Program-made: the position numbers and the translations under genes
The notes under the pieces: model-generated
The model's database searches: none
What the model was told of the DNA's origin: nothing
What the model saw: the letters and a program-made list of their open reading frames with translations, nothing else
Assembly: GCA_028023455.1 (NCBI GenBank)
Contig: JAQFVV010000005.1
Location: 19,096,001-19,160,000 of the forward strand
Reading direction: 5' to 3'
DNA from: Epiperipatus broadwayi
Taxonomy: Eukaryota > Animalia > Onychophora
Length of the DNA: 64,000 bases
Part shown: in pieces, positions 1 to 64,000 of the stretch
How the letters are laid out: every line of letters begins with the position of its first letter
Numbering within the stretch: position 1 is the first letter of the stretch

Positions 1-139
1 ACTGATATTTATAATAAAAAAAAAATTAATAACATAGATATGACTAAATATAAATAAGCAAAGCAAATAAAAATTGAATTTTAGGAAGCATTAAAAAAAT
101 AATAAAAAATAAAAAAATGTGTAAATAGGATTATGTTAC

Positions 140-307
140 CATTTTTATGTGCAGGAGGTGCAGTGATTGCTGACTGGTTCGGAGTCTTAGCAGACTCTGA
201 AACTAGTTCAGCAGTGTGAGAACTCAATGAAGTGCTAGGACCCTGCAGGAAATCACCAAAGGTATCTTCAGAGAAAGGAACTGAGGTAAAACTTTCTGAG
301 ATTGGTT
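140..307 (-). CDS. SYNRG: Synergin-gamma-like exon (EPISESFTSVPFSEDTFGDFLQGP...PPAHKN)
   Basis: 168 bp, phase 1-1; ttactcag| acceptor, G|gtaaca donor; FGDF acidic-phenylalanine motif typical of AP-1 gamma-ear ligands; gene continues beyond the window start. Confidence 0.7.
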
Positions 308-402
308 CTGAGTAATGTATAACATGAATGAAATAAAAAATATATATATTTAGCAACAGAAAACAAATAAGACTTTACGTAAATTAAAAATAAAAGTGAT
401 GC

Positions 403-473
403 ATATTGAAACGAAGATCGGTTCTCCGATCTGTCTGACAGACAGATCGGAGAACCGATCTTCGTTTCAATAT
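403..473. repeat. Perfect 35-bp-arm palindrome with 1-nt spacer and a nested hairpin in each arm
   Basis: 403-437 is the exact reverse complement of 439-473; each arm contains AGATCGG-ttct-CCGATCT or its complement. Confidence 0.95.
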
Positions 474-3400
474 ATATATATTCATGTTTTATATAATAGT
501 AAGCTTTACATCTAAAAATATTTAATAAATATTTAAAATCTGAAATAGCAATTGATTTAGGTGCTTAAATTTTATATTTATAATAACATGTGTGTGTTTA
601 CACGTATATTTAAATATATGAAAAAGAATAAAATGAAAGACAAGAAAGGAATGGATATAAATTGTTTATCATAACTGAACAAGATCATTCGAACAGAGAA
701 AGTAATAAATTAAAAAATCGTAAAAATCTGATATTTGCTGGCCATCAACATACCAATTTTAAAAGTGTTAAAAGAAGATGCAACAAAAGTTTACTTCAAA
801 TAAACAATAAGTTGTATTAAATATGTTTATCAAATGTATAAACTGAATTAAAATTATTCTTAAATATATTTTTCACATTCTGATATTATTTCATTTGTAA
901 GCATAAGAATCAGAGCAGTAAAAGGTCCCCTACTTAATTATAAGTCAAATGAGAACTGTGGATCCCTCCCCCCCCTTTTTTTTTAATAAAAAATTGAAAC
1001 ATATGAACTCACATAAATTTCTGAAGCTTTGAGATGTTCTCAGATAAATTGACACACTTCATTTACTGATATGAATTCTAAGAAGTGACATTGAAAATGA
1101 GATTTTAAATATTTTTTGGGAAATTCAAATTTGACTTGCTATTTAAGATGGTAAAAATATCGAGCTAGTTTACAGCATTATTATAATGTATATTATTCAA
1201 TTGAGATTTTACTAATATTTACTCTGGATAATTCCAATTTTTATTTATTATATATACCTAATAAGTTTTTATAGTATCTATATACAGAAATATTTTCTTG
1301 GTTCATCTATAGTAACTAATAATAATACTGATTTCTGACATTTCAGTTGATTTGTATCTGCAATTGTCTGAGATAAGAAGTGTTATTTTTAAAAAAACAT
1401 GAAACAATTTTTAAAACAAAACTCCTTACATAATCCAGATAAAACTATGATATGAAGTGGAAATGATATGGTATTGTTGAGATTATTCGTTTTTAAATTT
1501 GAATAAAATAATTACATAAAGTCTGTTGTAAATTATGTGAATATTAAAAATCATTTAATAAAAAATGATTTTATTTAATTTGAAGAGTAACTAAAAATAA
1601 AAAAAAATTGTTTTTTCTTTAACCACAATTTTGGTTATTATATTTAACTTGAAATAAAAGTGAGGGGCATACATAAATTAACTAATTGGTGTGAGAAATA
1701 TATAAATTTATTAATTCAAATTGAATTAATTTATTGAAATCATATAATGCTTTTATAATCTTTCATTCACTCACAATTTTGACTGATTTACACTCTTCAT
1801 CAGAACTGCTACTTAATTTGCTTGAACAAAAAAAAAAAAAAAGGAAGCAAACTAAATAATAGCTCTGATAAAAACTGTAGATCAACTAGATATTGTAAAA
1901 AAATTTAAAATTATAAAAGCATTCTATTCAAGTGCATTAAGAATGGATTATACTATATAGAAAAAAAATCATTATATAAATTACAGTTTATGCTAAAATT
2001 GTAATAGCAAACATATAATTTGATATTAACAATTTATAAATAAAACATATACTGAAAATTACAAGATGTGTAATTAATTTTCAATATTAATCATTTCATC
2101 GACTGAACTAGATCTAATAACAGACTAGATTTCTCTTTTAAGATATATGGCATGGAAAATTTAATTTTGTTCCAAATTACCTTTAAAATCTTATATGCAA
2201 GAAAATTATTTTTCATTCAATTTAGAGACTGCAAATATAATTTTGTAATATTAAAAAAAATAAACAAAAATATAAAGCAAGTTTATTTTTAAATTAATAA
2301 TTAAAAATAATATTTAGATTTTTTTTTTTTTGTATGTCCAAATTCAGGGTATTCACAACTTCTTCAGGCATGTATTCTTCCACCAAGTTAATCTTTCAAT
2401 TTCTGAACATTACTTTTAAATGCTAATAAAATTTTTCTTATATATCATTGAATTAACAGCCATGCACACTTTATCAGTGGTAAAATAGCATGCTCAGAAT
2501 TAAAATTTCCAAATTAATTGAATGAGATTATTAAAATGTTCAACCTGCATCTTGGGGGAACATCACATAATCTCCTGAATAATTATTTATATGATTTTTT
2601 AAAGATCAAACTATTTGCAATTTAAATAGACTGATGTAACTGAAACTTCTTACTGATAGCAGAAAAGCAAAAACAGTAACTTGAAAAACAAGGAATTAAA
2701 AAATAGAAATGATATTTTTATAAGTCTATCTTTCAAACACATAACTCTTGTTAAATGATGATGAACAGAGATCAATTATTCCAGCTAAATATTCTCCACC
2801 CCAGTGGAATTTATATATAGCAATAATCATAACGTTATATATGACTTGTTTTTTAATTATTATAAATGTTTTTATATGTGATTTGAATTTCACATATATC
2901 ATCTAACATCAACTATTGACAATTGAAATATTTGTAACAAAAATATACTTTATTATTACATCTTACAGCTTACATTTTTAAATATTAAATAGTACTAAAT
3001 AACACACTAAACATTAGAAAGATAATAAACCTTATTGATTATCTATAAAAGATAAATGATAAAAGAGATATATTATATCTTTTGGAGTCATACTAACGGT
3101 TTATGTATTTAATACAATATTTCTTTGGCATCCTACAAGAAGTATATAAAAGTTTTATATTCATAACAATATGATTCTCCTTTGTATACTCAAAATGATA
3201 TGAACTATGAAATGGGTCCTCACATGTGACAATAAAAAAAAGAATTTCCTCAGAAAAAAATGAAATGAACTGGTATAAATTATTCATCAATAATATAAAA
3301 TACTTTCCATCTTCAATCTTCATAAAATATAACAACTCAATATTTACCATTTGTACTCCTCAACAATAAACTTCCTATTTTCATATGAGTAGAATTATGC

Positions 3401-4199
3401 TCTCTAATATCAGTTAATTTTTTCAAGATCTTGATCTGCTTTTGAAAATCTTGTCACCCATTTGGTTATTTAAACTTCAGTTATCCATACAATTTATTAA
3501 TATTTAATCATATATAGATTTAAGATAACCCAACTGTAGTAACCTTGAAAATGAATATTCTAATCTTTTAATTATATTTTAAGAACTATTAGAGATTGAA
3601 TTTTAAAAACAAATCCCATCTTTGCAACTACTTCTAAACTTAAATAATTTAAATTTTGCATTCACAAAAGTGAAATTAAATAGTTTTGCATTATAAAATG
3701 AAAAGGCAAAACAAAGCTGTTTTGCTATTTTAGTCAGTTTTGAGATCCAAATAAATTTGAGATATTGAAGCTGAATATGCAGATTTGCATATATTGGCTT
3801 CATTTTCAATCAATATTTTAAATAGAACTATCTGTGTGAATGTGTGTACATTAAGTTAAATAAAACATTTAAATGTTTACATAAATTCACATTATTTTAA
3901 GTAATACAAAAATATAAGCAAGAATATAAATAAAATCAGATTTGTTAAAAATATTTTAGTTAAAAACTTTTCTATATTAACATTTAGATATTTTATTCCA
4001 TTCAAACTAAATTAAAAGAATGATAGGAATTCAGTTCGAGTCAGTTTTAATGAAAGGAAGAGAATATTATATTTATTTGCACTCATGGCATTAAAAGCTT
4101 TTAATGTTGTTATCTAGTAGGGTGTATTTAATTCTTTCATTATTATGGTGGGATTAGAAATTAAAATATGTACAAAAATAAGACTATTGAGCTAAAAAT

Positions 4200-4900
4200 A
4201 AATAATAGGTGTCCAGAAGAATAAATTCTTTGGAGGCATAAGGAATTTAATTAGATAAGAGAAATTTGGTTAAATTTGTTGTAGAAAGGTTTCCTTATAT
4301 GGACAAAAAATTTTAAATCAGAGAATTTTCTGGAATCTCTTATTTGGATTTTGGATAAATAACTTGTAAAATAGGTTTTAAAGGTTTTTAAAGTCAATTG
4401 CTGCCAGAAGATCTGTGGGAGGAACCACAGAAATTGTCATACAGATAACTGTCAGCTAGAACAGCAAAACGTCTCCAGTTGGCTGTTCTCCTGAAAGTAG
4501 TCTAAAGGTTACAGCATGAAAGTCATCCATACATCTATTATTAAAAAGCACCTGTCTTATAAAATTTAAAAGCTTGCGGTGCCTCACTGCAATAATATTT
4601 ATCATAGATTCAGGAAAAATAATACTTCAAGAATATTTTTCTTATAGGATTCAATAGTTTTAAAATTATCAAGCTTCATCAATTAATAAAATTATAAATC
4701 AAAAAAATTAAATGCTCTCTCAATGAAGCTCTGTATATGAAAAATAAATTCACCTAAAAAGATCCTGTTAAAAAAAAAAGGAATTCAAGTGAAGCTACAC
4801 CAAGTGTACACCCAATCATAGCAATGTTTCTAGTCTAGATACCATCTGCATACATAAATGATCAATCAGTTTTGAACTATAGCCAAAAACTCTTGCTTTG
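4200..4900 (-). mobile_element. Highly decayed reverse-transcriptase remnant (PLE-like)
   Basis: Minus-strand VLFNNRCMDDF near 4520-4555 resembles RYxDD; the rest is broken by stops. Confidence 0.3.
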
Positions 4901-6541
4901 ATAAAATCACCAATTTAACTTGTTTTCACTTCCATTTTTAATGACTTTGAATGAAATATTTAATAATAATGTATTTTCTTTGAGTAGTTTTACATGGGCA
5001 ATTATTAAATTGACTCATTTACAAGGTTATAATTAGTTAGAAATAAGATTTATCATTCAATTAGTAAAAATGAAAGGACAGATGAGAGAAACCAAAATTT
5101 AATGTTATATTAAACTAATTTAATCTGAAAACAAAAGCTTATATGATAATAATTTAGTCAAAATAAAATTTATAACAATTTCATTAAAATAAATAACTGT
5201 GAATATCTGAATAGGTATGACTTATATAATTTTCATAAATTTACTCTTAGTAACAGTGTAAGGCAAATTTTAGATCAACAATAAAAGAGCAGCTGATTTT
5301 TATTGTCAATGATCACTTGATGGATCAAAACCTGCCAAGATGTTTTATTTCATTTAATTAAATTATTTCTAAATTCTTAGTTATAGTTGATGTAAAGATT
5401 TTTTCATAATACATGATCAGCTCATACCTGTATGATTGCATACCATCATCAATGTCATGTAATGACACTACTTCCATAAGTAGTCATTATATTAAATGTT
5501 TAATTTCCAGGTGAACTCTAATGATATTGGATTTCAATTAATGTTTTCTAATTAGGCTGTCATTATCATTCCTTATTAATAACTGAACTGATGATTATTT
5601 CTTTAAGTATATAGTTATATACCCAATACTACCTTTCTCTCATATGTTTACATAAATATTGGTATACCACATAAATATATTTTATGTTGGAAGTCATAAG
5701 TGATCCTAAGATGTTTTGTTAATTGGTTATTTCTTTTACAGGCTACAGTATAACTGAACCATTTATATTGTTTTATTATTGTATATTTTGAAGTCCCACT
5801 CATTTACTTGATGTATTATATCTTTAAATGTTTGAAGTGATTTATTTTATGAAATGTTTGGATGGTTGTATTTGTTTGTAGATATAGCTGATCTTTATGT
5901 ATGCTTAATCTTAAGTTGGTTATATTTGATAATAAGTATTTTGTTTACAGAAGTATTCCTACATAAAACCACAATATCTAGTGAGATAATTAGAATGCAT
6001 GAGATACTATAAACAACATTCACAGAAACTAGAATTAATGATGGTTTTAACACATCGATTAAGATGAAATGGAGAATAATTCAATTTCAAACACCAAAAT
6101 ACCTTTATTATTAATGATATATTTACATGCCATTTTCAAATCCACAAGTTTCATTACCAACCAAAGGTTAAAGCCATAGATTCAAACTCTGAATGGGCTA
6201 ATATTAATACTGATATTTAGAAAATGATTTTTTATCAAATTCACATAATATTAAAATTGAAAAATTAGTACCACATATTCAATCATGAACTAACCAATAC
6301 TTCACATTTATCCTTAAAAATCTTGTATCAAATTCATGTAATTTACTATTACTGAAGTGATATAGATCATGGAGACAAATTATTACTGTTATCTTGTATT
6401 CGAACCTCAATCAGTTTATTTAATATTTCTTTTTATTTGAGTTTCATGGATATTATGAATCATCTTAATCACATTTGTATATGTAACTGCTTATATAATC
6501 CCATTTATCATAATTTTAATACAAAATTATTTTACCCACTG

Positions 6542-8347
6542 CCATCACCATCATCATCATCAACCATTATCAAATCCACTGCAGGATGAAGGTCTCTGCA
6601 AATTTAATCCATCTTCTCCAATCTTTAGCTTCTCTTCTCCACATCACCCCTGCACATTTTCTTATTTCATCCATCCATCTTACATGTGGTCTCTTTCTGG
6701 GTCTTTTACAATCTCTTGGAATCCAGTTTAAGATTTCAATTGTCCATCTATTATCATCTCTTCTAGCAATATGTCCAGCCCAACTCCACTTCAATCTTTT
6801 AATGTTTTCAATGAGGTCAGTAACACCTGTTTGTTCTCTTACCCATACATTGCGTTTTTGTCCTCTTCTTGTCACTCCCATCATGCATCTCTCCATACTT
6901 CTTTGAGTGGTCTGGAGTCTCTGTATTGCTCTTCTATTAAGTGTCCAAGTCTCAGATCCATAAGTAAGAACTGGTAAAACACATTTGTTAAAAACCTTCC
7001 TTTTCAAACACATAGGCATATTTCCTATTAGTATCAAGTTATTTCTACCAAAAGCACTCCAACCAAGTTTAATTCTATGATTAATTTCATCCATTATGTT
7101 TCCATCTGTATTAATAATCTGACCAAGGTATTCTATAATCAATCTTTATTTTCATATTTTGAGCAAATCGATTTAAACCTTACTTTAGTCTTTTCAACAT
7201 TTACCTTTAGTCCTACTTTCATCTGATAACTCCTGCAACATTTCCTGCAGCTCTGAAGCATTATTTGCAAAAAGAATTATATCATCTGCAAAATCTAAAT
7301 GACTTAAATAATCTCCATTTACTTTCACTCCTTTAATTTCCCATTTTAATCCACAAAATACTTCTTGTAATACTGCTGTAAAACGTTTTGGAGATATGGA
7401 GTCACCTTGTCTTACACCTTTCTCAATGTTGACTTTCCCAGTATCATTACGTAATCTAATGGTTGCTGTTGCATTTTTATAAATATTCTTTAAAATATGA
7501 CAATATCCTGGATCTATACCTTGATGATCCTATGCTTTAATCAAATGCCTTTTCATAATCTACAAATCCAAAATATAATGGCAACTCATATTCATTTGTC
7601 CTTTCTATAACTTCTCTCAATACCTGGATATGATCTACTGTACTAAAGCCACTTTTCAATCCAGCTTGTTCCCTTGGTTGGTGGAAATCCAAAGTTCTTT
7701 GGAGACAAGTTGTAATTATCTTGGTAAAAATTTTGTATAAAACTGATAATAGGCTGATAGGTCTGTAATTTCTAATATCTTCTTTATCACCTTTTTTAAA
7801 TATTAATATTATTACTGCATTCTTCCAATCATCTGGTACATCTTTATCATTTAGACATTTGATATACAACTTTGCTAAAAAAAAATTCTATTTCTTCACC
7901 TGCTTCTTTTAATATATCAATTATAATTCCATCATTACCTGGAGCCTTTCCTTTCTTCATACATTTCATTATATGTTTCACTTCATTTAAAATTCTGGGC
8001 AATTCAGAAGAAGTAATAGAAATAGGAGGTGCTTGTTCTTTATTTCTATATAATTCTCTCTCTTTTTAGTAATAATTACTTTTTTTTTCTTATTGCAGAT
8101 ATAAATTTCCTATCAATACCAAAATGTTTTACTTTCTTGAGACTTTTATTTTCTTCTACAGCTTTCCTTGCTAGTTCACAGTTATACTTTCTTATATCAT
8201 TTTCAACTCTTTTCTGTACCATTTTACAAAATTTGAGATATTCAATCCTTTTTAATGCATCATTTTTGTATATCTTCATATTCATTCTTTTCTTCATAAA
8301 TTCTCTAGTCTCAGTAGAAATTTTATTGGTCAATTGCTGCTTTTTTC
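6542..8347 (-). mobile_element. RTE-clade LINE, 3' part (RT to (GAT)n tail)
   Basis: ORFs 6570-7142, 7537-7869, 8076-8378 with DWKNAVIILIFKKGDK, YRPISLL, CVLPVLTYGSETW; (GAT)n tail near 6542-6560; TSD copy TACCCACTG at 6533-6541. Confidence 0.92.
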
Positions 8348-9556
8348 GGTACTTGTGACGTTTGACCCAGGTGGCCACCAGAGGCGCTGGTCGGGGTCAA
8401 CCACAGAAATACTTAGAGTAGGGGCCCCAAATGCAGCAATGCAAATTCCAGCCGATAGGTGGTGCTGTTCACAATGCGTAAGCACAGGAACATTCCACCA
8501 ACTGGCTGGCGGCAAAGCTGCCCGCTTGGTGGCGCTGGTCGCAATGCATAAGCCCATTTAGCTTACATTGTCTGCAGCACAGGTATCAAGAACCTAGGTG
8601 GCGCTGATTGCCGTAAACACATCTAGCTTATGTGTCATCTGCTAACAGCAACTACCAAGATTCTAGCTCACTACGTGGCGCTTTCTCCACGTTACACACG
8701 GAAAAACTACGCACTGATAGAGTTTATGTACATACTACTTAAAATATGAATGGCGTATAATATACAGGTGTGATTAATTAAGAAGCTACAACTATTTAAA
8801 TATGCTTTCAAACTTCGTAGTGTCACATGCTATTTAAAAGTTTTATAAATGGATGTACTTTTAAATTATTCCTTTTTTAGAAATCGATTTTTTTTTTTTT
8901 AATTATTTACTCTAAAAGTGTAATTTTTACGACAATTGGTTGTTTGTTTTTTTTAAAAAAAAGCTAATTTTTTTCCTTCTTGCAAAACTGTATTATTTTA
9001 AAAGATGATTGTTTGTAAAACTTTTTTTCTTACACTTTCAAACAATATTATCCAATAACTTTTAAAGTAATACAAATTATATTTCGGTTTATACATCTTT
9101 CAATTATTATTTTGCAAACGTGTTATTTTAAAAAGCTGTTACGAGCAGCAAACAATAATTCGAAGATTAAATTACTGGAACTTGTAAAAGTAATGTTAAG
9201 AGCTTAACAATTACTTAATTTGTTTCATAATTACGCTTTTACAAGTTTTGTTAATTTTGGTATAGGATATATCTAAATGAATGTCTAAACATTATGAAAG
9301 AATTTTGAAAAAAGTAAAGGCAATACTTTTTTAGTAGATCTAATTAGAATTTTTGCAATAGGTCACTTTATTTACTTTTATGATAGAACCATCAAAATGA
9401 GAGTCATGTGATGCTGGATGCAGTTGAGAAATGATTAATTACTTGTTCAGTAATTGAAGGTGATTGGTTTATCATGAAATAAGCTAATGAATACATATTT
9501 ATTTTTAATAATGGAAGAAAAAGTTTAATTAAATTTGCATATTAAAGTAAAACAAG

Positions 9557-10508
9557 ATCATCATCATCAACTATTATCAATCTACTGCAGGATGAACATC
9601 TCTCCAAGTTTCTCTACATCATCCCTGCACACTTTCTCATTTCATATATCCATCTAACATGTGGTTTCTTCCTGGGTCTTGTACAATCTCTTGGAATCCA
9701 GTATAAGATTTCAATTGTCCATCTATTATCATCTCTTCTAGCAATATATCCAGCCCAACTCCACTTTAATCTTTTAATTTTTTCAATGAAATCAGTTACA
9801 CCTTATTGTTGTCTTACCAATATATTGCGTTTTCTATCTCTTCTTGTTACTCCCAACATGCATGTCTCCATACTTCTTTGAGTGGTCTGAAGACTGTATT
9901 GCTCTTCTATTAAGTGTCCAAGTATCAGATCCATAAGTAAGAATAGGTAAAACATATTTATTAAAAATGTTCCTTTACAAACACATAGGTATATTTCCTT
10001 TTAGTATCAAGTTATTTCTACCAAAAGCACTCCAACCAAGTTTAATTCGATGATTAATTTCATCCATTATGTTTCCATCTGTATTAATAATATGACTAAG
10101 GCGTTTGTAACTGTTAACTTCTTCTAACGCATCATAAAAAATCTTTATTTTCATATTTTGAGAAAATCCATTAAACATTACTTAGGTCATTTTAACATTT
10201 ATCTTTAGTCCTACTTTCATCTGATAACTACTGCAACATTTCCTGTAGATCTAAAGCATTATTACCAAAAACAACTAAATGACTTAAATAATCATCATTT
10301 ACTTTCACTTCTTTATCTTCCCATTTTAATCCACAAAATACTTCTTGCAGCACTGCTGTAAAAAGTTTTGGAGATATGGAGTCACCCTGTCTTACACTCT
10401 TCTCAATGTTGACTTATCCCAGTATTATTATCTAATTTAATTGTTGCTGTTGCATTTTTATAAATATTCTTTAAAATATGACAATATCTTGGTTCTATAC
10501 CTGAATGA
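9557..10508 (-). mobile_element. RTE 3' fragment inside left foldback arm
   Basis: Similar to 6542-7520, (GAT)n tail; mirrored at 13008-13955. Confidence 0.88.
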
Positions 10509-10880
10509 TATCTCTAGAATTGTCATTATGATGTATTATAGCATTTTTCGGTAGATTTCAACAATTATTAACTTATGGGATTGTGATCAAACAGAAGGCA
10601 AACTTAAAGGAAATAATAAATATACTTGAATTTATTTACTGGTTAGCATCTCTACAGATTTTCTAATATAATGTTTGTGAGTAGTTAGGTGGTTTAATGA
10701 ATCTATAAATGAATTTCTAAATAGACAAATTTTAATATCTATCACCCAACAGAGACTCTTAAATATTTACCAATTTCACAATATCAACTAATAAACTATG
10801 TTTTACTTTGATTAATCATTAAGATTTGATTTAATGCAAGAAATTGTCTACACTCAGGAGGTTACAAATTTATTGCCATC

Positions 10881-11949
10881 CTATTAATTCAAAGGAAACC
10901 CTTTGATTCCTCTTGGAGGCCTTAAAGGAACTGAGCAAGGCTAATTCTTAATGTCCACTCCATACGTTCTTGTCATTACAGTTGTTATTACTATGTGATT
11001 ATTCATATAGTATATAAACATGGATGGGCTGCTCACGAACATGCATGAGCCAGCGTGACGAGGTTATTGGATTTTTACCTCTGAGTTTAAGATCAAGAAA
11101 CACCATGGACTTTCTTATCAGTTGCCTGATAAGGCACAATTAATGCTTGTGTAAATGATAAATATTTTTCAAATATATATATATATACAATTATGACAGA
11201 CAAAAATAAATCATGGCCCTTATTCCCAGGAGACTGTAAAGTCACCAAACCGAGGCAGCAATTGGTGGCCGAAGGCAGAGGGTGCTAAGAATCTCCTGAT
11301 TGTGGACACAGGCTGCCATTTGATGACAACTTTTTTTATTTAGGTACTTATAACTGCAGATCACTTTCAAGTGAAGGAAGATTGCAAGAGTTAGAAGAAG
11401 AACTATCTTATATTAAATGGGACATTATTGGACTTTGTGAAGTTAAAAGAAAAGGTGAAGAAACAATTGTTTTAAAAAGTGAACACGTATTGTACTATAA
11501 AGACACAAATATTGGAAATACAAGTGGAGTATGATTCATTATAAATAAACAGTGGAAGAACAACATTGTGGACATTGATGATGTATCGGATAGAGTGGCA
11601 AGATTAGTTAAATAACTTAATAGCAGATACCAAATGCAGATAATTCAGGTGTATGCCCCAACAAGTTCTCAAAGTGATGAAGTAGTAGAAGATTTTTATA
11701 TGGATGCACAAAAGGCTTTTGATCAGAGTAAACAACATTTTAAAATTGTTATGGGAGATTTTAATGCTAGAATTGGTAAACAAATGAAAGATGAAAGTGC
11801 TGTAGGTAATTTTGGTTATGGTTATAGAAATGAGAGAGGACATAGACTTGTGGAGCTTGCAGGAAAAGGAAAACTTTATATTATGAATTATTATTTTGAA
11901 AAAAATGTTAAACGCAAATGGACATGGAAGCATCCAAATGAAGGTACCA
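10881..11949 (+). mobile_element. RTE 5' fragment (UTR + APE) in left arm and spacer
   Basis: ORF 11634-11978 IIQVYAPTS...VMGDFNARIG; similar to 15440-16555; mirrored in part at 11950-12634. Confidence 0.88.
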
Positions 11950-12634
11950 AATGTTGTTCTTCCACTTTTTATTTATAATGAATCATACTCCACTTGTATT
12001 TCCAATATTTGTGCCTTTATAGTACAGTACATGTTCACTTTTTAAAACAATTGTTTCTTCACCTTTTCTTCTAACTTCACAAAGTCCAATAATGTCCCAT
12101 TTAATATAAGACAGTTTTAGTTCTAACTCTTGCAATCTTCCTTCACTTGAAAGTGATCTGCAGTTATAAGTACCTAAATAAAAAAAGTCGTCATCAAATG
12201 GCAGCCTGTGTCCACAATCAGGGGATTCTTAGCACCCTCTGCCTTCGACCACCAATTGCTGCCTCGGTTTGGTGACTTTACAGTCTCCTGGGAATAAGGG
12301 CCATGATTTATTTTTGTCTGTCATAACTGTATATATATATATTGGAAAAATATTTATCATTTACACAAGCATTCATTCTGCCTTATCAGGCAACTGAGAA
12401 GAAAGTCCATGGTGTTTCTTGATCTTAAACTCAGAGGTAAAAATCCAATAACATCGTCATGCTGGCTAATGCATGTTCGTGAGCAGCCCATCTATGTTTA
12501 TATACTATATGAATAATCACATAGTAATAACAACTGTAATGACAAGAACGTATGGTGTGGACATTAAGAATTAGCCTTGCTCAGTTCCTTTAAGGCCTCC
12601 AAAAGGAATCAAAGGGTTTCCTTTGAATTAATAG
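11950..12634 (-). mobile_element. RTE 5' fragment inside right foldback arm
   Basis: Reverse complement of 10881-11567. Confidence 0.88.
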
Positions 12635-13007
12635 GATGACAATAAATTTGTAACCTCCTGAGTGTAGACAATTTCTTGCATTAAATCAAATCTTAATGAT
12701 TAATCAAAGTAAAAAATAGTTTATTAGTTGATATTGTGAAATTGGTAAATATTTAAGTGTCTCTGTTGGGTGATAGATATTAAAATTTGTCTATTTAGAA
12801 ATTCATTTATAGATTCATTAAACCACCTAACTACTCACAAACATTATATTAGAAAATCTGTAGAGATTCTAACCAGTAAATAAATTCAAGTATATTTATT
12901 ATCTCCTTTAAGTTTGCCTTATGTTTGATCACAATCCCATAAGTTAATAATTGTTGAAATCTACCGAAAAATGCTATAATACATCATAATGACAATTCTA
13001 GAGATAT

Positions 13008-13955
13008 CATTCAGGTATAGAACCAAGATATTGTCATATTTTAAAGAATATTTATAAAAATGCAACAGCAACAATTAGATTAGATAATAATACTGGGAAA
13101 GTCAACATTGAGAAGAGTGTAAGACAGGGTAACTCCATATATCCAAAACTTTTTACAGCAGTGCTGCAAGAAGTATTTTGTGGATTAAAATGGGAAGCTA
13201 AAGGAGTGAAAGTAAATGGTGATTATTTAAGTCATTTAGTTGTTTTTTGTAATAATGCTTTAGATCTACAGGAAATGTTGCAGTAGTTATCAGATGAAAG
13301 TAGGACTAAAGATAAATGTTAAAATGACCTAAGTAATGTTTAATCGATTTTCTCAAAATATGAAAATAAGGATTTTTTATGATGAGTTAGAAGTTAACAG
13401 TTACAAACGCCTTGGTCAGATTATTAATACAGATGGAAGCATAATGGATGAAATTAATCATAGAATTAAACTTGGTGGGAGTGCTTTTGGTAGAAATAAC
13501 TTGCTACTAAAAGGAAATATGCCTATGTGTTTGTAAAGGAAGATTTTTAATAAATATGTTTTACCTGTTCTTACTTATAGATCTGAGACTTGGACACTTA
13601 AAAGAAGAGCAATACAGACTTCAGACCACTCAAAGAAGTATGAAGAGATGCATGTTGGGAGTAACAAGAAGAGATAGAAAACGCAATATATCGGTAAGAG
13701 AACAATAAGGTGTAACTGATTTCATTGAAAAAAATTAAAAGATTAAACTGGAGTTGGGCTGGACATATTTCTAGAAGAGATGATAATAGATGGACAATTG
13801 AAATCTTATACTGGATTCCAAGAGATTGTACAAGACCCAGGAAGAGACCACATGTGAGATGGATATATGAAATAAGAAAGTGTGCAGAGGTGATGTGGAG
13901 AAACTTGGAGAGATGTTCATCCTGCAGTGGATAGATAATAGATGATGATGATGAT
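13008..13955 (+). mobile_element. RTE 3' fragment inside right foldback arm
   Basis: ORFs 13336-13536 and 13725-13934; (GAT)n tail at 13941-13955. Confidence 0.88.
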
Positions 13956-15170
13956 CTTGTTTCACTTTAATATGCAACTTTACTTAAACTTTTTCTACCA
14001 TTATTAAAAATAAATATGTATTCATTAGCTTATCTCATGATAAACCAATCACCTTCAATTACTGAACAAGTAATTAATCATTTCTCAACTGCATCCAGCA
14101 TCACGACTCCCATTTTGATGGTTCTATCATAAAAGTAAATAAAGTGACCTATTGCAAAAATTCTAATTAGATCTACTAAAAAAGTATTGCCTTTACTTTT
14201 TTCAAAATTCTTTCATAATGTTTAGACGTTCATCTAGATATATCCTATACCAAAATTAACAAAACTTGTAAAAGCGTAATTATGAAACAAATTAAGTAAT
14301 TGTTAAGCTCTTAACATTACTTTTACAAGTTCCAGTAATTTAATCTTCGAATTATTGTTTGCTGCTCGTAACAGCTTTTTAAAATAACACGTTTGCAAAA
14401 TAATAATTGAAAGATGTATAAACCGAAATATAATTTGTATTACTTTAAAGGTTATTGGACAATATTGTTTGAAAGTGTAAAAAAAAAAGTTTTACAAACA
14501 ATCATCTTTTAAAATAATACAGTTTTGAAAGAAAGGAAAAAATTAGCTTTTTTTTTTTTAAAAAAAAAAAACAACCGATTGTCGTAAAAATTACACTTTT
14601 AGAGTAAATAATTAAAAAAAAAAAAATCGATTTTTAAAAAGGAATAATTTAAAAATACATCCATTTATAAAACTGTGAAATAGCATGTGACACTACGAAG
14701 TTGAAAGCATATTGAAATAGTTGTAGCTTCTTAATTAATCACACCTGTATATTATACGCCATTCATATTTTAAGTAGTATGTACATAAACTCTATCAGTG
14801 CGTAGTTTTTCCATGTGTAACATGGAGAAACAGTGCCACGTAGTGGGCTAGAATCTTGGTAGTTCCTGTTAGCAGATGACACATAAGCTAGATGTGTTTA
14901 CGGCAATCAGCGCCACCTAGGTTCTTGGTACCTGTGCTGGTAGCAGACGATGTAAGCTAAATGGGCTTATGCATTGCGACCAGCGCCACCAAGCGGGCAG
15001 CTTTGCCGCCAGCCAGCTGGTGGAATGTTCCTGTGCTTACGCATTGTGAACAGCGCCACCTATCGGCTGGAATTTGCATTGCTGCATTTGGGGCCTCTAC
15101 TCTAAGTATTTCTGTGGTTGACCCCGACCAGCGCCTCTGGTGGCCACATGGGTCAAAAGTCACAAGTACC

Positions 15171-16576
15171 TTTTTTTCTACCAGCTATCTTTGTTGCAGT
15201 TTTTAAAAGTGTATCAGTTATTTTCATATTAATTTCATTCAAATCTGAATCATGTTCAAAATCTACTAATACTTGAAACGGATTTGTAAATTCTAATTTA
15301 AATTCATCAGAATGTTTCTGAAGATTAGGAATATCAACTGTAAAAACTGGTTTTCTTAATAATTTTTGTCACTCTAGTTTTGCAGTAACATGTATCTTAC
15401 ATCTTACTAATCGATGATCACTTCCTGTGTTAAATTTATTCAGAACATTACAACTTGAAATATGTATTTTCTGCTAGTCAAAATATAATCCAATTCTGCT
15501 GTACCTTCATTGGGATGCTTCCATGTCCATTTCGTTTTAACATTTTTCTCAAAAAAAGAATTCATAATATAAAGTTTTTCTTTTTCAGCAAACTCCACTA
15601 GTCTATGACCTCTCTCATTTCTATTACCATAACCAAAATTACCTACAGCACTTTCATCTTTCATTTGTTTACCAATTCTAGCATTAAAGTCTCCCATAAC
15701 AATTTTAAAATGTTGTTTACTCTCATCAAAAGCCCTTTGTACATCCATATAAAAATCTTCTACTACTTCATCACCAATGAGCACTTGTTGGGGCATAAAC
15801 CTGAATTATCTGCATTTGGTATCTGCTATTAAGTTGTATAACTAATCTTGCCACTCTGTCTGATACACCATCAATCTCCACAATGTTGTTTTTCCATTTT
15901 TTATTTATAATGAATCCTACTCCACTTGTATTTCCAATATCTGTGCCTTTATAATAGAGTACATGTCCACTTTTTAAATCAATTGTCTTTTCACCTTTTC
16001 TTCTAACTTCACAAAGTCCAATAATGTCCCATTTAATATAAGACAGTTTTTCTTCTAATTCTTGCAATCTTCCTTCACTTGAAAGTGATCTGCAGTTGTA
16101 AGTACCTAAATAAAAAGTCGTCATCAAATGGAAGCCTGGAGCCACAATCAAGCTATTCTTAGCACCCTCCGCCTTCAGCCACCAACCGCTGCCTCGGTTG
16201 GTGACTTTACAGCCTCCTGGGAATAAGGGCCATGATTTATTTTTGTCTGTCATAATTGTATATATCTATTGGGAAAATATCATTTACACAAACATTCATT
16301 CTGCCTTATCAGGCAACTGAGAAGAAAGACCATGGTGTTTCTTGATCTTAAACCCAGAGGTAAAAAGCCAATAAACTCACCACACTGGCTAATGCGTGTT
16401 AGTGAGTAGCCCATCCATGTTCGTATACTATATAAATAATTACATAATAATAACAGCTGCAACGACAAGAACGTATGGAGTGGACATTAGGAATTTGCCC
16501 TGCTCGGTTCCTTTAAGGCCTCCAAGAGGAATCAAAGGGTCTCCTTTCAGTTAATAGCAAACTCCTTTCTGCAGCC
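15171..16576 (-). mobile_element. RTE-clade LINE, 5' part (5'UTR + AP endonuclease) of the same element as 6542-8347
   Basis: ORFs 15771-16253 (LGTYNCRSL, WDIIGLCEVRR) and 15440-15796 (VMGDFNARIG, LDYIL); decayed reading ...KIAGRK|KQQLTNK continues across to 8347; second TSD copy TACCCACTG at 16577-16585; joined length about 3.2 kb. Confidence 0.9.
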
Positions 16577-16795
16577 TACCCACTGTATTAGAATATTAAT
16601 ATGATTTTAAGTAATGCTGTGTCTTTATAATCTTTATATTTTTTTGATTTAGAATCTCTTTTATTCCTGACCTAGAGAGATATAAAAGAAAAATGGGCTG
16701 GTAACACTAAGTGCTGTAGCCAAGTGGAGATATCCAGGGAGTCATGTATAATAATGTTTTATTTTGTACTGTTTATGGTAATATTTATTTCTTTA

Positions 16796-17050
16796 TATGT
16801 TGCACACACATACATACAAAGGTGGATGGACATTCCCTGGTTCTTAAAATTAACTTTACCAGGTTATAAATTTGAACCGTTACAATATATTCTTTCATCT
16901 CTTATATAATCCTCAAATAAAATTATGTTGCACACACATACATACAAGGTGGATGGACATTCCCTGGTTTTTAAAATTAACTTTACCAGGTAATAAATTT
17001 GAACCGTTACAATATATTCTTTCATCTCTTATATAATCCTCAAATAAAAT
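16796..17050. repeat. Tandem duplication, 128-bp unit, two copies
   Basis: 16796-16923 and 16924-17050 differ by about 2 substitutions and 1 indel. Confidence 0.92.
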
Positions 17051-18061
17051 ATTTTTCGAAGTTTTTTTTTAAAGTTATTTCTTCAAACCAATCTTTAGAA
17101 GAAACACATTAGCTTTGTTTATAGGTGGTTTCTCTTAAAAAATAAATAAATAAAATAATATAATTTCTTTGAAGGCTTTCATCATAAAAAAAGTTTTAAA
17201 TAATATAATATGAATAAAAAGATAAATAACAAAAAATCAGCTTTAGGGTAAAGAACTCTCCAACAACCTCTCATAGTGAAATACTGATGAGAAGATTTGC
17301 CAATCACCAGAAAGTGAAGGTTTTAAGTGGATTTTCAATCTTATTTTTAAGCATTAGCTGAATAATATTGGATAATTAGCTGGAATGGTTATGGATCAAT
17401 TACCCAAAAAAAAAAATTGGTAAACCTGCTGTATTCAAGTTCCTCACTTTGGATTAGAACCCAGGTTATAGGCATGACAAGGAGGTGCATTATTGTTGCA
17501 TCACAAGATTCTTCATAATATAGACATGAGTTATGAATAAATATTAGATTCAATTTTCAAAAAAAATCTTAAGAGTTACCACATAGCTCAGTTATTTAAG
17601 GAATTATCTTAAAATAATTCAAATCAGTATGATACAATAAAGATGCAATTTACAAATTAACAATTTTAGGGGAATGGAAGGGGGGAGGGGTAACAAGAAA
17701 TCATAAAGTCTTCCAAATATTTATATTGACTACAGACGCAAGAAATGCAGTCTGCATTAAATGACTTTTCCACTAATATATAAATCTAAACAGACAATCA
17801 ATTATTATCAATTTCAGAAAAGATATTACATTTTCAAGTTTACACAATGTATGCTTAGCTTCAAATAAAGGCAAAAAAAAAAAAATTCTTTTGAAAACTT
17901 TTCCCAGCTTTTAAAAAAGTTACAACAGAAATCCTATTATTACAAATGCTACCACCATCATCAGATGTAACTTTTAGAGCAAAAAACCAACTTTATGCCA
18001 ATTAACATATATATATAAAAGAAACTACGTATATGAGCAAGTTCATATATAACATTCTTAC

Positions 18062-18279
18062 CTTGAGTTTTAAGTGGTTCTTTTACTTTTGATTTAAAAT
18101 CTTCTTTTCTTCCAAACATTGATTCCAAAAGTTTATCTGCATCAACAGATGGCTTAGTTGCACAGGCACCTAAGGCACGCAAGCGTTGCTGCTGCATTTG
18201 AAAATTCCAATCCTTGCGCATCTGTTCTTCCTTTTTCTTTTGTTCCTCAATTAACTTCCGCTGCTGCTTCATCATCTGA
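18062..18279 (-). CDS. SYNRG: Synergin-gamma-like coiled-coil exon (QMMKQQRKLIEEQKKKEEQMRK...QQQRLRALG...DADKLLESMFG)
   Basis: 218 bp inside ORF 17961-18323; ttacag| acceptor, G|gtaag donor; phases fit; resembles the EEERKRRQFEEQKQKLRLL region of synergin gamma (from memory). Confidence 0.8.
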
Positions 18280-19289
18280 CTGTAATAAAAAAATTTCCAA
18301 TATATACTGATTTTAAAATGCATTTATCATGTTTTTATTCTGAAAAAGTTTTGACTGTTCTACAATCAGCAGTCTGTGAATATGGAAACAAATACAAATG
18401 TAAACACATTTAATGTACTACCATTATAAATATAGTGATAGTATATTTAATTACAATAACATCTAGTTTTATTTTTAAAAAAGTGTGCAAAATTTTAAAA
18501 AAAAAGGAAGTACAAATGACTTTTTACTTCTTAATATCTCTCTAAATGAATAATGACTGTATCATGATAAATATATCAGATTATTATATATTTTTCTTTT
18601 ACTTAATATTTTTTATAATTTGTCAAATACATATTACTTTCCATCAATATCTATTGATTACTCCATGAAAAAAAGACTCTTAATATTTGTGTTCTTCATG
18701 AATATGATGTTACTGCAGGTGAGTAGTTGTGTTATTATATCATCTATTAATCATCTATAAGGACATCCTTGATTCCTCTATTCTTCAGTTTTACCAAGCA
18801 TTAACATTTTCCCCATTGAATTATCAAATGTATTGGTTGTGTATAAATCAGCCTTGACTTTGAATTTCATTCTAAATTCCATTATAAATTAAAAAATCAA
18901 ATCTTACAACATCTAGTCTAGCAACACTAATTTTTTGAAGCCATAAATTCTTTTCAATCATATCAATTTTTTTGTAAATGCTACACATTTATTATATAAT
19001 AAAAGAATTGAAAATAAGTTACAAATTTATAAATGATAAACTGGAGAAATATTAATAAAATAATTATATTAAATCAAAAAAATATCATGTTACCTTAGAC
19101 ACAACTACTATGATTATTAGGGGAATATTACAAAGCAGGAAGGGATTGATTACTGGGATATAATGAAGCTAAGTTGTTTTCAATGTCATTGGCTATCAGA
19201 ATATAGTCAAGCAACAGTAACCTTGGATTACCCATATTAGTAATATTTCAATTCTGTTTAGTTACTTATATTGTACTAATGTCATTTAT

Positions 19290-20156
19290 TTCTTTATTGC
19301 TTTTTACAATGCTTTTTACAATCGACTAATGATGGTTTTGATTGCCCCAGCAATCTTCTTCAGAACTATAACAAACACAATACAAATACATGCATACAAT
19401 TATACATGAACAGATAATTTTACATTTTATACATATATTCTATCTTATAATCACTATTTATATACTCACATATATCTTTATATACCACTCTATATAAGTA
19501 TTACCTTTTTATACATTTTAATCTTTTTTACATTCTATATTTATTAATCAATACTTCCTGTAATCGTTTATATATATTTCATTTTTATTTCATTTATTTT
19601 TCATTTTATTCTTCTTAATTTTTTTGATATTTATCTCTAACATTATATATTCATATTTTTATATTTTACATTATTATCATTCATTATATTAACATTCAAT
19701 ATGTATAATTTTCTTTAACCTATATTATACCTATTGAATGTTAATATAATGAATAATAATAATGTAAAATATAAAAATTTGAATATATAATGTTAGAGGT
19801 AAATATTTAAAAACTTAATAAAATAAAAAATAAATGAAATAAAAATAATATGTGTATATATATAGGAAGTATTGATTGATAAATATAGAATATAAAAAAG
19901 GTTAAAATGTATAATATATAAAAAGGTAATAATTATATAGATAGGTATATAAAAGTATATGTAGTTATATATACAATGGTTATAAGATAGAATAAATATA
20001 TAAAATGCAAAATTATATGTCCATATATATTTATATTCATGTATATTTATATTCATGTATTTGTATTGTGTTTGTTATAGTTCTGAAGAAGATTGTTGGA
20101 GCAATCGAAAGTGTCAATAGTGGGTTGTAAAAAGCATTATAAAAAGTAATAAAGAA
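19290..20156. repeat. Degenerate 870-bp palindrome with a hammerhead-like motif near each outer end
   Basis: 19290-19392 vs 20054-20156 inverted; inner AT-rich parts also mirror (aatacttcct/aggaagtatt; aacattcaata 19691 / tattgaatgtt 19732); spacer about 30 bp. Confidence 0.85.
20078..20120 (+). ncRNA. Minimal type I hammerhead ribozyme-like motif
   Basis: CTGAAGA(20083-89)-A-GATTGT/tgga/GCAATC-GAAA-GTG-TC; core intact, stem III and stem I imperfect. Confidence 0.55.
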
Positions 20157-20289
20157 CATAAATTATATTAATATTATAGGATTTGGAAATGCAATAAGGA
20201 AGATAAAGTTATAATACTTACTTATAATTATACATATGCGATTTTTTCGCATGCGTTAGTGAAGCTGTAATTATACTATAATGTTTAAT

Positions 20290-20830
20290 ATGCCTGTTTA
20301 GCGCTTTCGAGATTTAGTATTCTAATCTCATACTCATAACTTTACGAATGAAGACTGTTGTAATTTATTGTACACATATGCAAATGAGCTTGAATTTTTA
20401 ATTAGTTAGTCTATTGTTTGGAGAGAGCAAAGCATGCCTCTCTTCTACTAATGGCACTGAGATCATTTTCTATGTAAAAAGCTTCTTTGATCTTTCTTTT
20501 GGCATCATTCTTCTCTGTGCAAATTATTTGGGCAGAACTGGGTTCGAACACATGGCCTGTAGCTGCTTGGTGGTCCCAGAAAATTGATGTTCCTTCATTT
20601 TTATTTTTAACCCTGTTGTATGCATACATGTGTTGGTAAATTCTTGTGTTGATGTTAACCCGAGTCTCACCGTAGTAAGATGCCTGGCAGCCTAATTGAG
20701 GGCATGCTATTTTATAGACCACATGAGAGGCTTGATCTTTTTCTATTTTATCTTTGGAATTATTTATTAGTTGGTTAGTGTTAGGAGATGTTCTGAAGCT
20801 AAATTTGAAATCATTAGTCAATTAGGCAAT
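20290..20830 (-). mobile_element. Penelope-like element 3' fragment (GIY-YIG endonuclease) with decayed hammerhead motif at 20296-20340
   Basis: ORF 20411-20821 VVYKIAC...CQASYYGETR...KRKIKEAFYI; downstream GTT-aTGAGtA-T-GAGATT..AATCTC-GAAA-GCGC-TA-AAC. Confidence 0.8.
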
Positions 20831-22487
20831 AAAAGGTAAGGTCAATTAATCTTAGGTAATACTATTTATAAGTTTGTAATAATGCATACAGCAGGAATAT
20901 AGAGCATTGAGAAAGTTGTAGAAAATGATATGGTTCAGGCATTTTTCCATTTAAAATATGATTGGTTACAAAAATTATTAGTAACACTAGTTCAAAATAT
21001 TTTGTTCATATTATACGACTGACTAATAATGGCTGCATAGTTGCACTGTAAACAAATAAATTATAATAATTTCAAGAAATTAATCTATATTATTAAAATA
21101 CAAAAAAATAAAAACAATAGTGCTGTTTAATTGCTTAAACATCTGAATATTTTTTTTTTAAAATTTCTGAAGTTTTAACACACATCAAGTTCAGTCTTCA
21201 TACAGTTAATCATGACTATGTTGGGCATATTATAAAATTATTACATTCCTGATCAAGCTTTGATATTAAATCTCTGTTAACATCAATAGTCACATATATT
21301 TTACAATGCTCTTTTCACTATATTGCAGTATTCATCATATACAGAGCTATTCTTAAAAAAATGGATTGCCAATTACTTTTCTGTCAGATTCAATATACTG
21401 CTACTGTCTGAAGAGAACATTCCTGGTATTAGATTGGAGATTGTATTCATTCACTGATGAATCAATAATCTTTATATGAGAATTCAATTTAAATTTTTAA
21501 AAATGATACTGTGAATTAGACATTATATCACTAGTCAAACTTTCAATCAATATAAAATAATCATACTTTCTATATGAAATTCTTGTAATATATTGATTTA
21601 TTTCGATTGTATTTGCAAGCAATTAGTCCAAAATAAGATACTTGAAAGCCATCAGTCCAATGATGAAGATATTTAAAATCCATTTGTCCATTACCACTGA
21701 TAAGTATAATCCAATGTTCATTTATTAGTCCCTGTAATCCATTGTAGTAATGATACAATTTTTATCATTAGTGACACTTGAATTCCAGTCTACTAATTAA
21801 CAATACTGATCACTGATAAACAAATTATTAAACTGTAACATTCACAATTCATTAGTCTATAATCAGTGATACAATCAATTAACCTATTACATAAAATACT
21901 TGCTATTCAGCAATATGACATCTAAAAAAAATCCATCAGTTTATCATCTCCAACCCTCATGATCTATTAATCTTAACTCTTGAAATCTATTTTCTATTGC
22001 CAGAAACATCATTGAACAACATTTCAAGAACAACAACTATTAGTCAACAGTTGATCAATGATACAATCTATCAGCTCGTTTATGTCTTGGGGGGAGGGGC
22101 ATGAGCCTTTCGAGCATGAGAAGTGATAAAGTGATCTTTAATTTAGGAAAATTTTATTGAATCTATCACTCTGTGATGCTAAACCATACACTGCATCACT
22201 CAATCTGTGGTGATGCTGTAATCACTGAAAATTTTATTAAAGCAAAAAATCCTATCTGATAATCCACAAACTAATTTCATTGCTAATACAAATCTCTATT
22301 GGTAATCCTTTACTACCATATGTGTGTGTGTGATGTATAAAATTTATTTGAAATCCAAGAAAAAAAATAATAATAAAAACTGCACACATAAAATAAACAT
22401 CAACTATGAAAAATAAGAATGAATCAATTCACTCCAACTGAATATAAATAATATAAAGTGTGAAAAAATATACAATAAAAAATTTAC

Positions 22488-22579
22488 TTTTGTTGAACCT
22501 GTAAACTTTTTTGCATTTCAGGTGTAAGATAAGAAGGAACCATACCAGCTCCAGACTGATACATCACAGGATAGCCACC
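22488..22579 (-). CDS. SYNRG: Synergin-gamma-like exon (GGYPVMYQSGAGMVPSYLTPEMQKSLQVQQ)
   Basis: 92 bp; ttattag| and |gtaaat sites; YLTPEMQK resembles vertebrate YTPDMQKQ (from memory). Confidence 0.75.
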
Positions 22580-22931
22580 CTAATAAATACAAAAACAGAT
22601 CGTTAAAATTAATTGCATTAACAAAGGTAAAAATTAACAAGCAATTATTAGCATAATTAACAAGGAAAATTAGTACATAACAACACAAATATTAATCCAA
22701 CTTCACATATATGTAATGTAAAATGATTTCTCCTTAAACAAATTCTGAAGTGTCTGTGCATGGACTATATATATCCAGAAAATCCTGTTGGCCAAATTAA
22801 ACATTCTTTCTTCAAATCCCTTATATACTACAATAAACTCATCTATTTCTTACTTTTTATTACCCAATTATTTTTCTAGCCATGATTCTTTTTTCCTTCT
22901 TCCTAACTCATTTTAATAAAATTTTACAGAA

Positions 22932-23230
22932 TAGTTCAATTGGTTAGAGTGTTGCCTTAAAAATTCAATATTCAAAAATCTATAGGTGTAAGGTTGACTT
23001 CTACACTAATGTTACCATGGTCGGCCAGTAACACCTGAAGAAGAGTGGAAAATAATACTACTCAAAACGTTGTTTAATTACTAACCTGTGATGTCTATTT
23101 ATATGTTATTACTAACAAGTTGTTTGTATTTGAAAAGTTTAAATAAAATTTAAAATTTTCTATACATTCAACATTTAAAGAAAGATGATGGAAATAGTCC
23201 AACATATTATCACATCAATGTTCCATTGAA
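22932..23230 (+). mobile_element. Solo PLE pseudo-LTR remnant (tRNA-like A box + hammerhead with G12A)
   Basis: Homologous to 34890-35224; CTGAAGA 23035-41, stem II GAGTGG/CTACTC, AAAA in place of GAAA. Confidence 0.7.
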
Positions 23231-23934
23231 TATTTCACATATCATTCTCTTATCATTTCTTCTAAAACCTTCTATTCTACACAATTCAACAGCAAGTCTA
23301 GTAAAGAAATAAATGTCTCATAATTGACTTAATATAAGTATGTCACTTATTAAAAAATCAGAAGCATATAAAAAGTGAGAACAAATGTACATGGAAAGGG
23401 GTACTAGTAAAATAAAAATGGTACTTCTATTTGGATTTGCTGTTATGCAATTTATCAGATCTCAAAAAAAAAATGCTTTTCAATCCTGAGTTCAATAATA
23501 ACACATTTTATTTAATACAATTTGAATTCTTATAATACAATAATAATAAATTTAAATACAAAGTTTTCCAGAATTTTTCATTAAAATATATGATGCTAAT
23601 TATACTTTTAAATAGATATAAAATGTTGGTTATGTACAATATTTTTTTTTTTTTTTTTGCAATTTTCAGAGAAATGTAAGTACATCACTATCAAAAATGG
23701 TCAGAGAAAATAACAACACTGAGATAAATTGTAAAAAAAAATATCTGTATGCTATTATTTGATTCAGAACAAATAAAATATTTAGAAAGTGATTTTTTTA
23801 TAAATATTATGCTGATAAAGATCTGAATCAAATTTCAAAATAAGATAGTGGAATGTAGGATTTTTAAGATTTAATTTGCTATCGTTAATATAAACTGAGC
23901 ACTGATTACATATATGTGTGGGAGATGACCTAGA

Positions 23935-23976
23935 CCAACTGATGAGTGCTGGTTCAGCGTGAAATACATATATTAG
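23935..23976 (+). ncRNA. CpG-decayed minimal hammerhead motif
   Basis: CCAA-CTGATGA-GTGCT/ggttc/AGCGT-GAAA-TACATA-TA-TTAG; reverting CpG transitions gives stem II GCGCT/AGCGC and palindromic stem III ATACGTAT. Confidence 0.5.
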
Positions 23977-25316
23977 AGATCATTTATCTTTTTCACAGGT
24001 GTGTGGTCATGTGTATCAGTTGTATGAGATAGTTGAAGCAAACTTGAAAGTCTGTGTTCAAATCACCTATAAGTTTAATATAATAAACTTATGAATAAAT
24101 AGACAAGCAGACAAATGCCAATAAAGCTGATTGATTAGGAGGCAATATAATTACATTATGCTGATTTGAATTTATTTAGAATCTATTTTATTAATGGGCT
24201 TACAGAATTCCACAATTTGTCATGTTTGGGAGCCAATTAGTTACTAAAATTGTTTGGCAACAAAGGAATAGAGAAACATCATACCTTGGGCAAAAAATTA
24301 TTATGGCTTTTGCTATTCCTATAATAATGTGTAAGATTTTTATAAAAATTATAAATTTATCACAACTATTTCATTGGAAATTACTAATCTAAAATATTTG
24401 AACTTTACAATTACTTTCAAATACAGATGTCTGCAAAGTTACTTTACAAATTAAAAAAGTTTATACTATGAATTCTCTGTGACTTACATAAAACATTTTG
24501 TTTGTCATAAATCTATAATTTAATAAGTTTATTAGAATACCAGCTTTATTAATATATAAATGACAATATATCAACAAAAAAAAAGATAAACAAATAAATG
24601 AAAGATCACTGAGTCATATGGGTAATTGAAAGGAAATTAGCTATCAAATATTATGAAATTTTAGCACAAATTATGAGGATGCTTTTTTTAACTTTTGTCA
24701 ATCTGTAAATAGAACTGTGGAGCAAATTTGCAAGATGTTTTAAAACTCATCTAAAACTGATAACAAAAGCATGTAGCAATTGCAACTATCATATCAGTCA
24801 ACTTCTAACTAAATATCTAAATGTGATATCTTTTTTCTCAAGTATGAGAAAGACTTAATATATCACATATTAAAAAGATAATAAATCACACTTCTATTTA
24901 AATATCTAGATGTAATATCTTTTTTCTCAAGTATCATATACTGGTAAGTGAAGATGCTTTATTAGTAAAGGAATGAAATCATCATGCTATAATACCTGCA
25001 TCTTAAAAAAAAAACAGACATTAAAAATTTTTTAAACAGGCATTAAAAATTCTTCAAAATAGTTAATCATGTAGCAGAAGGCCATTTTCATAGAACTTGG
25101 CAAAGAAATTCATTAAATCAAAAAGGACCAATATAGACAATCTATACAGCATAAGATTCTAATCTTAAATAAATGAAAGATTAGATGAAGAGATTTACTA
25201 AAGTAATAATAGCAAAGAAATATTTATAATAATTTGAAGAATCCTAATAGAAATTTAATAGCAAATATGAACCGAATAATAACAATTATTCATTTAAAAA
25301 AAAAACTTCCGTTTAC

Positions 25317-25465
25317 CGGTGGCAAAGCAGAACCTGTGTGTTGGAGTGGAAACCGCTGGCCTACCATTTGCTGCATTTGCATGGGATACTGTGGCATCAT
25401 TGTGTAAGGCATCTGATTGGTGGGCAAAAACTGTTGGGTTCCAGGTATCATTGTAAAACCTCCTC
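25317..25465 (-). CDS. SYNRG: Synergin-gamma-like exon (GGGFTMIPGTQQFLPTNQMPYTMMPQYPMQMQQMVGQRFPLQHTGSALPP)
   Basis: 149 bp; tatgtag| acceptor, CCG|gtaaac donor; M/Q/P/G-rich like the synergin gamma N-terminus as I recall it. Confidence 0.75.
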
Positions 25466-27131
25466 CTACATAAATACAAAATAAAAAGTTGGTGATTACA
25501 GTAAGGCTGAGAAAATATATGTTCACTTACAAATTGAGCTACTCAAAAAAAATATTTTCTTTTTTTGCATGCAGTGTTCAGCTTAAAAATACAATATAAA
25601 AAAAACTAATTTTAATATAGTAGTCACAGAGGGAAAAAAAGTGCAGATATTAGGAAACCACACTTTTAGCAATATAAACATTATGAAAAAAGATTTAAAT
25701 GTATGCTTTGGAAGCTGAATTTAAATCTGTCTTTATAAATATCACTATTAATGCCAATTTAATCTTGGATCTTAAGATTGTTTCCAAGTACAATTTAATT
25801 ATATCTAAGAGAGGTGGTAACTACAGGTTAAACTTCTGCAGTACATAATAAAATCTATTAGGTGGGGGGGGGGGTAATATTGAAACATTCCAATTTTATA
25901 GCAAAAACAAAGTTTTCAACTTATATTTTTTATTTTATTGTACTTTTAATCCAGATACTCTGTGTTTAATAAATGATGTATAAATTTTTGTCAAATAATT
26001 TCATAAATTCTTTGTGTGATAATTAAATGATACCAAAATATTTGCATATATCTAAAATTTTACATATAAATTAATTAAAATTTTACTTATAGTATTTTTT
26101 TAATAGATGTACCAAAAATAATCCAAATATAAATTTATTATAATTACTGTTTTTCCTACAAAAATTTCATGTTTGTGTCTTTTACTGTCAACTAATAATT
26201 ACTTTACAATCTTTTTTTTTTTTTTGGGGGGGGGGTCCTCTTTTAAAAGGATTTGTGGCATACAGCCTAGTGCATCTACCTACCACAGCACTTGACCTGA
26301 GATTCAAGTTCATATTAGGTAAACTTCAAAAAATTTATCAAATTACAAGCAAGCTTAAAATTTTCTTTATAGTTGCCTGAATGGAAAACTTTCATATCTT
26401 CATTACACAGCATCAAAATGCAAATAAATAAATTTATTTAAGCTTTTTATAAAGAAAACATGCCTTACAATTCATATAGAAATGCCTATTTCATACACAT
26501 AATCTTTATCCAAATTTCACAGACAGATTTAAATAAATCCATCCAATCTCAAAAAAGTTTATTTTTGATTGAAATTCAATTCAATTACTACATAATTACA
26601 TTTGTTTTTTGTTCAGCAGTGGTGCAGTTCTAGGAATGTTTTTACGATCGTCAGTTTATGTTTCTTTCAATTTCAATTTAACTTTCTGAAAAAGAAATAA
26701 TTATAAGATAACCAATCAGGAGGCTATTGAAATAAGAAAGCACTTTGATACTTTAGGATGCCAAAAATTTGTGAATATTACAATGTGACTATGAAAGAAC
26801 AATGTATTATCTTGTTACAAAAATTTGAAATAAGTAAATTTTGCAAACTACAAATTTACCCAAGTAGTAAAAAAAAATTTTAATAGTGATAATATTAATC
26901 AACAGATGGTAGAAATATTTATTAACTAATTAAATCAACTTAAAAATTGAAAGAAAGCCTATACATATTATATATATTAGGCAAGTCAAAATGATTTCAA
27001 CTTGGACATTCAGTTGAACTACATGATTTCTACAATAAAAATAGATTATCAAATCAAAATTACATAAAAGTGTTGTGTTTGACTGGATTATATATAAACA
27101 CAAACGCATGTAAATATGGTTCTAATATTAT

Positions 27132-29374
27132 TGTTGGCAAAGTTTAGTTCCTAATTGTGGGTAAACTATGGCAGAAGAGACTGCAATTGCCCTTATAAAT
27201 TTGTATCAATTCCAACTGTATTTTGATCAGTCTGCCTTGTGAGTAGGTCTGATGACACATCTAGCTGTGCTATGACAGCTTGCCTTGTGCCAATGATTGG
27301 TTCTAGCAGCTTCCAGTCCTGAACATGCATTTGCCTCGCTGCATAAACCATTTAGCTTGATAGCTACTATCTGGAGAACATCTATACTACCATTCAGGTT
27401 TGACATTAGTTCTCTGGAGATTATATACACTGCAGTTCAGGTTTGACAATAGTTCTCTTCAAAAAGACTAACTATTTATTATCAGATCCCCATTCTTACT
27501 GGAAACTTTTGGATTCACTGAGCATAATTGACTATTGATTAATTTTTGCTATTAGCCATGCATTATCTCTTTGTATATGCATTGATTAGCTGTAATAAAT
27601 GCTCATTCCGATCTAGATAAGATGGAATCTGGACTAGTCCATTATTTGAAGGCAAGGTGAAATATGACATTCCCTTCCCCTGGCTTACAGGTGCATTGGT
27701 AGGTATATTCTTTGCTTTGCAATTTCATCTGGGTTGGTATCTTCTCAGCAGGTCCAGTGTTGTGATCTATGGATCTTGGAACTGTAGGTTCTTCACAATG
27801 GCTGATGACTCACTATTGGCTTCCTTTCTGTCATCTGATGAGATTTTACTAATGGCTGGTCTTGGAACTGTAGGTTCATCATAGCTGGTAGATGACTCAT
27901 CACTGTTGGTTTACAACACTTTGTCATCTGATGAGGCTTTGCTGATGACTGGTAACATATCATTTAACCTTAATTGGTTTCTGTGACAATGATGTTGTTG
28001 TCTATCAGTAGTTTTAACTATTACTGTTTGTGATATTTTAACTTTAATCATGACTGCCAGAACCCATTTGGTGGTTCCTTTAAATATGTGGCATAGGATA
28101 TGAATGCCTCTCCACTTTTTCTGCACTTTTAATGTTGTGCATTATTTTAGGGTTCAAACCTGGATTATTAATAACTGCTTTTAGTTAAATCCTGTTTAAA
28201 TTTATTGTTGTGAGCTGGTTCACTTTAATCACTGTAAAACCTAACTGAGTGAACCAGCCATGTCCTAATAAATTACTCTGCTTACCAGCAGATATAACAA
28301 GAGACAGATATCTGGTTTTATCGGTTATTGTAACTTTAACTCTTGCCTGATCCGATAGTGCTACTAGATTGTCTTGTTAATCACTAATTGTCTTGCTGCT
28401 AGGATGCAAATGATATTTATTATTCTTATTAATAATAGCTCATGTTTTTTTTTGAAACAATGGAAACTGCAGACATGTTGTCCAGTTCCATTGTTACAGG
28501 TGTACCATTAATAATTAATCTGAGTTTGAAAGCAGAGTCAATGCCATCTCACATTGTTTATATAGACATTTTGTTTCTTAGATTTTAAATTGCCTTTCTG
28601 GCTCTTTAGAATGGACTCGATCATTCTGTTATTAGCAAATTGTTTTTTCCAAGTAAAACAACAGCTTCTGTGCAATCGACAGGCTTGCAATATGTACACA
28701 CTGTATACCAGTGTGGACATTCACTGTGTGTTTCAGTTAATCATATCTATAGCAATGCTTTTCACTCATTGTTATTGATTTATATGGGCAATGATTTTTA
28801 CTTTCAATTGGGTGACTGACTGGCCGAGTTTCCCGCTCAATGGTTTGAATATTATAATCCATTTTTTTTCAATGAATTTGCTTGACTAGCTGTTGATTCT
28901 GCTTGTCACTTGAGACACAGTGGAATCAAATGTTATATCAAAATCCATTAGGAATTTCACCCTGAGACTAATCTCTTATTCCACAGAATAAAACGATCTT
29001 GCAGAGCTTCATTAAGGAAGTCATTAAATAAAGTGAGTTTTTTTAAGTTAATAGCAAAATCTCTAGCTTTTTCTTCTTCCCCTTGTATATATAAGGATTG
29101 AAATGGTACATATCTCTGCATTATTGTTAAAGGTTTTGGAGTGAAAAAGTTAGTTAGTAGAGACAATGCCTTATCAAAATCAAGGTCAGCCAGAAGTAAA
29201 GAAGTTGTTTGGGCTTTAAGGACTTAGGAGTATAATATACCGTAATAGACATGAGAGCTACTAATTTTAACTTGGGCTTTTTGATTTGATTTAGAAGATT
29301 ACTCAATCTTTATAGCTTAGCCAAGTTTCCAGGTGGGCCGGATTGAATTCTTCTATTGAGCCAATTTTAGCCAT
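27132..29374 (-). mobile_element. Internally deleted, decayed Ty3/Gypsy element (gag, protease stub, integrase C-terminus, PPT, 3' LTR 27132-27669)
   Basis: gag start MAKIGSIEEF at 29374; DFLNEALQDRF; zinc-knuckle remnants; MELDNMSAVSIVS; KWVLAVMIKVK...HRNQLR; PPT AGGGGAAGGGAA (27670-27681) followed by TG. Confidence 0.8.
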
Positions 29375-30724
29375 TTCATTTTTTCCTCTTTATACTGCGA
29401 GAAAAAAGTTTCTACTTTTATTTGTGAGAGTAACCACTCAAGTTGATTTTCAACCTGCATAACTATCAATCTTTGATAAATATAAAATCTAACAACCCAC
29501 TGCAGGGACCACTCTCGTTTGATTTTTAAAAAAATTTACCGTTTGTGGACAATTTTTTTTATAATTAATGACAAAATCTAATGACCCACGAGGGCAAGAT
29601 TTTACATTTTAAACTTTTTTTTCCAACTATGGGTAAAAAAAATTTTTTTTATTTTGTCAACTGCACCAAATCTGTTGTGTTTAGTCTGGATTATATATAT
29701 AAACACAACCTCGTGTAAATACTTTTCTAATGTTATATTTATTACAGAATATAAACAAATAAATACACCTGAGTCTTGTTTTATGCGGTAGATAGGTTCC
29801 TCAGAAAATGCGCACAAAAGAAATCGCACAAAAATAAACGTAACTTACCTTGAAAAATGGGGGATAGGTTCCCGTAATTTTCAGAAATTGGCATAAAAGC
29901 AAAGCAACAAGGAAAAATTACTTTAAAATTTGCATTAAAAAAATAAGGAAATAAAGTATGACTAATAAAAATTTTCAAATATATGAAAAAAATTAATATA
30001 AGACAATCTTTTTTTACTTTTTTTATTAACTACAGTATTTAATTTTACATTTTTTCATACATATTTTAATCATTACCGCTATTTTACAATATGTGTTCAT
30101 TTGTGAACTAGTAAGAAATCAGATTCATGACATGTTGTACAACTAGCGCCACTTCCAGTCTTGTGCTGTGTTAATGGTTTTCTGTTTCTGTATTAAAAAA
30201 TGAGATCGCAATCAAAACAAAAAGATTATACATTATCATTAGAAAGATTATTTTCAGTTTATAAAATCAATAAAATCTTCGTTATTATTTATTTTAAAAA
30301 TCTAAAAAAATATTTATTTCTGTTAATATCTAACAAAATACATTTTAAAAGTTTAAAATTTTTGAATATTTATTGCGATATTTTTATACGTATGTATAAA
30401 TCTATTATTATTATTTACTCATTAGTATAAGTAGGTTATTTACATAGAAGCTAAGATTCTAAATACAGCTTCAGGCCATATTCACGTAAGCTGCTAATAT
30501 AACGTTATATTTTTGAAAAAAAAAAAGTATTTCAAGTCAAAATAAGTTATTAATAATTTAAATTTCTTGATATCTAATAAATATAGTGAAATATGAAGGA
30601 TATTAAGAAGAAACATGAATCGCATAACTTCAAAATCGCATTAAAATAATCCGCATAAAACGAGACCCAGGTGTATACATTCGTATTTACAATGTATTTG
30701 CAATAATGACACTCGGTCTGCTAT

Positions 30725-31271
30725 TGTTGGCGAGACATAACTCCTAATTCTGGGTGAGCTATGGAATAATGGACTGCAATTGATCTTATAGATTTCTCTA
30801 CCACTTCTGGCTGTATTTTGGCCAGCCTGCCTCATGAATAGATCCAATGACACATCCGGCTGTACTATGACAGCTTGCCTCATGTTGCCAATGAATGGTT
30901 CTAGCAGTTTCAAGTCCTGAAGGTGGATTTGCCTTGCTGCATTAACCATTTAGCTTGATAGGTATTATCCGGAGTATATATACTGCCGTCAAGTTTGACA
31001 ATAGTTCTCTGGGGAACGTATATATTGCAGTTCAGATGTGACAGTTCTCTGACCTTACCTTCAAAAAGACTGACTATTTACTGCCAGATCCCTATCCTTA
31101 AGGAAAACATTCAGATTCAGAGAGCATCATTTACTATTGGTCATTTTTTGCCATTAGCTATGCATTATCTCTTCGTATACACATTGATTAGCAACAATGA
31201 ATGGTCTATCTGATCTAGATAAGATGGAATCTGAACTAGTCAATTATTTAAAGGCAAAGTGAGATAAGACA
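30725..31271 (-). mobile_element. LTR of the same Gypsy family as 27132-27669
   Basis: TGTC...CAACA, 547 bp, colinear with 27132-27669 but clearly diverged; no matching TSD found. Confidence 0.75.
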
Positions 31272-31639
31272 GACAGAATACTTATCCATTGGTAGGTTTT
31301 GTGTTGAACACTTTTATTTCATTAATCATTCAAAACTCTGGGCTTCACACCCATTTTTTTTAATATATGTTTTTGTAAAATTCTGATATGAGTTACTTTG
31401 CAAAGACATTACACCTTAAGTCTGAATCAATGCAAGAAAGTGTGTGCAAATCTAAATTGCTACAGAAATATGCACCACGTCTGTTTAAAAACAGTTTTTA
31501 CAGATTATACAATTTACACTAAAATGTCAAAGTTGCAGAAATCATTTCAACTAACCTAATATTTAAATTCTATTATTTCATCATTGTTTTTTTTAAATTT
31601 GCATAATATCCAATAGACATATTAAAAATTTATACATAC

Positions 31640-31671
31640 CTTGTCCCTGTGGTAAACCAGGACCAGGAGGT
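31640..31671 (-). CDS. SYNRG: Synergin-gamma-like micro-exon (RPPGPGLPQGQ)
   Basis: 32 bp; pyrimidine tract + aaatag| acceptor, |gtatgt donor; phase 2 in, phase 1 out, matching neighbours. Confidence 0.65.
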
Positions 31672-32958
31672 CTATTTTGAGGGGGAGAGAGAAAAAAGTA
31701 TTAACATTGTTTTTTTAAGTGAGAAAAAATATACAACATATGTATTCAAAAATATAAATAGTCAAAAAGAATTTTTGTTTTGTCTTTGAACAAAAAAAAA
31801 AAAAACTATTCAAATTTGAAAAAAAGAGCAACATGTCCCTCAAAATGCTTTTGGAACTTGTTACACAAATAACCATTTTAAATTAGCATCCAAATAAATT
31901 TTTATACAAATAAAATCACATCTCATTAATACTTTATAACAGCAATGATACAATAACATCAATTCATTGCAGTTTAAGTGTTGCTAATATATCAATGACC
32001 AGAATCATATTGGTGAAAAAGGGAGTTTAGATCTGATCATCTTGTCTGTATGACACCTGACAAAAAATGATAGTCATTTTATATTTTTCAAGCTAATGAT
32101 TTAAATATCATAAATACCTACAATTTTCAACTTACCCTAACTTGTGTATATACAATATATGCAGAGACCTGATACTAGTCAGCAATCACCGATATAATCT
32201 TATTAATAAGTTAACAAGAAGCACCTTTAACCTTTTGAGAAATGTAATATATATCAAATCAAGCAACATATGACCTCTAACTTACATTTAATTTCTATTA
32301 AATAGTTGGCATCTAATCAAGATTGAAATTAATTTTAAAATGTGATTTATTTTAGAAAAGATTTTTGGTTCATACCTATCATGATATATCATCATTACCA
32401 GCTAGCAATAACAAGATGTAAAGATAACAGCTGTTTCCATATAGAAGATTATCAGATAGTCCAGTAACAGCAGTTTTTAAAAAAAAATTACATGTGATAT
32501 TTTTTACATAAAAATAAACTACAGACAAGTACTATATAATCCATTTTTTAAAACACATTTCAAATTCTTACTGTTCCTGTGGCAGTCCATACTCTTGACA
32601 GTGCAAATGCAAAACTGTAACAAATTAAATGCAATAGTAATACTGTTTCATACATGGAAAAAATACTTAACTAATAACTTTAATGCATTTTTGGTATTGT
32701 GAGGGCAGCTTACAAACTTGTCCAAACTAACCCATGACTACCCATATTACCAATTGTGCCCATTCCAGACTTATGCTTAGCTTAAATAATAAGTTTTATT
32801 TTGATATAAATATATTATCGCGAGAAACTTTTTTTTTTTTTGTCGTTTCACATATATATAAATAATGAGGGAAATCCCAATTAATGAAAACATACAAAAT
32901 TAAACACTTCAAAAAAAAAATAGTACAAAATATATATATCAACTAATAATGAATTTGT

Positions 32959-35224
32959 TTTTCTGAAGGTTTGTGATAATGATGTTCTAGCTGTATTTTT
33001 ATATTGGAGTATTTCCATCATCTAATATGTGTGTTGAATGTCTTTAGAAAAGTTTAATTTTAGTTAAAAATTGCCTTTAGAAGAAGCAGCAGAATTACGC
33101 TGAAGAATAAAAAGAACACTTGACAAGCAACAAAAATTGCAGTCAAACATATCCTATGGGGAGAGGAAAGCAATTAAATCTCTCAAAGTACATAAATCTA
33201 TAATTATTCTCCCTGCTGACAAAGGCAATGCAACAGTTGTAATGGATACAACTGATTACGACAACAAAATACAAGAACTCCTCACAGCAGGCCAATATAG
33301 AAAAGTGGCAAAAGATCCGATACCAAGTCCGGAAACAAAATTACAAGCATTACTCAGAAAGCATCGCAAGTATTTCACAGATTCAGAAAAGAGTAAAATA
33401 ACATCATATTTCAGCAAAATTCCTCATCTTTATGGTCTACCTAAAATCCATAAGGATCATGTTCCATTAAGACCTATTGTTAGTTCTAGAGATTCACCTT
33501 GCCAAAATTTGGCAAGATTTCTTCTCAAAGTTCTGTCTCCTTTGGCATGCAAGACCCAATCCTTTGTCAGGGATTCTAGACACTTTGTAGAATTAATCAA
33601 GAACATGAACATTGAAAGAACTGACTTACTGGTAAGCTTTGATGTGGAAAGTTTATTCACAAATGTACCATGTGAAGAAGCATTGTCTATTGTAAGGAAA
33701 AGATTAAATGGTGATAATAGTTTACAAACCAGAACAGCTCTTCCTATTGATAGTATAATGGAACTATTAACATTCTGCATAAAAACAACCTACTTTCAAT
33801 ATAATATAGAATTCTTCCAACAAAATCAAGGAATGGCTATGGGCTCACCATTGTCTCCTCTGATTAGAAATATTTACATGGAAGAACTTGAAACCACAGC
33901 CATAAAAACTACTCCATATCCACCTAAAGTTTGGCTTCGCTATGTGGATGATACATTTGTTGTATGGCCACATGGTGAAGCACTGCTACAAACTTTCTGG
34001 AAACACATCAACAACATATCCCCTTCAATTAAATTCACAATAGAATCAGAACAAGAACAAAAATTGGCATTCTTAGATGTTCTTGTGACAAGACTCCCTC
34101 ATGGCAAAATCAAAACTACAGTTTACCGAAAACCTACACATACAGGAAAATACCTAGCCTATACATCCAATTACACCAGAAACACAAAACATGGAGTTAT
34201 ACTATCACTATGGAACAAAGCAAAAGAAGTTTGTTCAGAAACCAACGATTTGGAAAAAGAAAACATCTATATAGAACAAACTCTTATGAAAAATGGTTAT
34301 CCATCAGCTGCTATTAAGAAAATGTTAAATAGACAACAAAAAGAACCATTAAGAGAAAAGACAATTATTGGTACTGTAGTATACCCATACATTCCAAAAA
34401 TAGCAGACAAATTAAGGAAAATCTGCAATCAGTATAACATCAGAACAACTTTCCAGAGCCATACCACACTATGAGGAATTCTAACATCTACAAAGCCTAA
34501 ACTTGAAATGCTGAAAAGAAAAAACTGCATCTATGAAATACCATGTGAATGTGGAAGAACATATATTGGTGAGACCAGTCGTCCCATTGAAAAGTGTCTT
34601 GCAAGAACATAAACTGATGATTAGAAGAGAGAAAACAGATGTGTCTAAGGTAGCAGACCATGTATGTACCAATGAACATACGTTCAATTGGGAAAATACA
34701 AAAATATTGGATAAAGAAGAAAAGGTACAAAGAAGAAAATTTAAAGAAGCTGCTCACATGACAATGGCAAAAAATCCCATAAGCCAACCTAGTGTGACTA
34801 CACATAATGTATGGAAACCACTAATCAACTTTGCTCTGAGGAAAAAGTGGAGAAATCAGGAGGAACCTCATAGATAAGTATATGAAATTACTACATACTG
34901 TTGCCTTTGGCAATTTCAATAATCAAAAATCTAAGGACCCAGGTTCGAATCCCATGCTAGTACTGTCACTGGTCAGGCCAGCAACATCTGAAGAAGAGGG
35001 GAGAAAAATACCTCTCGAAACGTTGCGCATATACTAACCTGTTTACTGTGATATTATTAACATTTATTTGCTGTGATATTACTAACAGTTGGTGCATATA
35101 CTAACCTGTTTGCTGTGATATTACTAACAGTTGAATGCATTTGGAATATTAACTAAAATTAAACTTTTCTAAAGACATTCAACACCATATTAGATGATGG
35201 AAATAGTCCAATATAAAAATACAG
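32959..35224 (+). mobile_element. 5'-truncated Penelope/Poseidon-type PLE with RT, GIY-YIG, hammerhead pseudo-LTR and 5' inverted tail
   Basis: ORF 33137-34474 (LYGLPKIHK, SFDVESLFT, GMAMGSPLSP, RYVDD); CIYEIPCECGRTYIGET near 34525-34575; 16-bp TSD CTAATAATGAATTTGT at 32943-32958 and 35225-35240; 32989-33067 inverted vs 35149-35226. Confidence 0.93.
34981..35030 (+). ncRNA. Minimal type I hammerhead ribozyme motif in PLE pseudo-LTR
   Basis: CTGAAGA 34988-94, A, GAGGGG/CCTCTC stem II, GAAA 35017-20, palindromic ACGT stem III; stem I poorly paired. Confidence 0.65.
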
Positions 35225-37075
35225 CTAATAATGAATTTGTCTTTATTGTCTTGTACATCTCTAGTTTGAACAGTACAATAATGTGGACTGACATTTATTA
35301 ACCATAGTAATGAACTAAGGTCAAAGCAGTCACTATGTAAACAAGTATGAGAATGAAATGATATTTTTATTACGTGACTTTTTAAATCGATTATCGTTGA
35401 TATAACATGCACAACAATGAGCAGTTATGGCAATAAAAAAGGAAATAAACATTTTAATACACTAGGCAACAGAAACTATGCTGGATATAAAAACGAAATT
35501 AATTTTAATTCATCGTCTTTGCAAATTACATACGTGCTACAGAAAGTCAACCTCTTTAACAAAATATTTAGAATGCTATAGAAAATGGATGTGCCATTTC
35601 AGAGAACGGATGTTTTCAAATATATAATTTTAATATAAGACCACAACAAGTCAAAGAAATATTTGAAGTAAAGGAGAATAGAGAATTTCATGTGACTGAA
35701 TAAAATCAGGGAATTGTTTTGAAATGATATTAAACAAAATAATTATAACAATTCTATTTGAACACAAACTGAAAAATAAGAAAGATCACTAGTATTCGAA
35801 GTAGAACTACCAAATAATCTTTTATTGTGTTAAAATCTATAAAATGCAAACTGTAGCTGATTTAAAAACATTATATACAATTAATCACCAAGCAATGTTT
35901 TCTGGCTAAACTGATGATGTCATAAGTGGATCGTTATTTTCCCTGCCATGGAAGGGTAAAAATTTCCTTTATCTACTCTTGAAATGCCAAAAAAACATCT
36001 TTTGTCCAACATGAAGTGCTTATCTATGAATCCGAGGAAAGACTGAGTGAGGGCCAAAGCAGAATTCTTCCAAGTGTACAATGGACAAATGACAATTAAC
36101 GACCTGCACTTTGGTTAAGGAGAACCATTTGTAATGCGTGAACTATACATATATGAAGGACTTTTGCCAGCTCATCAACTTTAATTAAATAGATTTAAAG
36201 GAATTCTGAATTTTTAATTATGTGTTCTAATTTTATGATTACTTTTGTAAATATTTTATTTATTTATTTTTTACATTTCATTTTTTTTATACTTGAAAAT
36301 GTAAAACTTTTGTGATTTAGTTTTTTGGGAGAGTTCATTTTTAAACAGAAGTCGAACGTAGAGGGAGGAATGGTTAATTTTAGTTGAAATTTTTTTTTGT
36401 AAATAAAGTTTAGAATAGCCTTTCTCCACTCATAACGACATGACATTTGATCATTAACCACATGGTACTAAGATAAGATTTTATTATACTACATTGAATA
36501 CACCCACTTTAATAGGACAGAATTTATGTTGCTTGTTACATGCTAATTAACAGTTGTTATATTTGTTCTGTGTGAATGACTAATCTCCTTGGGTGAATGA
36601 TCTTTACTATCACCTTAGGAATTGTACATAGATTTTGGCAGGGCAGGGGTTCCAAGGAAATCAAGCACAGGTCACTGGATTTGGACTATGATGCAAAAGT
36701 AGACATACCAATGGAAAAATTTAACTTAGCTACTTAAATTTGCATTTATGCTAAATCAATCTTATTTTTGTCTTTATTTTTGTTTAAACTTGGTAAATAA
36801 TTGATATAATTAGCATGAATTTCTATCAAGGTGATTATGAGTATGGCAACATAAACTTGTTAAATTACTGATATGATAGAAGTCCATTGTTAACATTCAT
36901 AATTATATATTTTTTTATACATCTGTTAAAACATTTTTGATCTTATTTTGTTTTTGTTCTCTGATAAATGTTAATGAATTTATTAATCTCAATTCAGTCT
37001 CTCTAGTTTATTAAATCAGCCTCAAACATACACACACATCATACTTATATAATAGAATTGATACATCATACTAAT

Positions 37076-39220
37076 TGTAACTTATATAGAGGTGCAGTAG
37101 TTGTCAACTGGCATTAGTGCATAAGAGAGTCAAAAACAAATTTCTCCGAGTCTGAATACTGCAGCATAACTGAAACAGAAAGCGGTAAGAGGTGAATGAA
37201 CCAATCTAAATTGTATCTAAATTCGGTAAATAGGTTTAGAGCTAGTTAATTAAAGGTGGATACAATCATTGGTCATGTACTTCATTGCACCAGCTCCAGC
37301 ATTCTACCTGAAGACCCAAAATCCGACCACAGACAGATGTGACTCCCTCTTTTTTCCCAGACCGTTACATCTGGCATCTAATGTGTTGGGCATGAAGTCA
37401 GATGGTTGTCATATCTTACCTGATAAAATCAATATAATGATCAGTTGCAATTTCAAAACATGTTATTGGGAATCTGATCACATATATAAACAGTACATTC
37501 TATTACATCTGGCGCCCATACTTTAAGTGCACAAAACTAGAAGTTTCAAAGGAGGTCCAGCCATTGGACTGGCGATTAAAAAATAATTTTTTATCAAACT
37601 TCTATAACCTAAAACCTCTGTTATACTTATGCACCTGACGAACAATTAGTACACCCAATTATAAAGAGTGAACATCATGAGTTTAAACTGAGACCAAAGT
37701 TAATAAATGAATAACTAATAAATAAAACTAAAATAGGTGAATTAGGCAAAATAAAATTTAAGCTAAAGAATAGGCATAATAAAAAAAGAGAAAATTAAAT
37801 ATATGCGTAATATGGCTGGGGAAGGTGTGAAATCCATCCATCTAATTGTACCTTTAAAAGAAGGAGTTAACTTTATATTCAACTATTAAAAAAAATTTTT
37901 AATAATAACTAGAAGTGGAAAAAAATTAATTATGGAAGTGAAATGTTCTGAAGAAACATTAAGTACTTACTAGTGATAGTGAAATGAGAGATATTACTGT
38001 TAGTACTGAGGAAGAGTATTTGTAAAGATAATACCTGGGTAATCTGTAGTTGAGATTGGTGACCTACCACAGATACATGTCACTGACCTAGTGACATCTG
38101 AAACCCAAAGACAATCACCCAGAATTGAGGTAGCTCAAATTATTGGAAATCAAATCAAAAAATGAAACAAATACTCCAAGCAATTATGAGTATGTAAACA
38201 AGTTGAAAGCAGACATGAATAGTTTGAAAGCAGGCATAAGCAGTATGAAAACAAAGATGAATTGTAAGATTGGTAGTATGAAGACTACTATGGTAACCAA
38301 GACTGATGTAAAGTATAAGTTCCTTGAGAGATAAAAAAAATGAAAATAGAAATTAAAGATGTTGAAGCTAAATTATCTGAGGTCATGGGACAACTATCCA
38401 TAGTTAAAAAATGTTCAAAAGGATAATGCTGAAGTGAAACAAGCAATGTGGGAAATAAGAACAGAGATGGATAAGAGAGATGTATGATGTCAATTACATT
38501 TCGAAGAGTTTAGTTGCAGTAAGGCCAATCAACTTGACATCAAGTATGAAGAGATGTGCCAAAACCACAGGCCTTTATGAGTGAGATCGATATAACAAAA
38601 ATACCAGGGAAAAGTTCAAGAGGAGCTCCACGAAATTTGCATGAAAGTAGATCTACTTTGACAGAGTACTGACATAGAAATGCGTGAAGAAGATAAGGAA
38701 ACCATGAACCAGATCTAAAGCAGTTGAGAAACAAAGCGGCTTCAAATGAAGCAGAAATCATTGTAACTAAAATGGCTTTAGAAAAGGTCATCAATAGCAC
38801 AAATGGAACACGGGATCAGATTGGTCATTTAGACAAGGCCATCACCTAAAGATTCATATGCATTGAATCTCAACTGTGCCAAAACACATGAGTCATGGAG
38901 ACACAACCAACCAAGATCGGTCAAAGGACCCCAGATGATAAGGGCAGAAGGAATGAGACAGGAAATAGCCTGGAGACTGCTGCTCAGGATCTTGACAGGA
39001 CAACTGACCCCTGTTGGGAATTTACCCTTTCACACCAAACAATGCCTGGAATCTAAAATTATGGAAACAGCCTGGAGACTGCTGCTCAGGATCTTGACAG
39101 GACAACTGACCCCTGTTTGGAATCTACCCTTTCACGCCAAACAATGCTTTTGTGCTTTAAAAAGAGAGTTAATAGATTTTTTGGTTGAAAATTATGACCT
39201 AAATATAAAAGTTAAATAAT
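37076..39220 (+). mobile_element. Decayed LTR retrotransposon 5' part (LTR, PBS, gag-like remnants)
   Basis: TGTAA...TTACA LTR 37076-37507; TGGCGCCCA PBS-like at 37510-37518; broken coiled-coil-like ORFs 38143-38334 and 38863-39219. Confidence 0.55.
38961..39148 (+). repeat. 102-bp-period tandem duplication within LTR-element remnant
   Basis: ggaaa(t/c)agcctggagactgctgctcagg... starts at 38961 and 39063. Confidence 0.9.
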
Positions 39221-40918
39221 TGATAATGGGAAATCAATAATAAATATATATAGACCATAAAGATTTGTAATGAAGACAAATACTTAAGAATAATAATTTC
39301 AAAGAAAGTATCATTTATATAGATAATAATGGAAATTTAACAGGTTATTATTAGACTTCACCCTGAACTATTAAAATGTAATAAAATTGTATAAGATGGT
39401 GTAAAGTTTATTACTATGTCTTTAAATGATAGTTGATTTAAAAAAATGATATAAATCTTATTTAACAATTTAATACGTTACACAGATTTATTTTGTGTGC
39501 GCTTTAACTCCAAACATGCTGTGAAAAGGGCACAATCCATTTATATCCAATAAAGTCTAGAGCAGATTTATGCTTGCAGAGTAAAATATAATTTTATATT
39601 GATCATAATGAATGTTAACTATTCCATTAATACATTTAAATGATACATTTCAATATGACCATAGAATCAAGCATTGTGATAAGAATGTAATTTTTGTCCC
39701 AAAATATCTCTATGTTAAATGATCACAATATACTACCAAATATTGCCATTAGTTATATCATATAAATCTCATCTTTTCTAGATCTTATTTCCAATACATA
39801 AAGATTATAATAGTAAATCAGTTTGTTTTCTATGAGTTAATATTTAATATTATCATGGAGAATGTGAATGGCTTTCTTGCTTGAGATTTCATAAGAAGTT
39901 TGAGAGTTGAAAGTGCCAGCACCAGAATCAATCCAAGGACTCCATGTTTCAGAGTCTGACATTCCACCACTGTGCTAAATCGCACACGACTATAGTTTCA
40001 GTGTATCAAGAATAATTCTTATGGTTTTCCTCTTTTTCTTTCTTTAATTAAAAACACAAATAATGTTTAAAAAAGATATATGGAAGAATAAAAATATGTA
40101 AGACAAATTAAGTTATATCAATTAATTCAAACTAAAAAAAAAAAAATTAATATAACTGATAATGCAATAACACAAAAAAATATACATGTAACTACACTCA
40201 CTGCAATCATAAATATATGTACTCATCATGATAAATAATTAATAGCTTATATTAATAAAGTAGTGTTGTTTTACAGTAATCAAAAAAAAAAAAAAAACTT
40301 TCACAACAAAAGATGCAAATCCCCTTCCCATAAAATATAATTGTCAAATGCCATTTACTACGGTATTTTTTATTTTAAAAAAAAAAATAGCAATCCTAAC
40401 AAATTAACTTGTCAAAAAAAATTTAAACAAATATAAAAAAAAAAAATTTACAATCAGATTTCTTCTTTTTTTATTTTCAAAGTAATAATTAAAATCAACA
40501 GCAGTTTTTTTTTTAAATAAAAAAAATGAAAAAGAATAGATTTTACTTATTACAATAAATAATTTTAAACCACTTTTTTAAAAAAAAATCTAAATGCAAC
40601 TTTAATATGAACACTACTAGAAAATTTACACCAAGAGAAGCTATTTATTTTGTAAAAATGATTGTAGGGAAATAAATCGAAAAAGATGAAAGAATTGGTG
40701 TTTTTTTTTATGGATTTGGAAAAGCATTTGATAGAGAAATCTGAAATAAACTTATGATCATCTTGAAAAATAAAAAAGTATTTTGGAAAGATTTTTATGA
40801 AGAATGAGATTGGAGAATAATGAGACTAAAGAACTGAATATAGAAAAAGAAGTTAGCAGTGTTTTTTAATATTTATTTAAAAGACATAATAGATAACTAT
40901 TTAGACTATAGTGTAACA

Positions 40919-41317
40919 CAGGAGTCCCCTACCTTTTTGCACTTAAGAGCACATTCTATAATACCGGCCAGGTGGCAGGCACCATTTATTTTTTCCAACC
41001 AGGTGGTGGGCACCATCTATTTTTTCAATGTAAATTTATAGTTGGATATTGTTAATAATACACATAATGTACAAAAAAATATTTATTTCAAAAATAAAAT
41101 TTTAACATATAATGAACGTTTATATTTTTATGCTGTAAAAGTATAGCATGCCCTACAATTTGATTACAATATAATATAATAATTTATAAGAAATTTTAAA
41201 AATTAAATTTATTTGTATCAAATAAATAACTTTTTATCGTGTTCGGATAGCGGCAGGCACAAGTAAAATGGTCTGCGGGCACCATGGTGCCCGCGGGCAT
41301 AGGGTTGGGGACCCGTG
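40919..41317. mobile_element. hAT-type MITE
   Basis: TIRs CAGGAGTCCCCTACC / GGTTGGGGACCCGTG; 8-bp TSD GTGTAACA (40911-18) / GTGTAACG (41318-25). Confidence 0.85.
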
Positions 41318-41812
41318 GTGTAACGGGATGTCATTTTTCATAAGAAAGAGGGAGCGCATCTTACTACAGTCGGACTTACAGTCTTTGGGTAGGATGCTGG
41401 AGATGGTGCGACGAAATGCTGAGCCCATGATTACATCTATCTTCAGTATATTAGATCAATGATTGCTAGATAAATTTAGATGCAATTTAGACTAGTTCGT
41501 CCACATACCATTCCTCTTTCCGCCTCCATTACGCCGTGATATTCCGAACTTGGGGAGAATTCACAATTGGCTCTCTTCAGAGATGGACTTGATAATCTCA
41601 CTTATTACTATGCTTCTATATAAGCAATGACTAATGAAAATATATTCCTAAAATATTTTTAATATCAACACATATATATAAAAAAAAATATTGTATGATT
41701 ATCAATGACTAGTCTGTTTATTTATTAGTATGAATGTAGGAGGATAATGATTAAATAGAGATCAAATTAATAACTCAATAACATTTAATAAACAACAAAA
41801 TGTAATATAACA
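41318..41812 (+). mobile_element. Possible solo LTR interrupted at its first bases by the hAT MITE
   Basis: Begins TGTAACG, CpG-rich, TATATAAG and AATAAA, ends TATAACA; TSD not convincing. Confidence 0.35.
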
Positions 41813-43399
41813 ATATAAATAAATATAGTAATGAAAGACAAGGATGACTTTCTATCATTTCAAAAGATTAATAATTAATATGCCCATTCCAAATCCCATG
41901 ATAAAACTTCATACCTTGACAATCTTTTTATTAAAAATATAATTCAAATTAATATATATATTATAAATAATAATAAACAAGTTCAAAAGATCATGACTCT
42001 AACTTACTGATTAATATATTTATAGTCATCTTATCTTTGACTTATAATTATTATTATTATCACCCATTTTTGAATATAAGACCCCCTATTGTTAATATTT
42101 ATAATTTTTAAAAAAAATTAATAAGGAAAGTCATTCATTCTAGATAATTAATCATTTTCACAGAAAATGAAATATATAAGTAGGTTTAGCAGATTAATTA
42201 ATAACAACAACTCTGTTTGGTCACTATCATATATGATTAAATAGTCAAAATCTTACCTCATCCCATTTAGATGAGTATTGTCAAATTTCTGGATGGGGAA
42301 TATAGATTTAATTTTATTTAATATCTTTAATATTTATTCAGCTTAATACTTCCCCCTACATAATTAAAATGGGTGCTCCCATTTCTGGAAAGACAAGCTA
42401 CCAAATTTGAAAACGAAAATTATTAAAATAAACATATTAAAATGAAAAGAATAATAAAGCAAATATACAAATAAATAAAATTAAAAAAATTAATTTCTTG
42501 ATTAAGTAAGAATTGTCCCTTGTGTCAATATTCCTTTATTCCTTTAATCTTGGTGAGAGATCTCCTGGTGCAATGTATTTATCCATTGGTTTAGTAGATA
42601 TATATGTTCATTCCAAATTGATGGATCATCAGCATTAACCAATTGTTTCATTGTAATAAAGTACAATACATCCTTTGAAGATCGATATTCTTGACCGCCA
42701 TTTATCCAGATAGATGTTCTACACATTTAATATTTTAGTTGGCATGAAAATTGGTATTGATGACCCTATGATAGGTTTCCTCTGGCAAGAGCACATTGTA
42801 ATATAGTTTTTTTTAAATCTATATAATTATTTTTAAGATGTTTCTGTGTGTAGTAAATAATGTAAGAAAATAAAGAAGTGGTTACTAAAAATTCAAATAA
42901 TTGTTCTTTTTTATATAATATCTTCTTTCACTTTTCAAAAAAAAATATTTTTTATAATCTATTCAGATCCTTAGATTTATTTTCAGCATTTAAATGAATC
43001 AATATCTCTATTTGTTTTAGCACATGAAGTCAAATCTTTTCTGGTTTGATAGAAATTCTATTCTAATATGGAACATTAATAACCATTTTCTTTTTGTTAA
43101 AAGAAAAATAGTTGTTGAGATCTTAATTTTTTTTATAGAATCCTTTTAATTGTCATGAATCAAGTGTTAATATCATGTGTTTTCTTTCAATTTTCATGCT
43201 TGCTTTACTTGCTCATTATTATAGTCATTAAGATAAAATTTTATAGAATTGCCTTTTCGTTTTCAAATCTGGTCGCTTAGCAACAAGTTTGACATTTAGG
43301 TCAGTATTGTTTTAACTTTCTAAGTAAATATTAGTTAGTTATATTAAGTATATATATGTATGTGTTTAATAATAGGTTAAGTTATTTGACAAGACTTGT

Positions 43400-46090
43400 T
43401 TGAAGGTAGTGTGGATTAGTGGTTTGGTGAGATGTAAGTCATCCTTACACTAGAGAAGCTAATATTGGAAGTAAAACAATAAAATATATAAAATTTGAAA
43501 ATAGTGTAACTTTTGTAGCTGAGGATGAAATGAATCGCCAGAATATGTTGAATAAATTGGAGGAAGGATGTATGGAATGAAGATTAATGTTGAGAAGACC
43601 AAGTATATATAGACAAAAAGGAAAACTAAAAGAATAGAAGTTTAATATTCATGATAAGACAGTTCAACAGTTAAATAGATTTAGATACTTGAGTGGTTGA
43701 TTAAATGAGGATGGAAGAAATGAAGTTAAAAGGATAGCATTGGCAAAGAAGGCATTTATTAAAAGAAAGATATGGAAAAGATTAATTAAGCACTATGTAT
43801 TTCAATACTAGCGCTATAAACGCATGAACACAAAGCTAATATTTAATATTTTATTAAACCATAGGTTGAGAAATTTTGAGAGCCATGGCTTTCATAATCA
43901 TAGCTTTTATGAAGTAACGTATTGTCTAATGTTATGCAAATCTATGCAAAGTTCAAGCATTCCATTTCCTGGATATAGAATAACACATTTCTTTTCTGTT
44001 AATGGTGTTGCTATCTATTGTGATAAAGCAGGCCTCTTTTATCTTTCTTCTCAAATCGTTTCCCTCTCTGCAGACTAAGCTGATTATTTGTGGTTCACAT
44101 GGATGTCCTGCAAACTTTTGGTGCAGTGCGAAAATGGAATTGTGTGCTGGATTGGATTGTGCCTTAATATACAACTATTTGTACTGAGATAATCTAGTTT
44201 TCAGTGCTGCTTTGGTTTCCCTGTAATATGAGGCTTTACAATTTTGGTCAGAGCATAAGATATTGTAGACTGCTTACGGAGTTTGAGCGAGAGTTAATCA
44301 GTCTTTTGTGTTATTGATTAGTCTGTTGGAACTAGGAGGGGTATGAAAGCACAACTGAAAGCTTCTATTGAAAATTGAACAAAAATTTTTGTGCATGTTT
44401 GGTATGTATGGCAATAATAGCCTGTCTATCCACCTTGAGTGCATTGTTGATCATTTTATTTTGAAACTGTATGATCCTCCTGTTGATGATGCACTCATTA
44501 AAACCTATATTTAATAAATCCTCTCTGTACACTGCTAAATTTAATTTTTTATCAGCTTCGAACTTACACAATTGCTGGTTTCTGTGGAGAAAAGATGTTA
44601 GGCCTGCTAGTTAATGGTTGACAGGTGTGTTAGAATTGGGTTAAATGTGACCTCTTATTTCAAAAAATTTGACTATCATCTTATAATTCAGGTATGTATT
44701 TTCATGTTGTACTTATACATCCAGATATTTCACTTGTTTGCTAGCGCCTTCCCATTCAATGTTTAATGTAGAAGTGACCTGTTTTGTAATTCGTTTTTGA
44801 TTTCATTGATGATTTCTGCCTTAGCAGCCACAAACAGATTGTCCACATATCTGGTATAAACTTTGAATTGTGTGGTATTCTCATGATTTGGCAAAACATG
44901 CTCCTCATAATGGTTTATCACAATGCTGGTGATGATTCTGCTAACTGGTAGGCCCATTGGCCATCTGTAATTCATGTGGTACCACTATTCATTAAATGTT
45001 GCCATCATGTTCTTGTCAAGCCAATTCAAAAACTCAACTATGAAAGCAATACGCACCTGTTCTATGTTCCTGTGCAACAGTTCTTCTTTGATGATTTCAA
45101 TGGATTTTGCTCTGTCAATGGATCCATCCATACAGCTCCATTATATCTACTGACATCAGCCTTGTGTCTGAGCTCAACTCTATATCCTTAATTCTTAAGA
45201 CAAAATCAAATGATGATTTTATCGCATATTTATCAAAGGCCACAGTCTCAGTTAACCATCTGTCTACCAACTTGGCTACCTTGAAATAATGGACTCCACC
45301 AAAATCTAGTAATCTTAATGGGATGTGTGGCTTATGTGTTTTTGCACTGTCAAACATCCTTGGTGATATTGAAGCTGAGGGGTATAATTTATAATATTCC
45401 AACTTTGAGAATGCCTTGTTACAGTGCACTCGCAGAATGGACATTATGAATTTTTCTGTTTAGCTTACTATTAAAATTCAGCATCCTTAAAATTTTAATT
45501 AGCTAATTTGAGCATTCATTTTACCAATGTAATCATCTTTCTTCATCAATACAATCCTATTGCTTTTGTCTTCTTGCATGCATACAATGCTTTCATGCAT
45601 TTAGAGTGCTAGTTATAGAATATTTACCAAACACGCAAAGTTTAAAATTAAGTTCATAAGTACTATGTGTGGATTGTATTATTGTATGGTTGTGAAATAT
45701 AGTAAGTAAAATTAAGATCAGGTTGGAGGCTTTAAAGATGTGAATGTGGAGAAAAATGTAGAAAATTAGTTGGATGAATAAAATGACAAAGAAGTTTTGG
45801 AAAGATTAAGAGAAAAAAAATTGATTGAGGAAATTAGAGATAGAAAGAGAAACTAGATTAGACATATACTAAGAAGAAAGAATAGTTTGATGAATATTTT
45901 GATGAAATGGTTAATGGAAATAAAAAAGGACAAGAAGATTAACCTTGCTGGATAATGTAAGAGATGGCAAGGGGTATGTGGAATTGAAGATCTGAGCAAC
46001 AAATAGAAAAGAATGGAAAAATGGATGAATTGGCTGTGTGATTGTTCTAGACCTATCCATACAACAGATCATCATTATTGATTGACTGAC
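43400..46090 (+). mobile_element. Decayed RTE-like 3' fragment (second family) split by the PLE at 43799-45656
   Basis: RT C-terminal remnants on both sides (FRYL...KRIALAKKAF; LLYGCE...IRLEA...MWRK) and a microsatellite-like tail near 46068-46090. Confidence 0.6.
43799..45656 (-). mobile_element. Decayed Penelope-like element (RT + GIY-YIG variant)
   Basis: ORFs 45115-45444, 44763-44975 (PMGLPVS, RYVDN), 43953-44174; AVYNILCSDQNCKASYYRET near 44215-44275; TSD TAAG(C/T)ACTATGT at 43787-43798 and 45657-45668. Confidence 0.82.
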
Positions 46091-47938
46091 ATAAGAAAAC
46101 TTATTTGTTAATACAATAAATTAATAGTTTCTAAATGTATATAGAAAAGTAATAAATAAAAAAGCTTATTTTTTGAAAATTCATGCACACATACTGATAT
46201 TTATCACAGTTATTATTTCTCTATTTGATATCAAATCATGGATTTTATCATTTAACCTTTTTTTTTCTTCTTTTATAGCTGTTTGTTGCTGGCTTCTTTA
46301 AAACTTTTGTAGATCAGTTGTGTCTTCTGAATTCCAGGTTTCTGCTCCAATTCTCTGACCTACTTTCAAGTTCAGGCTGCTTTTAAACACTACTATCTTT
46401 ATACTATGATAATGATTTCTACCAGTGATTTGCTGGCTCTTGTGAATAAGCATAGGCCAAACCATTTACTGACATTTGTCCATCAAGTTTAATGAAAAAT
46501 AATCCTCAAAATTACATATTTCATAGAGATGTTTACTGTATCTTGTTTAAATAGCATATAGCTTCAGAATTCCTTCTTGATGTGTTTCATGCTCTCTAAG
46601 ATTTTTTTTTTTTTTTCTGGATCACTAACTTCTTTGGCCTAGTATCAGATTCTTTCATTAATTTTTCCTTTCTGTATCATCTTTTTAGGTAATATTTCTA
46701 TATACTTCTCTTGTTCTTTCATTTATATGAATTCTTTGATTAATTCTTTTTATTTGTTTCACATTCACTCTTTGCTGATATTGCTCAACACTCCATTCCT
46801 GAATTTTCTAATCGATTTTTGACACCTGATCCATCTCTTGTCCTATTATTTCTTTTCTTGCCACTCTTTCTTTTCTAATTTCCATTTGTCCATTCTTTGA
46901 ATATTTAATCAATTATCACAACTTCCTCTCTTTTTAAATCCTACATTTGATATATAACACTTTCTATTTTCTTATCCTAATCCTTCTTATCATTTTTCAA
47001 TTTTCTGGTCATATTCTGAATGGCATCTAAAACATTCTTGTTTATTTTTTGATTATTTTCTTCTATTTAATGTTTTAATTTCTAAATAATCTTTTAAGAA
47101 AAATATTCATATATACTGAAGAACAAAAATCTTATAAAAAAATTCATCCAAACAAAAATATATTAAAAAGCTTTAAATAAAAGCATTTCTATGTACAATG
47201 ATATTAAAATTTACAGCACAATACAAAATACATAACAAATAAACATCACTAAAATAGAAAAGTTTTCTACCTTATTATTAAACAAATACAGAATTGTCAA
47301 TTCTTAATACTACTTTCTTTAAAACTGATTAATCTACAAAGTACAGATACAGTGAAAAACAAATGGAAATAATCTACACTGATTAAGTTATTGATCATGT
47401 AAACTTCAGTTATTCTGTCCATCTGTTCTGCAGATATTTATTGAAAAGCAAAGCAAATACAAACTATATATTGCTGCAGCTCCTGTAGCAATGTACAAAA
47501 AGACCAGACAGATGTTAGAGAACTACAAGCCAAAAATCAAATTCAACACAAGATATTTAAAAACAGTCACAATTCATCTCATCAGTTTTATAAATCTTGG
47601 GAAAAGTCATTACTATTTTAAAATATTAAAACGTTGTAGAAGGTAATTTCTTCAATTCAGAGGTTGTGAAGAGCCTGTCCTAGGTTAAGGTTATCAAAAA
47701 ATAAAATAAACAACTATATATGAGAGAATAATTTAACTTCTATCAGCTTTAGTTATCTTTTTTTAAGTCAATTGAAAGTTACACCAATAAATTCACCTAG
47801 TAGATATTCACTATGAGTATTAATACAAATCTAATTTAGAATTATCAATTATAAAAGCATATTTGAATCATTCTATAAATTATCAAGATCATAAGTTCTG
47901 GCTTCAAAATTATATAAAATTCAAATAAATTATTACAA

Positions 47939-48693
47939 CCACTAAACATCACATGATATTAAACAATCCAAAACAAAGCAAAACTCTCCATATAGTAGTG
48001 CCATCTTGTGCTAACAAGAGCAATCAATGGATGCCAGAAGGCTTGTGCATAAAATCCCTATCTAGTGCCTACTCATCCAATATCCACAAGCCAGAAACTA
48101 GTCTGGGGATATTGGATGAGTAGGCACTAGATAGGGATTTTATGCACAAGCCTTCTGGCATCCATTGATTGCTCTTGTTAGCACAAGATGGCACTACTAT
48201 ATGGAGAGTTTTGCTTTGTTTTGGATTGTTTAATAACAATTATTGTGCTAGTATGAGATAGTGATCATGTGATGTTTAGTGGTTTAACACCAATCCTGCC
48301 TAATAGGATAGTGGTGGCTATGGTTGTTAAAGAGCCAAAGACACCAAAATGTATGGGTACTGAATTGAGTTCAGACCCATATGACTATATAAGCTGTTGA
48401 GCTTGGATTGAAAATATTCATGTTTTCAATTTCATTCTCATAGTTTTATAGTTAAATAGAGTTAAAAGGTGGGTGCTGGAGGGTTGCATTAGATCCTAAG
48501 ATCTAGGTGCAGTGCTCTCAGATCCAAGGCTCCTCACTGATGAAGGCCACAAGCCAGAAACTAGTCTGGGGATATTGGATGAGTAGGCACTAGATAGGGA
48601 TTTTATGCACGAGCCTTCTGGCATCCATTGATTGCTCTTGTTAGCACAAGATGGCACTACTATATGGAGAGTTTTGCTTTGTTTTGGATTGTT
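47939..48693 (+). mobile_element. Non-coding hammerhead retroelement (retrozyme-like / non-autonomous PLE), 463-nt monomer
   Basis: 13-bp TSD TAAATTATTACAA at 47926-38 and 48694-706; 48086-48230 repeated at 48549-48693; 129-bp perfect inverted repeat 47957-48085 / 48107-48235; no ORF. Confidence 0.85.
48531..48572 (+). ncRNA. Minimal type I hammerhead ribozyme, intact core
   Basis: Stem I TCCTCA/TGGGGA, CTGATGA 48537-43, stem II GGC-cacaa-GCC flanked by A and A, GAAA, palindromic ACTAGT stem III, GUC site at 48564-66. Confidence 0.8.
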
Positions 48694-48797
48694 TAAATTA
48701 TTACAAACTTAAAAATATAAACAATAACACTTCTTCCAATGCAATTTACACAACAATGCAATAATTTAATAAGAGTATATTGATGTGATATGATGCA

Positions 48798-51700
48798 CTG
48801 TGGTTTCTCCTTTTTCGGAGTCAGGAATCTTTCAGCTACTATGTCCAGAGGAATCTATTAGCCACCTTACCTTCCTTTCCATTCTCCATCCTAAGTTTTT
48901 CCCATATTTTTCTCTATTCAGCTCCTTCCCATTTCCACAATATAATCTTGTCAACTCTATGGCCTTTATATCTAAATTCCCCTTATCTTTTCCCAAACCC
49001 AGAATAAAAACTAAGAATCCACTTTCTGTATAATGACTTTGTTTATATTTATTCTCCCACAACTTCATTATTTGTACCCTTTCTCCTTGCAGGCATTGAC
49101 ATTCAATTAATAGATGCCTAATATTTTCTATGCCTTCATTACACAACTTGCACACTCAATCACCCATATTTTTCGATTTATGTGTATATTCCCTTGTTGC
49201 TAAAGATCCTGTTCAAGCCTTAAACAGTAAACTACTTTCCTTGCTATTATCATAAATTAACTCACACCCAATATTCTGTTTACTTCTATATATATTTAAA
49301 CTCTTTTTACTCTCCATACTAGTTCTCCATCTCTCCAATTCCCTATTTTTTTATTAATGCATCTATTCTTCTATCCCATTCTTTGCCACTATAACACTCA
49401 ACAATTCTCCTAACACAATCATCCCACCTTTTGTATAAGTATACTGACATAAATTCTTTATCCAAATCTTCTGCATACCCTACACTTTCTCACCAACCTT
49501 GTTGCCTGTCCTTTACTCATAACCCAATTAAATACTATTTTGGCTATTCTCTTATTATCCATAAATTGCAATCTACTGAACATTTTCATTTTGCTTTTTG
49601 CATCTCTCATATAAAAACTTGACCATCCCATTTCTCCTTGAATTGCCTCCTTTGCCATCCACACATCTGCATCTAATGCATGTCTTCCTACTTCTCTTTG
49701 TACTTTTTCTAAGTAATCTAACACCCCTTTACTAACACATAATGCATCATTACCATAAGTTAACCCTGCTACTGCCACTCCCTTCCATACAATTCTAGCT
49801 ACATCATATTTATTATATGAAAACACTGTTAATTTCTTTATCAATCCCTTTCTTTTCTTTGCTTCATTTATCAATTTTTTCTCCCATTCATCCAAGCAAT
49901 TTCTCTGATTACTTAAGATGATTCCCAAATAGTTATACCTATTCACCACATTTAACTTTATATCCCCCAATAAAAATTCTTTCTCTTCTCTTTCCCCAGC
50001 ATTTATCATCATTACTTTTGATTTTTCTTCACTAAATTTAATCTCCATCTCTTTACCCACCCTTGCACATGTCTTCAGCATAATTTCCATATCTTCCCTA
50101 GTTTCTGTGCACAAGAAGATATCATCAACAAATAAAAGACCTAATAATGTATATACTCCCTTGCCACCTATTAATAGCATCTCTATCCCTCTTCCTAGTC
50201 TTTCTATTGCTATCTCCATTTCTCTCAAATATAACAAAAATAAAATAGGTGATATAGGACATCATTGCCTTAGTCCCACCCCATTTTTAACTTTAACTGA
50301 TTCTATATTTCCTAATTGATATGTATAGTAATTATTTTCATACAATCTCTTAATAAGATCCACTAAAGCTCCATTCATTCCCAAATTTACTAAACTTACC
50401 CATAATCTATTTCTATTTACTCTATCATATGACTTCTCTATATCTATAAAAACCATATATAACTGTCTATCTGTATTCCTACTCATATCCATAAGTTGTG
50501 TAACTACAAATAAACTATCTCCTATATGCCTATCTAATCGAAAACCTTCTTGCATTTCTCCCACTATATTATTTTCTTCCATCCATTTTGCAACCCTTCC
50601 AGCCACCATATATGCAAAAACTTTATATAACACTGATGTTACCACTATCAGTCTATAATTGTTTAACTTTCTATGATCCTTATCCTTTCCTTTAAATAGT
50701 AGCTTTACTCTTGTATTATTCAAGCTATCTGGAAATTCTCTCTTCTGTGCCATCTTATTAAAACATGATAATAGGTTTAATTTTGCCCTATTTCCTAAAT
50801 TCATCACCATCTCTGCTGCCCATCCATCTAAACCTCTTGCCTTTCCACTTTTCAATTTCTTCCCTGCTCATTCAATTCATTTTCTGTAAAAATAATATTT
50901 CCATTACTATGTGCTTTTATGTTTGTTATCACTCTGTCCTTCACATCTAACATCTTTTCTATATCCATTACATACTTATTTAAGATTGTCTCTAATTCTT
51001 CTCTAGAGCTACACTCTATTCCCTCATCATCTAGTAATACTATTTCTCTCTCCCCTACATTCCTTCTTTTAATATATTTCCAAAATTTTTTACTCCCCTC
51101 TCTTCCACTTTTATTAATATCCTCCAACAATTTACTATTTAATTTCATTCTCTCTCTATAATTATCTATTTTAGCCAACTTCTTTTTTATAAATACTTTT
51201 CCCATTTAACATTAACATCTTTTTCACTTTCTTTGTTTTTAATAGCACACTTATATTCTCTGCATGCTTTTCCCTCTCTTTTACACTTTTACTAATCTCT
51301 CCACCTTTATTCTTCTGAATATTCTCACCTAAAACCCTATTTGCCACTTTTTCTACTTCACCACACCAGTCCTTATATTCATCCCCAACAAACTCTTCCA
51401 TGATTTCTTCTACTTTTATTTTATATTCTTCTAACTTATTCTTATCATTCATTCTCCATCCACATCTTTCACTATCCTTTCTACTTTTATTACTATTTTC
51501 CATCACATTACTAACCATTTCTATTATAAAGAAATTATGATCACTATTACTTACTCTCTCTTCATTATCAAACACTTTAATTTTCCATACTTTATTCATT
51601 CCCTCTTTCTCTACTAATACATAATCTATTGTGTGAAATATATTATTTCTAGACCATGTGTATTGTCCCTCATAAATATTTGATAAATTTCCAATGCTCA

Positions 51701-52581
51701 AATTCACTTTCTGACAAAAATTCTTCAAAAGCTGTCCATTCTTATTATCTACATCATCAATTTCTTCAATATGCCCATTCATATCCCCTATAACCATTAT
51801 TTTCTTCCCCTTTTTTTTTGAAACTCTCTATATCCTTAACTAGGCATTCATATATGCTACTGTTCCACTCCATTATAGTTTGACTATCTCCAGTGGCTAT
51901 ATACACTACAGCCACCATCCATTCGTCTTCCTAACCATTTCTCAAACCACAAATGTTCCTGACACTTAACAGTATGTAAATATTTTATTGACATAACTCC
52001 TAAATCACATTACTCTTTCTTTCTTTTTCTTTATACCCTGCCATACCAAATCTTCCAGTATAGATTCTTCTTCTTCTTCTCTTAGATGTGTTTCCACTAT
52101 TGCTAGTATCTCAAGCTCTTCATTTTTAACTGCTTTGTTTAATTCCAGCCACTTTTCTGGTCTCCTACCACCTTGAATATTCAAATATCCAATTTTAACA
52201 ATTTCTTCTCTTTAACTACTCTTTTATAAATTCTTTTGACTCTTTCTTCTCCATTACATTTGTAAGTAACTTGCTTACCATTAATTTTACAGACCCATTC
52301 CCTCTCCACATCTACATTTATATCTAAATCAACTGCCCTTTGTTTATTCCTTATATCCCATCCATTCTTCTTCTTTTTAATAACACCACAAATTACCCCC
52401 CCCCCTTTACAAGTTTCCCGCACTACATTCTTTATAAATCAGATTCCCTAAAACTTCACTTTTTTGTTTTTCTAAATGCAATCTCTCCATACAGTAGTGC
52501 CACCAAAGTCTTCGTAATCAATGGATAATACATGTTTGTTACTCTTACTAACAGCATGTGTAAGCATATGAAATGGTGATC
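48798..52581 (-). mobile_element. Decayed non-LTR retrotransposon (APE, RT, C-terminal CCHC); clade not assigned
   Basis: IGDMNGH, TIDYVLV, SDH (51171-51797); NNYRLIVV, FIDIEKSYD (50262-50855); LLFVDDI (49458-50237); CKLC...HLLIEC (48832-49155); candidate TSD ATGTGATAT(G/A)ATGCA at 48783-97 and 52582-96. Confidence 0.88.
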
Positions 52582-53234
52582 ATGTGATATAATGCAATAA
52601 TTTATTATTTCACATTTTCAAACTAGCTGATAGTTTTGATTATCTCCCAATCTTCATCACTGCAATATACACAATAAATATAAATTCTCTATTATAAAAA
52701 TTAAAAACATATTTTAAAAAATTTTGTTTACACTGAATTTTTTATTTCAAATTAAACAAGATCAAATATTCAATTTTAATTGTGTTTAATTTGAAAAATA
52801 ATTAAATGTTTCATGTGCTATTTGTATCCTTAAATTTTTTAAATTTATTCTTATTGTTACATTTTTTTTTTTTTAATATTAGTATATCTATCATTAAACT
52901 TTTCAATGATGAATAACATAAATTAACATTTAAATTTAATAATTAAATTTTTAATAATCTAATATTAAAAAAGAAAAAAAACTATTGAAAAAAATATTTA
53001 ATTTTTTTGTTTGTTTACTATTCCCTCTGCATTTATCTTAGATAAACTTATTTGTAATCTTTTGTAACAAAAAAAAAAATCATATGAAAAAATATAACTA
53101 TAAATTAATTGTTGGTTGAATAAATACTTAATATTTTATTTTAATTTTCGTTTATTTTATTTTTACTATATATTTAATATCTTATTTCCTTAACTTATAT
53201 CTTATTAGTTTATTTTTTATCAATTAATATCCAT

Positions 53235-54071
53235 TCATCATCATCATCAACCATTATCAATCCATTGCAGGATGAAGGTCTCTCCAAGTTCAATCCATCT
53301 TCTCTGATCTTTAGCTTCTCTTCTCCACATCACCCCTGCACACTTTCTTATTTCATCCATCCATCTCACATGTGGTCTCTTTCTGGGTCTTTTACAATCT
53401 CTTGGAAACCCAGTTTAAGATTTCAATTGTCCATCTATTATCATCTCTTCTAGCAATATGTCCAGCCCAACTCCACTTCAGTCATTTAATTTTTTCAATG
53501 AGGTCAGTAACACCTGTTTGTTCTCTTACCCATATATTGCATTTTCAATTTCTTCTTGTTCCTCCTAACATGCATCTCACCATACTTCTTTGTAGTCTGA
53601 ACTCTGTATTGCTACTTCTATTAAGTGTCCAAGTCTCAGATCCATAAGTAAGAACTGATAAAACACATTTATTAAAAACCTTTTTCAAACATATAAGCAT
53701 ATTTCATTTTAGTATAAAAGTTATTTCTACCAAAAGCACTCCAACCAAGTTTAATTCTATAATTAATTTCAGCCATTATGTTTCCATCTGTATTAATAAT
53801 CTGACCAAGGTATTTGTAGCTGTTAACTTCTTCTAACTCATCATAATCAATCTTTATTTTCATATTTTGAGAAAATCCATTAAACATTACTTTAGTCTTT
53901 TTAACATTTATCTTTAGTCCTACTTTCCTACTTTCATCTGATAACTTCTGCAACACTTTCTGCAACTCTAAAGCATTATTTGCAAAAACAACTACATCAT
54001 CTGCAAAAATTTAAATGACTTAAATAATCTCCATTTACTTTCACTCCTTTAGTTTCCCATTTTAATCCACA
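53235..54071 (-). mobile_element. RTE 3' fragment, same family as 6542-8347
   Basis: ORF 53672-53965; (GAT)n tail at 53235-53249. Confidence 0.9.
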
Positions 54072-54568
54072 AGAAGAGGGTGGGTCCCATCTTTTTCTTA
54101 TAGTTCTGACGTGTTTTAAAATTGAGAGTTCCACATGCAGTCATTATTACATCTGATTGGCTATCACATAAGCAATGTTTAAAGCACAACTTTCGAAGGT
54201 TTTAGCTTTCACATTATTACAATGTTATCTGCTTGCGCTTAATAAATTTGATATATTTACATTTGTTACTATCATTTCATTAGATTTAAAAATTTCTTCT
54301 TAGTAAATCGAAAGATTTCACATTGTTTATTTATATATAATATTTAGTAAATTAAATGTGAAGGTATTTTAAGCTTCACACTCTTAATTCGAAATGCTTG
54401 AGTCTGGCTTATTTATATATAAATTTAAGCATAGAAGAGGTGGGTCCCATCTTTTTCTTATAGTTCTGACTTGAGTTTTAGAATTGAGAGTTCCATGTGC
54501 AGTCATTATTACATCTGATTGGCTGTCACATAAGCATGTTTAAAGCGCATCTTTCGAAGGTTTTAGCT
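54072..54568. repeat. 136-bp direct repeats (54072-54207, 54433-54568)
   Basis: agaagagg(g)tgggtcccatc...tcgaaggttttagct in both copies. Confidence 0.88.
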
Positions 54569-57467
54569 ATCTAATGATTTAATAAATATTAAGTATTTAA
54601 TACTTGATTATATATATGTTTCTAAGCATACCTTTTAAAATTACATTACAGAAGTAGAAAACTTGTAGATCAAAATTCTACAATAATATGATATAATTCT
54701 TTTACTTATTTTTGCTTGGATTACTAAAATATCTAATTCAGCTTTAATAAAAGATAGTACTAAAATAAAATAAAGAGGTATACTAAAATAAGTAAGAATA
54801 TTATATTAAATGAAAAAAATGTTTTAATAAACTAAAATAATTTAGAACAATTTCAATAAAAACAAGAAGTAATGGAAATTTGATTTAATTACAATCTAAA
54901 AAATAGCATCCAAAAGAAAACGGTTTTAAATATCCATCCGAAAAAAAGTTTCTTGTCTAAGCAAGACTATGGTAAGTAAAGAATAGCATGTGATCACCAT
55001 TAATAATAGTTTACTATTAGGACAATCATATTTGACAAAATTCAATATTACTTTTGTACAACTTTTATGGAATGATGTCACTTTTATTAACATTAAATTT
55101 AGAAAGAAGTTGCTAGTTTTATTGGATATATCAGTTTTCTGAAAGTGTTGTGAATGATTAAAAATAAAAATCAAAAAGTTTGCTATTCAAGAGCTCATAT
55201 AAAGTTCAAGCACTGGAAATAAATAGCTAAGCCACAATCTATGAAACTTGAGCTGCAAAATCTGTCATCCTACCACTGCACCAGATCATGCAAAGCTACT
55301 AAATAAATAAAATTTATATATTAAAATAAAAATATTAATTCTCCTCATAATCATGAAAGAATAGTACTTAGTGTCTGATATAGATTAAATATAAAATTTT
55401 TAAATAATCTAACAATGAAGCAATATTCATACTACTTGGCCCAGAATGGCAGACTTCATGGAGATCTAAAATCTAATAGATCAGTTAATCTGATTTCATA
55501 TTTTGAATCTACTTCTTACAAATCATTCCTTAAAAAATTTCACTACCTATAAAAGCAGTTCAAATTTTCAAATATTAGCTCAAGTCTTACTGAGAAGAAA
55601 TCTATGCAGAAAAAAAAAATCTATTGGAAATGACAAAGACTTAAATTTCATTCATAGCAACAGCTTGCTGATATTAAAATGGAAATATTTGAAAGCATGA
55701 TTTATTTAGAAAACTAATTTTATAATTAATTACATTTTAAAATTAATTAAATTTAAGTCAAAACAAATAAATAATTAAACTTCAATGAGAAAAACTAGAT
55801 TAAATTATTTTTGTAATTATATAAAATCTTTATAATTAATTAAAGAATATACTCCAGATAATAATAAGTTCAGAAACACATAGAAGAGCAAATAGCAAAT
55901 AGAACTTTTGCCTCCTGCATAGCTAAAAATATTAATGTACTATTGGATTGCCATTGAGAGACAATCAAGTTGGCAGACAGAGAAGTACAAGAATGAGTAG
56001 ATATTTCCAGAATATGAAAAAATTCAAGATGTCTCATAAAACTCATACTACTTTTAATTATGATTTCTGAAAGCTACCAAATTGTGGTTGACTTACATTT
56101 TTATTATAATACATTTATATTATGTTATTCATCTATACTTGTTTCATATATCTAATCAACAATTCATTAAATTTATATTGTCATTTGGTCTAATTAAATA
56201 TATAGTCTGAACAAAACACTTCCCAATAGCAGATGTAGTAGAATAGTACAATTGTTAAATAAAGATTTCTCTGCAATGAATAAGATCGTAGCTGCTTATC
56301 TAGATAGATTAAAATAATAAAGCTTAAGAAAAAAAAACATCTACATAGACGTCATAATGAAAAGCCAAGTGTATTCGTTAGTAGGAATCCAATGTCTTGA
56401 AGACATAAGTCAACACTGACACGATCAGCTATATCTTCTGCAGTAGCCATCAGCAATATCCCACGAAATATTAAAATGAAATGTTTTATTCTATAAAAAT
56501 CTGCTTTTGCTTGTCGTCATCAAAAAATACTATTTAGAACATTTCATTCACTAGTTATTTATTATATATTTATTACAACTTATATAACAGATAGTATTTT
56601 GTATTTGGACGTTTCATTTAACTAGCTTTTCAATTATTTTAATATTTTTTCCACTTACTTTGCTATATAAGTAAAAAAAAAACATCGTATCCGAGAATAA
56701 AAAGGAACTTAATTTAAAAATTAAACAGATTTTGTTTGTTTGTTTGTGTACAATAATTATCGGTATTCAATTAATTGTAACGTAATTAAGGAAAACTTAT
56801 ATCTTTTTTTTTTCCTTTTAAAAATGTGCAACTGTTTTTGCAATATAATAATTCACTTAAAAATATATATCTATAAAGTAAAAATAATTGAACTAATTAA
56901 CTTTTTCTAGATTCTCTAGGGCGTAATTTTTCAATAAATAATTTTCAAACTTTTCCTCTCAATCAATTTTAATCAAATTGATGGCTAAAAGACTTAACTA
57001 ATAGTGCATTTAAGAAAATTACCTAGCAGATTGATTATTTCATTTGGGCAAAAAAAAAATGCTCTTACGTCATTACGTTGTCAAAACAAAATCGTACAGT
57101 ACGTACCATATAATTAGTATTTGATCGAATATGCAATGCAAGCAAATTCTTAATGATACATTTCTAAAAAATAATAAAGAATTATCATTTTTTAAATAAT
57201 AAAAAAGCAGAAAAAAATAAACAACCAAAAAGAAAAGTGCGTTATTGATTTGTCAATCAAATCATAATTTATCTTGATCGAGGTTTAACATTTGGCATGT
57301 ACGAACGACAATATTCCATCAGAAAATAAAAGCATTAACAACACTTATTTTATAAATTCATTTCATAAGTTTATAATTTTATTTGCTTTAAAGCAAGTAA
57401 GAAGTTCTTGTAATAAAATGCATTTGCTTATTTGCTAGTTACTCCGCTAAAAAAGAATTAATATTAC

Positions 57468-57481
57468 CTGTTATGAGCCAT
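57468..57481 (-). CDS. SYNRG: Probable first coding exon of synergin-gamma-like gene (MAHN-R)
   Basis: ATG GCT CAT AAC AG|gtaata; phase-2 donor fits the exon at 31671 (AG|A = Arg), giving MAHNRPPGPG; lies beside a CpG-rich region with an ETS-type motif. Confidence 0.5.
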
Positions 57482-57900
57482 ACTGGAAAGCTTAGTCTCT
57501 CTTTCACACCGGAAGTTTTGTCAATTTTGTTTACGTAGTTCTCTATGGCCACCGCTAATCAGCCAGTGTTATTGAAATGCAGGAGCCTCTCGTTTGTTTC
57601 TTCGACATTTAAGCAGTTTTAACGCGCTGATAAAATTCGCGTTTTAATAATCATAAAACCTAAATTTCCATTGCCACTTAGGTTCAAGCCTTACTTTAAA
57701 ATTTTATAGATATTACCGTCAAATTTTACTCCCCTTTTTTTTTTTTATTAATGCTCAGTATATATATAGTAATATAGAGAGCTTTCAAATGTCACTCGGC
57801 GTTATTCGCTACTCGTAATGAACTCTTGATATTTTCTTGAGATTAACAATATATGATTTATTTTTGATTAACTAAATATGTTCGCTACTTTGAATATTGA
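57482..57900 (-). promoter_or_regulatory. Probable promoter/5'UTR of the host gene
   Basis: Local CpG retention in a CpG-depleted window; CCGGAAGT ETS-type motif at 57509-57516, about 30 bp from the ATG. Confidence 0.5.
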
Positions 57901-58276
57901 GAAGTTGACGACAATTGGAAACTCAATGATTGGCTTGATTTTAGTACCTATTGTTTTAATTTCTGATAATTGTCAGTTTGCCACTTGTAACGATCACTGG
58001 TTTGATCTTTAATACAATATAGTTTGACTGCTGAATATGCGTTCGAACCAATAACCTGCACACAAATACCCAAATAATAATAATAATACAAATCATAATA
58101 TCCAAGTGAATGTCGAGGGTCTTCTCTTTCCAAGTATTAAAAATGTGTTGGCTTATTAAAAGCCATTATTTACTCTTCTTTATATTTTAAAAATGTTTTT
58201 TGTCAATTGTCTAAAGGCAGAGCTGTCTCGTCATTACAATCTGTTAAATGTTTTTTATTCTTTACTATTATAGTAC

Positions 58277-61200
58277 TGCTATGTCTGAGGGTTTCTCCTT
58301 TTCAGAAACCAATCAGCGAAAAATAAAACTAGTATACATTGTGACATTTTATATATAATTATTTATTAGTATAAATTAACCAATAACGAAAGGAGAGTGT
58401 TAGTATAATTACATAAATTATATTTAATGATGACAATAGCAAATTGTATGTTGCTTTATAAAGTCCAACTATCGTCTTATTACTATACTCGGAGTTGAAT
58501 ATTTTACTCAATTTCACTTGTGCTATTTACATTTTAGCGACCTTAGAAATAGTTTAGCTCCATTAACAGTCGCTTATTCTGCCTGCAGTTCTACTATTGT
58601 GCTTTGCGCTAGACTGTGCCGACTGCGCAGAAGAAAAACAACTAGGCTTTTTATAACCGTCAGTTTACGTAAAGATTGTAGTAGCGTTCTCTTTTATTTA
58701 TTTCATAAAGTAAATAATACACAAGACATACGTTAACTGGAGGAAACAAAAAGTACCACTTTAAATTCATTATCTCCCAATGCACAAACACTGCAGTCCT
58801 TTTCCCGCTCTAGAAATAAATGATCTATTCAGCAAACATAATCTTTAAAATTAATCGGTGGACGTTGTATTCTAGAAGCTTTAGGGATTTTCTCTATATT
58901 TTCAACTGTGGTGAGTTAATTCTGGTTATTGTTGTTCACACATAACTTTCTTTTTATCTGTTTCCAGATCAAGATCGCCACTAGGATCAGGTTCATCCAC
59001 ATACTTTTTATTCATCTTGTCTTCAGGTAATGTATTTAGGTAAACATCTGGTATAGAATTTTCATAACAATAGCAAAGGTGACTAATATATTTCCTGACT
59101 TTCTTGCCATTTTGTAAATTCACAAGATGTATTTGCCTTGACAATATTTGTGTTATAATGGCAGGGATCCATTTATGTTTTAACAAGTCATGCATCCAAA
59201 TTTTTTCACCTGGTAAGAATTTTGTAGCTTGAGGAATTTTACTACTCTTAGCACTGACTGGTAACAGCTGAGACAAATATGTGCGAAAAGAGTGACACAT
59301 TAATAACTGCTGGAGTCTTCCCAGTTGCCATATTAGGTGTAAAATGTTCCATATACATGGCTTGTACTAAGGCTTCAGACATGGTTTTTATATTTAATTT
59401 TCTTAAAATATACTTTAGATGTTGAGCTGTTTGCTCTGTGATACCATTACTTTCAGGATGTCACAGAGGCATAAGAATATGTTTTATTCCTCTGTTTTCT
59501 AAGAAATCTATAATTTTTTTTGATGTAAAGTCAGTACTGTTATCAGTTACAATTAATTCAGGGTAGCAGTTTATAGCAAATAACTCATTTAAAATACTGA
59601 TAGTACAATCAGCACTGGTATTCCTGACTAATTTATACTCGGTCCAATGAGAATAAGCATCTACTAAAAAAAGTATTAAATGTCTGTTCAGTGGACCAGC
59701 ATGTCCAAGGAGAAGTAGTTTTTTCCCATGTTTCCAATTGTTTGGATGGTAGCTTGGCTGTTGTTGACAATTAGAACATTTTTAACTAAGTTTTGATATT
59801 TTTAGTCAAATTAGGACATCACATATGATGTCTAGCAAGCCTTCATTCTTATGCCTCCCTTGATGTAATAGATTTAACACATGGGTTCTACCTTCAGTAG
59901 GAACAAGCATATGATCATTGTTCAAAATATATCCATTAGAAACAGAGAGTCCATCTCTTGCAGTCCAAAATTCTTTATTTACTACTGCAGGGCATTTCTT
60001 TGGCCACCCATATTTTATCCTCTGCATTAATTGGACATAACCTTTATCTCTCTTCATCCAATTCATTATGCCTGCACTGCTTACTTTTTTGAAATTCATT
60101 GTATCAATATAATTTCTTTAATTAAAAATACATTTTCCTTACTATCCGGTAATCTGGACAGAGCATCAGCATGTCCAATCTTATTTCCCAGTTTATAGAT
60201 CAATTGGAAATCACAATGAGATAATATATTTATCCATCATAAACATTTGTTGGCTTGAATGCTTAGGATTTTTTTCCCAGAGCCAAAAATTCCCATTAGT
60301 GGGTGATGATCAGTGTAAACAGTAAAACTTCACCCATAAATGTATTGAAGGTACTTTTTAACTGCAAAAACCACTGCCAATGCCTCTTTATCTATTTGGC
60401 TAAAAAAAAATTCAGCAGAAGTCAGCACTCTAGAGGGCATAAGCAATTGGATGTTCACCTTCATAGCATGGGTATGAAATCACAACTCCAACGCCGTATT
60501 CAGATGCGTCAGTAGCAATACTAACAGCTAAATCACTATGGTAATGTACCAATAGTGCCTCTGAAGTTAATAAATCTTTTTGCAGTTTTAAACTCCTTGT
60601 GTTTTCAAGCCCAACGTTGTTGTTTTTTAAGTAGTTGATACAACATTGATAATAAATGTGATTTTCCTTTCAGAAAGCTTTCATAAAAAATGAGAAGTCC
60701 TAGAAATGCTTGCAGTTCTTTTATATTTTTAGGCTTCTCTGCATTCTTTATAGCTTTTACTTTGTCTGAGTTTGGGTGGTGGCCTTTAGCATTTATAATG
60801 TGTCTGAGAAACTTACTTTCTCTCGTGGATCAAATACATTTATTAACATTTAATTTTGCCTTGGCTAATGCAAGTTTTGAACAAACTAGATCTACTCACT
60901 TTTCCAGCTCAGCTTCTGTAGTGCTGATGATCAAAATGCCATCCTGATAAAGGATTACACCATTTATGGATTTAAGTAACATATTCATTTTTGCCTGGAA
61001 ACCATTTAGTGCAACTGATATATCATAAGGTAATTTGTTACATTTAAATAATCCTTTATGAGTAGTTAAAGTGAGCAGCTCCACAGTATTTTCAATTACA
61101 GGTATTTAGTGGAAAGCTGCCTTCAAATCTATTTTGGAAAAGTAATTTGCCTTCTGCAATAATGCTAGCACTTCTCATAAACTCAGAACTGGATAAGATT

Positions 61201-63266
61201 CCTTGTTTATATACTTGTTAATAGTGATCCTATAATCACCGCATTAACAAATATTACCATCTGGTTTTATTTTAATCACTATTGGTGCACCCAGGATGAA
61301 TCTTCTATAGGTGTTAAAACTTCTTTAGTCACCAAATCATTTATTGTTTTTTTCTACTTTATCTCTTAATGCAAAAGGCACCTTATGAGGTTTACATACA
61401 ATCACTTTTGCTTTTTTTACCAGTTCCACGTCAATTAGTTTCATTCTAAGATTTGCCAATTCAGGTATAAATAACTCCGGATATATCTTTCTCATTATAG
61501 TTTCCACATGAACAGTCTTTAAAATATTCACATAAAATTCCTGAGGGAGCAAACCAATTTCTTCCTAGTAATGGGCTTATATATTTGTTTAGAACATATA
61601 ACAAGAAATCTTCACTTAGAATTTAACATTATTGGAACTGTAATGTTTCCCGAATGTTGACTTTGTTGTTGTTTATATCTGTTACTACAACAACTGTTTT
61701 AAGTAGATCAAACTTATTTTTATGGTCTTCTATAATCCCCATCCAGATTAATGACAAACCAGCACCAATATCGTTTTCCATAGTGACCTGTTTACCACAA
61801 ATTTGTAAATCATAAAGAATGTGATCCATTTTAGTTATGGTCTTGATAGTTGATTTTCTGTATTCCCCCTCTCCCCAAGATTTATAATCTGGGTTTTTCT
61901 TAGATGATTCACACTCTTTGGAATAGAAAACTGTGGCTAAGTGCCCTCTAGTGTTACAAATTCTGCATAATTTGTCTTTATGCCTGCAAATATTTTTTAC
62001 ATGTCCTGATTTACCACAGCAAGTACATTTTTGTTGTTTAATCCACCTACTGGAAATCGGAATGTTTTTTTTTGTTTTTTCCTTAATGAATGAAATCTTT
62101 TCAGGAGATTGAGACCTGATATATTCCAATGCTATATGTAATATGGCTTCTTGTGTAATGCATTTATCCATGGCATTTTTATACGTTAAATCCAGATCAC
62201 TCAATAAAACCTTTCTAAAATTATTGTTGGCCATACCATACAAGAATTGCTCCAGTAGAGAGTCATTAATTTCTGGACCAAAATCACAGTCTTTAGCTAA
62301 TTTTTTCTTAATGCTAAATCGAAGTCCACATATTTTTCCTGTGGCAACTGCATTCTATTTCTAAACCTAAACTGTGCTATCCATTTTGAAAATCTTGGAG
62401 CAAAATATTTATTTAATATTTGTATAAATTCTTGATATGATAGGTCTTCTGGACATTTGGGTCAATAAGCCTATTAGCCAATTGAATAATGTCTTGTCCC
62501 GCAAAATACAGAAATGTGGAAATTTTATAACAGTTGTCATCAATTTTGTTTATAAACATATAATATTCCACCTGCTCAATATTACTTTTCCATGAGTCAA
62601 TGTTATTTATGTTGAACTCGTGAATTGCTGAATTAAAAGCTGCCCTAATTTATTAATTTCTTCTACTGAGTCTATGAAGTGTATAAATCTACTTATGGTT
62701 TCCACGCTGTCAACTGCACCACTTTGTTATGTCTGATGGTTTTTCCTTTTTAAAAACCAGTCTCATAGTGAAAAATAAAACTGGTATACAATTGTATCAT
62801 TTTATATATATTTATTTATTAATACAAATTAACTAATAATGAAAGGAGAGTTTTAGTATAGTTACACAAATTATAGTTAATAATGAGAAAAGCAAATTTT
62901 ATGTTGCTTTATAGAGTCCAATTAACTTCTTATTACTACACTCAGCGTTGAATATTTTACACAGTTTCATTTCTTCTATTTACATTTTAGTGACCTTAGA
63001 AATAGTTTATCCATTTACGGCTCCATTAACAGATGCTTATTCTGCCTGCAATTCTACTATTGCACTTTCCACTGGACTGTGCAGAAGAAAAACAACTAGG
63101 CTTTTTATAAGTCAGTTTATTGTGCACAATTACAGATGTGTAAAGATTGTAGCAGCACTCTCTTTTATTTATTTCATAGAGTAAATAATACACAACATGC
63201 ATATTAACTGGAGGAAACAAAAAGTACCACTTTAAGTTCATTATCTCCCATTGCACAAACACTGCA
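58277..63266 (-). mobile_element. Full-length decayed Ty3/Gypsy retrotransposon with both LTRs
   Basis: LTRs 62725-63266 and 58277-58795 (TG...CA); PBS TGGTGCAG at 62721; PPT 58797-58810; TSD AGTAC/GGTAC; gag CCHC knuckles (61629-62243), protease-like ENDIGAG, RT (SKIDLKAAF, YQDGIL), integrase remnants. Confidence 0.92.
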
Positions 63267-63665
63267 GGTACTCAGATAACTGACTAGATCCACAGGTAGT
63301 GGGATGATTTTCAAATAAAAGAGTTACCAGCAAATAATAAATGAACTGCATCTAATTAAGATTATCATCTGATACTTTGTAAGGTAAAATATAGGTCATT
63401 AAAGAAAATATAGGTCATTAAAGACTAATACTGTTTATAATACAAGTAGTCTTTTTCGCCTCTTCAAATTATTTTGTTTTATCTTGAGTCACTTTGGGTA
63501 TGGCTGCTATGAGTTTGCCCTGCAATGGGATTATAAAACCATGTATCCATCCTCTGAACAACAACAATTTTGTCTCCAATCTTTCATGAATACATTTTCA
63601 CTATTCCTGTATTTATTAGAACATTTTTTAAATTTTCTAATTCACTCTTCCTTTCATATGTCAAA

Positions 63666-63737
63666 TGTGTTGACTGGCAAATGAACCTGGGCCAGCTGCT
63701 TGGAAGGCAGCTATGCTAACCACTAGGCTACCAACAC
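63666..63737 (-). pseudogene. tRNA-Gly(TCC) pseudogene
   Basis: GTGTTGGTAGCCTAGTGGTTAGCATAGCTGCC-TTCCAA-GCAGC...; acceptor and anticodon stems pair, T arm broken (CCAGG-TTCATTT-GCCAG), CpGs lost. Confidence 0.82.
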
Positions 63738-64000
63738 ATTGACTAATCCACTCTTCTTAAAGCGCTAAGCCATTTTAATTGCTATTAATTTATACAGCTT
63801 TACATAATAAGTGTGTTAGCACTATTTAAGATTATTATAATTTGGACAAGCATAAAGCATAAATCTATAATTTGTTACTTAATGTAAAAGTGATCTTACT
63901 CTTTATTTACCCACCTAATTTTAATTCCCATAACCACATCTCAAAAGCTTTTTCATGATTGTACTCTCAAAGAAAATATTTAGTCCATTTCTGTTAAATG

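Follow-up and report, generated by a model that had tools for sequence, protein, structure and literature searches.

A 6.8-kb palindrome composed of two 3.2-kb arms is inserted in an RTE retrotransposon within the 64-kb window (the whole stretch of DNA that was analysed), as a preliminary description of this DNA had observed. We propose, with a probability of about 0.6, that it corresponds to a non-autonomous cut-and-paste DNA transposon whose second end was produced by fold-back copying of the first. The region is organised as follows:

6533-6541 and 16577-16585: 9-bp target-site duplication (TSD) of the host RTE, TACCCACTG
6543-8347, minus strand: 3′ part of the host RTE, with the RT domain (RVT_1 match at 7537-7869) and an (ATG)n tail (6543-6572)
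8340-8347: left copy of the 8-bp TSD of the palindrome, CTTTTTTC
8348-11571, plus strand: arm 1 of the palindrome (3,224 bp)
8348-8700, plus strand: GC-rich end with the GGTAC terminus (52% GC), mirrored at 14818-15170
8701-9556, plus strand: AT-rich non-coding internal segment (24% GC), with a copy number that drops inward
9557-10509, minus strand: nested RTE fragment 1, truncated at the 5′ end and provided with an (ATG)n 3′ tail of its own (at 9557); counterpart in arm 2 at 13006-13955
10510-10880, plus strand: second non-RTE internal segment (26% GC)
10881-11946, plus strand: nested RTE fragment 2, from the natural 5′ end of RTE up to position ~1067 of RTE; the spacer corresponds to its final 375 bp
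11946/11947: fold junction ...GAAGGTA/CCAAATG..., inside fragment 2
11947-15170, minus strand: arm 2, inverted copy of arm 1 (3,224 bp)
15171-15178: right copy of the 8-bp TSD, TTTTTTTC
15179-16576, minus strand: 5′ part of the host RTE, with the AP endonuclease domain (Exo_endo_phos matches at 15440-16253)

The host is a non-LTR element of ~3.2 kb on the minus strand (about 6543-16557 minus the insertion), in which Exo_endo_phos is followed by RVT_1. Its size, the order of the AP endonuclease and RT domains and the (ATG)n tail are traits of the RTE clade, and the assignment is made from these traits, not from a phylogeny. The presence of TACCCACTG at both 6533 and 16577 confirms the earlier proposal of an RTE of this length with its own 9-bp TSD.

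The two TSD copies that flank the palindrome match at 7 of 8 positions, in agreement with the 8-bp TSD with one mismatch reported previously. When the element and one TSD copy are deleted in silico, the minus-strand frame reads ...KIAGRKKQQLTNKIS... with no stop; the restoration of the RTE reading, also claimed at that stage, is thus verified. Contigs that run from 8347 directly into TACCAGCTATC (TACCAGC), i.e., through uninterrupted RTE, are present in three public runs (147, 12 and 64 contigs in X1, X13 and X5, respectively). Since these contigs correspond to other RTE copies and provide the empty-site sequence, they confirm that the one insertion of the element examined here is precise and has a TSD of 8 bp.

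Arm 1 and the reverse complement of arm 2 share 96.2% identity over 3,235 columns (BLAST), within the ~95-97% formerly estimated for these long arms; the unique centre between them measures 375 bp (11572-11946, with a boundary ambiguous by a few bases) and not the 382 bp given for the spacer at first. A global alignment of the two arms contains 3,112 matches, 101 substitutions (3.1%) and 11 gap events, with a divergence that is uniform along the arms (239 of the outermost 250 columns match). At positions 8804, 8816, 8817, 8822 and 10739, both arms carry the same private letters with respect to the read majority, indicating that they stem from a single progenitor copy. No ORF longer than 75 aa and no Pfam match were detected in the non-RTE parts of the element, and two long inverted non-coding arms with a TSD make up nearly all of it, an architecture of the foldback-like (FB/Galileo) type. 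The initial picture of an inserted palindrome that has GG...CC ends, is flanked by a TSD and lacks coding capacity is supported.

Palindromes are a known artefact of assemblies and libraries, and no record spanning both arms is present among the read data, in which the contigs of this region are short and swamped by RTE copies. It is nevertheless very improbable that the structure is an artefact of assembly or a local inverted duplication formed without transposition. The 101 substitutions and 11 indels between the arms are evenly spread, and a single RTE copy, split in two, forms the flanks, with a TSD and a reading frame that is restored when the element is removed. Moreover, identity to the host RTE is only 86-90% for the RTE pieces inside the arms, as against 96% between the arms themselves; these pieces are thus not copies of the host RTE, which rules against the local inverted duplication that had been raised as an alternative to insertion.

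Both ends of the element begin with GGTACTTGTGAC (from 8348 and, on the complementary strand, from 15170), and the GGTAC...GTACC termini, recognised from the outset, are symmetric to the last base. The terminal 32-mer occurs twice in the window, at the two element ends, with 0 occurrences expected. The outer 350 bp of the arms, with 52% GC against about 30%, are the most GC-rich 350 bp in the window. Five degenerate subterminal repeats of ~70 bp with the core GGTGGCGCTG are located at 8380, 8458, 8528, 8597 and ~8672; this motif, which may represent putative transposase-binding sites, has 11 matches where 0.83 would be expected, and the two ends hold 8 of these matches.

The ends appear to belong to a repeated family. 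This is indicated by contig depth and by one contig boundary. The depth over 8500-8699 reaches 761 in organism A and 799 in organism E, similar to that of RTE, and is 0 in organism B, a relative that has RTE at high depth and lacks the terminal sequence of the element. By this measure, the terminal ~500 bp appear to be high-copy in the source species and in one relative. A contig of organism E matches 8348-8476 and departs exactly at 8348. Neither a second full copy nor a distinct right end was seen in the window or in the contigs of the public runs, and look-ups among metagenomes, viruses and proteins returned no other copies. No transposase or autonomous partner was seen either, and the 64-kb window contains no Merlin fragment.

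The mosaic interior of the arms provides information on the progenitor. Fragment 1 exhibits 86-88% identity to the host RTE (6550-7528) and to another copy at 53237-54072, and fragment 2 is 90% identical to the host RTE (16557-15501), with the same 5′ start. The segment between them (10510-10880) is repeated elsewhere in the genome with ~91-93% identity (12-19 other contigs, site 10739/12776), and a contig of organism E, a related species, tracks 10699-10882 and departs exactly at the start of fragment 2. Both RTE pieces of each arm thus stop at natural RTE boundaries, which points to nested insertions in the progenitor. The former interpretation of these pieces as captured cargo is contradicted by the (ATG)n tail, the shared 5′ start and the organism E contig boundary; judged from their sequence, they are ordinary nested RTE insertions.

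The fold junction joins RTE sense ~1067 to RTE antisense ~690 with a microhomology of about 1 nt, and RTE copies in the reads continue as AGCAGAATTGG beyond 11947. We suggest that the progenitor comprised the left end, AT-rich internal DNA and the two nested RTE insertions, and that a break or stalled repair synthesis occurred inside its second RTE. The 3′ end would then have folded back onto its own strand at a microhomology of ~1 nt located ~375 nt upstream, and synthesis outward from there would have duplicated the left half as far as the terminus inclusive, giving a second, perfectly matched end. A transposase acting in trans could have cut the two identical ends, and the 6.8-kb palindrome would have entered an RTE copy with duplication of 8 bp, the 3.1% of substitutions between the arms being acquired afterwards.

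Alternatively, an ordinary two-ended copy may have been inserted and its long arms may have grown in situ by a break, fold-back copying of the left half and annealing in the right TIR, in which case the palindrome never moved as a unit. The window provides no evidence on whether the fold preceded or followed the insertion, the passage of inserted TEs from one TIR to the other has been described for Galileo (PMC4168063), and most animal Pack-TIRs are produced by transposition-independent gap filling (PMC8277862). This scenario is unlikely, however, because divergence shows no step on passing from the outermost 250 columns to the remainder of the arms, arguing against an original, independently evolving right TIR in their outer part. 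The palindrome likely arrived as a single unit. Fold-back copying prior to transposition would resemble the formation of Pack-TIRs, in which template switching (FoSTeST, gap-filling) at 1-2 nt of microhomology creates a new chimera that then transposes (PMC8277862). In both cases, a microhomology template switch inside a TIR element would be followed by transposition of the chimera, but here the switch would have occurred onto the element's own strand, duplicating an end, and not to a foreign locus, so that no host sequence was captured at the junction.

At 47926-48706, the window contains an inverted-arm insertion whose outer ends do not match and whose TSD is of 13 bp. It is an example of a retro-type head-to-head insertion, and such an origin could also be envisaged for the palindrome: a long chimeric RNA would have been primed for reverse transcription from its 3′ end at both nicks of one target, and the two cDNAs would have been joined head-to-head. 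The unequal inner ends, the microhomology junction and the copy number that drops inward fit 5′ truncation equally well. We consider this origin improbable, since the outer ends of the palindrome are tail-less and symmetric to the last base, its TSD is of 8 bp in contrast to the 13 bp of the comparator, and its GG...CC ends with a subterminal motif array are typical of transposase-binding ends. In addition, an RNA of more than 3.6 kb that includes an antisense RTE 5′ part would be required, and a hammerhead is lacking: Rfam gives no match to 6000-17500 at E<=1, nor to any part of the window at the gathering score, and the core CUGANGA is absent from the non-RTE parts. The element resembles the head-to-head insertions of Penelope-like elements and retrozymes in its TSD-flanked inverted arms and asymmetric inner junction. 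Those insertions are characterised by a hammerhead, a 10-15-bp TSD and unequal outer tails; the element differs from them by its 8-bp TSD, its symmetric GG...CC ends and the lack of a hammerhead.

If the palindrome is a DNA transposon mobilised through its two identical ends, its superfamily is most likely Merlin, as suggested by the GG ends and the 8-bp TSD. All described Merlins have 5′-GG termini, with a TSD of 8-9 bp (PMC8101967); their TIRs measure 24-462 bp, and non-autonomous derivatives are known (Feschotte 2004; PMC8101967). The element is likewise non-autonomous, with GGTACTTGTGAC at both ends and, for the one insertion, a TSD of Merlin length (CTTTTTTC/TTTTTTTC). It differs from described Merlins in that no DDE_Tnp_IS1595 coding sequence was seen here and in its 3,224-bp arms, which exceed a TIR range that is descriptive and not defining; the GC-rich end that carries the motifs, with its ~350 bp, would fall within this range.

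GG termini with an 8-bp TSD are also compatible with an unusual MULE or another superfamily. Assignment to a DNA transposon of a non-Merlin superfamily (a MULE with an 8-bp TSD, hAT, P, Zisupton or Novosib) has a modest chance of being right: no transposase was seen, an 8-bp TSD is common to several superfamilies, and long TIRs, arrays of binding motifs and acquisition of sequences are typical of MULEs. Mutator-like elements have long TIRs with binding-site arrays, a MURA-type transposase and a TSD of usually 9-11 bp; a motif array is present here, but an 8-bp TSD is atypical for them. hAT elements have an 8-bp TSD and YARNG termini, and in their case the TSD length fits and the GGTAC termini do not. 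Elements of the Galileo/P superfamily have a 7-bp TSD (8 bp for P itself) and CA... termini (CANRG in P), unlike the 8-bp TSD and GGTAC termini found here. By contrast, termini that start with GG are shared with all described Merlins (PMC8101967).

The preliminary description knew of no comparable element, but a precedent has been published. In Galileo (P superfamily) of D. willistoni and D. mojavensis, there are non-autonomous copies that comprise nothing but a pair of kilobase TIRs, of 4,246 and 4,680 bp in one case and of 1,575 and 1,608 bp with 97.5% identity in another (PMC4168063). Galileo copies with long TIRs contain fragments of other TEs in both TIRs, are flanked by identical TSDs and encode no transposase, and their TIRs grow by recruitment of internal and inserted sequence; they are thus a precedent for elements with kilobase TIRs and nested TEs that transpose (PMC4168063). 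The palindrome shares with them kilobase TIRs, nested TEs in both arms, a TSD and a non-autonomous nature, and thus belongs to an already known kind of element, the foldback-like DNA transposons. It differs from Galileo by its 8-bp TSD, its GG ends and a fold point that is base-resolved inside an RTE; furthermore, the longest Galileo TIRs carry ~140-bp tandem repeats, whereas the element is devoid of long tandem arrays. Long inverted arms that extend nearly throughout the element, repeated motifs near the ends and a TSD are also features of FB and of the plant foldback elements FARE and SoFT. The arms of FB in Drosophila, which has a 9-bp TSD, are made of expanding tandem subrepeats, in contrast to the unique mosaic DNA with nested retrotransposons described here.

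Under the proposed fold-back origin, the element would be a clean, base-resolved example of a transposon regaining two working ends from one via a fold-back template switch, with the product of the left-half duplication found as a precise insertion with a TSD. If the ends are Merlin ends, the TIR range of this superfamily (24-462 bp) would grow about seven-fold and the foldback architecture of FB and Galileo would have arisen in a third superfamily. Long mobile palindromes may in general act as fragile sites, inversion substrates or sources of hairpin RNA. In maize, Mu killer is an inverted duplication of a partial MuDR; the element likewise consists of transposon sequence duplicated in inverted orientation over a long stretch, and might conceivably give rise to a hairpin RNA. 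A broader idea, which we regard as doubtful, is that the Merlin elements of this genome form a still mobile lineage that repeatedly evolves kilobase foldback arms, converging on the FB/Galileo architecture, and that the palindrome, with RTE in sense and antisense together with transposon sequence, could be a source of hairpin RNA silencing both families in the manner of Mu killer.

The element at 8348-15170 is built of inverted segments that form a colinear chain from 8348 to 15170 in a repeat search of the window. BLAST aligns arm 1 (8348-11571, plus strand) with arm 2 (15170-11947, minus strand) in a single alignment of 3,235 columns at 96.2% identity; in a global alignment, 3,112 positions are identical, 101 (3.1%) carry substitutions and there are 11 gap events, with divergence uniform across all 250-column windows and transitions about as frequent as transversions. 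The inverted repeat noticed in the preliminary description is real, and far above chance expectation. With 101 substitutions separating the arms and flanks that rebuild a single RTE copy, it is implausible that the palindrome is an assembly artefact.

Features of the element (arm 1 and centre) and of the RTE that carries it:
6533 and 16577: 9-bp TSD of the host RTE, TACCCACTG
6543-6572: (ATG)n tail of the host RTE
7537-7869, minus strand: RVT_1 match of the host RTE
8348-8700: GC-rich outer ~350 bp of the arm, 52% GC vs ~30% for the window
8380, 8458, 8528, 8597 and ~8672: five degenerate ~70-bp units with core GGTGGCGCTG, in the GC-rich end
8701-9556: AT-rich non-coding DNA, 856 bp
9557-10509, minus strand: RTE fragment 1, 5'-truncated, retaining the RTE's own microsatellite tail
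10510-10880: other (non-RTE) DNA, 371 bp
10881-11946, plus strand: RTE fragment 2, its 5' base identical to the host RTE start (CTATTAA...)
11572-11946: spacer, the unique centre of the element, 375 bp
15440-16253, minus strand: endonuclease matches of the host RTE

The element is carried by a non-LTR retrotransposon of ~3.2 kb on the minus strand, the host RTE, just outside whose 5' end lie two tandem copies (97%) of a 127-bp unit (16796-17050). Its flanks read CTTTTTTC, the element, TTTTTTTC and then TACCAGC, and deletion of the element with one TSD copy leaves the minus-strand frame open across the site (...LLKTATKIAGRKKQQLTNKISTETREF...). Contigs from public reads match up to 8347 and then run into TACCAGCTATCTTTGTTGCAG, the sequence to the right of the element beyond the TSD, in three runs: X1 from the source species, organism A (147 contigs), X13 from a second species, organism E (12), and X5 from a third, organism B (64). 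The empty site is therefore supplied by many other RTE copies, and the restored RTE reading described earlier is confirmed. Among the contigs listed, which are short and mostly RTE copies, none crosses a junction that is particular to this copy of the palindrome. The target duplication spans 8 bp, one of which has since changed, and the insertion was precise.

The outer ends read GGTACTTGTGACGTTTGACCC... on one strand and GGTACTTGTGACTTTTGACCC... on the opposite strand, and the candidate family ends are GGTACTTGTGAC. The terminal 32-mer does not recur within the 64-kb window, of which 8348-8700 is the highest-GC stretch. Allowing up to 2 mismatches, the GGTGGCGCTG 12-mer matches the window 11 times where 0.83 would be expected, with 8 of the matches inside the two ends. 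A terminal hairpin was dropped as a feature of the element, being no better than shuffles (z = -0.9), and no inner inverted terminus that would turn 8348-8900 into a complete MITE was found within 7 mismatches of 20. The non-RTE parts of the arm contain no ORF above 75 aa, and the ORFs tested there have no Pfam match. Two other GC-rich islands, at 41201-41550 and 38801-39150 (52% and 48%), likewise contain ORFs without Pfam match and are unrelated to the transposon ends.

A head-to-head insertion of retro type, as in hammerhead or Penelope-like families, is an improbable origin for the element. The retrozyme-like insertion at 47926-48706 serves as a comparator within the window: its 13-bp TSD (TAAATTATTACAA) is perfect, its direct repeat unit measures 463 nt and its inverted arm 135 nt (99%). 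Its outer ends are asymmetric and mismatch each other, whereas those of the element are symmetric to the last base, flanked by an 8-bp TSD, and combine GG...CC with a motif array. The element has neither a hammerhead core nor an Rfam match, and no structured RNA was found within it; at gathering score, Rfam gave no match anywhere in the window, the comparator included. The window also holds a reverse-transcriptase element with inverted ends, in which an 80-nt inverted repeat (97.5%; 32988-33067 and 35149-35227) brackets a plus-strand RVT_1 ORF of 445 aa (33137-34474).

The RTE content of the arms had been taken for captured cargo, a claim that we abandon. The outer boundaries of both fragments are natural RTE ends, one a 3' tail and the other a full-length 5' end, and a 225-nt contig from organism E tracks 10699-10882 with 5 differences and departs precisely at the start of fragment 2. 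The RTE content consists of nested insertions. The fragments are only 86-90% identical to the host RTE, vs 96% between the arms, which rules out that the RTE at the insertion site was their template. Another RTE copy in the window (53237-54072) is 87-92% identical to the fragments, retroelement ORFs with RT and endonuclease domains lie on the minus strand at 49458-51797, and contig depth indicates an extreme abundance of the RTE family in three species.

The spacer continues fragment 2 and corresponds to RTE positions ~692-1067. At the fold junction, 11946/11947 (...AATGAAGGTA|CCAAATGTTG..., or ...AATGAAGGTACCAAATGTTG... as a continuous string), RTE sense at ~1067 is joined to RTE antisense at ~690, with at most a C common to both sides when compared with the host RTE; RTE copies elsewhere in the read data proceed into AGCAGAATTGG beyond 11947. 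This junction is characteristic of a snap-back template switch or microhomology join. Opening of a hairpin was rejected as the source of the turn, as it would leave no spacer. Growth of the arms in situ, after an ordinary two-ended insertion, also appears improbable, there being no step in divergence near the arm ends.

The most economical account, to which we give a probability of about 0.6, is a fold-back history. A non-autonomous DNA element of the family would have gained two RTE insertions; once a break or an interruption of repair synthesis had occurred in the second of these, fold-back would have primed synthesis ~375 nt upstream, and this synthesis, running outward through the left terminus, would have produced a mirror-image second end. 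A transposase acting in trans could then have cut the two identical ends, the 6.8-kb unit entering an RTE copy at an 8-bp staggered cut. The FoSTeST model for animal Pack-TIRs similarly invokes a template switch at 1-2 nt of microhomology, then transposition (PMC8277862), and in Galileo, inserted TEs are transferred between TIRs and TIR-only copies with TSDs occur (PMC4168063).

The element is a foldback-like non-autonomous DNA transposon, a part of the earlier interpretation that stands. A superfamily other than Merlin is rather unlikely: the termini are not those of hAT or P elements, and MULE TSDs are usually longer than 8 bp. The 5'-GG termini and the 8-bp TSD make the Merlin label plausible. 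Defining features of Merlin elements are termini that begin 5'-GG, TSDs of 8-9 bp, a DDE_Tnp_IS1595 transposase and TIRs of 24-462 bp (PMC8101967), a range that the arms surpass seven-fold. No transposase was found in the window, Pfam searches of large ORFs and of GC-rich-island ORFs returning retroelement RT and endonuclease only. The closest described match in architecture is a D. willistoni Galileo, copy 112, which measures 9,021 bp: it lacks a transposase, has identical TSDs and TIRs of 4,246 and 4,680 bp, and both TIRs contain pieces of other TEs (PMC4168063). Published long-TIR Galileo copies thus overturn, for architecture, the initial impression that no such element had been described; the kind of element is already known, and its fold junction is well resolved here at base level.

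Contig depth by region (depth summed over contigs; not a copy number):
X12 (organism A, small run, sample different from that of X1): 8500-8699, 761; 9100-9499, 0.3-2; 10500-10699, 0.8; RTE parts, 166-5,294
X13 (organism E, small run): 8500-8699, 799; 9100-9499, 0-0.7; 10500-10699, 28; RTE parts, 445-13,836
X5 (organism B): 8500-8699, 0; 9100-9499, 12-17; 10500-10699, 109; RTE parts, 53,000-670,000

Reads point to a wider family of ends. One organism E contig, 336 nt long, aligns with 8348-8476 and departs precisely at 8348; in organism B the terminal region has zero depth and RTE depth is very high. X1 yields 12-19 distinct contigs that run over the inner non-RTE segments with ~91-93% identity (sites 10739 and 12776). 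The two arms agree with each other against the majority of reads at 8804, 8816, 8817, 8822 and 10739, so both derive from one progenitor copy, other family members being ~8% away. Searches of the window and of metagenome, viral and protein collections retrieved no second complete copy; BLAST and nhmmer found no further copies of 8348-8900, 8900-9556 or 10510-10880 in the masked window, the terminal motifs had 0 matches in the metagenome and viral collections, no homologue turned up in the protein collection for either 70-aa frame from the GC-rich end, and a literature search with the terminal 12-mer returned nothing relevant. Organism B has a ~90% identical contig over the inner AT-rich 9204-9339 but no GC-rich end family, so this inner DNA is probably either host sequence or an older repeat of another kind. 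Of the words sampled from the terminal 1.2 kb (8348-9556), 11-16% occur in two runs (X14 and X15), both small and of RNA type, which suggests that the end family may be transcribed.
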